Part shown: in pieces, positions 1 through 64,000 of the stretch
How positions within the stretch are numbered: position 1 is the first letter of the stretch
Layout: each line of letters begins with the position of its first letter
Assembly (NCBI RefSeq): GCF_023055435.1
Contig: NW_025963813.1
Coordinates: forward strand, 35,216,001 to 35,280,000
Length of the DNA stretch: 64,000 nt
Direction of reading: 5' to 3'
From: Haliotis rufescens
Taxonomy: Eukaryota
Program-made: the position numbers and the translations under genes
The notes under the pieces: model-generated
Databases searched by the model: none
Seen by the model: the letters and a program-made list of their open reading frames with translations, nothing else
Told to the model about the DNA's origin: nothing

Positions 1-52
1 TTAGAACGAATAGAAGAGCGTAGGCACTTTCTCCATGAAGAAAATGGCTCAC

Positions 53-146
53 CTAAATCATCTGCAACTATGAAGACAATATTTGGGCGTTGTGTTGACG
101 CACAAGACACGAGAACCGAGAGGAACACAAGGATGAACTTCTCCAT
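53..146 (-). CDS. Exon 1 of a B-type arylsulfatase B-like paralog (gene 0); rest of gene lies left of the window
   Basis: Reverse strand reads [32 protein letters not shown]|GTGAG: signal peptide, sulfatase PNIxxIxADDLG motif and a phase-1 donor. Near-identical to exon 1 of gene B (23204-23297); upstream region ~150-2090 aligns in blocks with 23300-24825. Confidence 0.85.
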
Positions 147-2259
147 TTCCACGGTCATACAAAAGTGATTACACCACAGACGTCCTTGTCAAGTTTTATC
201 AGGTGGCCTTCGTTTGCTAATCAGGTGGATAGATATGATCGTATGGGATGTGTGGACAATGATGTGATGGAAAGACGCTAACGTGATTTATTACGTCAAC
301 ACTACAGTCATTAAGATTTCAAATGGTTTAGATTGGTACAGGTAATATTCCATGTCCGACTTCTGATAATTTTGTTTCACATTTTATTCTGTGTCCACTT
401 GCATTTGCGATCAAAGTTCTAAATATGTAATCTGTTAAGGATTGATTCCTATATTATAACACAGATGTTGTAATATCACAACACCTGTTTTTCCAAATAC
501 ATTGACATGAGGACATTAACGTGATGGGTAGGAGCTGATGTGTGGCAATACGTCAACACCAAATTCATTTGAATTTGAACTAAATTCTTTTAAATTTCAC
601 AACTAGATCATTGACATACATGTAATACCTTCTGTCTTAAGTTTACTTTCAGTCAATGTTTCGCCAATTTCAGTCACACAATTTGCTGACCACATGCTGT
701 CATTCGTAGTCCACTTGTACCAAGCGATAACTTATTACTTTTCTGTCTCGTTAGGTATTAATATTATCCTATAACCTTATTTATGACTGTTCTATTGCTG
801 CACAAAATCAGTTTGTGTGCTCATTATAAGCTGGATCTTTTCGGTTTTGAATGTGTATTGGCTTTTGTTGATGTTTTTGTTGGGAACACTCAACTAGTGA
901 ATACACACTGATGGAAGTCAAGTAAACTATGTTGAAAACTTAGAATCACTTTGGGACCACTTTATGTACTTGTGTGCAATATGTTAAGAATACCCTTCGT
1001 GAGATGTTATCCATTTCTTGATGCATATAAAGAACATTGGGTATTATCGATATACCATACCATGTGCGATAAACATAAGCATCTGACAGTATCCTTATCG
1101 GTGACGTCAATAATAGGTTGATTGGTTGGTTGGTGTTTATGCATTAATATAGGTACATGTACTTTACATAGATTCATTAAGGAAAGGAGAAAATGTATAG
1201 CCTTGTCCTTGTGGATACAGTCAGTCTCTTCATGGGTTGGTGGTCATGTGCACTATTTTGGAAATCAGGTCCAGTATTAATATTATTCGGGGGTATGACT
1301 GATGTGTCTCTTTTCGACGCACAGTTGAAACTACACTTGAACCCCTTTGTCGATATGGATTCGAGGTTACGTGATGCTGGGTCTGGGTTACACATCACAT
1401 TGTTGTCAGTGTGAACTTACTTATAAACTTGTAAAGGTCATTCACTCTCATTGGGTAATTGGACTCTGGCCTATGACTTTACCCCATTTCACAAGCTATT
1501 TCAACAGACCATGTTCCGCTTTTCCAATGCTTTTGCCTACAATCGGACCATATAATGCAACATATCCGACAGTTTCTTTTACATGAATTACTATTGTGCC
1601 TCAAACACAAAGTCTTGTCTTTTGTTATTAGTACACACGATTCCATGTGTTTACTTACCAGGCTTCATAAAGCACCTCATTACGAAATGAGTTTTAGTTT
1701 ATTTTAAGGTTGTTTTCGAGTGTTAATTACTCTACTATTGGATATCATTTTGAGGATTTTGATTAAATGTAGACACACACTCATTTCGTCTCTCTTTGTT
1801 CTATGTGTTTTTAGGTGACTGATGTAACAAAGACAATATTGTTCTGGAAATTTGGAGGTAATACATCTGTTTTAATTATGTTGACAAATATTTCTTCAGA
1901 CTACTATCCTAGGTACAGTGACATGTGCACAACTGTTGGATGGTAGTACTCATGCAAGCAAACCAACACGGAATACCATGTTCAGTGTGGTTAGAATGGA
2001 GGCAATGAGTTTATATAACTGAAGCATGTCCGTTGGACAGTCTCTTAAGTTCCATTCTGTCTTACATCAAGAAAACTGTTTCCTTGAAGGAAAACAATCA
2101 ATAATCGAGCAATCTTTTTCAATATTGTTCATCCTATTCCTATAATGCTTTTTTTCAAATACAGTTGATGATACAAATGTTCTTTAAATATCCAATTACA
2201 AATGTATATTTGTTATTTCTTTTTCCCGGCAATGTATTTGCCCAGGTAGTTTACAAATG

Positions 2260-2540
2260 GAATCCGTCCATCCGTCCGTCACGTTCGTTTCCGGAGCAGA
2301 ACCAAAAAACCATGAGAGATATATTAACCAAAATGGCACATAGTGCCTTTTGATACTTTGGGATTTTAACAAAAGAATTCCCTGGAAATGAATTTGACTT
2401 GGACTGAAAATCACCATACGTGGCACAGATCTTGAAAACCGTACAATATTTCTTCACCAAACTTGGCTTACAAATAGGTCTAGTGATAAACTGATGCCTT
2501 TTGATAGTTTGGGAATTGTTACGAATCATTCCTTAGTAAG
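2260..2540. mobile_element. Possible Helitron/Helentron-associated non-autonomous repeat remnant
   Basis: (CCGT)n-like tract followed by two degenerate internal units sharing ACCAAA(A/C)T(T)GGC, an architecture common in mollusc rolling-circle derivatives; ends not defined. Confidence 0.35.
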
Positions 2541-3636
2541 ACACAACTCAGAAATCGTTTACGCATTCTACAAAAAACATCTACGCAGGGTTGTCTGAGA
2601 ATTGTTACCACAATTATTTAATTGAGATGTATACCACTTGACAAAGGAACTTGGACAAGGTATATGGTGAATTATTGTGAAAACACAATTTACAAGTGGC
2701 ACCCGAACCAGCCTACCCCCTACCAGTGCACGGTGGAAACATGAAAAAAACATGAAACTTGAAGATTTCTTTAATGTGCGGAAGATGACTCTACCCATTC
2801 ACTCTCAAACTCACTGTCTTGATTGGTGCTGTACTTCTCAGAACACCTGAACTAGAAATATCAGGGACCTGTGAAACCCCCTTAGAAATAACTAATAACT
2901 TTGAATTGTTTCATGTCAGTATGACTAGTTTATATGAACACTTCCTCTGCCTGAACCATATTTATGATTGGAATTAGAGTGTCACATGTGAACAAGCTGG
3001 TTTCTAATGCATATCTATATTTTCTAAAGATTGAAGTGGGTTCTAACAGTGAAGGACTATTTGGAAGTATCTGCTGTCAAGCTCCATACCCTGACCATAG
3101 TCATCAGAGAGTACGATTCAAACCACGTCACGAGTATACGTGGAGGTAACACTGTCAAAAAGTGACGATACCAGGTGTTCTCGAAAACGTGAATGTATCC
3201 CGCCCCACAGGTCACAAACAAACGCAAATTCAAGTCAATTGTTGACAAAACAAAACACGTGAACACATGTTATAACATGAACAATCCTCCGTCATCGTTA
3301 TACATGAATATGTGCAAACTCTTTAGGTGAAAACATATAAGATGCATCATATTGTCCAAATGTCCACATTAATAGAATTTATACCAATGACTGATAATCA
3401 TCACTGAACGTTGGTTTAACGTCTTGGCCGACATGATATTAGCTTGAAAATAACTGGAGGCTCCAGGAAAAGCGTAAACCTTGTCATTGATAAAGAACAC
3501 GCTAACCATCACTATGCTTTCATAAGAACTTCGTCAACAAATAACACAGATATTGATTGTTGACAAGTTTTCGTTTATGCACGTACGAAATACATATTAC
3601 ACTATTATACTAATATAGTGATACAAGTACATCTGA

Positions 3637-6600
3637 TCAGCACCATCCGGGGGTCCAAGCGTATCCATATTTTCTAGGATCAGATGCAGGATCCGGTCTG
3701 GGGTAATTGGCTGGCACCACCGTCTTCTTGTATTCCTCAAACCGGGCACGCAACTTCGCCACTATGTCCGGCATCTGCTGTGCAAGGTCGTTGTGCTCGG
3801 TAGGATCCTCTGGATATGAATCGGAATATTTGTTAACATGGGGTTAAGAGCTTTATATGCAATATGCATTCAACGTGGTTTTGCATTAGATTTTTAACTG
3901 CTTGTATTCTTTGGTTTTTATCCACCATTAACGTCTGCAGAGTGTGGGTGTTGCTGGCGCTGCAATCGTTTAACGATGGTCAAGTTCAGTTATTATGTGA
4001 TAATGAAAACCTGAAGGGAACTAGGCCTTGGAAACCCGTCAGTTTGAATGTATCCAATAATAGACCAGTCATAACCACAAGTCGAAACAAATATACGGTA
4101 CGTTGGTCACGGTAGCAGTACATGCATGTGCTGACAGGGACTGTGTCATCAGCATGTAGGACATCTAGGGATGACATGACCATTGACTTTATATGTCAAA
4201 TAAGTGCGGACCCGTGAAGATTCCGGGGTAGAATAGGTCTTCAGCAACCCATGCTTGCCGTAAAAGGTGACTATGCTTGTCGTAAAAGGCGACTAACGGG
4301 ATCAGGTGGTCAGGCTCGCTGACTTGGTTGATGCATGTCATCGATCCCAATTGCGTGGGTCGATGCTCATGACATTAATCACTGGATTGTCTTGTCCAGA
4401 CTCGATTATTTACAGACCGCCGTCATATAGCTTAAATATTGCTGAGTGCGGCGTTAAACAAACAACCAACCAACCAACCAACCAACCATCCAACCAACCA
4501 AATAAGTGCGTACCGCGAATGTTGAAGAGATGGACTGGTTCATCTCCTGTGTTGTAAACTGTCTCTTCATATTTGTCATCTTTGGTTCCGTTCATGGGTT
4601 TGTGCCAGCCATCCGGACCTCCTGGGAACCCGAGGATCAGCTTGTAATCTCCTAGTCTGAGACACAAAAAGGAGACACAGTTACATAAACTCCTTACTTG
4701 ATTGCTTTAATTACAGGTCCTAGATTTAGCATAGCACAAAATCAAATCGCAATGACAAATGATACTGGTAACACACCTTATCCCAGCATGGCCTTCGACT
4801 GGAACTGGAAAGTCATCAATGTTGTAGATGAACTCTGTCCTTGATGAAGGGAGCCCGTTTCGAATAGAATCCCAGTGACTCATTCCATCAATGAAAGTTT
4901 CTATTACCCATATACAATGTAAGATGGTAAAAACATTTCGTAGTACCTTGCCGATGATTTTAGCAATAGTTTATCGAACGAACGACACATTCAAAATTGC
5001 CTCACTGATTCTTTGAAGTTAGAAAGTAATCTTTCGTGATTGCAATTGCGACAAAATATTTGGAAACATGAAAGAGAATCTCCTTACCTGGAGTTCCCCC
5101 AGCAGCAGACACTAAAGTCGGTTTCCAGTCGACGGCGTGGATCATCCTGTTTTGAGGTAGAAGCGATTCACATTTACAATAAACCGCATGTTTTAATCCA
5201 TCAAAAATTGACTACAACATTTCAAATAGTTTTAGTTTATGTACTAAATAATCAATGAGTGGTATAACAAGAATGTCATCAATGGTGCATTATGAATACA
5301 CTACCAGTCATAACATTGATATAGTGATATTACACATATGTGGCGATGTGAACATGGTTATGGAAGCATGAACACTGATAATTTTCATATGCTATGTTTT
5401 CCTGAATTCGAGTTTCAATCAGGAAGTGTCCATAGTCCTATATTAACTTTCTAAATGTCTGTCGAAATTCTAACAAGGATCATTTATTTTTTCTTTGGAT
5501 CATCATTGATAAACTTTTCTAAAATAGAATCACTGAATGTGGTTTGATTGTATCCACTGGTGTTACCCATCGTATGTCGTTCTTGTCTTCTTGAGGCCAG
5601 CACCATACATGAAGGATGTCCCCCTCGTTCCCCCCTCCCAGATCGTGTACTTTCCCCCTCTCAAAGGCCAGTTGTTGCCATACTTTTCTATATAGCCCCC
5701 ATTCTGTAAAATCAACGGTTTATTAAAAGGGAGAATGACATGATTATCAGTGTTATGAAACATGAGTATCCAGCTGAACCAATAACATATATTTAATCTT
5801 TCATAAACTGAAATAATGGGAAAGTTCAATGTATTTTTCACTCACAAATTTTCAGCGGGAAAGGTGTTATGTTCCTATTGTATAACATGGAACTGCCTTG
5901 GTGGCTGTGTGTGTTTCATTTTTTAGCTTTGCACAATGCCGTTTCTTTCATACATCATTTGATAATATTTAACAAGAAAGAAAAGATCTTATTTTGCTGC
6001 CGTGTATTGTAAAGTGTCATAAAGTCAAACTGTCATTGGTGTTAAGCAAGCCATATTTATTGTTAAAGATTGCGAGAACTATAGTCTGATTACAAAAAAA
6101 CATCCACCAAGTACAGGATACGTGAATCATTCTGTAAAATAATGATGTTGATACTGCGGCCAACCTTTAAAATACAGTACCACAAACCTTTCAAACACGT
6201 CACAATACCGTATTACGTAATTTGTAGTATTTTGTTGCCAGTCACACCGGCGAAACAATGCCCTGTGACGTCAGGGGTCATCGCGTGTGCATAAGCTCCC
6301 CCCAGGTGATCTATCATCTCTACCCGCAATGTCATTGAATACGCCCAGCGGTGTTGAGAGTTTTGAATATTTGTTTACAAAATATAGCCTGCGGCGGCGC
6401 ATTTTAGAGCAAGCGCTAGTTTACGTTTTTCTCCTGATTCAAGTGGCTAAAATGGTTAATGTACATATATTATTTTTTCGGTTCATTTATTTTCATTATT
6501 ATGCAAAAGAATGCAGTTTATTAGGGATATTATTTTGGCGCTGAACACAACCAAATGTCGCCAGTGTTAGGGTAGGTTATCCCAAACTCTATCCTTAGCC

Positions 6601-9600
6601 CTTGGATCCCCTCTACGATCAATCACCCCTACGATCATTAGGTTTAGGTACCCGTTTTTTGGCTATTAGATTACTCGAACTCTATCCTTAGCCCTGGATC
6701 CCCTTGACGATCATGAGGGTTAGGTACCCGTTTAGTGGATGTTATAGATTCTATAGCGGCTCCTAATATTCTTCACGCAAAACCGTTGAGTATAAAGGAT
6801 GAAATGGTTTTGTGTCGAATATTTTGGCTACTGGAAACTGTCCTTGAACATTCACACAAGCCACTTTCACCGGCTATATTTTTTAAGTACTGATTCAAAA
6901 GCGAAATCACCGTTGCGTCGTCACCAGCCATGCTCATGCCTCCCTCGTTCCTTACTATTATCCACATCATTCTAACAGTGTTCCCTACCCCACTTTTCTG
7001 TCACAAAATCCGACCGACGAATTATTATGTCATTCATGCGTACTCCCGAGTTCGATGTCTGACGTCTAACGCCCCGAGCCGTTTTTAATTCGCGCTATAT
7101 TGGCTCATTCCTGACCACGGACCTGTAGATTACGGAATGGGACGAGTGTGCCGAATGACATCGAGATCATTCGTAAATGTCCGTAGACTAAAGTCACGAT
7201 CGCGAGACACCGTGCCTACCCGTAACCTTCGTAAGTGTCCGTCACCTATTCGACCCTTTTCGTTCAGTTCCGTAACGTCATAGGCATGACTAGGTAAATT
7301 TGCACTTATTTTCACAGTGTGGACGTAGCTCGGTCGGTTAGCTGTCGGGCTAACAATCCGAAGGTCGCGGGTTCACGTCCGACGGATTCTCACAAAAACT
7401 GTTTGCTTGTCTTTGCGACATGTGATCTACGGCAGCGATCGTCCTCACGAGAGGTTGTGGCACTTTATTCTAAAGGTGCTCCGATACTGCAACTGCAAGT
7501 ACTTACGTCTGTGGTAAATAGAATCAGAGTATTTCCAAACAAACCCCGATCCGTCAGGGCCCGAGTAATATTTCCAACCGCCTCATCCAGGGCAGACACC
7601 ATTCCTGCAAGTAATGAAAGTAGTGGGTCAGTGCTTTGAAAAATATTTCAGATATGGCATTCCCCTTATGTAACTCAGCTCCACAATAATTCAATATTAC
7701 TTGGCACTATAATAATTTTCTTTCTGAGAAACACAACATGAGGTTTGAGAATATGAGTGAGACAATTGCATGAATGAATATATAGGAAATACGGACATTA
7801 ATGTGCATACCGCTGAACTTTCTTCGCCCTTTGTTAATCACGTTCAGATACATGTCCTCGTACTTCTTAGGCACCTGTGGCGTCCATTGTTGAGGTACAT
7901 ACATTGACAAACTGAACACATTCATTGCATTGTGAATAAATAGAGCATCTAGAGCATAGTGACACAACTATTATCATATTAGCATAATCATAATTTGCCA
8001 CTTTCAACAGTATTCCATTTATATCACGGTGTGTCAGTATCATATGGGAGGAAAGCCCAAAGTGAAGTAGTCTTTTTGGTGAAACCCACGAGCACTGGCA
8101 AAGTGCTGACAAGACCAAGAAAAATAAGACTGGGCCGCCCTGCCGCCGAAATGGTAATGAATTGATCCATTCGTGACTATGTATATGACACTCTTAATAG
8201 CAACGTCTTTCGGAAATAATAAAACTGACGTTAATGTTAAAATTGGACAGACTCAACTGTAGGCGGAGAATCTAAACGTATACTCGTTTTCAATACTGTG
8301 ATTCAATTACCTCCATAGGAGCATGTACATTCTGATAAGGGAGATACATAAATAGAGGCTGTGATACATTATGTCGATGGATGATGTCAACGGCTCTCTG
8401 GGCGAATGTGAACTGAAAGGACAATAGGAATGTACACAATGATCAAACCAATAAAAGACTTTAGATTTGTTACAAAACGTAAGTATTTTAAAAATATAAT
8501 CGTGATTGATATAAAGATTGTCAGCTACCCTTAACGGCAAATTGCCCTTGCATACATACAGCAGAATATTCTCCAGAATAGTTTCTTGCCGGTCGCTGAT
8601 TGTCCCTGTAGTCTAAGTACCCTCCTGTTGGAATATTAAAGAAAATAGATCAAAATACATCTGCAAAGAATGTATATAAAAAACGTAAATTCACGAAGCG
8701 ACCTTTAAGAGAAGCTTTCTAGAAACCTTACAACCAGAATAATACGCACCAACAGTGTGATTGAAGTAGTCTTCAGCTCCATTATAATAACCAAAGAAAG
8801 TATCGAAGCCTCGGTACGTCGGTGTGCACTCCCACTTGCAATAACCCAGGTGCCATCTGAAATTGTAGTGCATATGATAAGTGTACAGATACATACTGCC
8901 ACTTACATACACAACACAATTCCTGTGCACCATAAAATTCACATTAAAATACAGCTTCGAAGGTGTTTTTTCCTTAGAATCATGCATGGTTATCATATGT
9001 ACAAACACTTTGTCAAAATAACCCCATGATGACCCTGATAAAATCACTTGCATCTCGGGACATTGCATGTACTAATCCCTCGAGTAAGAATTTCGTCTCA
9101 CATTCACAGTACACAGCCAAACCCTATAAAGGTTATGCCACACCTTTCCTAAAATGCGCGGTTGCATGCGATTGGAATGTTTGAAACTGTAATTGCACTA
9201 AACGTTGTTGCTGAACATTTTTGTGTTCATCGTAACGCTTATCATTCAGTCTTGGAACACCAGGGACCGACCACCATCACGACATCTACGAGTAATCTCA
9301 CGTTGGGAAGGTCATCAAGGTCAACTTTATCAGCCCACATCATCCCTGGCTTACCTCCGTGCAAGTACTGTGAGGAATCGACGATGAGAGCATAACATCT
9401 GACCATGACCTCAAACGACGTTTACGTTTGATGCAACGTCACTGGACTGTACGCCTGTCATGGTCAAGACAACATCTAAGATTCAAGTTACAGGACTAGA
9501 GGTCCTCTTTAAGGATTAGTCCAGGTTACATTTTGACAGCAGTGATGATCGTCAGCGTGTTTATCGACGCCGAATGGCGTGTTCAACGTAGTGCATTTCG

Positions 9601-11319
9601 GTGGCGGGAGTATAATGGGATGGGAAAGCATCACTGCACACCACTGGACCCCTCTAATGATCATCCTTCAGACCCATGGCCGTCACATCATTTTACATCA
9701 TGACAATTCACGCCCTTAATTTCGTCTGCACACGAGAGCTATCGCCCATTGAGCATGTGTGGTATGTAAAGAAACGTCATTTACGCCTGTTTCCAAACCT
9801 ATCAACATTGGTTCAGCTGTGACAAGTGATGGTCCAGAACTGAAATGACTTCACATAAATCTTCCTCAAACATCTTATGTTGTCAGGTAGGCGCCGTTCT
9901 CAGTATTTTGTCACTGCTGATGGTGGTCCTACCTGATACTGACCCAATACTGACCCAATACTGACTTGTGAACTGACAACTGACCGTACACATAGTATGT
10001 AATAAACTATGTTTTCATTTGGTCCAGTTAAATGTCAATAGCTGTTTGTATTTTCATTGTAAAGTAATACCTACTTTCCTATCATGTGCGTAGCATAGCC
10101 GAGTTTCTTCAGTTTCTCAGGCAGGAAGGTATAGTTGAGGGGCACACACACTGCTTGGGCATGGAACACTGTCTTATGCTAAATATGAATTTGTCTTTGT
10201 GAGAAATTCCTGCATGCTCACATGGGACATTACATGAGATCAGTTTCATCAGGAACGTGAATGATTAAAGATCAGAAGTAGATGTAAACAAGTCATATGC
10301 ACTTATGGCTTTAACAAACATTTAAGCTAGCCTGACAATCCGATCCCATTAATCGCCTCTTACGACAAACAAAGTCGCCTCTTACGGCAAGAATGTGTTT
10401 CTGAAGGCTTATTCTAACCCAGACCTTCACAGGTGAATCATTTAAATGGTCATGATAACTCTGACAATACATCTTGTGTGTTTATTCGAAAACATGGTCA
10501 ATTGAACATTGTGAAGGGTTTCTCCTTCAAGAAGCGGGAGAATATCCCTAAATAGATTGTTAGGAATATATTGCTCAATGCGTTTTTGTACGTCCTAATA
10601 TTTATGAATTGATCGACATAATTACCTGCATGCCTACATGGAATGGAAACATTCCACTCATAAAGGCGGTACGGGATCTGAAACAATGAGTGTACTGATA
10701 TTTGTGTAATATTGTAATGCAATTACAAAGGCATTTCGACACTACAGCTCCACCTAAAACCTGTTCAATATTGTTTTATCTATTGGTATTTGTTTTTTAA
10801 AACTTGAAAACATGTTCGTCTCCATGTGCATGGAATGAATGTCTACTGTAACTTATTTGATAATTTATATTTTGTTGAATTGCAACTGAAGTTACAATCA
10901 ATGTCTTTTCTTATGCCTCATTAAAATGAGAATGGAACAATATAACCAATTTACGGGCTGCACAGAGGCTGGACATATGCATTTTCGAAGATGATTCCTT
11001 CTGTGGCCAATTTGTCGATGTTTGGGGTCTTCATGTCGGAATTCCGGAAACCAACATCATTCCAGCCTGTACAAACACACAGTCTCCTATGAATACTTGG
11101 TTTTATAGTATAAATATATCTACTTTGAAATGAGATGCATTTAGAGTGGCATACTGTTTCAGTAGGTAGCTCACTTAAATCACTTTCTGATTGCCTTTAC
11201 TATCTACACTCACCTAAGTCATCAGCCACAATGAACACGATGTTCGGACGCTGTGCTGATGCCAATGAAAAATAAAATAAACATAAGAACAGAGCAAGGA
11301 GCTGTCGAACGTCCATCAT
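3637..11319 (-). CDS. Arylsulfatase B-like sulfatase, paralog A (14 exons, 481 aa, intact)
   Basis: Exons 11214-11319, 10955-11066, 10626-10677, 10075-10178, 8750-8856, 8560-8624, 8311-8412, 7811-7874, 7507-7604, 5567-5703, 5088-5146, 4777-4900, 4514-4656, 3637-3809 (1446 nt, all GT-AG, phases consistent). Signal peptide, ADDLGWND, FGly motif [32 protein letters not shown], ends WTPGWC*. Confidence 0.93.
4209..4499 (+). mobile_element. SINE-like retroposon family R1, full length, in gene A intron 13
   Basis: CCCGTGAAGA...GCTGAGTGCGGCGTTAAAC(CAAC)n; TSD CAAATAAGTGCG at 4197-4208 and 4499-4510; absent at the homologous site of gene C. Confidence 0.85.
6158..7482. mobile_element. Non-autonomous DNA transposon (Merlin-like or other 8-bp-TSD superfamily) in gene A intron 9
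   Basis: TSD GATACTGC at 6150-6157 and 7483-7490; imperfect 27-bp TIRs GGCCAACCTTTAAAATACAGTACCACA / GGAGCACCTTTAGAATAAAGTGCCACA (21/27); site empty in gene C. Confidence 0.8.
7320..7392 (+). other. Degenerate tRNA-like sequence inside the DNA transposon
   Basis: A-box TAGCTCGGTCGG, anticodon arm TCGGG-CTAACAA-TCCGA, GGTCGCGGGTTCA; acceptor and T stems do not pair well, so not called a tRNA gene. Confidence 0.5.
9105..9990 (+). mobile_element. Degraded Tc1/mariner remnant in gene A intron 4
   Basis: Frameshifted transposase motifs ([22 protein letters not shown]); homologous copy in gene C intron 4. Confidence 0.7.
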
Positions 11320-12589
11320 GTAGTTCATTGAGCAAAAATGAGACCGTATGATGGTATCTGCCTATGTATAGATATTTCAATGTCATGGACTAGACTGATA
11401 AAGCATATCTCCACTTGACAGATATGCTCATATTTTCACTTGACATATATGCTCTGGTATGTGTCACAATTACGTTTGACCATGCTTAATTAATAAGTAG
11501 GAACGTTTTAGCATACTTTGTGAGATTGATGGAACGTCGCGATCGCATATTTTAGTCCAAGAATCTGTATGAAACAGGTTTTAAGATCACCATGATCCAT
11601 GGAATGATCATAATGACTGGGCTATACATTCCTGGCAGATAACAAAACTATGCAACAACAACCGTGATATAAATACCAGTCAGATTAAACATCATGTTCA
11701 CATGCTTATTGTAGACATTTGCAGCCTTTGGCAAGGGTAGAATATCGATACATACATTTTGCTTATAAAATACAATACATATTTGAGAATGCCGAGATGG
11801 TATGCCAAGCTGGTCAGGTTCTCCAGGAAGCATTCAAGCTATGTTGGTGTGTTTGTTGTTCATCGCCATACGCCGCAACAGTCCAACCATATGCCAGCGA
11901 CCTATTGAGGGAATAGGTATGCAGTATTAGAACATAAGGAGTGTCCTTGGGTCCTTAAGGAATGTTTCTATATTATACCTCTCTGGGTCGTTAACATTGT
12001 GCACAAGGCTTGTGACCCTTTGCTTGTAAGTCTTGCGTAGGGTACCGAGTCTCTAATCTAACCTGAAACACACAGGGACCCGTCAATCTGAAACACATGG
12101 CTCCATGAAACTCAATGTTGTGTTTTGGGATCGTGAAGATGTAAACACTTTTGGAAAAAGGTGATCCTCATGACACTAAGTTTGTATTAAGTATTATACA
12201 GTATACACGTATACACTGTAGTGTTATTGTAAATTCCTGTTCCTGTTCCTTCCTTCATGAGATGGCTTCATATAGTCACGTGTCGCTGTATTATACGTTC
12301 ACTCAAGCATCAGTAGTTGTCGTCTTCTTTTTCTGATGGGTCTTATCTGTAAACCTTTAGTTTCGGTAGGGAAGGATCGCCACAGATAAGTAGTTGTAAG
12401 TAGTAGTACGCACGGTAGTATTGGGTTTTTAAAGATCATGTAAACATAGAATGAATGAAGTGCCTTCAAGTATTAATCTTGTATTTTACATATGTTCACA
12501 TCAATGATGGGCTTCACACATTGAACCTACTGAATTATGCAGTCAGCCAAGAATTATATAATGACAATTATATAATGGTAATGCACGTT

Positions 12590-13350
12590 TCCACACGGAG
12601 AAATAGAACTAGAACACAGAGACAAATCGTCAATAGGCATTTAGAAGTTGGTGTAACTTCTTTATTACAATTAAGAGCGACGGCGTTGGTTCTAAAACCG
12701 TTTTCAAGCAAGTTGTATACAGAGTATGGTTAACAAGTAAATATACAGGTAGGAGGCAATGTTTATACAGTAGAGTAGTTATCTCATGTAGTATTACTGG
12801 AATGGAGAAGCCTGTTATGTACACAAAAGGGTAGTAAAGACAATTATCGGCGAAGTCGGTAACATAAACAAAAGGATGACGCCAGTAATATAAACAACAG
12901 GATTATGGTAGATTAGGGTCTTTGATGAGTGGATAGTACGCTGGGGGTATGTAATAGCCTTGGTCACGGTTGAAACAGGGTTGGAGTCTTTTGATGTTGA
13001 TAGCTTCTTGAAGTTTTCTGATTTTGAAGTCTTTGAGGTTGGTGGTGGGAGCTTTCACTTTATCCAACACAATGCTGTGGCTTGGGTTGTCACGGATATG
13101 GTCTGATAGAGCCGATTTTGGGTCATCCTTTGAGACTGAGCTTTGATGTTCTTTAATTCGGGTTTTATGGGGCCTAGAAGTTTCTCCAATGTAAGCTTGT
13201 CCACAATTGCATGGAATGTGGTACACTGCACCTGATGGTTCTAGTTTGTGTCTAGATGGCGGTTTCCCTGTGGCTGTTATTGTGTTCTGAATGGTATGAC
13301 TTCTCTTGAAAACTAGATCAATGTAGGGGAGGCTGATCACAAAGGGTGCA
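12590..13350 (-). mobile_element. Penelope-like retroelement 3' fragment (GIY-YIG endonuclease)
   Basis: ORF 12903-13340: GAVYHIPCNCGQAYIGETSR...RIKEH...SALSDH...RKLQEAINIK...FNRDQG. Confidence 0.85.
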
Positions 13351-13361
13351 GACTGTTGAGA

Positions 13362-13860
13362 TGAAATGAGGCCGCATGCTACTATGTGACTATAAATATA
13401 CCTTTAATGTCATAGACTAGACTGATAAAGCATATCTATACTTCCACCTTGACCTACATGTTCTGGTAGTTGACGTTATCGTGTGTTCACGAAATGGAAC
13501 AGTTTTAAACAGCTATCTGAACCACATACTGTTAACAAGGACTGTGCTATACATTCCTGTCAGATTACGAAACAATGCAGCGACGACTGTGACATAAAGT
13601 CCTGACAGATAAAGAAAATGTGCTGACATGTTTGAGTGGATACTAATTGGGGATTGGTAATTCAGGGACCTGCCTGCCACTCCACATTATCATTGTGCAT
13701 GAGGTATTTATGACGGAATGATGACTGCGTGAACAGCCAACTCATTTTTGAGGATGTGAAGATGTAAACCCTTCATGACTAACGTTAGCCACAACAGACG
13801 GACTTAGTATTAAGTAGAGCACACATGCTTACTACATTATCATTGAAAGCCAATACTCCT
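13362..13860 (-). other. Orphan duplicate of the A-type arylsulfatase upstream/5'UTR region
   Basis: Aligns to 11335-12200 and 49370-50120 (GACTAGACTGATAAAGCATATCT, CTATACATTCCTG.CAGAT, GTGAAGATGTAAAC) but no exon 1 follows; 16330-16620 likewise repeats 12330-12580. Confidence 0.7.
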
Positions 13861-14917
13861 TTTTTCAATTCGGGAAGATCGGTACATGTAGTTACGTATG
13901 AAGGTATGATACCATCACCATAGCATAAGTATGCGTCATCTCGAAGCAGGGCAGGTACCGTATTACTTTAACAACTTTGTTTTGACTGAAGCACTTCAGT
14001 TTTTTTAATATTGCCCCAGGAAAGTCAAAACAAGTTAGTATTCACGAAGCAAGCGTCTAAATATACACATAAATCTAAAGCTAAGTCTCACGTGTGTAAT
14101 TAGGTCCATTTCACCGACATCTCATCGCTTTTTGGTCATATTTAAACATTGAGACTCTGTCTTGAACTGTAACTTTTATCAACATCATGGCACGCCTACT
14201 GTTTAATTTTATTTAAATGTGGTGATTTTGTAGACCAAGCGAATTTTACCCAAAATGTCCGGTGATTTTGTACCCATTTTGTTGTGGCATCAGGCCAAGT
14301 TTCTAAACTATGTATTAGTTTTAGTATCCTGAAAGTTACATTACTAGGCCTATCACTGTCCTGTATCAGCATACTATTAACGTATGTAGGTGATACACTT
14401 TAGCCATTGACACACAAGTTTGTAGAGATAGGGGGTCAGCTCAGACGATGGTAATAGCCATTTAGAAAAAGACGACAGAAATTCGCAGGACACGGCACAA
14501 CTCAGTTGCGTTATGAACCTCAACTCCTGCTCAAACATATCACCAAGTGTGTGTGTGTTTGGGGGGGGGGGGGGCGAGGAAGTTGTTTAAATAAGGCACT
14601 TGGTGAGGCTAGAGGGTGGCTGGCTTTTGGTATTAAATGTTGGCAGTGTTCTATGAGGGAGTGGTAAAGTGGATCTTTTTCATCATTTTCTGAAAGAAAA
14701 CATATTTCTTTGTGAATATCTGGAGTGAGTTTGTGGTACATAGAGGGGCTAAAGATTTTGAGTGAATGACAATTTTTAAAATGGTTTCACCGAAGTGGTC
14801 ATCGAACGTCTGAGCCCTGCATCACTTCGGGCTTTCATCCCACCTTAAGCTGACACGCCTCGATATAACTGGAATACTGTTAAAAGCGGCGATAAACCCA
14901 ACTCACTCACTCACTCA

Positions 14918-15800
14918 ACAACATACCAAGATTAACAGATCGCTACATCCGACTGCGCCACGTACGTGAAAGGACGAACACAGCCACCCCAACCGCATCT
15001 TAAATACCGGGACTGTGCAGAATCTTCAAACAGACAGTCCGAAACCGTTTAAGAGCAGCTGGTCTAAAAGCAAGACGTCTTGTTCGACGCATCATATTGA
15101 GTCGACCACATCGTCAACAACGACTGCATAGGTGTCCTCAACACAGGGTATGACCTCAACTGCGATGGAGAGATGTCTGGTTCAGCGACTAATCAAGATT
15201 TCTCCTCAGCCGAGGGAATGGAAGAACACAGGTCTACAGACGTCGGGGAGAAAGTTACGCTGGAAACTGCATACAGGAAGCGGACAGGTAGGGTAGGGGT
15301 AGTATTATGATGTGGACGGCTATCGCTTATCATGGCAGGACAGGTTTGGTCCATATCAAGTGCAATTTTACGGCTCAACGATACATCAACGAAATTCTCC
15401 TGCAACACGTCCTCCCAATTGCAACGGTGTATTCCAGCAGGACAACCCTCGACCGCATGCAGCAGGGATCACAAGAGCCTGTCTACACAACAGCAACGTT
15501 GTCCTCCCCTGGTCCTCCAGATCCCCGAATTTGAACCTGATAGAGCACCTGTGGGATGAATTGGAAAGACGGCTACGCCGATGTCAACCACAGCCCCAGA
15601 CATTGCACCAGTTTGCCTTTACATTGCAGGACGAGTGGGCTACTATTCCCCAGGTTGTAATTAGCAGACTCGTCTCTTCCATGGGAGATGTCAGGCCGCT
15701 ATCGATTCCAACGGGGTACGTACGCGTAATTGATGGTAGCTGACCTTCACCTTGGACTTTTCCTATGTACCGATAACTGAGTTGACTTCTGTCACCAAAT
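14918..15800 (+). mobile_element. Tc1-like transposase remnant
   Basis: DRYIRLRH, WFSD, GSIMMW, FQQDNPRPH, WSSRSPNLNLIEHLWDELERRLR (DD34E-type) with stops and frameshifts. Confidence 0.85.
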
Positions 15801-17002
15801 GTTCTCTCAACAACATTTTGGTTCAATACCCTGTATGGTTCCCCCGTATAAATGTATTTTCCTACCTTACATTAATCTGGCTTTGCGTTTCTTTTTTAAC
15901 TGTATATTTGTGCGTGGCTGTGAGGGGATAAGAGTGTGTGTATATGTGTTTTGCCTGAAATGTCTTGATGTGTTGTCTTTTATATTGTAAGAAGAGTGTA
16001 TTTAAAGTATGCATGTGTAGAATAAATGTTGTTTTTATGAGAACTTTACATATTAGACAGAACCAAGTGGAATGGCGATAGTTGAGTTTGTTCATGCCCA
16101 CCTTTAGTCTACAGGGGTTGTATTTTATGTAAAATGCCAGAAAAATTTACTTCAGAGACTTGTGCATTTATTATTTAGTGTGGTCATGTTGTTGGGGAAG
16201 TGTGTAGTCGTTTGAACTTTTCTTGTGTTAGTTTTTCAGGATTGTTTTGGATGGGTGCTAATGTCTGCCTAACATACTGCAATTAAAAACGCGAGGAAAA
16301 TGAAACATTTACTTACAGTTAGCATAAGCAATAAAATACAAGGGATGGTCCATCTGCATGTAACCTTGACATATGGTTCTATCTGTAAACTGTTTCTTTC
16401 AGCAGGGAGGGATCGCCACAGGGATGTAGAAGTGAGCATCAGTGTACAGGGTAAGAATAGGTTCTTCAGGGTCATGTACATGGAGAATAAATGCATAGGC
16501 TTTTTAGTGTTAATCTTGTATTGTGAGTATTTTACGCCAGTGGACTACATTGAACACCCATGGCAAATGCAGTCCGCCAAGAATGATATAATGACACCAT
16601 TTATCATAATGATTATCTGAAGGGTGTTGTATGGTCCACAGCTGATTAGTTTCTGTGGTGAAATGTCCAAAGGGGCCCCAATTTAGCACATTCTGTCAGA
16701 ACCATATCTTTGCTGGTGGGTTTCAGCAAAGTGTTAAAACATGAAGCATCTACTTCTTCGGTCTCATTAAAGTACCGTTCAATCCCACCTACCAATCGTA
16801 ACAGTGAATCAGAGACACTGGAAATTGACACTTTTTATTTGTCGTTTTATATGTAGTATCAAAATGAATTTCAACCAATACATTGTCACATGTTTTTTTG
16901 CGTCATGTGACCTTCCATCAACAAAGTGTAACAGATAACTCTATTTAAATGAAGATCAACCAACATATTAATATATATTATTTGCTACAAATTTATCAAA
17001 GT

Positions 17003-20000
17003 TCAACACCATCCGGGACTCCATGCGTTGCCAAAGTTTCTTGGGTTAGATGCAGGATCAGGAGGAGGGAAAAGGGCGGGAACCATCTGCTTCCGGTAGT
17101 ATTCCATCCGGGCTCTTAGTTGGTCAACAATCTCCGGCCTCTTTATTGCATAGTCGTTACGCTCAGTGGGATCCACTGTCGGTGAAAACCAAAATATTCA
17201 TTACATGACAAGTTTGACATGTATGTATGTGGTTGACGGGTTTAACATAAATAATTTTCTTATGTCTTTCAATATTGACCAACTTGAATAAAATTTGAAT
17301 TATGGTTAGAAAAAATAATTTGGGTAAATAGACAGGTATTATTACTTTCTGCACCTACAATATATATTGAACAGCTGCACTGGACTATCGCCTTTAATAT
17401 ATATCGTTTGATCATAAATATCATCCTTTGTCCTGTTCATAGGCTCGTGCCAGCCATCAGGTCCTCCAGGGTAGCCCAATATCAGCTTCCAGTAACCAAC
17501 CCTGCGAACAGACAATACCACACAGGTTCACCTGTAATCAACTGCACACTTTCTTGTTCATAGTTTCTATTGTTCAGAATAAAGGTATGTAAGACACGAC
17601 TACATAATGATTTCCCAAGGTTAAAGTCCAGCTTTTGAAGTCTTAGATAGCAATGTCTTAGTCCATAAGTACTTTTCTCAGTGTTCCTTCCCTGTTTTGA
17701 TACATACCCTGCAAATGATGGATGTTTTGAAACCTAATACCTTATTCCAGCATGCCCTTCCGTTGCAGGTTCAAAGTCGTCTAGATTGTATATGAACTCA
17801 GTCCTTGACGACGGATAGCCATTCCTGATAGAATCCCAGTGGCTTATACCGTCGATTGAGGTCTCTACAATATTGAAAGATGTGACTGACATCATCGAAA
17901 TGAAGTCTGAATGAAAAAAGATAACACGTTTTGCCCTTTCCAATCAAGGTCACCTGATCAAGTTCCAATTTTCTCATCTATTCGTAGGGATAAAAGATAT
18001 ATAATGAACATTTCCAAAGGAGAAATAACATAATGTTTTGTTTATTACGTGAACATGTGCGGGCAGTTTACTCATGAATGTATTGTTGTACGAGGCGATG
18101 GTGCTATTGCTAAAGGGATCCACTCTTGAAATATTCTTTGTTGGAACATGCCAGTTTTAAGTCGCACTCGAAAATACATACTGAGATCAAAACATCTGCA
18201 AGAGGTGTTAGCCAGTGTGATAAGTATACAGGTGCATGCTGGTGACACGTGTCATGCTGTGGGAGACTATCTTGGTCCCCATAAAGAATTGATCTGCAAC
18301 AGCTCATTCTTGTCGGAGGAGACGACTAATTCACGACTGTTCAAATTCCCTGAAATTGGTTGATGCATGTCATCGATCCCAGTTGCATTGATCGGTGCCC
18401 ATGATGTCAGTCACTGGATTGTCTTGTCCAGATTATTTACAGACCGCCATCATATAGCTGGCATATCGCTGAGTGAGGCGTTAAACAACAAGGAAGGAAT
18501 TATCAAAGAAGTATGTCCTTATTACCAGGAGTTCCTCCAGCTGCTGACACCAAGGTCGGTTTCCAGTCTACAGCATGCATCATTCTGTAATAACATGGTT
18601 CTGTGATTACATGTGTGTTTGAGTTGTTGTGAACTGTCTGGTCTATATAACCAAACGTCGTTAGCTCAGAGGAGAATTAATCTCCTTCAAAATAATACCA
18701 TTCTTCTCACAGATGTCTAATACTAAATTCATGGCACTAACGAACCCATTATAAGTTGTCTTGGTTTTCTTTAGTCCAGTGCCATACATGAAGGATGTCC
18801 CCTTCGTGCCTCCCTCCCAGATTGTGTGCTTCCCTCCTCTCAGAGGCCAGTTGCTGGCATAACCTTCAATAGGACCGCCATTCTGGAGTGATAAGGTATT
18901 GCTCACACTGAATGATTCAGTATATAGTCTAATGAAGTGAAATTAATCTCTAAAACCAGCTTATTCTTCAAAATCAATAACACCACAACCCTTTGGGTAT
19001 TTGTATGATAACCGATGATTGACGATGTACTCATAAACCATTATTTTCATTCTCAGTATTTCGTTTGATAAAGAAGACAACCTGTCTTACATCAGCTGTG
19101 AACAGAATGAGAGTGTTTTCAAACAACCCCTTCTCCTTAAGTGCCTGTGTAACGTTTCCAATTGCTTCATCGAGGGCAGATACCATGCCTAAAAATAGAT
19201 CATATCAACATACAATTCTGTAATGTTAGCAAAAAAAATTATCCACCACACGGAGGTGGGTCTGGGCTCGCGTAGAGGAAAGTATGTGTAATTACAGTAT
19301 GACTGAGTACCTGAGTATGTTCTGCGACCATGGTTTATCACATTAGGATACATGTTGAAGTACTTTTCAGGAACCTGAATATAAAAGATTGGCAAGTAAG
19401 AATATGAATCAGCATGAGTATCAAATGTCTTGCGATTTTGCAAATATTTCATCCGAGCGATAAACATTTCAACTATTTGAAGTTGATGCATTCAGGCAAA
19501 TTTTCAAGAAAACAAAAATGCATTTGCTAAACATATTGTACTGTCAAGACTTTCACAATTCATTTCGGCTACAAAATCACAACATTCACTTCTTAACTTC
19601 TGATCTTGTTTAATCTAGGATCAGGCACATCTCCTTCAAAAAAAAGAAGAAGAATTAGACTTAGACTACTTTACCTCAATAGGAGCATGTACATTCTGAT
19701 AGGGCAGGTACATAAACAGAGGCTGCGAGACGTTATGTTGGTGGATGATGTCAACAGCTTTCCTGGCGAAAGTGTACTGAAACAAAGCGACAAAACGAGT
19801 ATATCAGATACAGTGTGTTCAATGCTCCTCCTCTACAAAGTCCGGAAACGCTCAGCATTACGTTGCTAATGTTTTGTATCATATTTTGGGCGTGGTGGGA
19901 AAACCGAGTGCCTGAAGTGTTCGCTCGGCACTCTGAAGGCCTGGGTGGATATCCCACATACGTACAATGCGCGACGTCCCTTGCTGGTGTCCCCCACGTG

Positions 20001-23000
20001 ATGTTGCTGGATTATTGCATAAATGGGCATAAAACCATACTCACTGACTCACTTCATATTATATATGAGTTAAAATTTAACATCGCATCGGCATTATTTC
20101 AGCTTTGAATTACATTTCGTCATTGTACAGTTTAATGTCGATTATAGTAGACAACCATTCGTTCTTTGAAATCGAAAGACTATTTGTTTCTCATTGTGAA
20201 AACAATTTCAGTAGAAGTACATGTTTCATTTTTTGGTGCAAGTTGTAACAGTCTTGTAACACTCCCTCATTGAGTATTACCTCCTTTAGTTATAAAGCCT
20301 GTTAAGATTATTTCAGACGAGAAACGTGTAGCTAAATGTAGCCAATTCTAGTTACCGCTACTTGATTTATTTATATTTACAAATGTCCGCTGCTCAAACA
20401 TTACTCACTGCTGAATACTCTCCCTTGTAATCCCAAGCAGGAAGTTTGTTATCTCGGTAGTCTAAATAGGCACCTGTAAAATACATCAACGAACACTTAT
20501 ATCCACAATAAATGTCCATTCATCAGACTTGAGCATCTGACATGTCATTAATGGAGGCAGTACTAAGTAGGTAGGTGATGAGTTAGATTTAATGTTGCAC
20601 CCAAGTCATACATAAACATAAACTGGTTTCGAATTTACTCAAACTCACAAAATTTATTATTTACAAGCAATCAGTTATACTCCGACAATTATTTATTCTT
20701 CAAAGAAATATCCAGGGCAATTAAGGGAAAGTATCTTTCAGATCTACAGGTTTATTAAACATCGGCAGAGTCCAGCAATATATGTATCTCAAAACATGGA
20801 ATACATTTTGGATGTCCATCCACGTGCGTTTTTAGCGAACATCTACGAGTACACTGTTACACCTACTGATAATCCATGTCGATATTTAAGTTTATTGTGA
20901 TAATCGGAATTTATTCAGGCAGCTCGCATGTTTTGCCTAAGATCCCATGTTGCACATCCCATCACTTCTGTAAGACAGTTTTGTAGATCCAACTAAGTGA
21001 CACATGAAACGATAACCTTGAACTCATCAGTGAAAATGGATTCACTTGATCATTGATTTTTTACTTTTTGTCATTTTCAAGTGATCCTGGGTAGGACTAT
21101 TCTCCGACTTCACCAACTACCACCAAGTTCGATGTGCTGCATGTTGAGTCGGAAAAGGTTTATGTCGCATTCTGGAAAGGGTTTTTGTCGAGTTTGTTTA
21201 GATCAATGTCAAGAACAGTTATATGTGGTTTGATTCTGATCCCATGTGATGAACTTTGGGTCTACTTTGAAAAAATACTCATGTGTGTTGTGTTGGTCGT
21301 TAAATACTTGCCATTGCTATGATTGAAGTAGTCCTCCTGTGCACTGTAGTAGCCGAAGAACGTATCAAACCCTCTGTACGTCGGTGTACACTCCCATTTG
21401 CAGAAACCCAGATGCCATCTTGAAAGCATCAAAGAAATGGCGTGAGGGAGTTGTGTTGCATGGAATAGTGCAACCCGAAACTGCTTCGGATACCGCGATA
21501 GTTTGAACCGATTTGTCAAAAAAGAAATCTGAATTATTTCAATTCGTTGCATACCCGTGAAGATCCGGGCTAGGACAGGTCTTCAACAACTCACGCTTGC
21601 CTTGAAAGGCGACTATGCTTGTCGTCAGAGGCGAATAACGGAATTTGGCGGCCAGGCTCACTAACTTGGATAACGTTAATAAGTGGATTGTCTGATTCAG
21701 ACTCGATTATTTACAGACCGCCATCATATAGCTGGAATATTGGTGAGTGTGGTGTTAAACAACAAACCAAACACAATTCTTTGCGAACACAGAATGCATT
21801 CATATACATTTATCTACCTTGCTTGTAACATATCGAGATTCCATTCTTCCTTGTTCTCATACGTAGTTCATTCCGATCACTTCAGACACATTGTATAACA
21901 AACCCTTAAGTGTACATCAACATAATCATATGGGCACTACCACACTCTACAGAATCAGTTGTGCCCTAATGCTGGACGTACTTGCCGACCATATGGGTAG
22001 CATAGCCGAGTTTCTTCAACTCTTGTGGCAGGAAGGTGTAGTTGAGGGGCACACATGCGGCCTGAACGTTGGCTAGAACTTTGTGCTACAATGTGAAATT
22101 AATATGTAGCCCTAGGACCTTATGACATCATACAAGACAAATTTACACACTACATTAATGACACTCTTGGATCAGGGGGCGCTGTCAGGCGACAGAATCA
22201 CATTTGTTAACGGTTTTTAACAAAACCTTTATTTGTTTCTTCAATGTTAGAGATTTAAATATGTTTGCCTAACTTACATTTGTTTGGACAGGGAAGAATA
22301 ACCTTTATTTACCTGCATACCCACTCTGAATGGAAACATTCCACTCATGAAGGCCGTGCGAGACCTTTAAATACAAAAAAAAAAACAGCCGTCAGTAGTG
22401 AACTTATTCGTATCAATCTCATCTCGAAAATCCTTCTAATATAACAGTTATAATTTCCAAGATTTTACAAATACATCATGACAAGAGATATCTTATATTC
22501 ATACATCAACATTCGATGTTTTGATGATAAATAGGTGGAACATGTTGGGATACGAGTGTTATATGTACAAGCTTGGGTAAAAAAGCAAATGATATTTACG
22601 GGCTGCAAAAAGGCTGGACATAGGCGCTCTCGAAGATGATCCCCTCTGTAGCCAGTTTGTCAATGTTAGGAGTCTTCATGTTTCGGTTTCGGAAACCAAC
22701 ATCGTGCCATCCTTGTTGTAAGTTAACGTGACGGGATAATATTTGGATACATATGCGTCAATGAAGTGTAAATAAGAATCGTTTGGACGGTATAACTTCT
22801 CTATATTCTTGGATGTTAGCCTTCGTATTAACTTGTTTTCGCATATATGTATAATTTGTTTATGGAATTGTTAACGTTATATATTTTAGTTTTTATATAC
22901 CAATACGTATGTGGAGAATCAGTCCTCCTGGTCAGAATTGCCTTAATATTGACGGAGACATGCGTATATTTTCCAAACATGTGTGATAACATTTCATATT

Positions 23001-23297
23001 TGGGTGTGTTGGGAGCTTGAGACGAACATTCAATACTGTCAGGAATAACGATTCTCATCATCCCATATGTTCTATCGGCTGATGCATTTAATCTTTTGCA
23101 CAGATATATTATTTGACCTTGTGTGATGAACTGATCATCTGACGTACTCATCAGAACGAACAGAAAAACGTTGGTCCTTTATCTGTGAAGAAAACATGCT
23201 CACCTAAATCATCTGCAACTATGAAGACAATGTTCGGGCGTTGTGTCGCCGCGCAAGACACAAGAACCGAGAGGAACACAAGAATGAACTTCTCCAT
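17003..23297 (-). CDS. Arylsulfatase B-like sulfatase, paralog B (14 exons, 477 aa, intact)
   Basis: Exons 23204-23297, 22600-22711, 22313-22364, 21982-22085, 21312-21418 (GC donor), 20409-20473, 19675-19776, 19311-19374, 19091-19188, 18746-18882, 18526-18584, 17741-17864, 17359-17501, 17003-17175. Exons 2-14 have the same sizes as in [23 protein letters not shown]; ends WSPGWC*. Confidence 0.92.
19885..20055 (+). mobile_element. Old tRNA-derived SINE (family T1) in gene B intron 6
   Basis: Diverged match to 34091-34252 with (CACT)n tail. Confidence 0.55.
21553..21772 (+). mobile_element. SINE-like family R1, internally deleted
   Basis: Matches 4209-4499. Further partial copies near 10325-10433(-), 18356-18490(+), 31922-32103(-), 41303-41447(-), 53476-53655(-), 54211-54366(+). 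Confidence 0.75.
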
Positions 23298-24829
23298 TGC
23301 CACGTTCAGACAAAAGTGATTACATCACAGATCCTAGTCACATTTATCAGGTGACCTTCGCCTGCTTATCAGATAGATAGACATGATCGTTTGCCATGTG
23401 TGCACATTAACGTGATAGGTAGAAGCTCACGTGATATATTACGTCAACAATGCATTGTTTTAATTTCAATTGGCTGGATAGGTACGGGTAATATTCCATT
23501 CTGGGTCCACTTGCACCAAGCGACGATAGTTCTAAGCCTTTAAGCTGTTACGGGTAAATTTCCAAATTAAAACGCAGATGTTTTAATATCACACCACCTG
23601 TTTTTCCAAATGCATTGACTTAAGGACATTAACCTGATGGATAGGAGCTGAAGTGTGTCAGCACACTTACTCCAAATTCATTTGAATTTTAACTAATTTC
23701 ACAACTGGCTCATAAGGGTACACTAGCTATCACATGTTGCACCAAGTTCCTACTGTATAAAGACAGTCGAATCCAAGGATTTTTTTCTTTTCATTCTATT
23801 GGTCGACTTCATTTAAAGCTATTAGAGGGATGGTATTTTTTTCTCCAATAGCCTATCTTTGATGCCAAGGTTTGAGTGATTTTCAGAATTGAAATGTTAG
23901 TAGACACAATTGGAAATATTTCTGTTCATGACCGATCAATGCTGGCCGATAATATCTGTTGTTTCTCTAACATAAAGCAATCCACAAAGGGTACATTCAA
24001 TGCCATATGTGACGTTTTAGGTCTTCAAAAGGTTTTGTGCAGTATGTTTTAGCTGTAAAGATAGATTTGAATTCAGGATCAGTTATCAAAACTATACTTG
24101 AACCCAGTCATAGACATGCATTCTAGGTTACATGATTCTGGATTTGGGTAAGACATCATTGTGGTCAATGCGAACTTACTTATAAACTGGTAAAAGTCAC
24201 TCACTCTGATTGGTTAATTAGACTATGGCCTATCCCTTTACATCATTTTACAACCTATTTTAACAGGCCATTTTCCACTTTTTCTAATGCAGTTTGCTTA
24301 TGTACAAATTCCAATTTTGCCTAAAAGAGAAAGTATTTTACTTTGTTGTAAGTATACACGATCCTATGTTTTTACTTATCAGGCTGCGTCAATAGCCTAA
24401 TTTCGAATGAGTTTTCAGAAATTTTGAGGTTATATTTGAACGCCAGTTACCCTACTATTGGCTATCATTTAGCCATTTTTAGTTTTGAGTCACAGGCACG
24501 GTACTTTGTGAATGGGATTAAATGTAGACACTTTCGTTAATCGTTTCGTTTCTCTTTGGACTGGCTAGGTTTGGGTGTTTCAGGTGACTGATGTAACAAA
24601 GATACTTTTTTCTTGAAATTTACAAGTAACAAAACTGTTTTAATTATTTTTTAATAATATTTCTTCTTACCACCATCCAAGGTAAAGTAGCATGTGTTCT
24701 ACTGTTGGATGGCAGTACTCATGCCATGAGCCAATACAGAATACTATGTTCAGTTTGTTAAAATGGCAACACTAAGTTCTCATGTGTGATGCATGTCCGT
24801 TGGACTGTGTCACGAAAACTGTTGCGCTT

Positions 24830-25545
24830 TTAACCTTGTTCCATAGGGTCATTTTAAGGATATACAGAACCAAGGATATGTGGCCATGGTGTATAGACTT
24901 ATAAATTGGATTTCTCCTATCAAGGCTGTGGTAGCTGTCAAACAGCTATTAGCTGGGTATGCACTGACCAGAACATTTTATATCAAATAGATGCTGACAT
25001 CTGCACTTCATCTTCATCAGCTTTACAAACTGAACCGCTGCTAGAAGCTGTACTTTTACCAGAACCTGCCATTCAACTAGACTCTGTACAAGACCCCAAA
25101 ACTAATACACATCTCACGAACGAAGAAAATAAACAACGACGAAAAGAAGCAAGGGCCCTTAAACGTGTTGAGGAGCCTTTGTCATTGAATGTTCTTTGGA
25201 CGTTTATAACACACTTGAACCTCTAGATATGGAGGTCACTCCATCGCTACCATTACAGCGTAGAGGACCTTCCCCCACTCACGATCTCTTATCGGGCCTC
25301 CATGAGTTGCTCTCCCAATTTATTACAATGGAATTGTAGAGTATTTCGGAACAACCTTAGTGACCTTCAGTTCTTAATTCAAGATTTCAAGCCATCAGCA
25401 TTTTGTCTTCAAGAAACCTTCTTCAAAACCATAATTTTGATTTAAGACAGTACGATTATTACCATTGCTTTTCCCCTCCAGGGGATAAAGCAACAGGAGG
25501 ATCTTCTGTTTTGGTGAGGCAGGGCATCCTTCACAGTCCTGTACC
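24830..25545 (+). mobile_element. Non-LTR retrotransposon fragment (I/Nimb-like): end of ORF1 and start of ORF2 endonuclease
   Basis: From 25302: MSCSPNLLQWNCRVFRNNLSDLQFLIQDFKPSAFCLQET, then after a frameshift KATGGSSVLVRQGILHSPV (APE endonuclease N-terminal motifs). Confidence 0.75.
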
Positions 25546-26657
25546 TGAGGCTCTAGAAGGGTTTACGTCTTCACGACCCCAATCAACAACATTGAGTTGG
25601 CTGTTTTTCATGGGACCATCATGTGTTACAGATTGACGAGTCCCTGTGTGTTTCAGTTTAGATTAGAGACCCGCTATCATGTGCAAGACTTCAAGAAATG
25701 TTGATAAACCTTATGCAAATTCCTCAAGGGCCCGCGGACCAACCTATTTTCTAACACGGCATACTTATTCACTCGCTAGATTACTAGGTAATCTTCACAT
25801 AAAGTAGTATCCTTCATGCAGCATATTATGTAGGATATCATTTCAAACAGAGACCTGATCTTCAAAACTGTTTCATATCGATTCTTGCACTAAACTATGC
25901 GGTCGCGAGATTCCCTCAATCGCACTGAATTTGCTAATACCTTCCTACTTTATTGATGCTTCCCTTCTATCTGTTCTGTCCCGGTTGATGAATCTGGGTT
26001 AGAATATGTTCCTCCTGTTACATACGGTTGTTAAAAGGGGCGACTAAATAGATTGAGTAGGCAACCTCAAAGGCGGCATATTTCATTGCTCATAAAACCA
26101 TCACTGGTTTGTTTTGTCCAGACTCGATTATTTACAGATATCTGGCAAAAAGCTGGACTGTTGCTGGATGTAGCGAAAAACGACAAGCACATCAATGTAG
26201 GTTGAAGGTCCAGCATGGCATTTTGAAGTATGTATTATATTTATTAACACAATGTAAGTATTTATTATCCTTCCTTGCTGAAAGACTCAGATGTCTGCAA
26301 TAAACATGTTAGCATGATGTTTTATCTTACCAGCACTTATGTCAAAGTTGTTGCGTAGTTTCGTTATCTGACAGGAATGTACAGCACAGTCGTAAACATT
26401 CCATTGCTCATGGTGAGAGATCTGTTCTTAAAAACTGTTTCATATCGATTCTTGCACAAAACTATGCGATTCCCTAAATCTCACTACATGTGCTAAAACG
26501 TTCCTACTTTATTGATTAAGTGAGAACAAATGTAATTGTGACAAATACCAGAACATGTCGGTCAAGTTGCTTTATCAGTCTAGTCCATGATATTGGAAGG
26601 TCTATGTATAGGCAGATGGTGTCACATGGTCTCATTTCTGCTGAACAAGACAACATA

Positions 26658-29600
26658 ATGGAGGTCCGACAGCTCCTTGCTCTGTTCTTATTGTTCTTCT
26701 CATTGACATCAGCGCAGCGTCCGAACATCGTGTTCATTGTGGCTGATGACCTTGGTGAGTGTAGATAGTTAAGGCAATCAGAAAGTGATTAAAGTGAAAT
26801 ACCTACTGAAACAGTATGCCACTCTAAATGCATCTCATTTCAAAGTAGAGATATTTATTCTGTACAACCCGGTATTCATAGGAGACTGTGTCTTTGTACA
26901 GGCTGGAATGATGTTGGTTTCCGGAATCCCGACATGAAGACCCCAAACTTCGATAAACTGGCCACAGAGGGAATCATCTTCGAAAATGCATATGTCCAGC
27001 CTCTGTGCAGCCCGTAAATCGTTCTAATTTTGTTTCATTCTTATTTTAATGAGACATTAGAAAAACATGTGTTGTAACTTCAGTTGAAGCTTATTCTCAC
27101 GCACATAAAGACATATATGCATAAAACAAATAAGTTATAAAAAGCAAATACAAATAGATTTAAATAAAGAATGAAGAGAATTTAGATAGAGCTGTATTGT
27201 AGAACAACCTATATAATTGCATTACAATCTTACACAAATATCAATGTTTCAGATCTCGTACCGCCTTTATGAGTGGGATGTTTCCATTCCACGTTGGCAT
27301 GCAGGTAATTTTGTCGATCAATTCATAAATATTAAGAAGTGCAAAAACGCTTTGAGCAATCTATTCACACTATGCATGATGATACAAGTAGGAAATCCCT
27401 AAAAAAATGCAGGTTTTATTTAAGGTTATTCTCCCGCTCCTTGTGGCTTAATCCCTTCACTCATTTTTCAACTGACCCTATTGTCACTTAGATGTTTCAC
27501 CCGTGAAGATCGGGGTTTGAATAGGTCTGCAGAAACCCACTCTGCACGTAAGAGGAGACTATGCTTGTCGTAAGAGACGACTTACGTGATCGGGTGGTCA
27601 GACTCGCTGACTTGGTTGATGCATGTCATCGTATCCCAACTGCGTTGATCGATTCTAACGTCAATATCACTGAATTGTCTGTTCCAGCCTCGATTATTTA
27701 AATTCCGCTGACACATAGCTGGAATATTGCTAAGAGCAGCGTTAAACAAAAAGCAAAACAAACAAACTTAAATGTTTCTTAAAGCTTTAAGGTTGCAACA
27801 AAAGCGTATTACAAAAGCGTGTTTATATCTACTTCTGATCTTCTTTAATCATTCACGTTCCTGATTTTACAGATTTTCATATCATGTCCCATGCGAGCAT
27901 ATAGAAATTGCTCATAAATTAAAGACACATTCATATTCAGCATAAGACTGTGCTCCATGGCCAAGCAGTGTGTGTGCCCCTCAACTATACCTTCCTGCCC
28001 CAGGAACTGAAGAAACTCGGCTATGCTACGCACATGATAGGAAAGTAGGTATAATGTCACATTGAAACTACAAATTTGTACAATCATGCAGACAGACAGA
28101 CAAATTTATTCGGTAATTCAGGCCACCGGCCCATAATACGATGGAAATATACTGAATATATAGAGGGAGGGTTAACGAGACGCTTGGGAAAAGAGTTTCT
28201 TCTTGCTCTAGAATACTGGTCACAAATCATAAGAACATAGAATTCATCTTCAACATTGTTATTTCCCTTCGAAAAACAGAAAGTGCAGACACGAAATTAT
28301 TACACCGGAACATGGCTATAAGTCTACGTTGGTAAGAAGACATATCACAAGTAATTTATGACTCCACATTTAGTAATGACTTGAACTGTGAGTAGTAATT
28401 GCATTTCGTTGATGATGTCAGGGAAAGGTGCCACTATTGAGTGAGGTAGTCGTAAAATCTTCGTTTAAAAACTGTCATGAAATATTGAATATTACCAATG
28501 TCTTGGCTTAGCCAAACAAAACCAAATCCAAACTGGAATAAAATCATTCTAATATGTGATGCCAGGGTAATATTACCATTATCATCAAGAGATTTTAGTA
28601 TAATATTATAATAAGCTTGGATGGGTAGCCTGCGTTGTTCCATCTGAATGAGTCTGCTCCAGTACTTGACTGCTCTTGACATGTAGTAGTTATAGTGTAG
28701 GGAGATCCCACAACATTCTCCTAGAACCATGTTGTTATTGGTGAACTCATTTACTTTCAAAACGGATTTTCAGAATCTGTTATGGACACTCTCAATAATG
28801 TTACAGTAGCTGGTTCCCTCTGATCTCTGACAACAAACATATTTTGTGACATACTTTGAAAAATATATAGACCCTATGGAGCAATACACGTTGGTTTCTG
28901 CTAATGTAAAACTTACAGTACATATATGATTATATACCAGTGGACAAACGGTCCTGTTCCTTACTGACTTGTATGGGAAATAATAAATAAACGCAAATAA
29001 AGAACGATGTTGCAACAGAACAATATTCCGTGAAACATGAGCTCATCATGACCGTGTCAGTATAATATATGCTGAACCAAAAACATCTAAACATATAAAA
29101 CAGCAAGGATACAGAATAACCAGTCTCGGTTATCAGCCGAGAGTGATCCATTTTGGAATAAAAAGCATAGACGTGCACGTGATATAAATGGATCACTGAA
29201 AATCAATGATGACACCAGGTGTTCGCAATAAAAGGTAGCATGTTTTGCCCTACCGGTAGGCCGCTCACACAATTTCCATAAAAGAGTTGGGTAGGTTGTC
29301 AGTTTCACAAGTCAGTATCGTCATAAGCAATGACAAAATACTAACAACGGCGCCCACTTGACGACAAAAAATGTTGAGGACGATTTATGAGCAGTCATTT
29401 CAGTTTTTGACTTTGACCTGTCACAGCTGAACCAACTTCGGTAGGTTTGGAGTTCGGTGTACATGACGTTTCATTTCATCCCACACGTCCTGATATAAAG
29501 TGATGTGACGGCCATGGGTCTGAAGGATGATCATTAGAGGGGTCCAGTGAGGCTTTCCCATCCAATTATGCTCCTGTCACCTAACGCACTACGTTGAAAA

Positions 29601-32600
29601 ACGCACGCGTAAACGTAACGCTCCATTCAGCGTCGATACACACGCTGAAGATTATCACTGTGGTCAAGCTATAACCTTGTCTGATTCGTAAAGAGGACCT
29701 CTATTCCTGTATCTTGAAACATGACCATGTCCGGCGTGCCGTAAAATGACGTTGCATCAAACATAAACGTAGGTTGACCTCATGGTCGGATGTTATCTCT
29801 CATCATCGCTTCCTTACAGTCCTTGTACTGAGGTAAGCCAGGGATGCTGTGGGCTGTTAATCTGAAACCGACTTTCTCAAGTGAACCAGATTGATAAGAT
29901 GACCTCGCCAAAGTGAGGTTACTCGTGGACGTCCAGAAGGTGGTCGGTCCCTGGTGTTCCAAGACTGAATGTTCGGCATTACGATGAACATCAAAACGTC
30001 TAGCAACAACATTTAGTGCAATTACGGTTTCACACATTCAAACTGCACGTAACTGCGCATTTTCAAATAGGCGTGGCTAGACCTTTACCGGGTTTGGCTA
30101 TCAAGATTTTTTTTTTTTTTTGTAGTAAAAGAATTTACGGCCTAACGTGAACTGTGAATGTGACGAATTTCTTACACGAGGGATTTGTACATGCACTGAC
30201 CCGGGATGCACGTGCATTTTCAGGGTCATCATGGGTAATATTGACGAAGTGTTCGTAAATGTGATAACCATACATGATTCTGAACAAAAACATCCATGCC
30301 AGTTATGTTTTAATGTGATTTTTATAGTGCACAGGAATTGTTTTCCGCTTGGATATGTGAGTTGCATTATGAATCTGTACATTTATCATTTGCATTATAA
30401 TTTCAGATGGCATCTGGGTTTCTGCAAGTGGGAGTGTACACCGACGTACCGAGGCTTCGATACTTTCTTTGGTTATTATAATGGAGCTGAAGACTACTTC
30501 AATCACACTGTTGGTACGTATTATTCTGGTTGATGGTTTTAGGGAAAGGGTCGTTTCGTGAATTTACGTTTTACTTATACATTGTTGGCAGCTGTATGAT
30601 GATCTTGGCTTTTTTTAATATTTCAGCAGAGAAGTACTTGGATTACAGGGACAATCAGCTTCCAGCAAGAAACTATTCTGGGGAATATTCTGCTGTAAGT
30701 ATACAAAAAACAATTTGTCATTAACATTAGTGTAGTTGACAATTTTCATATCAATCCTGATTATATTTTTTAAAATGCTTACATTTTGTAATATATCAAA
30801 GTCCTCGGCAAGTCGGGTTTTGTTTTAGTCATTGTATACAGTCCTATCATCCTTTCAGTTCACATTCGCACAGAGAGCCGTTGACATCATCCATCGACAT
30901 AATGTATCACAGCCTCTATTTATGTATCTCCCTTATCAGAATGTACATGGGCCTATTGAGGTAAGGAAATTCACAGTATTGAAAACGAGAGTCAGTTTAG
31001 TTCCTCCAGCCTTTCTTATCGGTTGAATCTGTAGTACATATGTCACGTATTAACATTAACCTCAATTTAATTATTTTCGAAAGACGTTTCTATTAAGAGA
31101 GTTATATATATATATAGTCCAGAATGGATCAATTCATAACCAGCGGCACGATGACCCAGTCCCAATCTTATTTTTTTTTGGGGGGGGGGTTGTCAGCACC
31201 CTACCTATAAGGCCTGCATCACTTTGGGCTTTCCTCAAGCATTAAGCTGACACACTGTGAAAGAACTGGAATACTGTTGTAAGTGGCATATTGTGATTTA
31301 TGGTAATATGGTGATAGTGGTGTCACTGAGGGTGATGCTCTATTTGTTCACAATGCAATGAATGTGTTCAGTTTGTCAATGTATGTACCTCAACAATGGA
31401 CATCACAGGTGCCCAAGAAGTACGAGGACATGTATCCGAACGTGATTAACAAAGGGCGAAGAAAGTTTAGTGGTATGTACATTAATATATATATCTACAT
31501 CCTCACATTGTGTGCCTCAGAAAGAAAATAATCAAAGCTTAAAGTAATATTGACTTATTGTTGAGTTGAGTCTTATAAGCGAGTTTTGCCCCAATCTGTA
31601 AGTTGGTTTCACCCGAATCGAAAACATCTGCACTATATATCAATGTTTGACCCAGAATAACCTCACCCACCCTGCCATATCTGAAATACTTTTCAAAGCA
31701 CTGACCCACTACTTTCATTACTTACAGGCATGGTGTCTGCCCTAGATGAGGCAGTTGGAAATGTTACCCAGGCCCTGAAGGATCGGGGCTTGTTTGAAAA
31801 TACTCTGATTCTATTCACCACAGACGTAAGTAGTTGCAGTTGCAATATCAACATCGGAGAGAATCTTCAATCATTATTTTACAGAATGATTCACGTTTCT
31901 TGAACTTGGTGACAATCTTTATGATTGATTGATTTATTGATTGATTGTTGTTTAACGCCGCACTCAGCAAGATCCCAGCTGTATGACGGCAGTCTGTAAA
32001 TAATCGAGTGATTGACATCATGAGCATCGGTCCACGCAATTTGGATACGGAGACATGCATCAACCACCTGATCATGTTAGCCGCCTCTTACGACAAGCAT
32101 AGTTTGCATTCTTTGGAAAGCATGAGTAATCAGAATATGTTTCTCACTATTCTTAACAATAATTATACCTTGCCTAACACCTATACCAGTATAACTTTAT
32201 GACGTTTCACATTAGATGGCAGCAAATAAGATATTTTATTTCTTGTTAATTATTATCAAACCATGCATGGAAGAAACTGCATATTGCAAGACTAAAAAAA
32301 ATGAAACACACACAGCCACCAAGCAGTTCCATGTTATACAATAGGAACATTACACCTTTACCACTCTAACTTTGTTAGTGAAAAATACAATGAACTGTTC
32401 AATTGTTTCAGTTAGTGAAGGGTGAAATACATTTTATTTTGTCAGCTGGATACTCATGTCTCTTTAACCTGCTAACCATATCGTTCTCCCTTGTTATAAA
32501 CCATTGATTATACAGAATGGAGGTCATATGAAAATGTTCGGCAGCAACTGGCCTCTGAGAGGAGGAAAGTACACGATCTGGGAAGGGGGCACCAGGGGGA

Positions 32601-34543
32601 CATCCTTTATGTATGGTGCTGGGCTCCAAAAGACAAGGACGACCTACGATGGGTAGTAAGACAAGTGAATACAATCAGACCCAATTAAATGATCCTCTTT
32701 CGGAAAAGTGTTTCAGTGATAATGCAAATAAAATAAATGATCCTAGTTCGAATTTCGACAGGCATATAGTGAAATAGTAAAGGATTATTGACCTTTCCCG
32801 ATCGAAACCTGAATTGAAGAAAACATAGCATGTGAAACGTTTCTGTGTTCATGTTTCCATAACCATGTCCACATTGTTACATAACTATGTCTAATATCAC
32901 TGTAATAATATCATGACTGTATGAGTGTATTCAAAATGTACCTTCGATGACATTCTTGTTACACCACTCATTGAATATATATACTGCATGAACTAAAACT
33001 AGTTGAAATGTTTAGTCAATGTTTGATGGGTTTAAGTATGTGTTTTTTTGTAAATGTGAATCGCTTCTACCTCTAAACAGGATGATCCACGCCGTCGACT
33101 GGAAACCGACTTTAGTGTCTGCTGCTGGGGGAACACCAGGTAGGGAGATTCTCATTCATATTTCCAAAATATTTTGTCACAATTTCAATCTAGACAGATT
33201 ATTTGGTAACTTCAAAGAATCAATGAGACAATTTAAAATGTTATTTCGATAAACTATTGCTAAAAATCATCGCCAAGGTTCTTCGAAGTGTTTGTCCACC
33301 TTAAATTGCATTTGGGTTGTAGCAACTACCATTGATGGAATAAGTCACTGGGATTCCATTCGAAACGGGCTTCCTTCATCAAGGACAGAGTTCATTTACA
33401 ACATTGATGACTTTCCAGTTCCGACTGAAGGCCATGCTGGAATAAGGTGTGTTAAGCATGTTTTGTCAACAAATAAGAGTACATACAACAGGCTGTCAGA
33501 ATTACCAGTATCATTTGTTATTGGGATTTGCATATCTACTATACCTAATCAAGGACCTATTTAATAAGCAATACCTAGTATCACATGCCACTATATGAAG
33601 TCGTTATCATTAAAGCAATCAAGTACAGATTTTATGTAACTGTATCTGCATTCTTGTGTAGAGTAGGTGACTACAAGCTGATCCTCGGGTTCCCAGGAGG
33701 TCCTGATGGCTGGCACAAACCCATGAACGGAACCAAGGATGACAAATATGAAGAGACAGTTTACACCGCTGGTGATGAACCAGTCCATCTCTTCAACATT
33801 CGAGGTACGCAATTATTCAACATAAAAGTGAATGGTCATCCCGAGATGTCCTACATGCTGATCACACAGTACCTACCAGCACCTGTATGTGCTACTGCTA
33901 TGACCACCTTACTGCGTGTTCGGATTCGACTCGTGGTTATTGATCTGTAATCGTATACATTCAAACCGATGGGTTTCTAAGACCTGGTTTGCTTCAGGTT
34001 TTCATCATCACATTCCACTTGAACTTGACCACCGTTACATGATTGCAGCGCCAGCATCAAATACATGCTGCATATGTTAATGGTGGATCCCGGAGCGGTT
34101 GGGTAGCCTGGTAGTTAAAGCGTTCGCTCGTCACGCCGAAGACCCGGTTCGATTCCCGACATGGGTACAATGTATGAAGCCTATTTCTGGTGTCCACTGC
34201 CGTGATATTGCTAAAATATTGCTAAAAGCGGCATGAAACCATACACACTCACTAATGGTGGATCCAGACCCGAGAATACAAGCTGTTTATAAAATCAATG
34301 CAACACCACGATGAATGCATATTGCTTATAAAGCTCTCTCATGTTAACAAATATTCTGATACATATCCAGAGGATCCTACCGAGCACAACGACCTTGCAC
34401 AGCAGATGCCGGACATGGTGGCGAAGTTGCGTGCCCGGTTCGAGGAATACAAGAAGACGATGGTGCCAGCTAATTTCCCTAAACCGGATCCTGCATCTGA
34501 TCCCAGAAAATATGGATACGCTTGGACCCCCGGGTGGTGCTGA
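26658..34543 (+). CDS. Arylsulfatase B-like sulfatase, paralog C (14 exons, 478 aa, intact; inverted sister of A)
   Basis: Exons 26658-26754, 26902-27013, 27253-27304, 27941-28044, 30407-30513, 30630-30694, 30859-30960, 31409-31472, 31728-31825, 32516-32652, 33081-33139, 33323-33446, 33662-33804, 34371-34543. All catalytic motifs present; AATAAA at 34621. Confidence 0.93.
27499..27767 (+). mobile_element. SINE-like family R1 in gene C intron 3
   Basis: Full-length match to 4209-4499. Confidence 0.8.
28089..28900 (-). mobile_element. 3' fragment of a LINE (RTE-X/CR1-like) in gene C intron 4
   Basis: VLGECC...VKYWSRL...[10 protein letters not shown]...FKRRFYD, NVEDEF, then AATAAA and a (TGTC)n tail; absent from gene A. 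Confidence 0.75.
29335..30095 (-). mobile_element. Degraded Tc1/mariner remnant in gene C intron 4
   Basis: Reverse-complement homolog of 9105-9990 at the same intronic position. Confidence 0.7.
34091..34252 (+). mobile_element. tRNA(Asp)-like SINE family T1 in gene C intron 13
   Basis: GGTAGCCTGGTAGTTAAAGCGTTCGCTCGTCACGCCGAAGACCCGGTTCGATTCCC head; TSD TAATGGTGGATCC at 34078-34090 and 34253-34265; single empty site in gene A (~3921-3930). Confidence 0.85.
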
Positions 34544-35957
34544 TCAGATTTGCTCGTGTCAGTATATTAGTATGATGTGCATATTAGTATAATAGTGTAA
34601 TGTGTATTTCGTACGTGCACAATAAACGAAAATTTGTCACGAATCAATATCAGTGTTACTTTAAGGCGAATTTTTTATCAAAGCATCGTCAGCGTTAGCG
34701 TGTAATTATTCATTGACTGATAAATAACCTCCAGTTATATTCCAGCTATATCATGACGACCAAGAGGTGAAACCAACGTTCTCCTAGACCACACCAAACT
34801 CATATAATCATCTAAAACACAACACAAATATATACTGTAACGGCTGTGTGGTACACGGCAGTTTATTTACGAAGCTCACGCAACACACAGTGACATCACT
34901 TCACTCCATATACCATTATTACATATCATATATCATATATAATATCGAAACATACGGATTGTAATGGTGGATGAAGCCCGACATGTCAAACCAGAGATAA
35001 AATCTTTTGTGAATACAAAAAGCTCTGGAACCGTGTTCTCCCTACGAATGCAACAGCACCAGTAACTGGTGAGTTTACAGAATTTGAATTTTGACCTTTT
35101 ACATACGTCATACATACTTTTACAAATACAGATTATACACAAAACCTTTATTTTACTCATCTTACATGGGTCACACACACCCAATACAGCAGTATTATAG
35201 TGGTTCTGCCAACCGAATTAGTCTTATGGATCCGCAGCCTACCGTGCATTATGTAGCCAATGAAATGCAAACATACATTCAAAGTAGTGTTCTAAAGGCT
35301 CTGCAGCCACAATGCACACGTGAAAGTTAACACAATTATACCAGTGGGTATTATAACATCTCTCCAGCTTCATCAACAAACATGACATGTCAACAGCGAC
35401 ACTTAACCGTAACAGAATGTAACCTCACCGTCACACGTCCACATCTCAAACGAAATCCCTGAAACACATGAAAAAGGTGTCAGAAACAGAATAATGTAAA
35501 AAGAAAGAAAACAAAACATGTGTACATGCTCATGAAGCAAACATCAATAAATTTATATGTTGAGAGAGGCGACAACATAAAACCCTACCCTTTTAAACCC
35601 CCAAATATCAGCGCCATATAGTGGCATAATTACCACCCTTGGTTATAGAACGTACCACTAGGAGAAAGTAGTTTCCCCCTGATTCAAAACGTCAAACGAG
35701 GGAAACATCATTTCAAAAATAATTATCATTGGTATACATTCTGTTCATGTGAACATAAGGACAATATTATGCATCTAATATGTTTTCACCACACAAGTTT
35801 GCATATATCCATGTATAACGATGACGCGGGATTGTACACGGGTTCACGTGTTTTTTCGGTGAACAATTGACTTGCCTTCGCATAAGTGTCCTTTGGTCAC
35901 GCCAGAAACCTATGATAGTGGGTTCGAACCCCGGAGCGCCCCGATTATGATATAAAT

Positions 35958-36182
35958 CACATTCTGCAACATTCCAGCTATATGACGTCGGTCTGTAAAT
36001 AATCGAGTCAGTTCCATACAATCCAGTGATTAACATCTTGAGCATTGATCTACACAACTGGGATACCATGACATGCATCAACCACGTCAGCGAGCCTGAC
36101 CACCCGATCCCGTTGGTCGCCTCTTACGGCAAGCAATCACCTTTAATGGCAAGCATGGGTTGTTGAAGGCCTATTCTAACCC
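35958..36182 (-). mobile_element. SINE-like family R1
   Basis: Reverse-complement match to 4209-4499. Confidence 0.75.
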
Positions 36183-37301
36183 TGTTCTTATCTCAACTTC
36201 CATTAAACCAGACAAAGTAACCAGTAATTTCGAATCTTTTCTGATTGGATCCTTTTTCAAACTAGACCCAAAGTTCATTACATGGGATCAGAATCAAACC
36301 ACATATAACTGTTCTTAACATTAACTAAATAAATGCGACAAACACCCTTCCCATAATACGACATAAACCTTTTCCGACTCAACATGTCAGCACATCGAAC
36401 TTGGTGGTAGTTGGTGATCCAACCCAGGATCATCTGAAAATCAATGATCAAGTGAAACCATTTTCACTGATGAGTTCAAGGTTATCGTTTCATGTGTCAC
36501 TTCGTTGGATCTACAACACTGTCATTCAGAAGTGATGGGATGTGCAATTTGGGACTATACGTTGAACATCCTGGCTGAATTATAATAATTCCGATAATCG
36601 CAATAAACTTAAAATAACCATTTTCGACCTGAATAATCAGTATGTATCACAGTGTACACGTGGATGTTTGCTAAAAACGCACGTGAATGTACATCCAAAA
36701 TATATTCAACGTTATGAAATGTTAACCACATACAATGCTTGACAATGCCACCACCAAAGGCGTGTTTAAAAAACCCAGCAAATCTGAAAGATACTGCCCA
36801 GCATATCTCTTTGAACAATGAATGCATGTCGGAGTGTAACTAATTGATTGAACATAATAAATTGTGTGAGTGTGAGTTAATTCGAAACCTATTCATGTTG
36901 ATGTATGGGTGGGCAGCTACATTAAATCTTACTCATCATCTACCTACTTAGTACTGATGACGTTGGTAATTCATGAATGTTGTTAAACGTTTGCTGCTCC
37001 TGCCTGCATTAATTTTATTTCAGATGCTCAAGTCTGGTGAATGAACATTTTGTTTAAATCAGTGTTCGTTGATGTATTTTACAGGTGCCTATTTAGACTA
37101 CCGAGATAACAAACTTCCTGCTTGGGATTACAAGGTAGAGTATTCAGTAGTGAGTAATGTGCACAAAAATCGCCTCTAGTAGTTATATATATCGATATTG
37201 GACGATGGTGTTAATAAGTATCACCATGTTCCAGATTCAAGTTAGGTACTGATACCAGCTGCGTATCTTGATTAATGTGAACTTTTGCAATGTACAACAT
37301 G

Positions 37302-37410
37302 TTGTTCTTCTACCACTGTAGATAGTCACGAGGGAAACCAAGGTCAGAAGGATAATTTTGTTCCTCTACCACTGTAGATAGTCACGAGGGAAACCAAGGT
37401 CAGAAGGATC
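37302..37410. repeat. Two-copy ~57-bp tandem duplication
   Basis: TTGTTC(T/C)TCTACCACTGTAGATAGTCACGAGGGAAACCAAGGTCAGAAGGAT twice. Confidence 0.85.
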
Positions 37411-37736
37411 CCAAGATCAACACTTATTCTTGTCGTAAGAGGTGACTAAATGGATCCGGTGGTCTGACTTGGGTGACTGTGTGTCATGGTATGATGATGG
37501 AATGGGACCCAGATTGTATAAACCACTAATTGCTCTGGCCCAGATCCCATAAAACCGCCGTAACCGGCCAGTTCTTCCTCGGGGAAGGTTCAGACAAGGC
37601 CACGCCTGCCCCTCTCTTCGCTCCAACCTAAGCCAGTTCTCTCTCATCTCAGGCCAGTTCTTATTCACTGTGGTCGTACCTCCCCACGTATTCAAACATG
37701 TAGGAAAGTAACTTATTTATATAATTATGCCCAGTC

Positions 37737-37737
<1 letters not shown>

Positions 37738-37770
<33 letters not shown>
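37738..37770. repeat. Poly-C tract
   Basis: About 33 consecutive C. Confidence 0.9.
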
Positions 37771-39994
37771 ACCAATGGATTTCTTCAGGAACTCCATATT
37801 TGACATGTTTCACATATTTATGAAACTTTATATTCGTCTTCAAATAGTTTAGATATTTTACCACAATATAGAAAAGTTTCTATATTTATAACTGTGAAAT
37901 ATAAGGATGTTTATGTAAATTAATGATTATTGACAAATGTTAATCTTCTATGATGCCCACGATATTGATGAAGCTTTTTGTGTATTCATTTCTCTGTATC
38001 ATTCACAAACGGTTTTATTGACATTAAAATGGAAAAAAAGTTCGCAACTCAAGAAGAGGTGGATCTTTCTAAAATGCTTAATTGCCGCTAATGTATCCCT
38101 CTGTTAAGGTATTAAATAATGAGATTATCAACAAAACAAATGCAAAACAATAACACCTGTTTGTATGTTGTGTTTCCTCCTTGTGTCTAAATGAATTTCA
38201 GGTAGTTATTTGTGAATTTAGATATATCTGATGATTAGATGTATCTGAGGTCTTAAATACGATGGTTATACTGAGAACTGCTCATTCTATACTGTTTTCA
38301 TTCACTAAAATAGTCAGGCTTTTATAATATCACAATGTATGTATCAAACTTAAATAATTTGTCAAATACTCATTCTGTTGCTCTGTTTCAGTATACATTC
38401 GCACAGAAAGCTGTTGACATCATCCACCAGCACAACGTCTCCCGGCCTCTGTTTATGTACCTGCCCTATCAGAATGTCCATGCTCCTATTGAGGTAATTA
38501 GGAAGTCTTTTAGGTAGCTTCGTTACAAGACAAAAACGAGCATCTTCCGTCGCATCAGTTTTGTCTGTCTGTTTGAAAAAAAATATTTCTGGAACAGCTC
38601 CTTCTTTTCCATGGAGATGAGCAGCATCCTATGCCATGCGACTTCTGAGAGAATGCAAACAGGGAGATTTGGGAATTAAGATGAATACAATTGCACCCCC
38701 CAGTATGTGTATCTTAATTCCCAAGAATGTATGTTTTGAAAGTCTAGACAGTACAATATGTTTAGCCAAATTAATGCTTTTAGCTTTCTTTGAAAATGTC
38801 ACTGGATGAGTCGACTTCAAATAGTTGAAATATTTATCTGTCGGAGGAAATAATTGCAAAATCACCAGACATTTGATACTCATGCATTTTCATGTTCTTA
38901 TTTGCCAATTTGTTATATTCAGGTTCCCGAAAAGTACTTCAACGTGTATTCTAATGTGATAGACCAAGGTCGCAGAACATACTCAGGAAATCTTTTGTTC
39001 AAACTGTAATTACACATACATTCCTCTTCGTGTTCCCTATTCCTACCCCGTGGTGTAGGGGATAGACAGATTCGATCGCCTGTCCGTGTCATACCAAATG
39101 ATACGGTACTTAATTAATATATGGTACTTGCTTGTTGTTTCCTGCCTCTTGATGGGCATTAAGCGGATAAAGCAAGGACGTGTTGCCTTGGAATCAGTAT
39201 AATGTGCCTAAGTTGTGGTATCCCTGCTAAACTGTGAATATATGTTATGAAAACAAAATGCTTACATGATTACAGAATTGTATGTTGATATGATCTATTT
39301 TTAGGAATGGTGTCTGCCCTCGACGAAGCAGTTGGAATCGTTACACGGGCACTTGAGGAGAAGGGGTTGTTTGAAAACACACTGATTCTATTCATAGTGA
39401 GGAAGGTCGTATTCTTGATCAAACGAAATAGTGTGAATGGAAAGTGTCGTTAATGAGTGCACAGAGGATATTTAATATCACTCAAGAATGGCGGTCCTAT
39501 TAACGTTTATGCTAGCAACTGGCCTCTGAGAGGAGGGAAGCACATAATCTGGGAGGGGGTACGAGGGGGGACATCCTTCATGTATGGCACTGGACTAAAA
39601 AAGACAAGACAACTTATAATGGGTTCGTAGACGCCACCCATCTAATGTTGGGCATCTATGAGAAGAATGGCATTTAAAGGGAGATAAAGGGTCGATTAAT
39701 AATCATCTGAGCTAACGATGTTGGGTAAAGAGATCAGACAGTACAGGACATCTCAAACACATACGCAATCCCAGAACCATGTTATTACAGAATGATGCAT
39801 GCTGTCATAGTGCGATTTTACTTTGTTGAGTAACGTTGCAGCCAGAAATATTCCGGTGTACCAGGCTGAACTTTCCGCTTGCCAGTTCTTCCCCGCGGAC
39901 GAAATAGCCGAGGCTTAGGAATATCCCAGTGTTCTTCAGTGAATTTGAGATAAACTGATTAAAAGAGGGGTATGATTGAGCCTGCGTTCAGATA

Positions 39995-40255
39995 TGGGTT
40001 AATTTCCAAATTTGACCGCAGAAGTTTTAATATCACACCTCCTGTTTTTTTCCAAATACATTGACATGATGACATTAAGGTGATGGGTAGGAACTGAAGT
40101 GCGCCAATACCTAAACACCAAATTCATTGGAATTTGATATAAATCCATGTAAATTTCATAACTAGCTCAACTAGTATATGTACATGTAATTACCCCCGCT
40201 GAAGTTTTAATTTCAGTCTAAATTTCGTATATTTGCTATCACATGCTGTCATTCT
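39995..40255 (-). other. Orphan relic of the B-type arylsulfatase upstream region
   Basis: Co-linear with 440-705 and 23550-23740 (AATATCACA..CCTGTTTTTCCAAAT.CATTGAC...CCAAATTCATT); no exon 1 adjacent. Confidence 0.75.
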
Positions 40256-40889
40256 GAGTGATAACATTTTACATCAGTTCCACATTTCTTTCCAAAACGA
40301 TTTGAAGGCCGCACAGAACAACCTTGTCTGCATTTATACATACCTTATTATACATTATAAGGTGAAGTATATTATAATGATAAGAAACATATACAAACAT
40401 TACAATAATGAAGTATCCTCCACTGTTAATCCTCTACTGTTAATCCTCCACTTGCTATATATATTCTGCACTATGTCCCTCATTCAGTCTTGCTTGACAA
40501 CGGTATAAGGATCTATACCGAAACGTCGCTTTTTACAGTATTAAAGAAGTTGTTATCCACAAAATTGTGTCTATCTTGTCATACGATAGTCCATTGTACG
40601 ATTCCAACGAAATTTTACTGTGGCCTTTCTTGTAACCTTTATCAACCAACTTTTGTGAGCCAGAGCCGTATGTCACTCAAAAAAACGGATGTTCGACTGT
40701 ACCTCACAAGTTGTGAAATGTAGACAAACTTAAGACTGGTGCTGCAGTAATATTTCTCGACATGAAGGAAAGTTGACGATTGCAAAGTAGAAGTCATCAC
40801 ACTAAGGGTCTTGTTTGACACAGAAGATGCGGTTTTACCTTTCTCATTTATCTGTATTTGGAAGGGACTTGGCTATTTGATCATTATTC

Positions 40890-41140
40890 GTTTGGTTTGG
40901 TGTGTTGTTTTACACCGCACTCAGCAATATTCCAGCTATATGACGGCGGTCTGTAAAAAATCGAATCTAGACCAGTGATTTACATCATGAACATCGATCG
41001 ACACAATTGGGATCGATGACATGCATCTACCCAGGCAGCACCCACCCGATCCCGTTAGTCGCCTTTTACGACAAGCATAGTCGCCTTTTAAGGCAAGCAT
41101 GGGTTGCTGAAGACCTATTCTACGCCGGATCTTCACGGGT
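40890..41140 (-). mobile_element. SINE-like family R1
   Basis: Near full-length reverse-complement copy ending GATCTTCACGGG. Confidence 0.8.
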
Positions 41141-41998
41141 CTTGATCATTATCGAACAATATCTGATCAACTATACACATGAAGATTAAGGTAAAGGTCA
41201 ACGTTGTTGCCAACGTGTCCTAAAACTCAAACACATGGATGTTATCTATGTAGTTTGCACACTCAAAGGCAAGTCAGTTGTTCACCCAAAATAAAAATTA
41301 GATTTGTTTGTTTGTTTGTTGTTTAACGCCGCATTCAGCAATATCCCAGATATATGACGGCGGTCTGTAAATAATCGAATCTGGACCAGACAACCAAGTT
41401 ATTGACATCATGAGCATCGATCCACGCAATTTAGATCGATGACATGCACATATGTACAAGAAGCAGGAATTGACGTCCTATTGGGACTAGTCAAACGTTG
41501 TGGACCGGGATATTTCAATCTTATTTGTTGGATGAGTTCTTTATATAGTCAAAACATGAGCCTCTGCAAACTTTGAGTAGCAGATATATTAATGAAACAT
41601 AAAGTGATTTTCGAACGATTTTCGATTTCAGAAATTTCACCGATAACATTCCGTGCCATTGTTAAATGCAAACCTTTGGGCTCAGCGTGTGTGCATCATT
41701 GAATGAAAGAAATTCCCAATAGTGTACAATTCTAGAATGTATACCAATGACATATTTGTATTGCAAGTGTCGTTAAAGTATTGGCCGGAATGATATACCT
41801 TAAACATTACAGGATGCTCTGGGAAAAGTCTAGATCAGTCAATAATTAATTACTCACGGTAACCATGGCTATCCTTTGATAAAAGACTTCGTCATTAAGT
41901 CATGCTTATGTTAACTAACACATTTTAATTTATTATGCGCGTACGAAATGAAGATTATACCATAAGAGCATGATTCATATTGACACAAGTACATCTCC

Positions 41999-44900
41999 TT
42001 AGCACCACCCGGGGCTCCAAACGCCTCCAAACTTTTGGGGGTCAGATGCAGGATCCGGATCGGGGAAATTGGCTGGCACCATGGTCTTCTTGTACTCCTC
42101 AAACCGGGCATGCAACTTCGCCACCATGTCTGGCATCTGCTGTGCAAGGTCATTGTGCTCAGTCGGATCCTCTGAATGTGAAACGTAATATGTGTAAAAA
42201 CTTAGGGGAAGAGAGTTTTATAAGCATTGTTTTCATCGTGATGTTGCATACATTTTGGAGCATGAATCAAGTTTAGTAATGATGGGATGATGAGAACCTA
42301 AAAGACAAGTCTTGAAATGCATCAGAATGAGAGGGTTCTACTAAGCGTTGAATGTATACTATTATGGATCGATCAAAATTACTAGCCGAATCCAAACACA
42401 CAGTAAGTGACTTTGCAGTTTTGCAGCAGTACACATAGGTGCTGATACGTACTGTGTGCCCAACGCTAAGGAGGACTACTAAAGACAAATGACAAATACT
42501 CAGATTTATATGTTAATTCATAGCGCACCTCGAATGTTGAAGAGATGGACTGGAGAATCTCCTTTGACATAAACTGTCTGTTCATATTGTTCATACTGGG
42601 TTGTGTTCATGGGTCTGTGCCAGCCATCAGGAGCCCCAGCGTATCCCATGATGAGCTTGTAGTCTCCTACTCTGATACATAATAATGCAAATAGGTATTT
42701 CATTGCTTTTAAGATCACGACTGTATACAGTGCAGTGGCGTGTGATATGGTACTTGAAATAGTTCATTGATTAGGTATGTAAATATGCAAATCGGGGTAC
42801 ACCATGCAGGTAACTCAGTCAAGCTGTTGCATTTAAACTTATTTGATGACAAGACGTCCTAAAATACCTTATTCCAGCATGGCCTTCGACAGGAATTTCA
42901 GTGTAGTCAATGTTGTAGATGAACTCTGTCCTTGATGAAGGGAGCCCGTTTCGAATAGAATCCCAGTGACTCATTCCATCAATGGTAGTTTCTGTGCCCC
43001 ATATGCAACGAAAGGTGTAAAACCGTTGTGTTGTACCTTGCCGATGTTTTTTTTGTTATTTTCTGAACATTTTATCAATCTAATGGCACATTCAAAATCA
43101 TGTCACCAATTCTTTCAAGATACAAAATAATCTTTCATTATTGCAATTGAGACACAATTCGGTAAAGTATAAATGAGAATCTCCTTACCCGGTGTTCCCC
43201 CGGCAGCAGATACTAAAGTGGGCTTCCAGTCGACAGCGTGGATCATCCTGTTTAGAGATAGAAGCCATTAACATATGAAAATATACCACCAGCTAAAAAT
43301 CCGCCAAACATTGTCAACAACATTTCAATTAGTTTCAGTTGATGTACTTAACAATCAATGATTGGTTTTGTTTAACGCCGCACTCAGCAATATTCCAGAT
43401 ATATGACGGCGGTCTGTAAATAATCCAGTCTGGACCAGACAATCCAGTGATTGACATCATGAGCATCGATCCACTCAATTGTAATCGATGACATGCATGA
43501 AACAAGTCAGCAAGTCTGACCACCCGATCTCGTTAGTCGCCTCTTACAAGCATAGTCGCCTTGTACGACAAGTATGGGTTGCTGAAGACTTATTCTACCC
43601 CGGATATTCATGGGTCGGGTGTATAAAGACTTTATTGAAGGTGTATTTTGAACAAACACCAATGGAATAAAATTAGTATAGTGAGGACAGTTGTTTACCA
43701 AAATGTACGTGGTCTTTTACTGAATAACCATGTTCTGCCGTAATTATTTCCAGGATAATCTTTTGGATTTTAGGGATTATCACTAAGGTACTTAACATTG
43801 AGTTTTGTCTTATTGTATTTTATGGCGTTACCCATTGTATGTAGTCCTTGTCTTCTGGAGCCCAGCACCATACATGAAGGATGTCCCTCTCGTACCACCC
43901 TCCCAGATCGAGTGCTTCCCTCCTCTCAGGGGCCAGTTGTTGGCACAAGCTTCGAGAGCGCCGCCATTCTGAATGATCAATGTTTTATTCGAAGAGAGAA
44001 TGACACGATTAGCAGTTGGATTCTTCACGAATACCGTTGAAATGGCAATCGTTTGATGTTCCAAATGTATAACACACAACGGTTTGGTGGTTTGTGTGTT
44101 TCTTTTTAGACACGCAATTGCACTTTCTGTCGTTCAGGATTCATGATCACAAGAAATAGAAATAATCTATTTTTTCTTTCCTCAACTGCAGAATGACAAG
44201 CCATACTTTTGTTGGTTTTAGGCAAGGTATATTTAATCATCAAAAAACGGAGGTCAAGGCTGATAAGTCAAAATTAATGAAGCTGTTCACAGAGTTCAAG
44301 ATACGAGAAGCATTCTGTACAAAATGTACAGAAAACCTCTGTACAAAACTTCTCCCAATGGTAATACTGCAACTACTTACATCGGTGGTGAATAGAATCA
44401 GAGTATTTTCAAACAAGCCCCGATCCTTCAGGGCCTGGGTAACATTACCCACTGCCTCATCCAGGGCAGACACCATTCCTGTTGGGAATGAAAATACTGG
44501 ATCGGTGCTTTGAACAGTATTTCCGGGGTCTCATGTGACGGTTATGCTGATCAACTTAATAAAAGTAAATAACAATTGATTGGAACTATGATCATAATAT
44601 TTTCTTAGAAATACTTTGTGAGGATTTCAGAGACAAGTGTTTGAATAAAATATGAAATACGGACATAAACTTCCATACCACTCATCGTCCTTCGCCCTTT
44701 GTTAATCACATTCGGGTACATATCCTCATACTTCTCAGGAACCTGTGATGTAAACAAGTAGAGGTACACATATTGACAACAAGTACATGGTAATTGCATT
44801 GTAATTAAATATAACCTCACCTAAAGAAACACCACCACCGACCTAAATTTTTTTGAAATGGTAACCCATTCATCGATTGAAAATATATAAGTCTTAGCAA

Positions 44901-46953
44901 CAATGTCTTTCGAAAAAAGTGAAGCTGACGTGCATGTTAAGACAACTGGCATCATGCGCGCTCAACCTACAAGAGTGATTATGGTTTTACGCCGTTTTTA
45001 AAAATATTCCAGCACTATTACGGCGGAGAACACCAAAAATGGACCTCACACATTGTACCCATGTCGGGAATCGAACTCGGGTCTTCCGCGTGACGGGAGA
45101 ACGCTTTAACCACTAGGTTACCCGACCGCCCCTCAACCTACAAGAAAGCCTGGTGGCATTAAACGGGAACACGTTCTCAATACAGAGAATTTCGTTACCT
45201 GAAGAGGACCATGTACGTTCTGATAAGGGAGGTACATAAACAACGGCTGTGAAACATTGTGTCGATGAATGATGTCAACGGCTCTCTGAGCGAATGTGAA
45301 CTGAAATGGTAATAGAAGTGAATATAATGTTCAGGCAAATAAATGATTCACCGAGGATGTAGATATGTTACAAAAAGTAAGTATTTTAAGAATATAATTG
45401 CGATGGATATGAAGATTGTCAACTCAAGTTTGTCTTTTCCCTTGCATACTTACAGCAGAATATTCTCCCGAATAGTTTCTTGCGGGAAGCTGATTGTCCG
45501 TGTAGTCTAAATACTTTCCTGGTGAAATATGAATTATACTTAGACCATAATACATCTTACATCATATTCTTACATCTACTAACAATGAATAGGTGAAACG
45601 TTTATTCACGAAATGACGTCTAAAACAAGCTTCCATAAAACCCCACAAGTTTTAATGATACGCACCAACAGTGTGATTGAAGTAGTCTTCACCTGCGTTA
45701 TAATAGCCAAAGAAAGTATCGAATCCTCGGTACGTCGGTGTGCACTCCCACTTGCAGAAACCCAGATGCCATCTGGAGTCACAAAATGCTTGTATCGTTT
45801 AAAATGCAACTCATAAGTAATCATATATACTACCGACAAAAACAAAGGGATCTGATGCTTTGAACATAGCTATCGTTTAGGTGTACATTTACAATACTGA
45901 ACGCAACATCATCAATCTAATCATAAATAAATTTCACATCATATATGAACAGTACGTGTCCCAGGAGCACACATAAGACAAAGTGTGTGCGCCTGTAGGT
46001 GAATTCATAATCACTTATGGAATATTGCTAGGTACACGCCTAGAATGCCACAATTAACAGATGAAATGACGTCAATATTCCAAGTTGCCCAAATGTTTGT
46101 TCAAATCGAAATGTTTCTATTCCCGTCTGTGGGACAAGTGCCATCAAACAGGTCGGGTTGCAATGAGACATGGTCGTGGGAGACGTAACAACGACAACTA
46201 GACAAGATCGTCTCATTACATCAATTTTGCAATAGATACAAATCTGCTCCTGGTAGCAATATAGAATTTCGTACAATAACAGGGAAGCGAATTTCAACTT
46301 CTACCTTTAATAAACGGAAAGGAACTAACTTCAAGGCATTCTGTGAAGTGTGTGGATCTTACAGCTTATCATAGGCGGGAAAGATTGAGATGGGCTAGGT
46401 AACTCTAGGGACGGCGTTACGCCGTTTGCATACGATTAAATGTTTTGCTTCCCTTTCACAGATGGCAGACTTACTGGCAGAAAGTATTGAACTGCACGAT
46501 AACAATGCCACATCATGCCGAGGTCGTTACCGATTACTTTCAAGGAGATGGCATATGGACATTGGACTGGTCCGCCAGTACGCCTCCTACCCGGCACCCG
46601 GCACCCGCCAGCGTCACTCAGCCTGAGAAACACCTGATATTGATCTACTCGTCCGAAATTAATTTAACAGACATGTATCGTCATTACGCCTTCACTATGA
46701 TTTCATTAGATACTTCATTTCTCTGGAGACCGGAAGGTCCGCGGTTCGATCCCCAGCCGCGTCATACGAAAAAACGTCAAAAGATGGTCCTTGTTGTTAC
46801 CCTGTCTGGCGCTCGGCATTAAGGGCTAAAACAAGGACTGGTCGGCTCGGAGTCAGTGTACTGTGTCTGAGTGGGGTATTCATGTTAAACTGCGGCATGG
46901 TATCTCAGTGTGCTAGCACTATAAATCGGCATCAGTTCGGACTAGTACAAGCA

Positions 46954-47002
<49 letters not shown>

Positions 47003-49351
47003 ATGCACGTCGCTATATAAGTGCAATAATCTTGGACGCGAGGTTGAGCCCCATTTGACCTCACCTCACCTTCATTACCATCTACAAATGTATCTAAGAA
47101 TGATGTTTCTTCCCAGAAGACACATGTCTCAAGTTGTCATCTGAAGGTTTAATGATTGTGTGTCGTGCAGTATGTTTTCATTTATTCCAGGTTATGAATG
47201 CTTAACTTCAATGTTACATAGTACCTACTTTCCGATCATGTGCGTAGTGTATCCGAGATTCTTCAGTTCCTGGGGCAGGAAGGTATAGTTGAGGGGTACA
47301 CATGCTGCTTGGCTAGCTCCCAAAACCCTGTGCTAAATATGATGTTCTCTTCGTAAAAATCATATACGCTCACAGGTGAGGGGACACGGGTGGCCCAGTC
47401 GTCTAAGGCGCCACGATTCGCTGTGCAGAGTTGTGTCGCTTGGACACGCCACAAACCTATGATTGTGGGTTCGAATCCCGGTTCGCCCCGATTATGTTTC
47501 TAGGTTTGTCAGCACCATACCCGTGCTCGTGGGTTTCACCGCAGTGGTCAACGTCTGAGACCTGCATCACTTCGAGCGTTCCTCCCACATTAAGCTGACA
47601 TGCCATGATATAACTGTAATACTGTTAAAAGCGACGTTAAACCAAACTCACTCACTCACTCACGGGTGATATGAAATGAAAATCATTTTGATCAGAAATG
47701 TGAATCATGAAAAGCTATTAGAAGTGGCTACCTTTTAAAAGAGCAAACAATTAAATCTGACGATAGGTCTTGAAAGATAGTTTATTCTAAAACAGGACCA
47801 ATCAAACAATGAGTGAAGGGATTTACCCTCAAGGAGCGGCAGAGTATCACTCAATACAACTTGTATTTTTTCAGGGATTTCCCACTTGTATCATGGGTGA
47901 CTATGCTTGTCGCAAAAAAGGCGACTAACGGGATCGGGTGGTCAGGTTCGCTGACTTGGTTGATACATGTCATCGATCCCAATTGCATGGATCGATGCTC
48001 ATGATATTAATCACTGGATTGTCTGGTCCAGACTCGATTATTTACAGACCGTCGTCATATAGCTGGAATATTGCTGAGTGCGACGCAAAGCAACAAACCA
48101 AACCAACCAAACCAAAACTTGTATCATGATTTATATTGTGTATGTACGTCCTAATATGCCAGTATGACGAATAGTATAATATAACCAAGCAGTTGATAGA
48201 TAGCTGCTCTGACCATGTTGAGAAAACAACGACATACTTACCTGCATTCCTACGTGGAATGGAAACATTCCACTCATAAAGGCGGTTCGGGATCTGAAAC
48301 AATGATTGAATACTTCAATGATATTGTTATTACATAGGCAGTTCGGCAATATAGCTCCAACCCAAACCAGTTCAGGTCTTAGAAAGGCATTTAGAAGTCA
48401 TACACACGAGGAAGAGAATATATGGATGTCAACATCTTTACTATGAGAAACAGAACGTTTTGGAGTATATGCTTACTCCTTCATCAGTGAGTGAGTGAGT
48501 GAGTTGGGTTTAACGCCGCTTTTAACAGTATTCCAGTTATATCACGGCGTGTCAGCTTAATGTGGGAGGAAAGCCCGAAGTGATGCAGGTCTCAGACGTT
48601 AACCACTTCGGTGAAACCCACGAGCACGGGTATGGTGCTGACAAACCTAGAAACATAATCGGGGCGAACCGGGATTCGAACCCACAATCATAGGTTTGTG
48701 GCGTGCCCAAGGGACGCAACTCTGCACAGCGAATCGCGGCGCCTTAGACGACTGGGCCACCCGTGCCCGCTGCTCCTTCATCAGGCGAAGTTCATTCTTC
48801 AAATTCACCCACTGCTGTTTTTTGCTTTTGTTTATGGCTTTTTGAAAACGTACGTGTATTTTTTATTTTTTATTTGATTAGGCAATTAGAAATTGAAGGA
48901 TAAAACAAGTAACATGTATATGTCTTTTCTTACGTCTCTAATGTTTTCTAAAAATCAAGATGAAAGAATATAAGAACACTTTACGGGCTGCACAGAGGCT
49001 GGACATATGCATTTTCGAAGATGATTCCTTCTGTTGCCAGTTTGTCGATGTTTGGGGTCATCATGTCGGGATTCCGGAAACCAACATCATTCCAACCTGT
49101 ATGAACACAGAGTTCCCTGAATACTCGGTTATGAAGACAACACCACCGTGTTAACATCTCTACTTTGAAATGAGACACATTTTGATTGACCCATTTCAAT
49201 ACGTATTTCACATTAATTTAATGTCTTATTGTCTTTACTACCTATACTCGCCTAAGTCATCTGCCACAATAAAGATGATGTTTGGACGCTGGGCTGATGA
49301 CAATGGTAGGAAAACCAGGAACAGAGCAAGGTGCTGTCGAACGTCCATCAT
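41999..49351 (-). CDS. Arylsulfatase B-like sulfatase, paralog E (14 exons, 479 aa, intact; A-type)
   Basis: Exons 49252-49351 (GC donor), 48985-49096, 48242-48293, 47229-47332, 45666-45772, 45454-45518, 45199-45300, 44679-44742, 44381-44478, 43832-43968, 43189-43247, 42868-42991, 42529-42671, 41999-42171. [22 protein letters not shown]; ends WSPGWC*. Confidence 0.92.
43361..43615 (-). mobile_element. SINE-like family R1 in gene E intron 10
   Basis: Near full-length reverse-complement copy. Confidence 0.8.
44975..45131 (-). mobile_element. tRNA(Asp)-like SINE family T1 in gene E intron 7
   Basis: TSD CTCAACCTACAAGA at 44961-44974 and 45132-45145. Confidence 0.85.
46000..46620 (+). mobile_element. 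Degraded Tc1-like remnant in gene E intron 4
   Basis: MPQLTDE..., [32 protein letters not shown] fragments. Confidence 0.6.
46725..47070 (+). mobile_element. tRNA-derived SINE (Meta-domain-like) with internal (CA)n
   Basis: B-box GGTTCGATCCC then GTCATAC...GCATTAAGGG...GACTGGTCGGCTCGGAGTCAG...GTGTCTGAGTGGGG; (CA)n 46955-46998; related decayed copy ~39050-39235. Confidence 0.6.
47380..47660 (+). mobile_element. tRNA-derived SINE family T2 in gene E intron 3
   Basis: A-box GTGGCCCAGTCG, B-box GGTTCGAATCCC, (CACT)n tail; imperfect TSD CTCAC(A/G)GGTGA. Confidence 0.85.
47896..48115 (+). mobile_element. SINE-like family R1, 5'-truncated, gene E intron 3
   Basis: Match to 4260-4499. Confidence 0.8.
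48488..48772 (-). mobile_element. tRNA-derived SINE family T2 in gene E intron 2
   Basis: Reverse complement of 47380-47660; TSD CTCCTTCATCAG at 48476-48487 and 48773-48784. Confidence 0.88.
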
Positions 49352-50404
49352 GCTTGATTGTTCAGCCGAAATATGACTTGGCTCCTATCTGCCAATATAT
49401 AGACCTTTCAGTGTCACAGACTAGACTGATAAGCATATCCATATCTCAACATTGACCTACATGCTCTGGTATTTGAGGCAATCACTTTTGTTCAAGCTTA
49501 AAACTAAGGTAGGAACGATTTAAGACATTTAATGAGATTTAGGAAATGTAACAATCGCATAATTTCATGCACAAATCTGTATGTAACAGTTTTCAACATC
49601 AGTGTCCTGGCTAAGGAGCTACAGGATTATCACAACGACTGTGCGATACATTCCTCTCAGATAACGCAAATATGCAACAACGACTGTGATATAAAGTCAT
49701 GTCAGGTATCTATTCAAACTTAGAATCAGCACAGGGACAGAACAGACAGGAGGGTATAATGCTGCCTGAAGGATGCTACTACAAATAAAGAGAGTTTTTG
49801 GTAATCTAGTGAGTGAAAAGGTGTATGCAGTGTTATAAATTAAGGAGGGTCCGTGAGCAATATTAGTATATTATTCAAATTCAGGGACCTCCCTTGTTGC
49901 TAACATTGTGCATAAGGTTTATGAGCCTTTGTCTTTAATTATAGCCTACATTTCGGTTACTGGGCCTCCAACCTGGAATACGCAAGCAACTCACAATCTA
50001 TGGAACATGCTTGCAAAATAAAGGCTCCGTGAACAGCCTACTTAACGTTGGGGTTGTGAAGACATAAACCCTTCTGGACAAACGTGAGGCTCAACAAACA
50101 AAATGAATATTAAGTAGCACACAACTCTGTTGCTCAATATGAAAGTTATTTTGCCCTCCTGCATAGACTAACTCACGTGTTGCTTTACGCCTATAGCTAA
50201 GGTCTTGGACGTTACGACTTGCATTTGTCATTTAAACATAATGTCCGCTGGATGTTGGTTTAAGTCACGATAGGATCATACACATGTTGGTGCATTTCAT
50301 CACCTTGCAACACCTATTCTTTTCTAGGAAATACACTAAACTCTCTCTCGTACTGCAATCAGCGTTACATAGTTTGTAAAGCATCACTGTTGTAACTTTG
50401 AGTT

Positions 50405-50560
50405 GGGGCGTTTAGTGGTTAAAGCGTTCGCTCGTCACGCCAAAGACCCGGGTTCGATTCCCGACATGGGTACAATGTGTGAAGCCAATTTCTGGTGTCC
50501 CCCGCCGTGATATTGCTGGAATATTGCTAAAAGCGGCGTAAAACCTCACTCACTCACTCA
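50405..50560 (+). mobile_element. tRNA(Asp)-like SINE family T1
   Basis: Match to 34091-34252 with (CACT)n tail. Confidence 0.85.
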
Positions 50561-50687
50561 TTATACATGGTGTGACATGCCGTTTACAGTTCAAAGTCAG
50601 TATGACCCTGATATTCAAAGAATGAAATGCGATGTTAATATTGTGTACAGATCATGAAAGAGAGAGAAGGGGGGTGAGAGAGAGATG

Positions 50688-50691
<4 letters not shown>

Positions 50692-50738
<47 letters not shown>
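50692..50738. repeat. (GA)n microsatellite
   Basis: Direct reading. Confidence 0.9.
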
Positions 50739-50740
<2 letters not shown>

Positions 50741-51189
50741 TGTGTCTTGGCATAGATTAAACGCTGGAGAAATCTGAGGACTTCACACTGGCTGTCTATC
50801 CCATATCTCTTTGAGCCGCAATATTTGAGGCGTTTCGGCTCAAACCAAGAAAGAACTGACATCCTCTATTTTGTATTATATGTAAATGACTTTGTCCATA
50901 CATACCCCAACTGGCACTGTCATGCATGGTTATGGGTTGGACCATTGATTCATACAGGTTTGTAAATACATCATGGGTGAAGCCATCTGCATCTAGATAC
51001 TACAGTGCACCTCGCGCGCCCTTGGCCGATTTGCCTGCCTTATGTGTTGCAACTGCAAAATCTAATTGTTCCTTATGCCACAACCCAATATATTTATAGT
51101 TATTTTAGTAGTCAATATTCTCCTCGCCTATGGTGAAATTGTATTGAGAACGCAGCACAATTGTCTGTCTTAATTGTAAAACATTTAGT

Positions 51190-52400
51190 AATATACTGAA
51201 CCTCAAATAAAACGTCACCCCAAGTAACATTGCATGAACAGTTGTCATTTAAATATCTAGGTACGTTTTGTCAAAGTTTCTAAAAATTAACATTACCTTG
51301 TCCGGAAAAATTAAGTTTGATGATAAAAAACCCAAAGCAGATGACAATAAAACCGCATCACGGCAACGGCCATGAAATTGAAATGCACATGCGTTCCCCA
51401 ATTCATGCCCTATCGGATCCACCCAGATCAGATAACATACATTTGTTATTGAATTGCTACCACATGCCAAGATTGACAAGAAATCAGCGACACCAAGCGC
51501 TTGGACGATTGCAGGCTGAACAAACCGCCCGGCAAGTAGCCAATGCATTTCACGTCCACGTAAGGACCATATACAGGCTCCAGCAACAGTTCCAGACCAC
51601 CAACACTACAGATGACCGACCACGTAGTGGAAGACCAAGGGTCACCACCCGACGTCAGGATCGTCAGATCATGCGACAGCATCTTCAAGATCGCTTTGTT
51701 ACTGGTGCGAAAACTGCTCGACAGACCACGGGAACACCAGCGACACATTAGTGCGGACACCGTGCGTCGATACCTCCACTGTCACAGGCCACACCGAGGA
51801 CCCATTCTGTCAAAACGTCATCGCCGGGACCGTCTTCAGTGGGCAACACAGCACCAGCATTCGCGCCATCAGCAGTGGAGAAGAGACCTCTTCTCAGACG
51901 AGAGCCGTTACTGTATCTCAACAGCAGATGGCATAGAGAGTCTGGAGTGGGGAACGTTATTCGGTACATTGATCAAGTCTTGAGACCACACGCCATACCT
52001 CATTTGGCACGTCGCCGCAACCACACGAAATTCAGCATGATGACGCCCGTGCCCGCACTGCGAGAGCAACAAGAGACTACCCCTTGCAGAATGCCATCAG
52101 AACCATGCAGTGAACTGCCCTCCGTCCCGATTTAAATCCCACTGAGCACCTGTGGGACGAGATTCAAATACGGCTGAATGACGTCCGACCTAGGCGAACA
52201 CAACAGCTGAACTGCGTCAGGCGTTCCCCAGAGTGTGGGCTCAAGTGCCTATGACCTTCATCAACCGCCTCATCCATTCCATGTATCGACGTTGCACGGC
52301 AGTCATCAATCCACATGGCGGACACACGAGATACTGACTTGTAAGGGTTCCTTTTAGTGGCGTTATGCTTATTATCTGTCACCTGTATGTTTCCTGTAAC
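51190..52400 (+). mobile_element. Tc1-like DNA transposon, near full-length but frameshifted
   Basis: From 51464 MPRLTRNQRHQALGRLQA...RPRSGRPRVTTRRQDR (HTH region), LFSDESR, QHDDARAH, PDLNPTEHLWDEI, GGHTRY*. Confidence 0.88.
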
Positions 52401-52581
52401 ATATGTTTATCTGGTTCCTTATGTATTATGTTAACACAGGTTTAATATGCATCGAATAGACTTGTGTTAGCTTCCAGTTCATTTTCAGTGTGGTATATAT
52501 TTCAATTATCTTTACCAATTAATGAGTCAGGGACAAATGGTCTCTGTTGATATGCATTTCAGTAGCTCCAACATTAACAGT

Positions 52582-52830
52582 GCGTGAGTGAGTTGGGTTT
52601 AACGCCGCTTTTAACAGTATTGCAGTTGTATCGCGGCGTGTCAGCTTTAAGTGGGAGGAAAGCCCGAAGTTATGCAGGTCTCAGACGTTTACCACTTCGG
52701 TGAAACCCACGAGCACGGGTATGGTGCTGGCAAACCTAGAAACATAATCGGGGCGAACCGGGATTCGAACCCACAATCATAGGTTTCTGGCGTGCCCAAG
52801 GGACGCAACTCTGCACAGCGACGACTGGGC
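52582..52830 (-). mobile_element. tRNA-derived SINE family T2
   Basis: Match to 48488-48772; partial copies also near 14785-14917(+), 8030-8110(-), 31195-31290(+). Confidence 0.8.
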
Positions 52831-53744
52831 TGAAACAAAACATCCAGGTTGTTTGCACAAGATGAGCATGAACATGAACACAGGGTGACTTCACTGCTTT
52901 CTAATGTTAGCCACAGGGTATCTTCGATGGCCCTGTCAAGAACAGTGACCTTGAAAACACCAATAAGCTCATTTTTTATAAGCAATCATTTCACCACCAG
53001 AGCCACGTCGTGCCTTTTTTGTCAATATGTTTTCTGTACCAAGTGTAGCCTTTAGACTTTATTTGTACCTTGTCCCTTAAGAAAGTTACACATAAGATAT
53101 GATATCATAGAAGTTAGTTTTGATCCCCTTTTCTCTGGCACAATCAGAGTTTTTAACAATAGTATGTCCTCTTACATTGTAGCTGTCCTACTTGACAAGT
53201 TCCTTAAACTGTAATAAGGCAATGCTGTGTCTGTAGTTCTGCTTTGGACATACCGTTTTCTATGTTGAATCTTATACATTTGACGTCTTTCACCTTTCAT
53301 AACATAATTACACCTGGTCTTGTCCCTGTCCTCTCTCACATTCTGTAGTTTCAGACCATCTTTGATTAGGGCACTCACTTTATTTATGTGTTAGGGTCAT
53401 TTTCTTCATTATTTGACGTAGGAAGATTTGTCAAAACGAAAGCATTGTCAACTGAAGCAACAGACGCATACGAATTTCCAGTTATATGACGGCAGTCTAA
53501 ATATTCGAATCTGGACAAGACAATCCAGTGATTTACATCATGGGCATCTATCTACGCAATTGGGATACGATGACATACATCTTTTATCCTGAAAACCCGA
53601 TCCTGATAAACGCCTCTTACAAGCATGGGTTGTTCAAGATGTATTCTAATCCGGATTGTAATGGCTCTTGTGCGATATGAGCAGTATGTGATACATGTAG
53701 GTGATATGTGATATATGTGTGGGGAATTTCAGAGTAATATTTCA

Positions 53745-54070
53745 TTTTCTGCTCAGCACTATGACCCCGGTCAATGGATTAATGTGCACTCGAGTTTCAT
53801 GCTCAGCTCCCTGGTTGATATACAGTCCACTCAGACCGTAAAGCGCCCTCGGGTTAACAGTCACCTTACCATGTCATCTTACCGGGTACCCATTCACAGC
53901 TGGGTGAAATAGATGCATATTTCAAACGAAATTCATTGCATAAGGATACACGACATATGCTACATGTGCTTTCGTTTGGGCCAGAACTGCAGGCCTAGAA
54001 CCTCTCAGGATTCAATCTGCCGAAGTTTAATTGATTTGTAACATATATACTTTACACAGGGCTACGTACC
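53745..54070 (-). mobile_element. Possible CORE-type SINE remnant
   Basis: Reverse strand contains CACCCAGCTGTGAATGGGTACC, resembling the CORE central domain. Confidence 0.4.
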
Positions 54071-54084
54071 ACTACGGTGCCTTA

Positions 54085-54203
54085 TGTTTGGCCCGATGTT
54101 CGGCCTGACGTTCGGCCTGATGTTCGGCCTGTTGTTCGGCCTGTTGTTTGGCCTGATGTTCGGCCTGACGTTCGGCCTGATGTTTGGCCTGATGTTCGGC
54201 CTG
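54085..54203. repeat. 12-bp minisatellite (~10 units)
   Basis: GTT(C/T)GGCCTG(A/T)(T/C) units. Confidence 0.9.
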
Positions 54204-54901
54204 AGGGGGGGCAGGCTCGCTGACTTGGTTGATGCACGTCATCATATCCAATTTGCGTAGATCGATGCTCATAACGTCAATCACTGGATGATCTGGTCGA
54301 GACTTGATTATTTACAGACCGTCGTCATATTTCTGGAATATTGCTGACTGCGGCGTTAAACAACCACAAAAAAACACAATGCTGAATAAGCAATATGTGT
54401 AACATCGATGAGTATTGTATTTCTCATCTTTACCGCTTGAAAGGAATTTACATAAACGGTTAATATATTGAACATTGTCGGTTGACATCAGCCATACAAT
54501 AATTATATAAGTCTTTCTACTGTTGGTGAATGGATGAGAGGATTGGGAATAGCTGTCACATATCAATTGTACATGGAGTTATCCTCTGAATATACCAAGT
54601 TTCTCATATGGCAGAATAAACACAAGCATTCGTTATGGCAGCCACGTTGACAACTGCAAGTCTCAAATTATTACACCGAAACATTGTCAGCATTTTACGT
54701 TGACAAAGGAGAAGGTCAGAGTTTAAATAGGTTCCACACTCAGCAAAGATGTAACTTTAGAACAATAAATGCAGTATTTTGTGAATGGGTAAAAAAAATG
54801 TGTTTGACGATGACCATGATGGGAAGATGCAACCAATGTCTTGATATATATCCACGTATACCCAAATTCATATTTAGATAACATTGTCTTACATGAGACA
54901 C

Positions 54902-55530
54902 CGGGATCGGGTGGTCAGACTCGCTGACTTGGTTGATGCATGTCATCGTATCCCAATTGCGTGGATCGATGCTCATGATGTCAATCACTGGATTGTCTGG
55001 ACCAGACTCGATTACTTACAGACCGCCGTCATATAGCTGGAATATTGCTGAGTGCGGCGTTAAACAACAAACCAACATGAGACACCCACTATTACCATTA
55101 ACATCAATAGTAGTAATTGTTGTATATATGCTAGGTGACGAAGTCTATGATTTGGTAGGTCAAGTCTTGACCAGTACTTGACTGATCTGAATCTATAATG
55201 ATACTGCATGTGGTGTCAGACATAATCTGTGGTTTATGATTATTTGCACTCTCCCAAAGATAGTACAATAAGTTTGTGTGTGTTTGTTTGGTGTTTAACG
55301 CCGTACTCAGCAACATTCCAGCTACATGGGGCGGTCTTTCAACCTGGTATTTATAATATCACAATACACCTTACAGAGAAATGCCTCTTTAAGTGGACGG
55401 GTGACATCATGAGCATCGAGGCACGCAACTGGGATACGATGACATGCATCAACCAAGTCAGCGAGCCTGACCACCCGATCCCGTTAGTCGCCTCTTATCT
55501 CCGATCCCGTTAGACGCCTCTTATCTCCGA
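54902..55530. mobile_element. Two partial R1 copies in inverted orientation (54902-55076 +, 55276-55530 -)
   Basis: Matches to the R1 body and tail. Confidence 0.7.
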
Positions 55531-56660
55531 TCCATAGCACAGAATAGGTGTGATAATTGCATAAAGACATGTTTAAAATGAAAAAGGCTATTTAGTAATA
55601 TATCAAAAATGTTACTTAAAGTTGGCGATTGAGAATATTGCTTTTCTCGCTTGAGTTGTTTAACTTTTTTTAGTCTTTGTCCATGACAATTTAGGTGGAG
55701 AATACAACACCAACATGTGTGTAAATGTTGACAATTTCTAATTCTTCTCCATTTCGGAACCGTCGACATCACAGGGAAATCAACCTCTATTTCAAAAGAC
55801 TAATATTATAGTTGAAATAAAGTTTCAAACATTAATTGTTTTGACGGTGTAAAGTAGTTGGTGAGACATTATGAACAAATAGTAATGAAAACATCAGCGA
55901 CATTAGGAGATTTATAAAATACCTCTCCAACCATCCTCAGCCCAAATTGTTGCAAACTGGTTGATGAAAATTATGAACATTATTAGGGGTTCAGGATCTT
56001 TGAAATTAAAGTGTCATTAATGTTGAGTTTGTGTAATTCTATAAACAAACAAGGGACTTGTACCATGGGTGTCATGGCATTTTTGTCAGTTCTTCATTAT
56101 AGCATGGTATAGAACACTTAGACTCACCTAACAGGCAAGCAATTAATTGCAGAAACACCACTTAGACACATTATTTTAGGATAATGCTTTAGCAGAAGTA
56201 GATGCTGCACCATTGCAAGAAAAAACACAAAGACTTGAGTTGGATGTAAGGCCACAGGTTTATATACAGAAAAGTACAAGGACAGGAGAACACTTCTGGG
56301 CTGAGTGTCAACCCGAAGGTGCCTGGACAGAACAGCAAACGCGGCTCCGAGGGTACAAACCATACGGGGCCAAATGATGGGACCCCCCAGGGAAAAGCGC
56401 AGAGTGGGTCTGCTGTAGGCTCTACAACCACCATTATACAATAGGGCCTAGATGGTATGTCTCAAATACCCACAAAACACCAAAATCACTACTCCCAGCC
56501 CAAAAGCGTTCCGCGACGCATAAAAACCATTAGTCGTGCGATGTACATTGTAATGTGATCATGAAGAATATGCTAGTCAAGGATCTTCACCTGCTGTGCA
56601 CATACAAACCCCTGTGATTTGTTCGACGCATGTTTATGCCAGGACAGCTCTTGCCTCGCA

Positions 56661-57150
56661 TCAGTCTCATTAAGTCAGACCTTAGTTCTCGCTACCACTA
56701 AACAAAGATCTGAAGACATCCCATTAGGGGTCACGTCAGAACGACCTTTCATCCGACCAATCAGTGCGTCGCTTACCAGATCATGAAAGTGACAGTTGGA
56801 ATGTGATTTCTAGTCATGCAATCTCGAAAACTTTAACATGGTGTATTCCGAACGATACTTACGGGTTAAACGACTGAATCCTTACAATCTAGATCATCTA
56901 TTTGCCATTCCAGAATGGTTTTTTTGTTCAGGTTTCAAACTTGTATTCGAGAATTTGTCAAAATATGTTTCGAAGCTTAATCGCCAATTTGAAATTTGTG
57001 CCGTAAAGCACGAGAAAGCTGCCTTCTGATTGGTCATTCCATTGGTCGGTCAAAGTTCGCGCAAGGTCGGCCTGACGTGACCCGTAATGGGATGTCCTCA
57101 GATCTTTGTTTAGCGGAAGCAAGAACAAAGATCTGATTTTAATGAGATTG
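56661..57150. mobile_element. MITE with ~110-bp imperfect TIRs
   Basis: CAGTCTCATTAA...CTAAACAAAGATCTGAAGACATCCCATTAGGGGTCACGTCAG versus its reverse complement at 57075-57150; flanked by GCCTCGCA at 56653-56660 and 57151-57158. Confidence 0.8.
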
Positions 57151-57624
57151 GCCTCGCAAAAACTGAATTGTCCAAAACTTGCCACAACTACGATATAAAG
57201 GAAAACAAGCAGCAGTATTAAACCAGGAAGAGAAGCTTTCCTTGCACTATTAAACCAGGAAGAGTAGCTTCCCTTTGACCGTGGAACACGAATGCAGGGT
57301 GAGAAAGACCCTTGAATTGGAATAATGTAAGATTACCAAAATAATGCATTTTATTATACTTAATAATTTTAAGTATACTTAATGAGCCGAAAAGTCCTTG
57401 TTTTTCCGATCATGCCGACCGCCAGGCAGGATTACAAGTGACGTCTTTTCAAGTCTCTTTGGAAGATGATCCTGTCACCGACCTTCCGGTCTCCGGGCAG
57501 ACGCTCTATCCACTCGACCACGGAGGCGGGGATACTAAAGAGCAACTGACAAGTGTTTACAAATATTGATTTATTTGAAAGTTGATGAACATATACCTGT
57601 GTCAAGTCTATAACACGTTAGTGA

Positions 57625-58589
57625 AAGTAGAACATGGATATAACGAACTACAAGGGACCGGAGAAATCAGTTCGTTATATACGTTGTTCGTTATATACGT
57701 TTCGGCTCGGAAACGTCCGCCATCTTGGCTAAAACAAAACACGAGAACATACGTTTGTACACTTTGCCTCCCGCATCTACCGGTGATTCAGTTGAAAAGT
57801 ACCCAATGACACAACTTCAAAAAATATTGATGCAATGGTCGGAAGAATTGTGTCTGAATTTATTATTTTATCAGAATAATACATTCCAATATCGTGTTAT
57901 TTTACAGTTTTCACTATACATATTTAAAATTATAAGAACCATAAGCGTAGCTCTTTGGTATAGGTGATTGCTATTGACGGATATTTTTACGTATGGAACA
58001 ATTTGCCTCAAATATGACTTTTAACTAGTCAAAGTATGGCATTTATGATATATGTATCTATTCTCTTGCAACTAAAGTTCATTTCAAGGCGTCAAAAGCG
58101 GTAAACTGACCGCGGTTGCTCAAATTACGGTGAGTTGAGCGATCTACGGATCACTTCACACACGGTTTCACCGAAATTAATGTAAACATTATTGAATGAA
58201 ATTTGCCTGTTTAACAGACAAGATTAGTCGAATTACTTGGACAGATAAGATTAACATAATGCATGTTCAGCAAAGTTGATTCGTCACCAGTGATTATGCT
58301 GATTCATCTCGACTGTTTTGATTCATTCGCCTCTGATTGCGAACAGCCAATTGTCACTGACACTTGACACTGAGTGAGATTTCTCAGTTCGCTTTTCACG
58401 TCACTTATTAGCGGTAGATGGGATTGTGAGTGGTCAGATATCAGTTCGCTATATACGTTAGTTCGCTGAAGAGAGTTTGTTATGTACATAAATTATATAT
58501 GATCATATAGAGGAGATAAATCGGGGATTTTTTAACAGTTCGTTGTATCGGTTTGTTCTCACTATCCGTTATATCCGTGTTCTTCTGTA
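57625..58589. mobile_element. pogo/Tigger-like non-autonomous DNA transposon
   Basis: Termini AAGTAGAACATGGATATAACG ... CGTTATATCCGTGTTCTTCTG-TA with repeated subterminal GTTCGTTATA motifs. Confidence 0.7.
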
Positions 58590-58870
58590 TATCAACTTCC
58601 GATAACGTCAATCTCAAGTGGGGGAAGTAACATCTTATTTCAAACATACATGTTACATCTTGTCAGTGATGAAAACGCATTTCATCACACATTCAAAGTG
58701 CACAGTGTCCAGGCTTGATCCAATACATTACTGAAATGGCGATCGATCCTCTTGTCCAGAACACTATGTCGGCACGTTATGTCTGGGAATTGTCAATTGC
58801 GATCTTGACTTCCTTTTTTCACCACCTTTTTTATCCCAGTGAAAGGAATACGACACATTTACATCTGACA

Positions 58871-61800
58871 TCATCTAAAATAAAGTTTTTTGGTCAACTT
58901 GGAACTAACATCGGGGAATTGTCCTTGCCATTCCTCATAGCGGTTGACCACTTTCCTACCTTTGACTCGTCTCGTCACTACCGTCATGATATCTGCTAGA
59001 TGATCGCTGTAAACATTCATTGAACAATTGATTAAATCATGGACTGCAGAAGGAACACCTGAATACCTGTAACAAGATGTTCTGATATCTAGATGTCACA
59101 CTGAAACTAGTCCTTCGATCGTTGCAAAACATTTTCATCTAGCATTTCGCGATATGACTGCAATATTGCCGATGCGATGTAAAATTTTAACTCTCTTAAC
59201 TCATCTAGCCTTTTTATCAAAGTGACATGATATGAAGTCTATATTCAGTATGTTTATACATAAAGCTTCAAATGATGGTACGGACTGTGAACAACCAGAT
59301 AAGTGACAAGTAACTAGTAGTTTATAAGACCAATAATACACATAGGGTTATTGTAAAAAAAAGTGGACACAGTGGATATCTATAATCGGAATTTCGAATC
59401 GGCATATGTAGTGGCAAATATATGATGCTACTCAATGTTTTCTAACAAATATTAGATCATTTTACCTGCCCGACAGCTCAGTCATTACTTTTATAAATTC
59501 GTCAGTGAAAACATCTCCTGTCTCATTGTTTCGAATTGAACTTTCACCAGGTTGGGCAGCATAGCAGAAAAAGAAGTCTTCAATATCCTCAATATCGCCA
59601 CAAGACTCATTACAGCTGACAGAAAAATCTGGAAAATGAATAAAATCAGGCAAAGATAACGCATTAGATTCAGTCACATTCAATCAGTAACATTTCACCA
59701 ACAAGAGATATTTTATTTGCGTTTGGAAGGAATGTGTTTACCTACGATTCAGGTACATGAAGGAAGATACTCTCTCTAGGTTATCTATATGTACATTTAG
59801 ATATACAGAAGGAACTGCGGTACAACTACTACTGATGCTCTAATAATGAGTTGTGAATTACTGAGGAAGATGACCCGTGAAGGGTAGAATAGGTCTTCAG
59901 CAACCCATGCTTGCCGTAAAAGGTGACTATGCTTGTCGTAAAAGGCGACTAACAGGATCGTGTGGTCAGGCTCGCTGACTTGGTTGATGCATGTCATCGA
60001 TCCCAATTGCGCGGATCGATGTTCATGATATTAAGCACTGGATTGTCTGTCCAGACTCGATTATTTACAATCCGCCGTCATATAGCTGGAATATTGCTGA
60101 GTGCGGCGTTAAACAACAAACCATCCAACCAACGAACAACTGAGGAAGATAGACAGACTAAAATCTCGGTTGTTTAAATCAGAATTGGTTATTGTGATTC
60201 CAGACCTCTGATTCACAAATCATAATTGAGCATTTGCAAATTTCATGATAGATTCACGGTTTTATTTTTAACTCAAAACAGATATAATTACACGTGTGTG
60301 CAGAACGTGGACACTAAATACAAAACATGAGGTTGTAGAATATATTCAAATTCAGTTAAACTTTACCACTCATACATTGTGGGTGTGAGATTTTATGGAT
60401 AGTTCATACTTACCATACTTCCTACATGCGTCAATGAAAAACAGCTTTGGTTTCCCTTTCAGATTGGGACACTTGTCAGGTCTAAATTGACGTGCAATGT
60501 CTTTGATACAAATCCTTTGGAGGTCTTTACTATATATTACCCCTTCTCTTCCATGTGAAGAAATAAAGACCACAAAACAGTCGGTGGCATTGTCGTCCAT
60601 GTATTTGCCTGCATCTTCAAGTATCTTCTCTATTTCCTTCTTTGTGTTATCAGTGTATGACCAAACTTTAAACTTCAAGTCCTCAAATAATGTTTTCAGT
60701 TTCGCTGGAATTTAAAACATGGTATTATAAACATCATGTGAAAATAATCCATATAACATTAAACTTATATTCCAATATCTACTATCCTTAGTTGTTACTG
60801 AAAAACCTTGTCAATCATGACAAATAATCTTATGGTTAACAGCAATACATCAATGCTATCACACCTACCAAATCTATCACATCTATCACACCTTTTCAAT
60901 GGAAATGTCCAGCAGAGAGGCAACAGTGAGATGTGTGTATGGGAAAGCCGAGTAATAACACATGACAAGGTACACAGTGATTAACACAAAGTCTATATGG
61001 GACATCAAACATGAGGTCATTTTCTAATCAAAGACTGCAAAGATTAAACAAATGTTCCGAACGTTTATACCCATATATACCCTATCTAATTATTGGTATA
61101 ACAGTCATATAACCACAAACCATTTGCACCAGCTGCTGCATGTCTGTTGAAGCCTGTCTTGTCGAAATGTACAATGTTGAGGATGACACAAAGTCCTGAA
61201 ACGTGTACACAGTGAGATGCTGCAAGTCTATATCTGATTGGGTTAATTGTCACGTAAAATTTTAGAACAACCACCTCAAGTAAGACCGGACTGTGGTCTA
61301 GGAAGGAAGGTTTCAAAGGTATTCTAAAGCATTTCAAATTCAACCAAAATGTATATCTGTATACGTCCTTATGCATGTATTCAAATGTACAAGAGCACCA
61401 TTTGATTTGGGCGGAGGTCCCGCGAGACAAAGTAATCTGTTCCTGAAAATACTTAAACAATAATTTATCCTCGGGTTTAACAATAATATCGTTTTGTTTA
61501 ATAGGCATTTTCTATTGTGTCTGCTTAACAATATTGCTCACTGGACATACTTGATTTTCTGAAGAATACCCCAAACACCCACAAATCGTGTGCCACCCGT
61601 GGGTCAGGATATGCGCACCTTTTTGCCAACGCCTGGTACCATCACAATTTGATGTTGATTTAAAAAAATATGCTCATGATGTAGTTGGAATAGTGCCATA
61701 TGTTTTTAGAAGAGGCTTTTTTTATTATGGAAATAGCTTTATCACTATGATTGTACTTTCCAGAGGAATATACTGAAAACATTGACTGAAAAAATATCAG

Positions 61801-62814
61801 GTTTCAAATACAAATGCCAGCATGCCCTCCTACTTAATACTTATTATTAAAAAGTCTAACCCAGGGAATATATGATTCATTTACTTTTCATAAATCAATT
61901 ACATCTCAGTACAAGTACCTCTTGGTTCAGACATCATTTCGTAGCAACGATCATCTGGAAAGAAAAGAGCTAGCTATGGATAAAAATGTTTGATCTTGCT
62001 CACGCATCATCATATGACATTTTTTAAGAATATCCCTAAGGCCAGTTAGGAATCAAGTATCTATATTTCCTTTACTTGGAAAAAAATGCTGCATTTGTCT
62101 TGGCAAAGCTACGACATTGAAAAGGAGCAATGTAGTTTTACCTGAATGCTTTATTGTCAGAGCCGACATTTCTGCTGCCAAAGGACTGCGTCTCTGCCAT
62201 GTGATGATATCTTTCACTTTCTGTTTCATTCTCAGAGTGACAGGTTTTATCCAATCAAGGGCATCTTGAGATTTAAGACCATCTAAGGGCTTTAGTCTTT
62301 TGTCTGTACGTAGAGATCTCACGTAATCTTTATTTTCATGTATACGTATTTGTGCAATAGCTTCGTGTCGGGTAAATTCGGCAACTCTATCATTCGACAT
62401 GTTGCATGTGTGGAGAAAGAGCACCAACCTGCATTTTGAAGCGATTACACCAGGTCTTTGTACCAGATCTGCACCAAAACATGGATGTGTGAAAAGTCTC
62501 ACATCAACAGCAGTACCATCAGTTAAACAAAGTTGATTCATTTCTTCAAAAATTTCCTCAGCTAGATCCTCATCAGCCGTTTCATATACAAGTGCAGCAT
62601 CAAAACTCTTACCAACTCTGTCTGTCCGTGAAGTCGTAGTTGTTACCTGTGTCGCCATGTTGGGAGCAATATCTGTGGTAGCCGTATCCCTATTTGCAAC
62701 GATTTGTGTAGATGTGGCCTCAGGGGATGTGTTTGATGCAGCAAGTGACTCAAACGGCTCAGAATCTTCAATAAGGTCACAGATATTGTCGGCATCAAAA
62801 CCTCCTCCTGCCAT
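58871..62814 (-). CDS. Caspase-family (C14A-like) protein with an N-terminal TIR-like domain (about 457 aa, 6 coding exons)
   Basis: Exons 62142-62814 (acceptor at 62824, so further 5' exons are possible), 61919-61954, 61121-61195, 60414-60704, 59466-59628, 58871-59006; all GT-AG and in phase (1374 nt). Caspase hallmarks: YEMMSEPRGLCVILN, FVVFISSHG, CPNLKGKPKLFFIDACR, DFFFCYAAQPGESSIRN, HLADIMTVV, LTKKLYFR*. Caspase call is strong; TIR call is by motif pattern only. Confidence 0.85.
59872..60138 (+). mobile_element. SINE-like family R1, full length, in caspase gene intron
   Basis: TSD ACTGAGGAAGAT at 59860-59871 and 60139-60150. Confidence 0.88.
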
Positions 62815-64000
62815 GCTTACTGCTCTGTAATGACAGTAAACCGGTTCGGTTACAAGTAGTGGAAATCACCCCTATCAAATCACTCTCTTGCCACCATCCC
62901 AATCCGACCCCAGTCCACCTCACCCCACCTTACCCCACCCCCATTCCCCACCCACCACCTTTCCTCATGACCGCACATTCCTTCTAGACTCAACAGTTTA
63001 CTTTTCATATATGTCGCTATCTTCCCCTGGTCGTGAAGTAACTATGTTTTTACTTCATTTGTATTAATGTTAATGCGAGCCACAAGAACATTTAAAGATA
63101 AATGTGATGGTGATGACGCGGTCTAAAGTCTATGAAATAAAAGTTATCTTACAACTATTCACATGAGAAATCATGAGAATCTACTTCTGGAATCAAAAGA
63201 TTCAAGCCATTTCTCTGACGTAAATAATGCTATGATTGACATATATTTTCTCTGTAGTTGACCTATAAGTGCGGCAGTTTGACGTGTTTAAAATGCAGGT
63301 TCAGAATGACCAGTGAGTTCCTGGCTCAGTATCAACTGCAAGAACAAAAGCATGACGTCATAATGAGATAGAGCAACAACAGTTCACCACCTACCAATAT
63401 CTTGGGCTGGTTTGCCAAATATTATAACAACATATTGTTGTATAAATTGTTCTAATCAAAATACAAAACAATAAGCACTTTATTAGTTTGGGGGTTGTAA
63501 GTTTGCAATACCATTAACCACAAGACGTGCATTGCTGTGGCCCTTCTGTGCCCTTTGTCGGCGCTTCGACTGTGACGTTTTGGCTGTGTCAGTACAAAAG
63601 ACAAAGGCGTGATACAGACAATATCGGTGGAAACGAAAATACCGATTGACTGCACAGTGCGAATATATATTAGCTAAATGCAGTCCAGGTGTGTATGCAA
63701 GGGAGACAACTGCGAAAGACTTATAGCACAAGATCATATGTGACTTTAATGTTCAGAGTTTTGTGTAATGACCAACCAGTATAATCCTTGATACAGATTG
63801 CACTTGCTCTGCTTCCTCGAACATCTGGTGCAGTTGTGCCATCAGACTAAGCCAGTATGGACTACATAGTCGAAAACGTGTTGTACATATCAAATATACT
63901 TCATTATTACGCCTGGCAACTTCCTTGTTTCGTTTTGATGTTGACATAATGGGGCGTGACGAAACATGTCGCAATATGCCACCGTGGTGTAATTCAGTGA

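Follow-up and report, generated by a model that had tools for sequence, protein, structure and literature searches.

Recurrent change at a predicted pocket-rim codon among duplicated arylsulfatase B-like genes of the abalone Haliotis rufescens

Background

The S1 sulfatases owe their specificity to recognition of the leaving group and not to the catalytic core, according to a review that documents the desulfation of algal polysaccharides in bacteria and whose table of enzymes is bacterial (PMC9096561). Structural reports describe residues of the sugar pocket. In AMOR_S1_16A, a loop (266-276) following Asp263-Asn264 lies near the pocket; Glu270 (Asp+7) is assigned to the S0 sugar and Arg273 possibly to +1, while Trp79 (catalytic Cys+21) forms a pocket wall (PMC11760155). 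In PfS1_19B, F103 (Cys+26) forms the -1 subsite (PMC6923384). Among animal enzymes, human arylsulfatase B (ARSB) is classified as SulfAtlas S1_2 in a published table (PMC5066984). A precedent for duplication is provided by PxGSS1-3 of Plutella xylostella, three genes of proven function derived from sulfatase C, which are reported to be tandem duplicates positively selected toward diet-derived sulfated substrates, in this case small molecules (PMC10375594).

In the literature searched, which comprised sources outside subscription journals, we found no description of a sulfatase expansion in abalone or other molluscs. In this work we analyze a 64-kb stretch of the Haliotis rufescens genome (hereafter, the window), which gene models show to be a tandem cluster of ARSB-like genes, and compare it with related clusters in the same genome and with proteins of three other abalone species.

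Methods

Counting pseudogenes, the exon carrying the loop of interest matches 93 places in the genome. The genome stretches examined contain 29 copies of this exon (exon 10), from which 17 intact close paralogs were analyzed. The 12 excluded copies comprise six that are broken or partial (copy D among them), one cut by its stretch and five from a more distant cluster, in which exon 6 could not be mapped. Columns inserted in genes F, H and L were deleted from the alignment. Two families of intronless genes were also considered, retaining 22 of 25 loci for the C112 family (three truncated loci excluded) and 12 of 18 for the C13/C615/C157 family (six truncated loci excluded).

Codon models were fitted with our own Python code, rather than PAML or MEME, using GY94 with F3x4 or F61 frequencies and naive empirical Bayes. 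Branch proportions were taken from M1a, and dN/dS values for segments and sites were obtained with the synonymous rate fixed gene-wide. For the comparison across species, the 17 genes were combined with 54 proteins annotated in H. asinina, H. rubra and H. cracherodii in a tree that omitted both variable loops and comprised 70 proteins from four species after pruning one isoform. Nodes were labelled by species overlap, with the species grouping drawn in part from the gene tree, and changes were counted by parsimony.

Results

The arylsulfatase B-like cluster

A six-frame search of the whole window for the motif NGG-x7-NWPLRGGK yields five matches (Table 1). All five loop sequences quoted in the initial annotation are recovered, and each opens a 137-nt exon that is the tenth of 14. 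The interval originally assigned to the gene C loop (32516..32548) does contain the NGG, the loop and one N, but the Asp of the DNGG motif resides in exon 9.

Table 1. Positions of genes, loops and individual codons in the window
Feature	Position	Strand	Source
Copy Z, exon 1; sixth copy, an intact gene extending past the left end of the window	53..149	-	
Gene A, intact, sister of C	3637..11316	-	gene model
Loop of A, YIEKYGN	5694-5674	-	six-frame search
Gene B, intact; belongs to the second subclade and has a GC donor at exon 5	17003..23303	-	gene model
Loop of B, PIEGYAS	18873-18853	-	six-frame search
Gene C, ARSB-like sulfatase of 14 exons and 478 aa, intact	26658..34543	+	gene model, protein match
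Gene C second variable loop, residues 89-96, 21-28 past catalytic Cys68	27944..27967	+	
Gene C codon 92, within second variable loop	27953-27955	+	
Gene C Asp267 codon, DNGG metal ligand, final codon of exon 9	31823..31825	+	
Loop of C, HMKMFGS, residues 271-277, exon 10 start, between D267-N268-G-G and N-W-P-L-R-G-G-K285	32525..32545	+	
Gene C codon 274 (Asp+7), dN/dS >1, 9 residues in 17 paralogs	32534..32536	+	
Copy D, pseudogene derived from part of B and retaining exons 6-10	37085..39622	+	gene model
Loop of D, PINVYAS	39496-39516	+	six-frame search
Gene E, intact	41999..49348	-	gene model
Loop of E, ALEACAN	43959-43939	-	six-frame search

The spliced product of gene C matches XP_046380029.1, 'arylsulfatase B-like isoform X2 [Haliotis rufescens]'. 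In contigs of three putative RNA runs, splicing is seen at eight GT..AG introns of the model, where matching at 90% likeness admits paralogs and the RNA nature of the runs is a guess. One putative RNA run contains pieces that align to exons 12 and 13 of gene C without mismatch; in another, X15, we looked for splice joints of this gene and saw none.

The five loops had been taken to represent five paralogs; four of these (A, B, C, E) are intact genes, and D is a dead fragment. Copy D is devoid of exons 1-5 and 11-14, its exon-8 donor reads GA, both the Asp codon and the donor of exon 9 are lost, and exon 10 carries a net 1-nt deletion. We rejected it as an enzyme on the grounds of the missing catalytic Asp267 codon, the frameshift and the absence of a complete reading frame; being broken, it is uninformative on specificity.

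Several other features of the window were recorded. GC splice donors occur at window positions 21312 (B exon 5) and 49252 (E exon 1), the former being common to the whole B subclade. Genes A and C belong to an inverted duplicate pair (3231-11793 and 26217-35874) with introns alignable at ~75-82% identity. A dispersed repeat of ~250 nt, SINE-like by size only and very abundant in sequencing runs, has more than 10 copies in introns and spacers, at positions that include 4209-4480, 27499-27765, 31937-32103, 40884-41141, 43359-43616, 47896-48110, 54902-55077 and 59872-60139.

Catalytic core and predicted pocket

The CSPSR (C-x-P-x-R) and GKWHLG motifs are present in all 17 intact paralogs, and D30, D31, H209, D267, N268 and K285 are invariant among them. 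The family profile PF00884 scores 191 bits (cut-off 25). A fold predicted from 110 sequences has a pLDDT of 96, as do residues 271-280, which are ordered. Human ARSB (1FSU) is the best match in both fold (TM 0.90, 41% identity), followed by S1_19 carrageenan sulfatases, and sequence (E 1.5e-119; 403 bits vs 204 for the next).

A gap-free alignment to 1FSU confirms the proposed location of the loop between D267/N268 and K285. For the bacterial S1_16 sulfatase, the corresponding loop is reported to line the sugar pocket (PMC11760155). In terms of register, the pocket residues of AMOR_S1_16A and PfS1_19B would match gene C residues 274 and 89-94, the equivalence at Asp+7 being by register only because the AMOR loop is six residues longer. 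Homology thus suggests that residues 274 and 89-96 may touch the sulfate-bearing sugar or its neighbour. Arg288 of human ARSA, also at Asp+7, may contact the substrate; no mention of such a contact was found in the papers searched, and we did not use it as evidence.

Loop divergence between sister genes

The statement that the loop differs in every paralog holds inside the window but not genome-wide, where genes I and J share a loop, as do O and P. The C35:32.71-32.80 Mb cluster (L024, L026-L030) offers a further counter-example to hypervariability, with the same loop in five of the six exon copies of this C35:32.7-Mb type.

Genes A and C are sisters with a bootstrap of 100 and, with the codons as originally quoted, differ at six of seven loop residues and at one residue elsewhere in the exon (Q305K). 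Across the protein they differ at 35 of 459 residues, six of them in the loop, and none of 5000 permutations placed six differences in any 7-residue window, so that the differences are clustered beyond chance. Outside the loop, dN/dS is 0.13. Within it, six differences in 18 non-synonymous sites compare with a synonymous divergence of 20% (P=0.14), and seven of 21 nucleotides with an intron divergence of 18% (P=0.07). The pair shows a loop freer than the rest of the gene. Its use as evidence of selection was rejected, neutral divergence not being exceeded, and the contrast is compatible with a tolerant surface loop drifting neutrally in a redundant family.

Codon models in the window family

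Gene-wide comparisons across the 17 paralogs favour positive selection (M1a/M2a: LRT 18.0, P=1.2e-4, flagging codons 92 and 274; M7/M8: P=1.6e-8; M8a/M8: P=4e-5). The initial annotation attributed the whole loop to diversifying selection, naming a loop dN/dS not above 1 as one observation that would speak against it, and this is what we find for the loop as a unit: dN/dS is 1.07 (CI 0.77-1.45) for residues 271-277, 0.77 without codon 274 and 0.92 when double mutations are allowed. We hence rejected the whole loop as positively selected, and the most plausible state of its other six positions is weak constraint. A rate above 1 is seen at codon 274, with a dN/dS of 4.4 (CI 2.2-9.2; P=3.8e-5, or 0.017 corrected for 459 sites), and the signal is shared with the second loop (segment 89-96: 1.59, 1.19-2.08; codon 92: 3.8). 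The interpretation is narrowed accordingly, from the entire loop to one recurrent, probably selected codon and the second loop 89-96.

Results for the loop, segment 89-96 and codons 92 and 274 are unchanged under F61 frequencies. Once the local synonymous rate is left free, significance is lost for both loop 271-277 and 89-96 in the 17 paralogs. Segments 147-150, 154-160, 207-213, 362-368, 392-413 and 455-471 are variable in this set, yet each has a dN/dS below 1. Gene F carries two extra residues in one variable segment, 157-159, and genes H (L046, C35 ~35.487 Mb) and L (L054, ~35.563 Mb) have a shrunken intron 5 of 24 nt, AG-less and in frame, which would add eight residues there.

Allowing adjacent double mutations improves the fit by ~37 log units and reduces the gene-wide LRT to 3.4 (P=0.03); segment 89-96 falls to a non-significant 1.29. 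Codon 274 declines to 3.6, with an uncorrected P=4.8e-4 that is non-significant after the 459-site correction. Codon 274 thus has a dN/dS above 1 that is replicated elsewhere, but in the window family it is non-significant under the multi-hit model and the 459-site correction combined. Nine residues at one neutral codon have a probability of 0.021, which makes the 17-paralog family on its own borderline; together with the value of 0.10 for the eight residues seen in the C112 family, it also makes residue diversity unexceptional in itself among ~44 neutral-class sites.

Trees built for separate blocks reject the whole-gene topology in two of four cases, a conflict that, together with the same one in the C112 family, points to gene conversion. 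On the local-block tree, in a test that favours the block's own tree, codon 274 retains a dN/dS of 4.1 (P=0.0012).

Replication in intronless clusters

The intronless ARSB-like clusters are clades separate from the window family. They form large tandem arrays (C112:62.47-62.74 Mb; C13:43.3-44.4 Mb; C615:0.24-0.36 Mb) with many intact frames, possibly derived from retrocopies, and have stronger site-level selection than the window family.

The C112 family yields an M8a/M8 LRT of 76.6, with a dN/dS of 6.2 (P=1e-6) at the position aligned to 274 and 5.5 at position 92; its loop as a whole, at 0.77, is not above 1. With double mutations these positions remain at 3.9 (P=2.3e-4) and 4.5, respectively. 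Block trees reject the whole-gene tree in four of four blocks, and on the local-block tree site 274 reaches 8.8 (P=3e-8). For the C13/C615/C157 family, only 89, 210 and 274 exceed a posterior of 0.8, with 274 at 0.987 in a column that depends on the alignment, since four of the 12 genes have a one-residue loop gap. Site 274 is the sole position flagged in all three families. Five of the 11 flagged window-family sites recur among the 14 of the C112 family, an overlap with P=4e-4 among 190 variable sites and P=0.07 if the pool is restricted to 60 fast sites.

Changes after duplication and after speciation

Loop changes in the four-species tree number 52 after duplication and 29 after speciation (baseline 49%, P=0.004), and those in segment 89-96 number 81 and 35, compared with 303 and 293 at 43 other fast sites. 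For site 274 alone the counts are 15 and 7 (P=0.053). Among pairs at 8-12% distance, which are not independent of one another, residue 274 is different in 42% of the 45 orthologous and 90% of the 299 paralogous ones.

The Y1 loop is identical across four species and the H loop across three; orthologs of A/C, F and L differ at 274. Among four DNA runs, the gene C loop is kept in three. Run X11, from a related organism, has one contig in which 3 of 553 nt differ from gene C, all within 19 nt (window 32521-32539), one change substituting Lys for Met at 274; this pattern may reflect micro-conversion or an old haplotype.

Discussion

Our results directly support the gene models, the invariance of the catalytic residues, the site rates, the recurrence of 274 in three clusters and the post-duplication excess. 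We consider it probable, if well short of certain, that the ARSB-like duplicates have kept their catalytic core and have had pocket-rim positions retuned by selection following duplication. Under this model, the duplicated ARSB-like sulfatases have invariant catalytic residues, selection after duplication would have driven apart a few predicted pocket residues, above all 274 and 92, and the copies would thereby gain different preferences for sulfated sugars. Abalone feed on seaweed, and this ecology suggests dietary seaweed polysaccharides as candidate substrates.

The main competing explanation is relaxed constraint, with the loop drifting neutrally and codon 274 standing out through multi-nucleotide changes and chance. 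The near-neutral loop rate, which drops once 274 is removed, the gain in fit from double mutations, the A/C contrast and the numerous pseudogenes among the copies all agree with it. We nonetheless judge it unlikely, as it does not readily account for the flagging of codon 274 in three families, for a signal that outlasts the double-mutation model in the C112 family, for loop changes that concentrate after duplication when those at other fast sites do not, or for certain orthologs that have identical loops in four species.

Selection may instead be real and have another target: endogenous glycosaminoglycans or mucus, sulfated small molecules in detoxification, or the evasion of dietary or microbial inhibitors that bind the pocket rim. 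This alternative, which differs from pocket retuning toward sulfated sugars in substrate alone, is consistent with the existence of relatives at 50-60% identity in bivalves, limpets, carnivorous snails and amphioxus. Non-grazers are thus among the animals with such proteins, and the ARSB-like family has no strict link to a seaweed-grazing habit. Repeated change at a single site, such as M vs K among close relatives of gene C, would also fit an arms race, but the post-duplication excess and the stasis of several ortholog groups favour fixed functional divergence over continuous antagonism, and we hold this alternative to be improbable. We give even less credence to an artefact of gene conversion, in which short tracts exchanged among tandem copies would shuffle loops and lead a single tree to over-count changes, as the block trees and the tight cluster of differences in the X11 contig might suggest, because the signal at 274 persists on local-block trees, conversion homogenises and is no source of nine residues, and the pattern is repeated in unlinked families.

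That duplicated enzymes diverge adaptively around the rim of their active sites is a well-known pattern, which makes the present case less surprising. A broader proposition, of which we are doubtful and which we advance tentatively, is that abalone possess a large toolkit of their own of seaweed-polysaccharide sulfatases derived from ARSB-like genes, three separate expansions each having retuned specificity through one small set of pocket residues in which Asp+7 would act repeatedly as a switch. If true, it would constitute an animal counterpart of marine-bacterial sulfatase arsenals and a ready map of specificity-determining sites. If a grazer owns dozens of rim-diversified sulfatases, its own genome may encode part of algal digestion, and the two or three sites that recur would provide a small, direct mutagenesis test of S1 sulfatase specificity.

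Among known systems, the best sequence and fold match of these genes is human ARSB (N-acetylgalactosamine-4-sulfatase, 1FSU), which has the same DNGG-to-NWPLRG loop length as the abalone copies; abalone differ in having dozens of copies with variable pocket-rim residues. The next-best sequence and fold matches, the bacterial S1_19 carrageenan 4-O-sulfatases (6BIA/6B0J, 6PSM, 9HH2) and S1_16 (AMOR_S1_16A, 9FO1), build sugar subsites from the same two loops in the structural descriptions cited above, at 27-30% identity to the abalone proteins. The glucosinolate sulfatases of Plutella are the closest proven case (PMC10375594). Compared with them, the ARSB-like expansion in abalone is far larger, and a single site has changed in parallel in three of its clusters.

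Follow-up and report, generated by a model that had tools for sequence, protein, structure and literature searches.

A TIR-domain caspase of abalone with two carboxylates in its S1 pocket and a possible change in P1 preference

The window, a 64,000-nucleotide stretch of Haliotis rufescens DNA, contains a six-exon gene on the minus strand (62814-58871), the fourth exon of which carries the unusual caspase active-site motif analyzed here. The gene is present once in the assembly, and all five coding introns (5/5) have GT-AG boundaries. The joined frame encodes a product of 457 amino acids that matches P0001, a RefSeq caspase-8-like X2 protein labeled Haliotis rufescens, letter for letter. Its features are as follows.

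62142-62814, minus strand: exon 1, coding; residues 1-224, an N-terminal tail and then the TIR-fold prodomain, with a phase-1 donor at its end
62185-62619, minus strand: modeled TIR-fold domain, residues 66-210; nearest folds, the TIR domains of TRIF and MyD88
61919-61954, minus strand: exon 2, 36 nt; the caspase large subunit begins (Y-x-M...PRG)
61121-61195, minus strand: exon 3, 75 nt, phase 1-1; strand β1 and the loop with Arg-254, His-255, Ala-256, and Ala-260
60414-60704, minus strand: exon 4; catalytic His-312-Gly-313, Asp-353, Cys-355, and Lys-357
59466-59628, minus strand: exon 5; short intersubunit linker (Asn-365-Glu-366, Asp-370), Ser-389, Arg-391, and Asp-397
58871-59006, minus strand: exon 6; L4 (381) loop, dimer strand β6, and stop codon

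The N-terminal tail of exon 1 was modeled with low confidence and is probably disordered, and exon 6 is the most variable exon across related contigs. Exons 3 and 4 are seen joined (60704-61121) in contigs from runs X5 and X8; none of the listed runs is recorded as RNA, and this spliced contig junction is the sole evidence of expression. The RefSeq isoforms X1 and X3 use an exon upstream that lies beyond the window. Isoform X3 is annotated without exon 3, which is symmetrical (61121-61195), leading to the loss of strand β1 and Arg-254; its predicted product, a TIR domain with a broken protease, is a possible decoy. A paralog isoform, P0150, also lacks the segment equivalent to exon 3.

Among the other elements in the window, a SINE-like repeat lies in intron 4 (59881-60135; blastn gave 19 pieces in the window, the repeat itself counted, and run depth is very high). 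Transposon remnants, HTH and DDE_3 fragments that scored under the cut-off, are found on the plus strand at 51284-51748 and 15303-15740. A frame at 12906-13403 on the minus strand, for which a Pfam search returned no match, resembles a GIY-YIG retroelement tail.

The original prediction held that this active site departs from the caspase consensus while keeping its catalytic dyad, and the assembled gene bears this out. The His-Cys dyad is intact, with SHG at 60558-60550 (His-312, 60555-60553) and Cys-355 encoded by TGT at 60426-60424. The Gln expected before Ala-Cys is replaced by Asp-353 (GAC, 60432-60430), exon 4 reading ...FFIDACRKY, and the Gly expected after Cys-Arg is replaced by Lys-357 (AAG, 60420-60418). 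Two other predicted deviations were found outside the range 60414-60560: the RxGTxxD loop reads RHAAAGAN in exon 3 (Arg-254, 61145-61143), with Ala-256 where Gly is usual and Ala-260 where Asp is usual, and SWR reads SIR in exon 5 (Arg-391, 59533-59531). Both S1 arginines are retained, as had been claimed, Arg-254 at the Arg179 site and Arg-391 at the Arg341 site (caspase-1 numbering). Three features had been overlooked, namely Asp-397 at the Ser347 site, the His after the Arg179 equivalent, and the TIR prodomain.

It had also been proposed that conservation of DACR be checked, QACRG in orthologs being the outcome that would speak against a genuine motif. The black-abalone (H. cracherodii) homolog P0002 has DACRK and not QACRG, and it retains RHAAAGAN, SHG, and S-x-R...G-D-V-F as well. 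In runs X1 and X4, the contigs covering exon 4 show exactly four differences, none of them within SHG or DACRK. The motif is real and is conserved in Haliotis.

The P1 pocket of caspase-1 is described as consisting of Arg179, Gln283, Arg341, and Ser347 (PMC6438033). The four S1 positions here are Arg-254, Asp-353, Arg-391, and Asp-397 (59515-59513), giving a net-neutral pocket. Asp-397 lies at Arg-391+6, as does Ser347, and was aligned to the serine of the caspase-3 G-S-W-F motif; the L5 aromatic, usually conserved, is Ile or Asn. We counted how rare these residues are in the caspase domains of the other 149 among the best 150 representatives of 5008 matches. In this set, Asp was found at the Gln283 site in 3/190 domains and at the Ser347 site in 0/176 other domains, and the two carboxylates were paired in no other domain among those examined. 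Lys followed Cys-Arg in 5/191 domains of the same set, and His followed Arg179 in 15/183. The Gly at R+2 and the Asp at R+6, retained there in 166/185 and 176/188 domains, respectively, are both lost in the abalone protein. Among the genome paralogs, where the motif was readable at 16 of 29 loci, the Gln283 site held Gln in 14, Glu in 2, and Asp in 0.

The protein scored 142.5 bits against Pfam C14 and was nested among animal caspases in trees. Of the canonical C14A features, His-Gly and Cys, Arg179, and Arg341 are present, and Gln283 (QACxG) and Ser347 are absent. Judged from its sequence, the protein is caspase-derived and not a canonical Asp-specific caspase.

We traced the protease domain in a careful 28-row tree with the S1 columns removed and in a quick 88-row tree. 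P0001 and P0002 were sister to an abalone pair, L009 and the H. asinina protein P0013, with support of 95/97, and the quick tree agreed. In this pair, position 283 holds Glu or Asp and position 347 holds Asn; the loop Asp is missing, and the 75-nt exon 3 is shared. Both arginines are retained in P0001, P0002, and L009; at 179, P0013 carries Leu instead. All four clade members (4/4), with branch lengths totaling 2.5 changes per site, keep the dyad and have an acid at the 283 site; the rough chance of the dyad surviving in four members is 0.007, if its sites evolved at an average rate. No relatives outside Haliotis were found among the best 150 representatives of the 5008 matches, within the limited reach of three homolog searches.

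Variation within the gene was assessed from the differences listed between related contigs. Among these, 15 were non-synonymous and 1 synonymous for X1/X4, and 17 and 3, respectively, for X8/X14. Both ratios fit neutrality (P = 0.12 and 0.36), and ω ≤0.3 was rejected. Most of the changes lie in the L4 loop, strand β6, and the hairpin after His, with none among the listed variants at His-312, Cys-355, Asp-353, Arg-254, His-255, Arg-391, or Asp-397. Relaxed constraint or diversifying selection around a fixed core is possible, and either would fit. Run X1, compared with window positions 58805-62819, showed 0 differences over exon 1 and introns 1-3 (pieces of 678, 244, 780, and 399 bases), 4 differing bases in exon 4, and 15 differing bases in a 202-base piece of exon 6. 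The haplotype is a mosaic, which suggests recombination, gene conversion, or a small subunit under balancing selection.

P0001 and P0002 are 78-86% identical in the caspase part and 43-57% identical in exon 1, a gap that gene conversion could have caused. Their TIR distance is 0.70, compared with ~0.1 in other H. rufescens/H. cracherodii pairs, and a P0002-type exon 2 is also present in run X5. Given these two observations, we set aside P0002 as a strict ortholog; its sequence makes an older paralog or a deep allele more likely. A second copy, ~82% identical, is present in runs X8, X14, and X15, and its loose ends give R-H-A-S for the first loop and T-P-T following Cys-Arg (hand-translated). 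In the otherwise variable linker, an Asn-Glu pair is retained in P0001, P0002, and the spliced end of X5 (the last hand-translated); Asp-370 is also conserved, and the linkers of the sister genes are Asp-rich.

The prodomain was assigned by structure. A Pfam search of exon 1 returned no family, TIR included, and the TIR profile matched nothing among PDB sequences; the fold search decided. The model of this region (pLDDT 83) matched TRIF with Z 15.7 and rmsd 2.6 over 132 aligned residues and MyD88 with Z 15.4 (Foldseek E 1.3e-5), and on this modeled structure residues 66-210 are a TIR fold. The Glu of the W-C-x-x-E motif in helix αC is catalytic in TIR NADases. In our alignment (probability 52%), that canonical Glu falls on residues 147-148 (Phe/Thr) and not on the invariant Glu-151 one turn on.

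The genome holds 13 further matches to this TIR: six on C534, two on C334, four on C68, and one fragment. On C534 (L045-L069, G000:C534:0.79-1.02 Mb), six TIR exons lie in tandem, and QACQ[E/Q] caspase exons come after five of these. Within the array, one TIR contains a stop, one is split across frames, and at least three copies read R-D-S-S-C-K-D and not R-x-G. On C334 (L075:1716-3071 and 4396-9645; 34.48-34.49 Mb), one TIR exon is followed, after 1.3 kb, by an nSTAND3-ankyrin frame of 1749 aa, and TIR and nSTAND3-ankyrin are fused in the H. rubra protein P0173; as predicted from these sequences, the TIR-nSTAND3-ankyrin protein is a receptor of NLR-like type whose TIR belongs to this subfamily. 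The C68 TIRs (L042/L079 and L043/L080, G000:C68:1.07-1.16 Mb) belong to long low-complexity proteins, and P0169, P0171, P0174, and P0177, annotated as mucin-like or uncharacterized, have the same TIR. A C-terminal V-Q-I-G tetrad that is RHIM-like was found in 4/6 C68-type proteins, with Pfam RHIM E values of 0.008-0.025, below the cut-off; the predicted combination of TIR and RHIM-like motif is a TRIF-like architecture in a mollusc. The lone TIR-exon fragment (L038/L072, G000:C35:40.64 Mb) has no caspase exon within 30 kb.

In the TIR tree, this domain was sister to the TIRs of the C534 TIR-caspases (support 97/93). L009 and P0013, sister by protease domain, are without this TIR. The protease intron positions are unlike those of C534, and both TIR exons end with a phase-1 donor. 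As the simplest account, the trees and gene structures suggest that a TIR exon related to those of C534 joined a caspase of the L009/P0013 lineage by exon shuffling. A single origin of all TIR-caspases was not rejected by the AU test (p = 0.12).

We favor, with confidence somewhat short of even, the view that the gene encodes a TIR-recruited protease that has lost Asp selectivity, with a predicted preference for P1 Asn or a small neutral residue (or protonated Asp). The two acids in the pocket make it likely that the Asp preference is lost. The two new aspartates would pair with and cancel the two arginines, producing a zwitterionic pocket like those of legumain and PIGK, and the Arg-254-His-255 loop would be reshaped through the loss of the loop Gly and Asp. 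The TIR domain would act as an assembly module rather than an NADase, recruiting the protease to the abalone TIR-STAND-ankyrin receptors or TIR-RHIM adaptors. Such a TIR platform would cluster the zymogen, and the short-linker protease would dimerize by proximity, as initiator caspases do; the neutral pocket would then cut after Asn or a similar uncharged residue. Internal Arg-Asp ion pairs could instead collapse the pocket. A bolder version, which we regard as doubtful, is that the protein is an Asn-cutting caspase with a convergent legumain-type S1 pocket and that a STAND-ankyrin receptor, a TRIF-like TIR-RHIM adaptor, and the TIR-caspase together form a pathway equivalent to a TIR-based inflammasome with a non-Asp output. 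The probability remaining beyond these readings and those discussed below falls to other specificities.

An unlikely alternative to this change of preference is that the enzyme is a slower or relaxed Asp-directed caspase that accepts Asp or Glu, or is favored by acid, the arginines dominating and the new aspartates only tuning or weakening it. Both arginines are indeed present in P0001, P0002, and L009, the fold and features are nearest to caspase-3 and -8, the conserved Asp-370 and the Asp-rich linkers of the sister genes are in agreement with Asp cleavage, and PIGK, like legumain at low pH, takes Asp with a zwitterionic pocket. This reading has to accommodate, however, that two of the four pocket residues (2/4) are now carboxylates, a pairing found in no other domain examined, and that the R+6 Asp (176/188) and R+2 Gly (166/185) are both gone.

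We also judged it improbable that the protein serves as a decoy or scaffold in the manner of cFLIP, or is a copy in decay; it would then associate with TIR platforms and modulate the canonical QACQ TIR-caspases while catalyzing little itself. Its TIR being sister to those of the C534 TIR-caspases (97/93) would suit this role, as would closure of S1 by internal Arg-Asp pairs, the near-neutral ratio of the listed changes, and the annotated isoform without exon 3 (β1, Arg-254). Mouse caspase-12, moreover, is given as predicted inactive from a change of Arg341 alone (PMC11121540). cFLIP, however, lacks the catalytic residues, whereas His and Cys are intact in 4/4 clade members (rough chance 0.007 if these are average-rate sites), and no listed variant falls on a pocket or catalytic residue. 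The caspase part is also far more conserved than exon 1 between P0001 and P0002, although gene conversion could explain this.

The original prediction had pointed to paracaspases and metacaspases as the direction of change. Its altered, non-canonical pocket is supported, and weak activity or a scaffold role, which it also named, are among the alternatives above, but that direction is not supported: the protein has only one of four hallmarks and is without the key loop Asp, making a switch to P1 Arg/Lys, in which Asp-353 and Asp-397 would hold a basic side chain and the arginines swing out, very unlikely. Asp two residues before Cys, as in MALT1 (Asp462), the short linker, the position of MALT1 as the next fold after the nearest caspases (Z 25.7), and a separase model said in PMC4626109 to place an Arg-binding Asp in helix α4 all lean toward this switch. 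The three missing hallmarks (3/4), with Arg and not Leu at 179, Ala and not Asp at +6 (the MALT1 Asp365 site), and Arg and not Asp/Glu at 341, argue against it, as does the tree position nested among ordinary animal caspases. Finally, a sequencing error, private mutation, or mis-annotation, which the single occurrence of the gene in the assembly might have allowed, has a negligible chance and was refuted by P0002 and the independent-run contigs, which carry the motif, together with the open six-exon frame and the spliced junction.

Strict P1-Asp specificity is presented in PMC11121540 as the defining property of animal caspases. Divergent mollusc pentapeptides and TIR-caspases are each already on record, and neither alone is new. 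Searches of the open-licence literature turned up neither a DACR caspase from abalone, nor a caspase pocket of legumain type, nor this TIR subfamily; the supplements of PMC11463336 and PMC7836458 could list such sequences. A natural caspase with acidic residues at 2/4 pocket positions offers a ready test of specificity switching in clan CD, the predicted change here leading to the solution used by legumain and not to a return to Arg/Lys. If the predicted change is true, the enzyme would escape DEVD/VAD assays and probably viral inhibitors that use an Asp bait. That receptors, RHIM proteins, and caspases have one TIR subfamily in common suggests a form of immune wiring, so far undescribed, in a mollusc that is farmed. 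The account of the H. laevigata genome in PMC11103948 reports it to be without STING and without an annotated MAVS.

Compared with caspase-3 and -8 (MEROPS C14A), the protein has the same fold (Z 31.4, rmsd 2.3, 221 aligned residues, 34% identity), the His-Gly/Cys dyad, Arg179, Arg341, and the p20-p10 order. It differs in the changes of Gln283 to Asp, Ser347 to Asp, and the Gly after Cys-Arg to Lys, in the loss of the loop Gly and Asp, and in having a TIR in place of a CARD or DED. Divergent active-site pentapeptides are described as common among mollusc caspases (PMC7836458). A cFLIP-like pseudocaspase has lost its catalytic His/Cys; the dyad is intact in 4/4 members of this clade.

Paracaspases and metacaspases are stated to require Leu179, an Asp six residues on, Asp283, and Asp/Glu341 (PMC2064784), the MALT1 equivalents being given as Asp365, Asp462, and Glu500 (PMC4357240). 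With MALT1 and the metacaspases (C14B), the abalone protein shares Asp two residues before the catalytic Cys and a short linker. Of the hallmarks, it has the Asp283 site only (1/4), with Arg-254, Ala-260, and Arg-391 elsewhere; Leu179, the α1 Asp, an acid at 341, and the death or Ig domains are absent. A search of the genome for the MALT1 Ig domain gave 0/4 candidates, a count that does not imply absence. P0023, an ankyrin-caspase labeled Sanderia malayensis, has a first domain (residues ~216-470) with Leu179, the +6 Asp, Asp283, and Arg341 kept, and with 3/4 paracaspase hallmarks it is a better test case for the Arg/Lys idea. Another caspase, at L002/L085-L086 and in the H. asinina protein P0147, has an intact dyad, EACRG, and apparently neither the Arg179 nor the Arg341 site arginine, making it a second candidate for a specificity switch or a pseudoenzyme.

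The adaptor TIRs of TRIF/TICAM and MyD88 are the best fold matches to residues 66-210, but they share only 10-17% identity with the abalone TIR, which is fused to a protease and belongs to a subfamily seen here only in Haliotis. The TIR-caspases of the earthworm Metaphire vulgaris likewise join a TIR prodomain to a lophotrochozoan caspase (PMC11463336); they are cited there as an architecture only and as a possible prediction artifact, and the passages concerned describe no active-site change.

A closer match for the pocket is the C13 family, a likeness that we drew post hoc, after inspecting the sequence. The S1 pocket of plant legumain is given as Arg74, His75, Glu217 (Cys-2), Ser247, and Asp269 (PMC5995516) and that of PIGK as Arg60, His61, Asp204 (Cys-2), Ser232, and Asp247 (PMC10491789). 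The legumain Ser is reported to be equivalent to caspase-1 Ser339 (PMC4390986), and Asn specificity is attributed to the two-plus/two-minus charge of the pocket (PMC9098846). The abalone protein has the same Arg-His on the first loop (Arg-254-His-255), an acid at Cys-2 (Asp-353), Ser at the 339 site (Ser-389), a net-neutral pocket, and probably the second bottom Asp as well (Asp-397). The animal's own legumain reads E-A-C and G-D-V-Y, and its own PIGK reads N-Y-R-H and D-T-C; the G-D-V-F here compares with G-D-V-Y and G-D-W-Y in legumain. Equivalence of Asp-397 with legumain Asp231 rests on the common G-x-x-aromatic motif at the helix start, the profile alignment of legumain exons to the caspase p10 being not significant (probability <1%); the net-neutral charge is independent of this register.

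In legumain the 341 site is without an Arg, the place being occupied by the Arg44 guanidinium, whereas the abalone protein keeps both arginines; the pocket geometry therefore cannot be identical. PIGK has an equal S1 set but a broad specificity that includes Asp, with His61 and both acids dispensable. Unlike C13 enzymes, the abalone protein is a caspase by descent, with the extra Arg at 341 and no C-terminal prodomain (it ends at β6), and its Pfam C13 score of 17.4 bits is below the cut-off of 22.8. In the fold comparison, caspases gave the highest Z values (31.4 and 30.9), followed by MALT1 (25.7), legumain (17.4), and PIGK (16.4); the resemblance to legumain is thus one of convergence and not of membership.

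Follow-up and report, generated by a model that had tools for sequence, protein, structure and literature searches.

Does the red abalone (Haliotis rufescens) encode a protein in which a TIR domain is joined directly to a caspase, and could such a protein convert recognition into proteolysis in one step? Induced proximity via CARD (caspase-9) and DED (caspase-8) is an established mode of caspase activation. Danger sensing usually engages caspases via death-fold adaptors, and TIR signalling normally reaches them through several intermediate proteins. The question is raised by a gene within the analyzed window, a 64,000-nucleotide stretch of contig NW_025963813.1 in which all coordinates below are given. 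The reading favored here, at a probability of roughly 60%, is that of an expressed gene encoding a disordered N-terminus, a divergent TIR domain, and a complete caspase whose activation by proximity would follow from TIR clustering.

The gene has six exons on the minus strand, and all five introns are GT..AG. Its features are as follows (slashes mark splice sites).

62142..62824, minus strand: exon 1, with acceptor ttacag/AGCAG at 62824, ATG at 62814, and donor G/gtaaaa after 62142, phase 1
62620..62814, minus strand: N-terminal region, residues 1-65, with the start codon; Ser/Thr-rich, predicted disordered (pLDDT ~30 in the full-length model)
62149..62607, minus strand: predicted TIR-fold domain, about residues 70-222, wholly inside exon 1
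61919..61954, minus strand: exon 2, a 36-nt micro-exon encoding the linker DDRCYEMMSEPR, phase 1 to phase 1
61121..61195, minus strand: exon 3, first caspase strand (GLCVILN) and first S1-pocket Arg
60414..60704, minus strand: exon 4, caspase large-subunit core (Peptidase_C14 E 1.1e-23 with exon 4 alone)
60553-60555 and 60424-60426, minus strand: codons of the exon 4 catalytic residues His312 (SHG) and Cys355 (DACRK), from translation and caspase-3 alignment
59881..60121, no strand assigned: very high-copy interspersed repeat inside intron 4, outside the protein, with many loose contig ends at 59882 and 60121
59466..59628, minus strand: exon 5, short inter-subunit linker (CGDIEDIED), small-subunit start, and second S1 Arg (SIRNN); Peptidase_C14 E 8.5e-5
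58871..59006, minus strand: exon 6, small-subunit end and TGA stop (58871-58873)

The coding part of exon 1 (62814..62142) ends CAT TCA G/gtaaaa, and the exon lengths total 1,374 nt, equal to 457 codons and a stop. An uninterrupted 457-residue frame over six exons had been proposed from the letters alone; it was borne out by the GT..AG introns and by an identical RefSeq protein, "caspase-8-like isoform X2" [Haliotis rufescens] (XP_046380069.2 and others; here P0001), which is 100% identical over the query and holds the predicted junction peptide. Exons were searched singly, and the public database's own P0001 served as the full-length sequence. Isoform X1 enters exon 1 from an upstream exon lying outside the window. 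Isoform X3 skips exon 3 and is probably unable to fold as an active caspase.

The caspase half was found to be complete, with an intact His/Cys dyad, in agreement with the sequence-only reading. Peptidase_C14 matched P0001 (E 2.2e-41; 142.5 bits against a cut-off of 21.4) over residues 236-455 of 457 and profile positions 1-233 of 233. The best solved relative was caspase-3 (E 7.8e-29), with caspase-7 also near, and His312 (S-S-H-G) and Cys355 aligned with the caspase-3 dyad. The second S1 arginine (S-I-R-N-N; caspase-1 number 341) aligned with caspase-3 S-W-R-N; the first (N-R-H; caspase-1 number 179) was placed by HMMER one residue off the caspase-3 arginine and fits if both gaps are set in the preceding loop. 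The RefSeq name caspase-8-like is not borne out: P0001 contains no DED (PF01335), which the true caspase-8 matches in the same search do carry, and its nearest solved structures are caspase-3/7.

The active site departs from the canonical form. The QACxG pentapeptide is replaced by DACRK, with Asp at the S1-pocket Gln position, and a divergent R-H-A-A-A-G segment stands where other caspases show R-x-G-T/S-x-x-D; together these could lower or abolish Asp-directed activity. The Gln-to-Asp change also occurs in three other species, in P0018 (IDACRK), P0020 (IDACRT), and P0019 (VDSCRR), while the second TIR-caspase type of abalone retains Q-A-C-Q. Since DACRK is conserved in the closest relatives, it more likely alters substrate preference than kills the enzyme, and it raises the question of altered cleavage preference.

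An unlikely alternative reading of these features is that the protein is a regulator or decoy, in which a TIR domain on a weakened or re-specified protease occupies TIR assemblies or pairs with caspases and damps signalling, or in which TIR-only products of intron 1 retention act as dominant negatives. Damping of caspase-8 by cFLIP offers a parallel. Besides DACRK and the divergent Arg179 segment, this reading draws on isoform X3, which lacks the first caspase strand, on the intron 1-retaining frame, which stops after 253 residues and would yield a TIR-only product, and on unspliced RNA contigs, which cover introns 1 and 2 at about one-third of exon depth. Those contigs may, however, represent pre-mRNA or contaminating DNA. 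Also against a decoy, the catalytic dyad and the two S1 arginines are retained (the first arginine subject to the one-residue offset noted above), and the D-x-C-R motif, shared by four proteins from as many species, points to a functional site maintained by selection.

The N-terminal half was harder to recognize. Running the Pfam TIR and TIR_2 profiles, a check suggested by the sequence-only reading, left the domain undetected: neither PF01582 nor PF13676 matched exon 1 at E values up to 10, and P0001 to P0007 showed no Pfam TIR-family match at E up to 0.1. A single-sequence PDB search with the TIR region gave no TIR match, and a word-indexed homologue search with residues 66-224 returned the protein itself as the sole match. 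An AlphaFold2 (AF2) model of residues 66-224 with 11 paralogues was confident (pLDDT 82.3, pTM 0.79), and its beta-alpha units follow the order expected of a TIR. All top Foldseek matches of this model were TIR domains, the best being MAL (5uzb; E 1.3e-5, TM 0.66/0.72), with TLR10, MyD88, TRIF, and TRAM among further matches. VIA-align gave Z 14.8-15.0 and rmsd 2.7-3.0 Å over 131-133 residues to the TIRs of SPARTA, MyD88, and TRIF (best Z 15.0, rmsd 2.7 Å, 131 aligned; MyD88 and TRIF, Z 14.8), and Hydra TRR-2 was also among the solved TIR matches (Z about 15). The fold predicted earlier for residues ~71-207 is thus upheld by the model and by structural matches that are all TIR. ESM Atlas returned TIRAP and TICAM2 clusters (scores 0.83-0.84, rated as leads only).

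Recognizable elements accompany the modelled fold. A box 1 motif (FDAALVYE, residues 71-78) is present; across 11 paralogues its Asp is invariant and D-[AV]-[AV]-[LI] is kept. A BB-loop-like HPCFG..RPG follows the second strand and may represent box 2, and a nearly invariant Trp (W188) in the paralogue alignment, which may belong to box 3, precedes the last helix. A TxN...D motif is also present, Glu151 is invariant, and the C-terminal helix is long. On the strength of the model, residues 66-224 are assigned to a divergent TIR fold that is cryptic to Pfam, and counts of molluscan TIR proteins from standard domain searches are too low. The full-length AF2 model (8-sequence alignment) had a mean pLDDT of 56.6 with confidence in the caspase half only, and its domain arrangement is not informative.

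Among the structural matches (Z 12-15) were the NADase TIRs of SPARTA, AbTir, SARM1, and RUN1. The domain might accordingly be enzymatic or signal-linked, as in SARM1 and in plant and bacterial TIRs, consuming NAD+ or making or sensing an ADP-ribose-derived signal that controls the caspase, in effect a fused counterpart of type IV Thoeris. The invariance of Glu151 in 11 of 11 paralogue domains and the bacterial precedent for TIR-to-caspase signalling (bioRxiv 10.1101/2024.10.24.620036) lend this idea some weight. Fold likeness alone cannot, however, separate scaffold from enzymatic TIRs, sequence comparison matched the domain to the scaffold TIRs TRAM and TRIF only, and the invariant Glu falls off any conserved TRAM residue in the alignment. 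An enzymatic role is considered improbable, more so than a decoy.

RNA contigs from four studies, under two organism labels, were mapped on the window for CT..AC joints. The joint between exons 2 and 3 (61194/61918, cut +1) was found in 4 of 4 runs, as was that between exons 3 and 4 (60704/61121), and that between exons 5 and 6 (59006/59466) was found in 2 runs; the joints between exons 1 and 2 and exons 4 and 5 were absent among the joints listed for the four runs. RNA contigs stopped exactly at 62142, the exon 1 donor, in 4 of 4 runs. Beyond that point one contig extended for exactly 36 unplaced letters, matching exon 2 in length, and another for 51; the bin holding exon 2 (61834-61980) showed exon-level depth. 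In intron 4, the summed contig depth over the repeat was ~2e5, versus 20-60 over exons. The gene is expressed and spliced at three junctions shown directly, and the junction between exons 1 and 2 is supported indirectly. Of the earlier proposal that the large exon is joined to the caspase exons, the 61919>61195 junction was confirmed directly in all four runs and the RefSeq model agrees with the whole, while the evidence for 62142>61954 is indirect.

The fusion is not a one-off, and abalone hold a small TIR-caspase family. On contig C534 of the same genome, a tandem array contains at least 5 further genes with a TIR exon and a caspase exon, in which the TIR exon likewise ends in phase 1 at G/gtaaag. 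The architecture, which the sequence-only reading had advised seeking in mollusc proteomes, recurs in paralogues and in other abalone species: same-architecture proteins were found in H. cracherodii, H. discus hannai, H. asinina, and H. rufescens, and relatives of the fusion in four other abalone species (P0018 via the caspase half only). Genes of the second type were mapped by exact blocks. As to whether the fusion arose once or twice, a clade restricted to the two TIR-caspase types was rejected (AU test, P = 0.0018; group named after a first tree had been inspected), and a clade adding the TIR-less relatives P0019 and P0020 was not (P = 0.44). Two further proteins, P0004 and P0005, carry the same TIR subtype N-terminal to nSTAND3 and ankyrin repeats. 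The TIR-only proteins P0006 and P0007 were suspected of carrying a RHIM-like motif in their tails, which would have made them TRIF-like; this idea was discarded after a regular-expression scan and an alignment with four H. rufescens paralogues showed the motif not to be conserved.

That adjoining TIR and caspase genes were wrongly merged in annotation or assembly is very improbable, for although RefSeq models are computational predictions and the joint between exons 1 and 2 is absent among those listed, contigs from all four runs stop precisely where the donor is predicted (one with exactly 36 extra letters), the next two joints occur in 4 of 4 runs, the TIR-then-caspase exon order with the same phase recurs in at least 5 paralogues, and four other species share the architecture.

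Self-association of the TIR domain was modelled with two copies. The score was 0.33, only just at the mark, versus 0.00 for the best of 3 controls; of proteins with solved structures, 21 of 30 one-chain pairs and 0 of 23 single chains attain this mark, and among eukaryotes 17 of 29 do so, a figure that falls to 1 of 7 for those without an older solved relative. Runs agreed in at least 90% of contacts, partner pLDDT was at least 83, and the modelled symmetric interface takes in the BB-loop start (His110-Pro111-Cys112). The score may reflect memory of solved TIR dimers.

We infer that activation of the caspase by TIR clustering is the most likely mechanism. The TIR domain would serve as a homotypic docking module in the place where initiator caspases bear CARD or DED, and its clustering would gather several zymogen copies and activate the caspase by induced proximity. 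Clustering could occur at an activated Toll-like receptor or adaptor or, alternatively, at the abalone STAND-NTPase/ankyrin proteins with the same N-terminal TIR subtype. Such a protein would form a one-step link from recognition to proteolysis. A more specific scheme, which is doubtful, would place death-fold-free activation on one lineage-specific TICAM-like TIR: STAND-NTPase/ankyrin sensors would oligomerize and recruit TIR-caspases, the TIR being a protostome relative of that in TRIF/TRAM. If true, abalone would possess an apoptosome- or inflammasome-like platform built on TIR domains, and the TRIF/TRAM-type TIR, now held to be a chordate invention, would have a protostome relative. The natural fusion is a compact test of whether TIR clustering alone fires a caspase; it has been kept as a gene family with a TIR subtype common to STAND NTPases, and it is a candidate effector for the immunology of a disease-troubled aquaculture species.

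Compared with known systems, the arrangement resembles CARD/DED initiator caspases (caspase-9 and caspase-8) in having a homotypic interaction domain N-terminal to the caspase, for which induced proximity is expected, and it follows Apaf-1/NLR logic in that the adaptor domain is also found on STAND NTPases. Unlike those initiators, the abalone prodomain is a predicted TIR and not a death fold (no DED or CARD Pfam match), and the catalytic domain, with its DACRK motif, is nearest to caspase-3/7 among solved structures.

TRIF reaches caspase-8 indirectly, via RHIM, RIPK1, and FADD. The TIRs of TRAM (TICAM-2) and TRIF (TICAM-1) are the only PDB TIRs that the profile of 11 paralogues matched by sequence, over nearly the whole domain and with marginal E values (TRAM, 0.016, 0.056, and 0.087; TRIF, 1.1). 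Structural Z was 14.8 for the filament TIR of TRIF and 13.1 for TRAM, and the sequence alignment shows a common L-T-E-N-x-x-x-D segment, a common Pro-Cys where the BB loop starts, and a common R-P-L segment. Unlike TRIF/TRAM, the abalone protein is without a myristoylation site, RHIM, TRAF-binding, or pLxIS motif, and its caspase directly follows the TIR. TICAM adaptors are held to be chordate specific (PMC9334734); the abalone TIR may be a true TICAM relative or may only resemble these adaptors.

Amphioxus has "shortcut" caspases (TNFR-caspase, LRR-caspase, and death-caspase) with cDNA-verified models (Zhang et al. 2008, PMC2575513). Domain shuffling there likewise puts an immune recognition or adaptor domain directly on a caspase; the fused domains and the phylum differ, QACXG is kept, and a TIR-caspase is not named in the passages searched. 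Bacterial type IV Thoeris is likewise an immune system that combines a TIR with a caspase-family protease (bioRxiv 10.1101/2024.10.24.620036), but as two separate prokaryotic proteins linked by diffusible N7-cADPR, whereas the abalone gene encodes one fused protein; the likeness is at the level of folds.

The closest precedent is annelid. Two TIR-domain caspases were reported in 2024 in the earthworm Metaphire vulgaris (Krasovec et al., Genome Biol Evol, PMC11463336), which settles the matter of prior description that the sequence-only reading had left undecided. Unusual caspase prodomains are described there for annelids as well as for a brachiopod and flatworms, with no molluscan example named. 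In both lophotrochozoans the TIR occupies the caspase prodomain position, and both cases are known from sequence alone; the Metaphire vulgaris TIRs were found by standard domain annotation, whereas Pfam misses the abalone domain. None of the 7 library proteins that matched the abalone TIR (E up to 0.001) came from an annelid, and the two fusions are therefore probably independent. The TIR-caspase architecture is already known, and abalone extends the record from an annelid to a gastropod.

The minus-strand TIR-caspase gene (58871-62824) was read from the sequence as six exons, and all five of its introns have GT..AG ends. The exons sum to 1,374 nt, equal to 457 codons plus TGA, and exon 1 ends in CAT TCA G followed by gtaaaa (phase 1), as the sequence-only reading had given it.

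Exons of the TIR-caspase gene, as read from the sequence
62814..62142, minus strand, exon 1
61954..61919, minus strand, exon 2
61195..61121, minus strand, exon 3
60704..60414, minus strand, exon 4
59628..59466, minus strand, exon 5
59006..58871, minus strand, exon 6

With residues 66 to 224 of exon 1 as the HMMER query, a database protein of 457 aa (P0001) was retrieved at 100% identity over the query, and its sequence is that of the spliced model proposed earlier, junction peptides included. P0001 is named caspase-8-like isoform X2 from Haliotis rufescens (red abalone; XP_046380069.2 plus three more accessions), and RefSeq holds two other isoforms, X1 and X3. Isoform X1 (470 aa) starts 13 residues earlier, from an exon beyond the window. 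Isoform X3 (P0008, 445 aa) leaves out the 75-nt exon 3 (61121-61195) in frame and thus lacks the first strand of the caspase domain together with the first S1 arginine, both encoded there; it is therefore likely a splice form inactive as a caspase. Retention of intron 1 would add 29 open codons before a stop, giving a 253-aa TIR-only product (62053-62814).

RNA contigs of four runs (four studies, two organism labels) were mapped to 58600-63000. Joints had CT..AC ends on the forward strand, corresponding to GT..AG on the strand of the gene, and these libraries therefore contain its spliced RNA. The predicted junction of exons 2 and 3 (61919>61195) was recovered in all four runs (61194/61918, cut +1), as was the joint of exons 3 and 4 (60704/61121); that of exons 5 and 6 (59006/59466) was found in two. 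Neither the exon 1-2 nor the exon 4-5 joint was among the RNA-contig joints listed (75 further joints exist). The other predicted junction, 62142>61954, was supported only indirectly: contigs ended exactly at 62142, the exon 1 donor, in all four runs; one (X5 record 23) carried exactly 36 extra letters past it, nonadjacent on the genome and equal to the length of exon 2; another (X11 record 16) carried 51 likewise nonadjacent letters; and RNA-contig depth in the bin with exon 2 was at exon level. Unspliced contigs across introns 1 and 2, at about one-third of exon depth, may represent pre-mRNA or DNA.

Intron 4 contains a very high-copy interspersed repeat (59881-60121), where summed RNA-contig depth reached about 2e5, compared to 20 to 60 on exons. 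Hundreds of contigs ended at either 59882 or 60121, A-rich tails followed past 60121, and the repeat looks like a SINE-type element. Elsewhere in the window, open frames at 15312-15740 and 51317-51980 gave weak matches to DDE_3 transposase and Tc3-type HTH transposase and are transposon relics. The window's large open frames yielded no other immune gene.

Exons 4 and 5 singly matched Peptidase_C14 (E = 1.1e-23 and 8.5e-5), and P0001 matched the Pfam caspase model end to end (E = 2.2e-41). The solved structures nearest to its caspase domain were caspase-3 (E = 7.8e-29) and caspase-7, not caspase-8, and no DED or CARD was found in P0001. The catalytic pair, His312 (SHG) and Cys355, is kept, with an active-site pentapeptide of DACRK compared to the usual QACxG. 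The second S1 arginine is in register with solved relatives; the first was shifted by one residue in the HMMER alignment and fits once the two gaps are moved into the loop before it. The noncanonical site would favor the protein being a decoy or regulator, as would the existence of isoform X3 and the possibility of a TIR-only product, and this reading is doubtful. The same Gln-to-Asp change occurs in the closest relatives, the H. cracherodii TIR-caspase (P0018, IDACRK) and proteins of H. asinina (P0020, IDACRT) and H. rubra (P0019, VDSCRR), and its retention across species argues for a working, respecified active site instead of decay. H. cracherodii and H. rufescens are closely related abalone species, and P0018 has only 66% overall identity to P0001 (78% in the caspase half); P0018 is either a paralogue without a counterpart in H. 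rufescens or a gene evolving very rapidly.

The N-terminal region encoded by exon 1 had no match to a TIR family in Pfam even up to an E value of 10, and its earlier reading as a TIR domain held by fold. Eleven paralogous TIR domains, all from the same genome, aligned well (mean column identity, 47%), and AlphaFold2 modeling on this alignment (pLDDT, 82.3; pTM, 0.79) predicted beta-alpha units ordered as in TIR, with a long last helix. The top Foldseek matches of the model were TIR only, including the MAL filament (5uzb; E = 1.3e-5; TM, 0.66/0.72), TLR10, MyD88, Hydra TRR-2, TRIF, and TRAM. VIA-align superposed it on a SPARTA TIR (Z = 15.0; rmsd, 2.7 A over 131 residues), MyD88 and TRIF (Z = 14.8), and TRAM (Z = 13.1). 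By predicted fold, the N-terminal domain is thus a TIR. The 11-paralogue profile, compared to the whole PDB at E values up to 10, matched four TIR chains, of TRAM (E = 0.016, 0.056, and 0.087) and TRIF (E = 1.1), across almost the whole domain. Because these values are all marginal, similarity to TICAM is a lead and not a finding; ESM Atlas neighbors (TIRAP, TICAM2, and one bacterial TIR cluster), with scores of 0.83 to 0.85 that are below the tool's own trust level, point the same way. It is improbable that the TIR of this gene is enzymatic or nucleotide linked.

This TIR subtype was scarce, with seven proteins at E values up to 0.001 in a library of 1.84 billion proteins (HMMER), all from Haliotis or Lottia. 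The Lottia member (P0006) indicates that the subtype is older than abalone. Three architectures were found: TIR-caspase, TIR with an nSTAND3 NTPase and ankyrin repeats, and TIR with a long tail. The TIR-caspases, which recur in other Haliotis species as the sequence-only reading had proposed to check, included type A (the window gene and P0018) and type B (P0002 and P0012 to P0017, from H. cracherodii, H. discus hannai, H. rufescens, and H. asinina), which keeps QACQ. In the genome containing the window (G000), type B forms a tandem array (C534:793500-1023300; L002 to L007 and L015 to L017) with a spacing of about 43 kb. The array includes five complete TIR exons, each with caspase exons 2 to 6 kb downstream, as well as fragments. 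One of the five, at 935 kb, is interrupted by an in-frame TAA; at 971 kb there is only a fragmentary copy, and stops occur in the caspase exons of the lowest copy (794 to 809 kb). The array appears to mix live genes with decaying copies. An isolated type-B-like TIR exon fragment (C35:40641170-40641648, L008; 50 to 74% identity, one TAA) shares its contig with the window gene, 5.4 Mb away. Very large proteins with TIR, nSTAND3 NTPase, and many ankyrin repeats (P0004 and P0005) are NLR-like candidate upstream partners of the TIR-caspases. Tailed proteins were found in Lottia (P0006), in H. rubra (P0007), and at four loci on C68, with low-complexity, poorly conserved tails of 400 to 800 residues.

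Loci of the other two architectures in the same genome
C334:34394198-34394635, TIR/nSTAND3/ankyrin locus (L010)
C334:34486577-34486993, TIR/nSTAND3/ankyrin locus (L009)
C68:1075399-1161596, cluster of four N-terminal-TIR genes (L011 to L014)

As in the window gene, the type B TIR exon ends in phase 1 (here at G followed by gtaaag) and precedes a microexon; intron positions within the caspase domain differ between the two. In caspase-domain trees, type A joined the TIR-less P0019 and P0020 (support, 100/99), which have a hydrophobic, membrane-anchor-like N terminus where type A has TIR. A clade of types A and B alone, a group named after the first tree was seen, was rejected (AU test, P = 0.0018), whereas one that also included P0019 and P0020 was not (P = 0.44). 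The TIR exon may therefore have been gained twice, or gained once and later replaced in P0019/P0020. A match to P0019/P0020-like caspase relatives was located at C35:16246404-16246721 in the same genome.

The gene is expressed and spliced, its product combines a TIR fold with an intact catalytic dyad, and its architecture recurs; that the fusion is an annotation artifact is unlikely. The TIR-caspase gene is confirmed, and its interpretation as to architecture and fold is supported. Under the proposed clustering mechanism, which is plausible, the TIR would be the recruitment domain and the caspase would be fired by induced proximity, as in caspases with a CARD or DED. Modeling of the TIR domain in two copies gave a score of 0.33, compared to 0.00 for the best of three controls, with at least 90% contact agreement between runs, a partner pLDDT of at least 83, and a symmetric interface that includes the start of the BB loop. 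Of 30 proteins whose structures are one-chain pairs, 21 reached the two-copy mark, compared to 0 of 23 with single-chain structures; among eukaryotes 17 of 29 reached it, but only 1 of 7 lacking an older solved relative. The model weakly backs TIR self-association, and the predictor may have memorized TIR dimers already solved. Since STAND NTPases carry the same TIR subtype, their domain content suggests an apoptosome-like pairing of a STAND-NTPase sensor with the TIR-caspase.

In excerpts of Krasovec et al. 2024 (PMC11463336), two TIR-domain caspases of the annelid Metaphire vulgaris are described among other unusual prodomains, and those excerpts name no unusual molluscan caspase prodomains. 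The architecture as such is therefore already known; it is the same in abalone, where the TIR is invisible to Pfam and possibly TICAM-like, and TICAM adaptors are held to be chordate specific (PMC9334734). Relative to the open-access literature, a molluscan TIR-caspase with such a TIR is new, as are the multigene family, the tie to STAND proteins, and the conserved DACRK site. Amphioxus has caspases fused to TNFR, LRR, or death domains (PMC2575513), whereas the abalone caspase is fused to TIR. In bacterial type IV Thoeris, a TIR protein acts through a nucleotide signal on a caspase-like protease (bioRxiv 10.1101/2024.10.24.620036); TIR protein and protease are separate there, whereas abalone has both in one protein.
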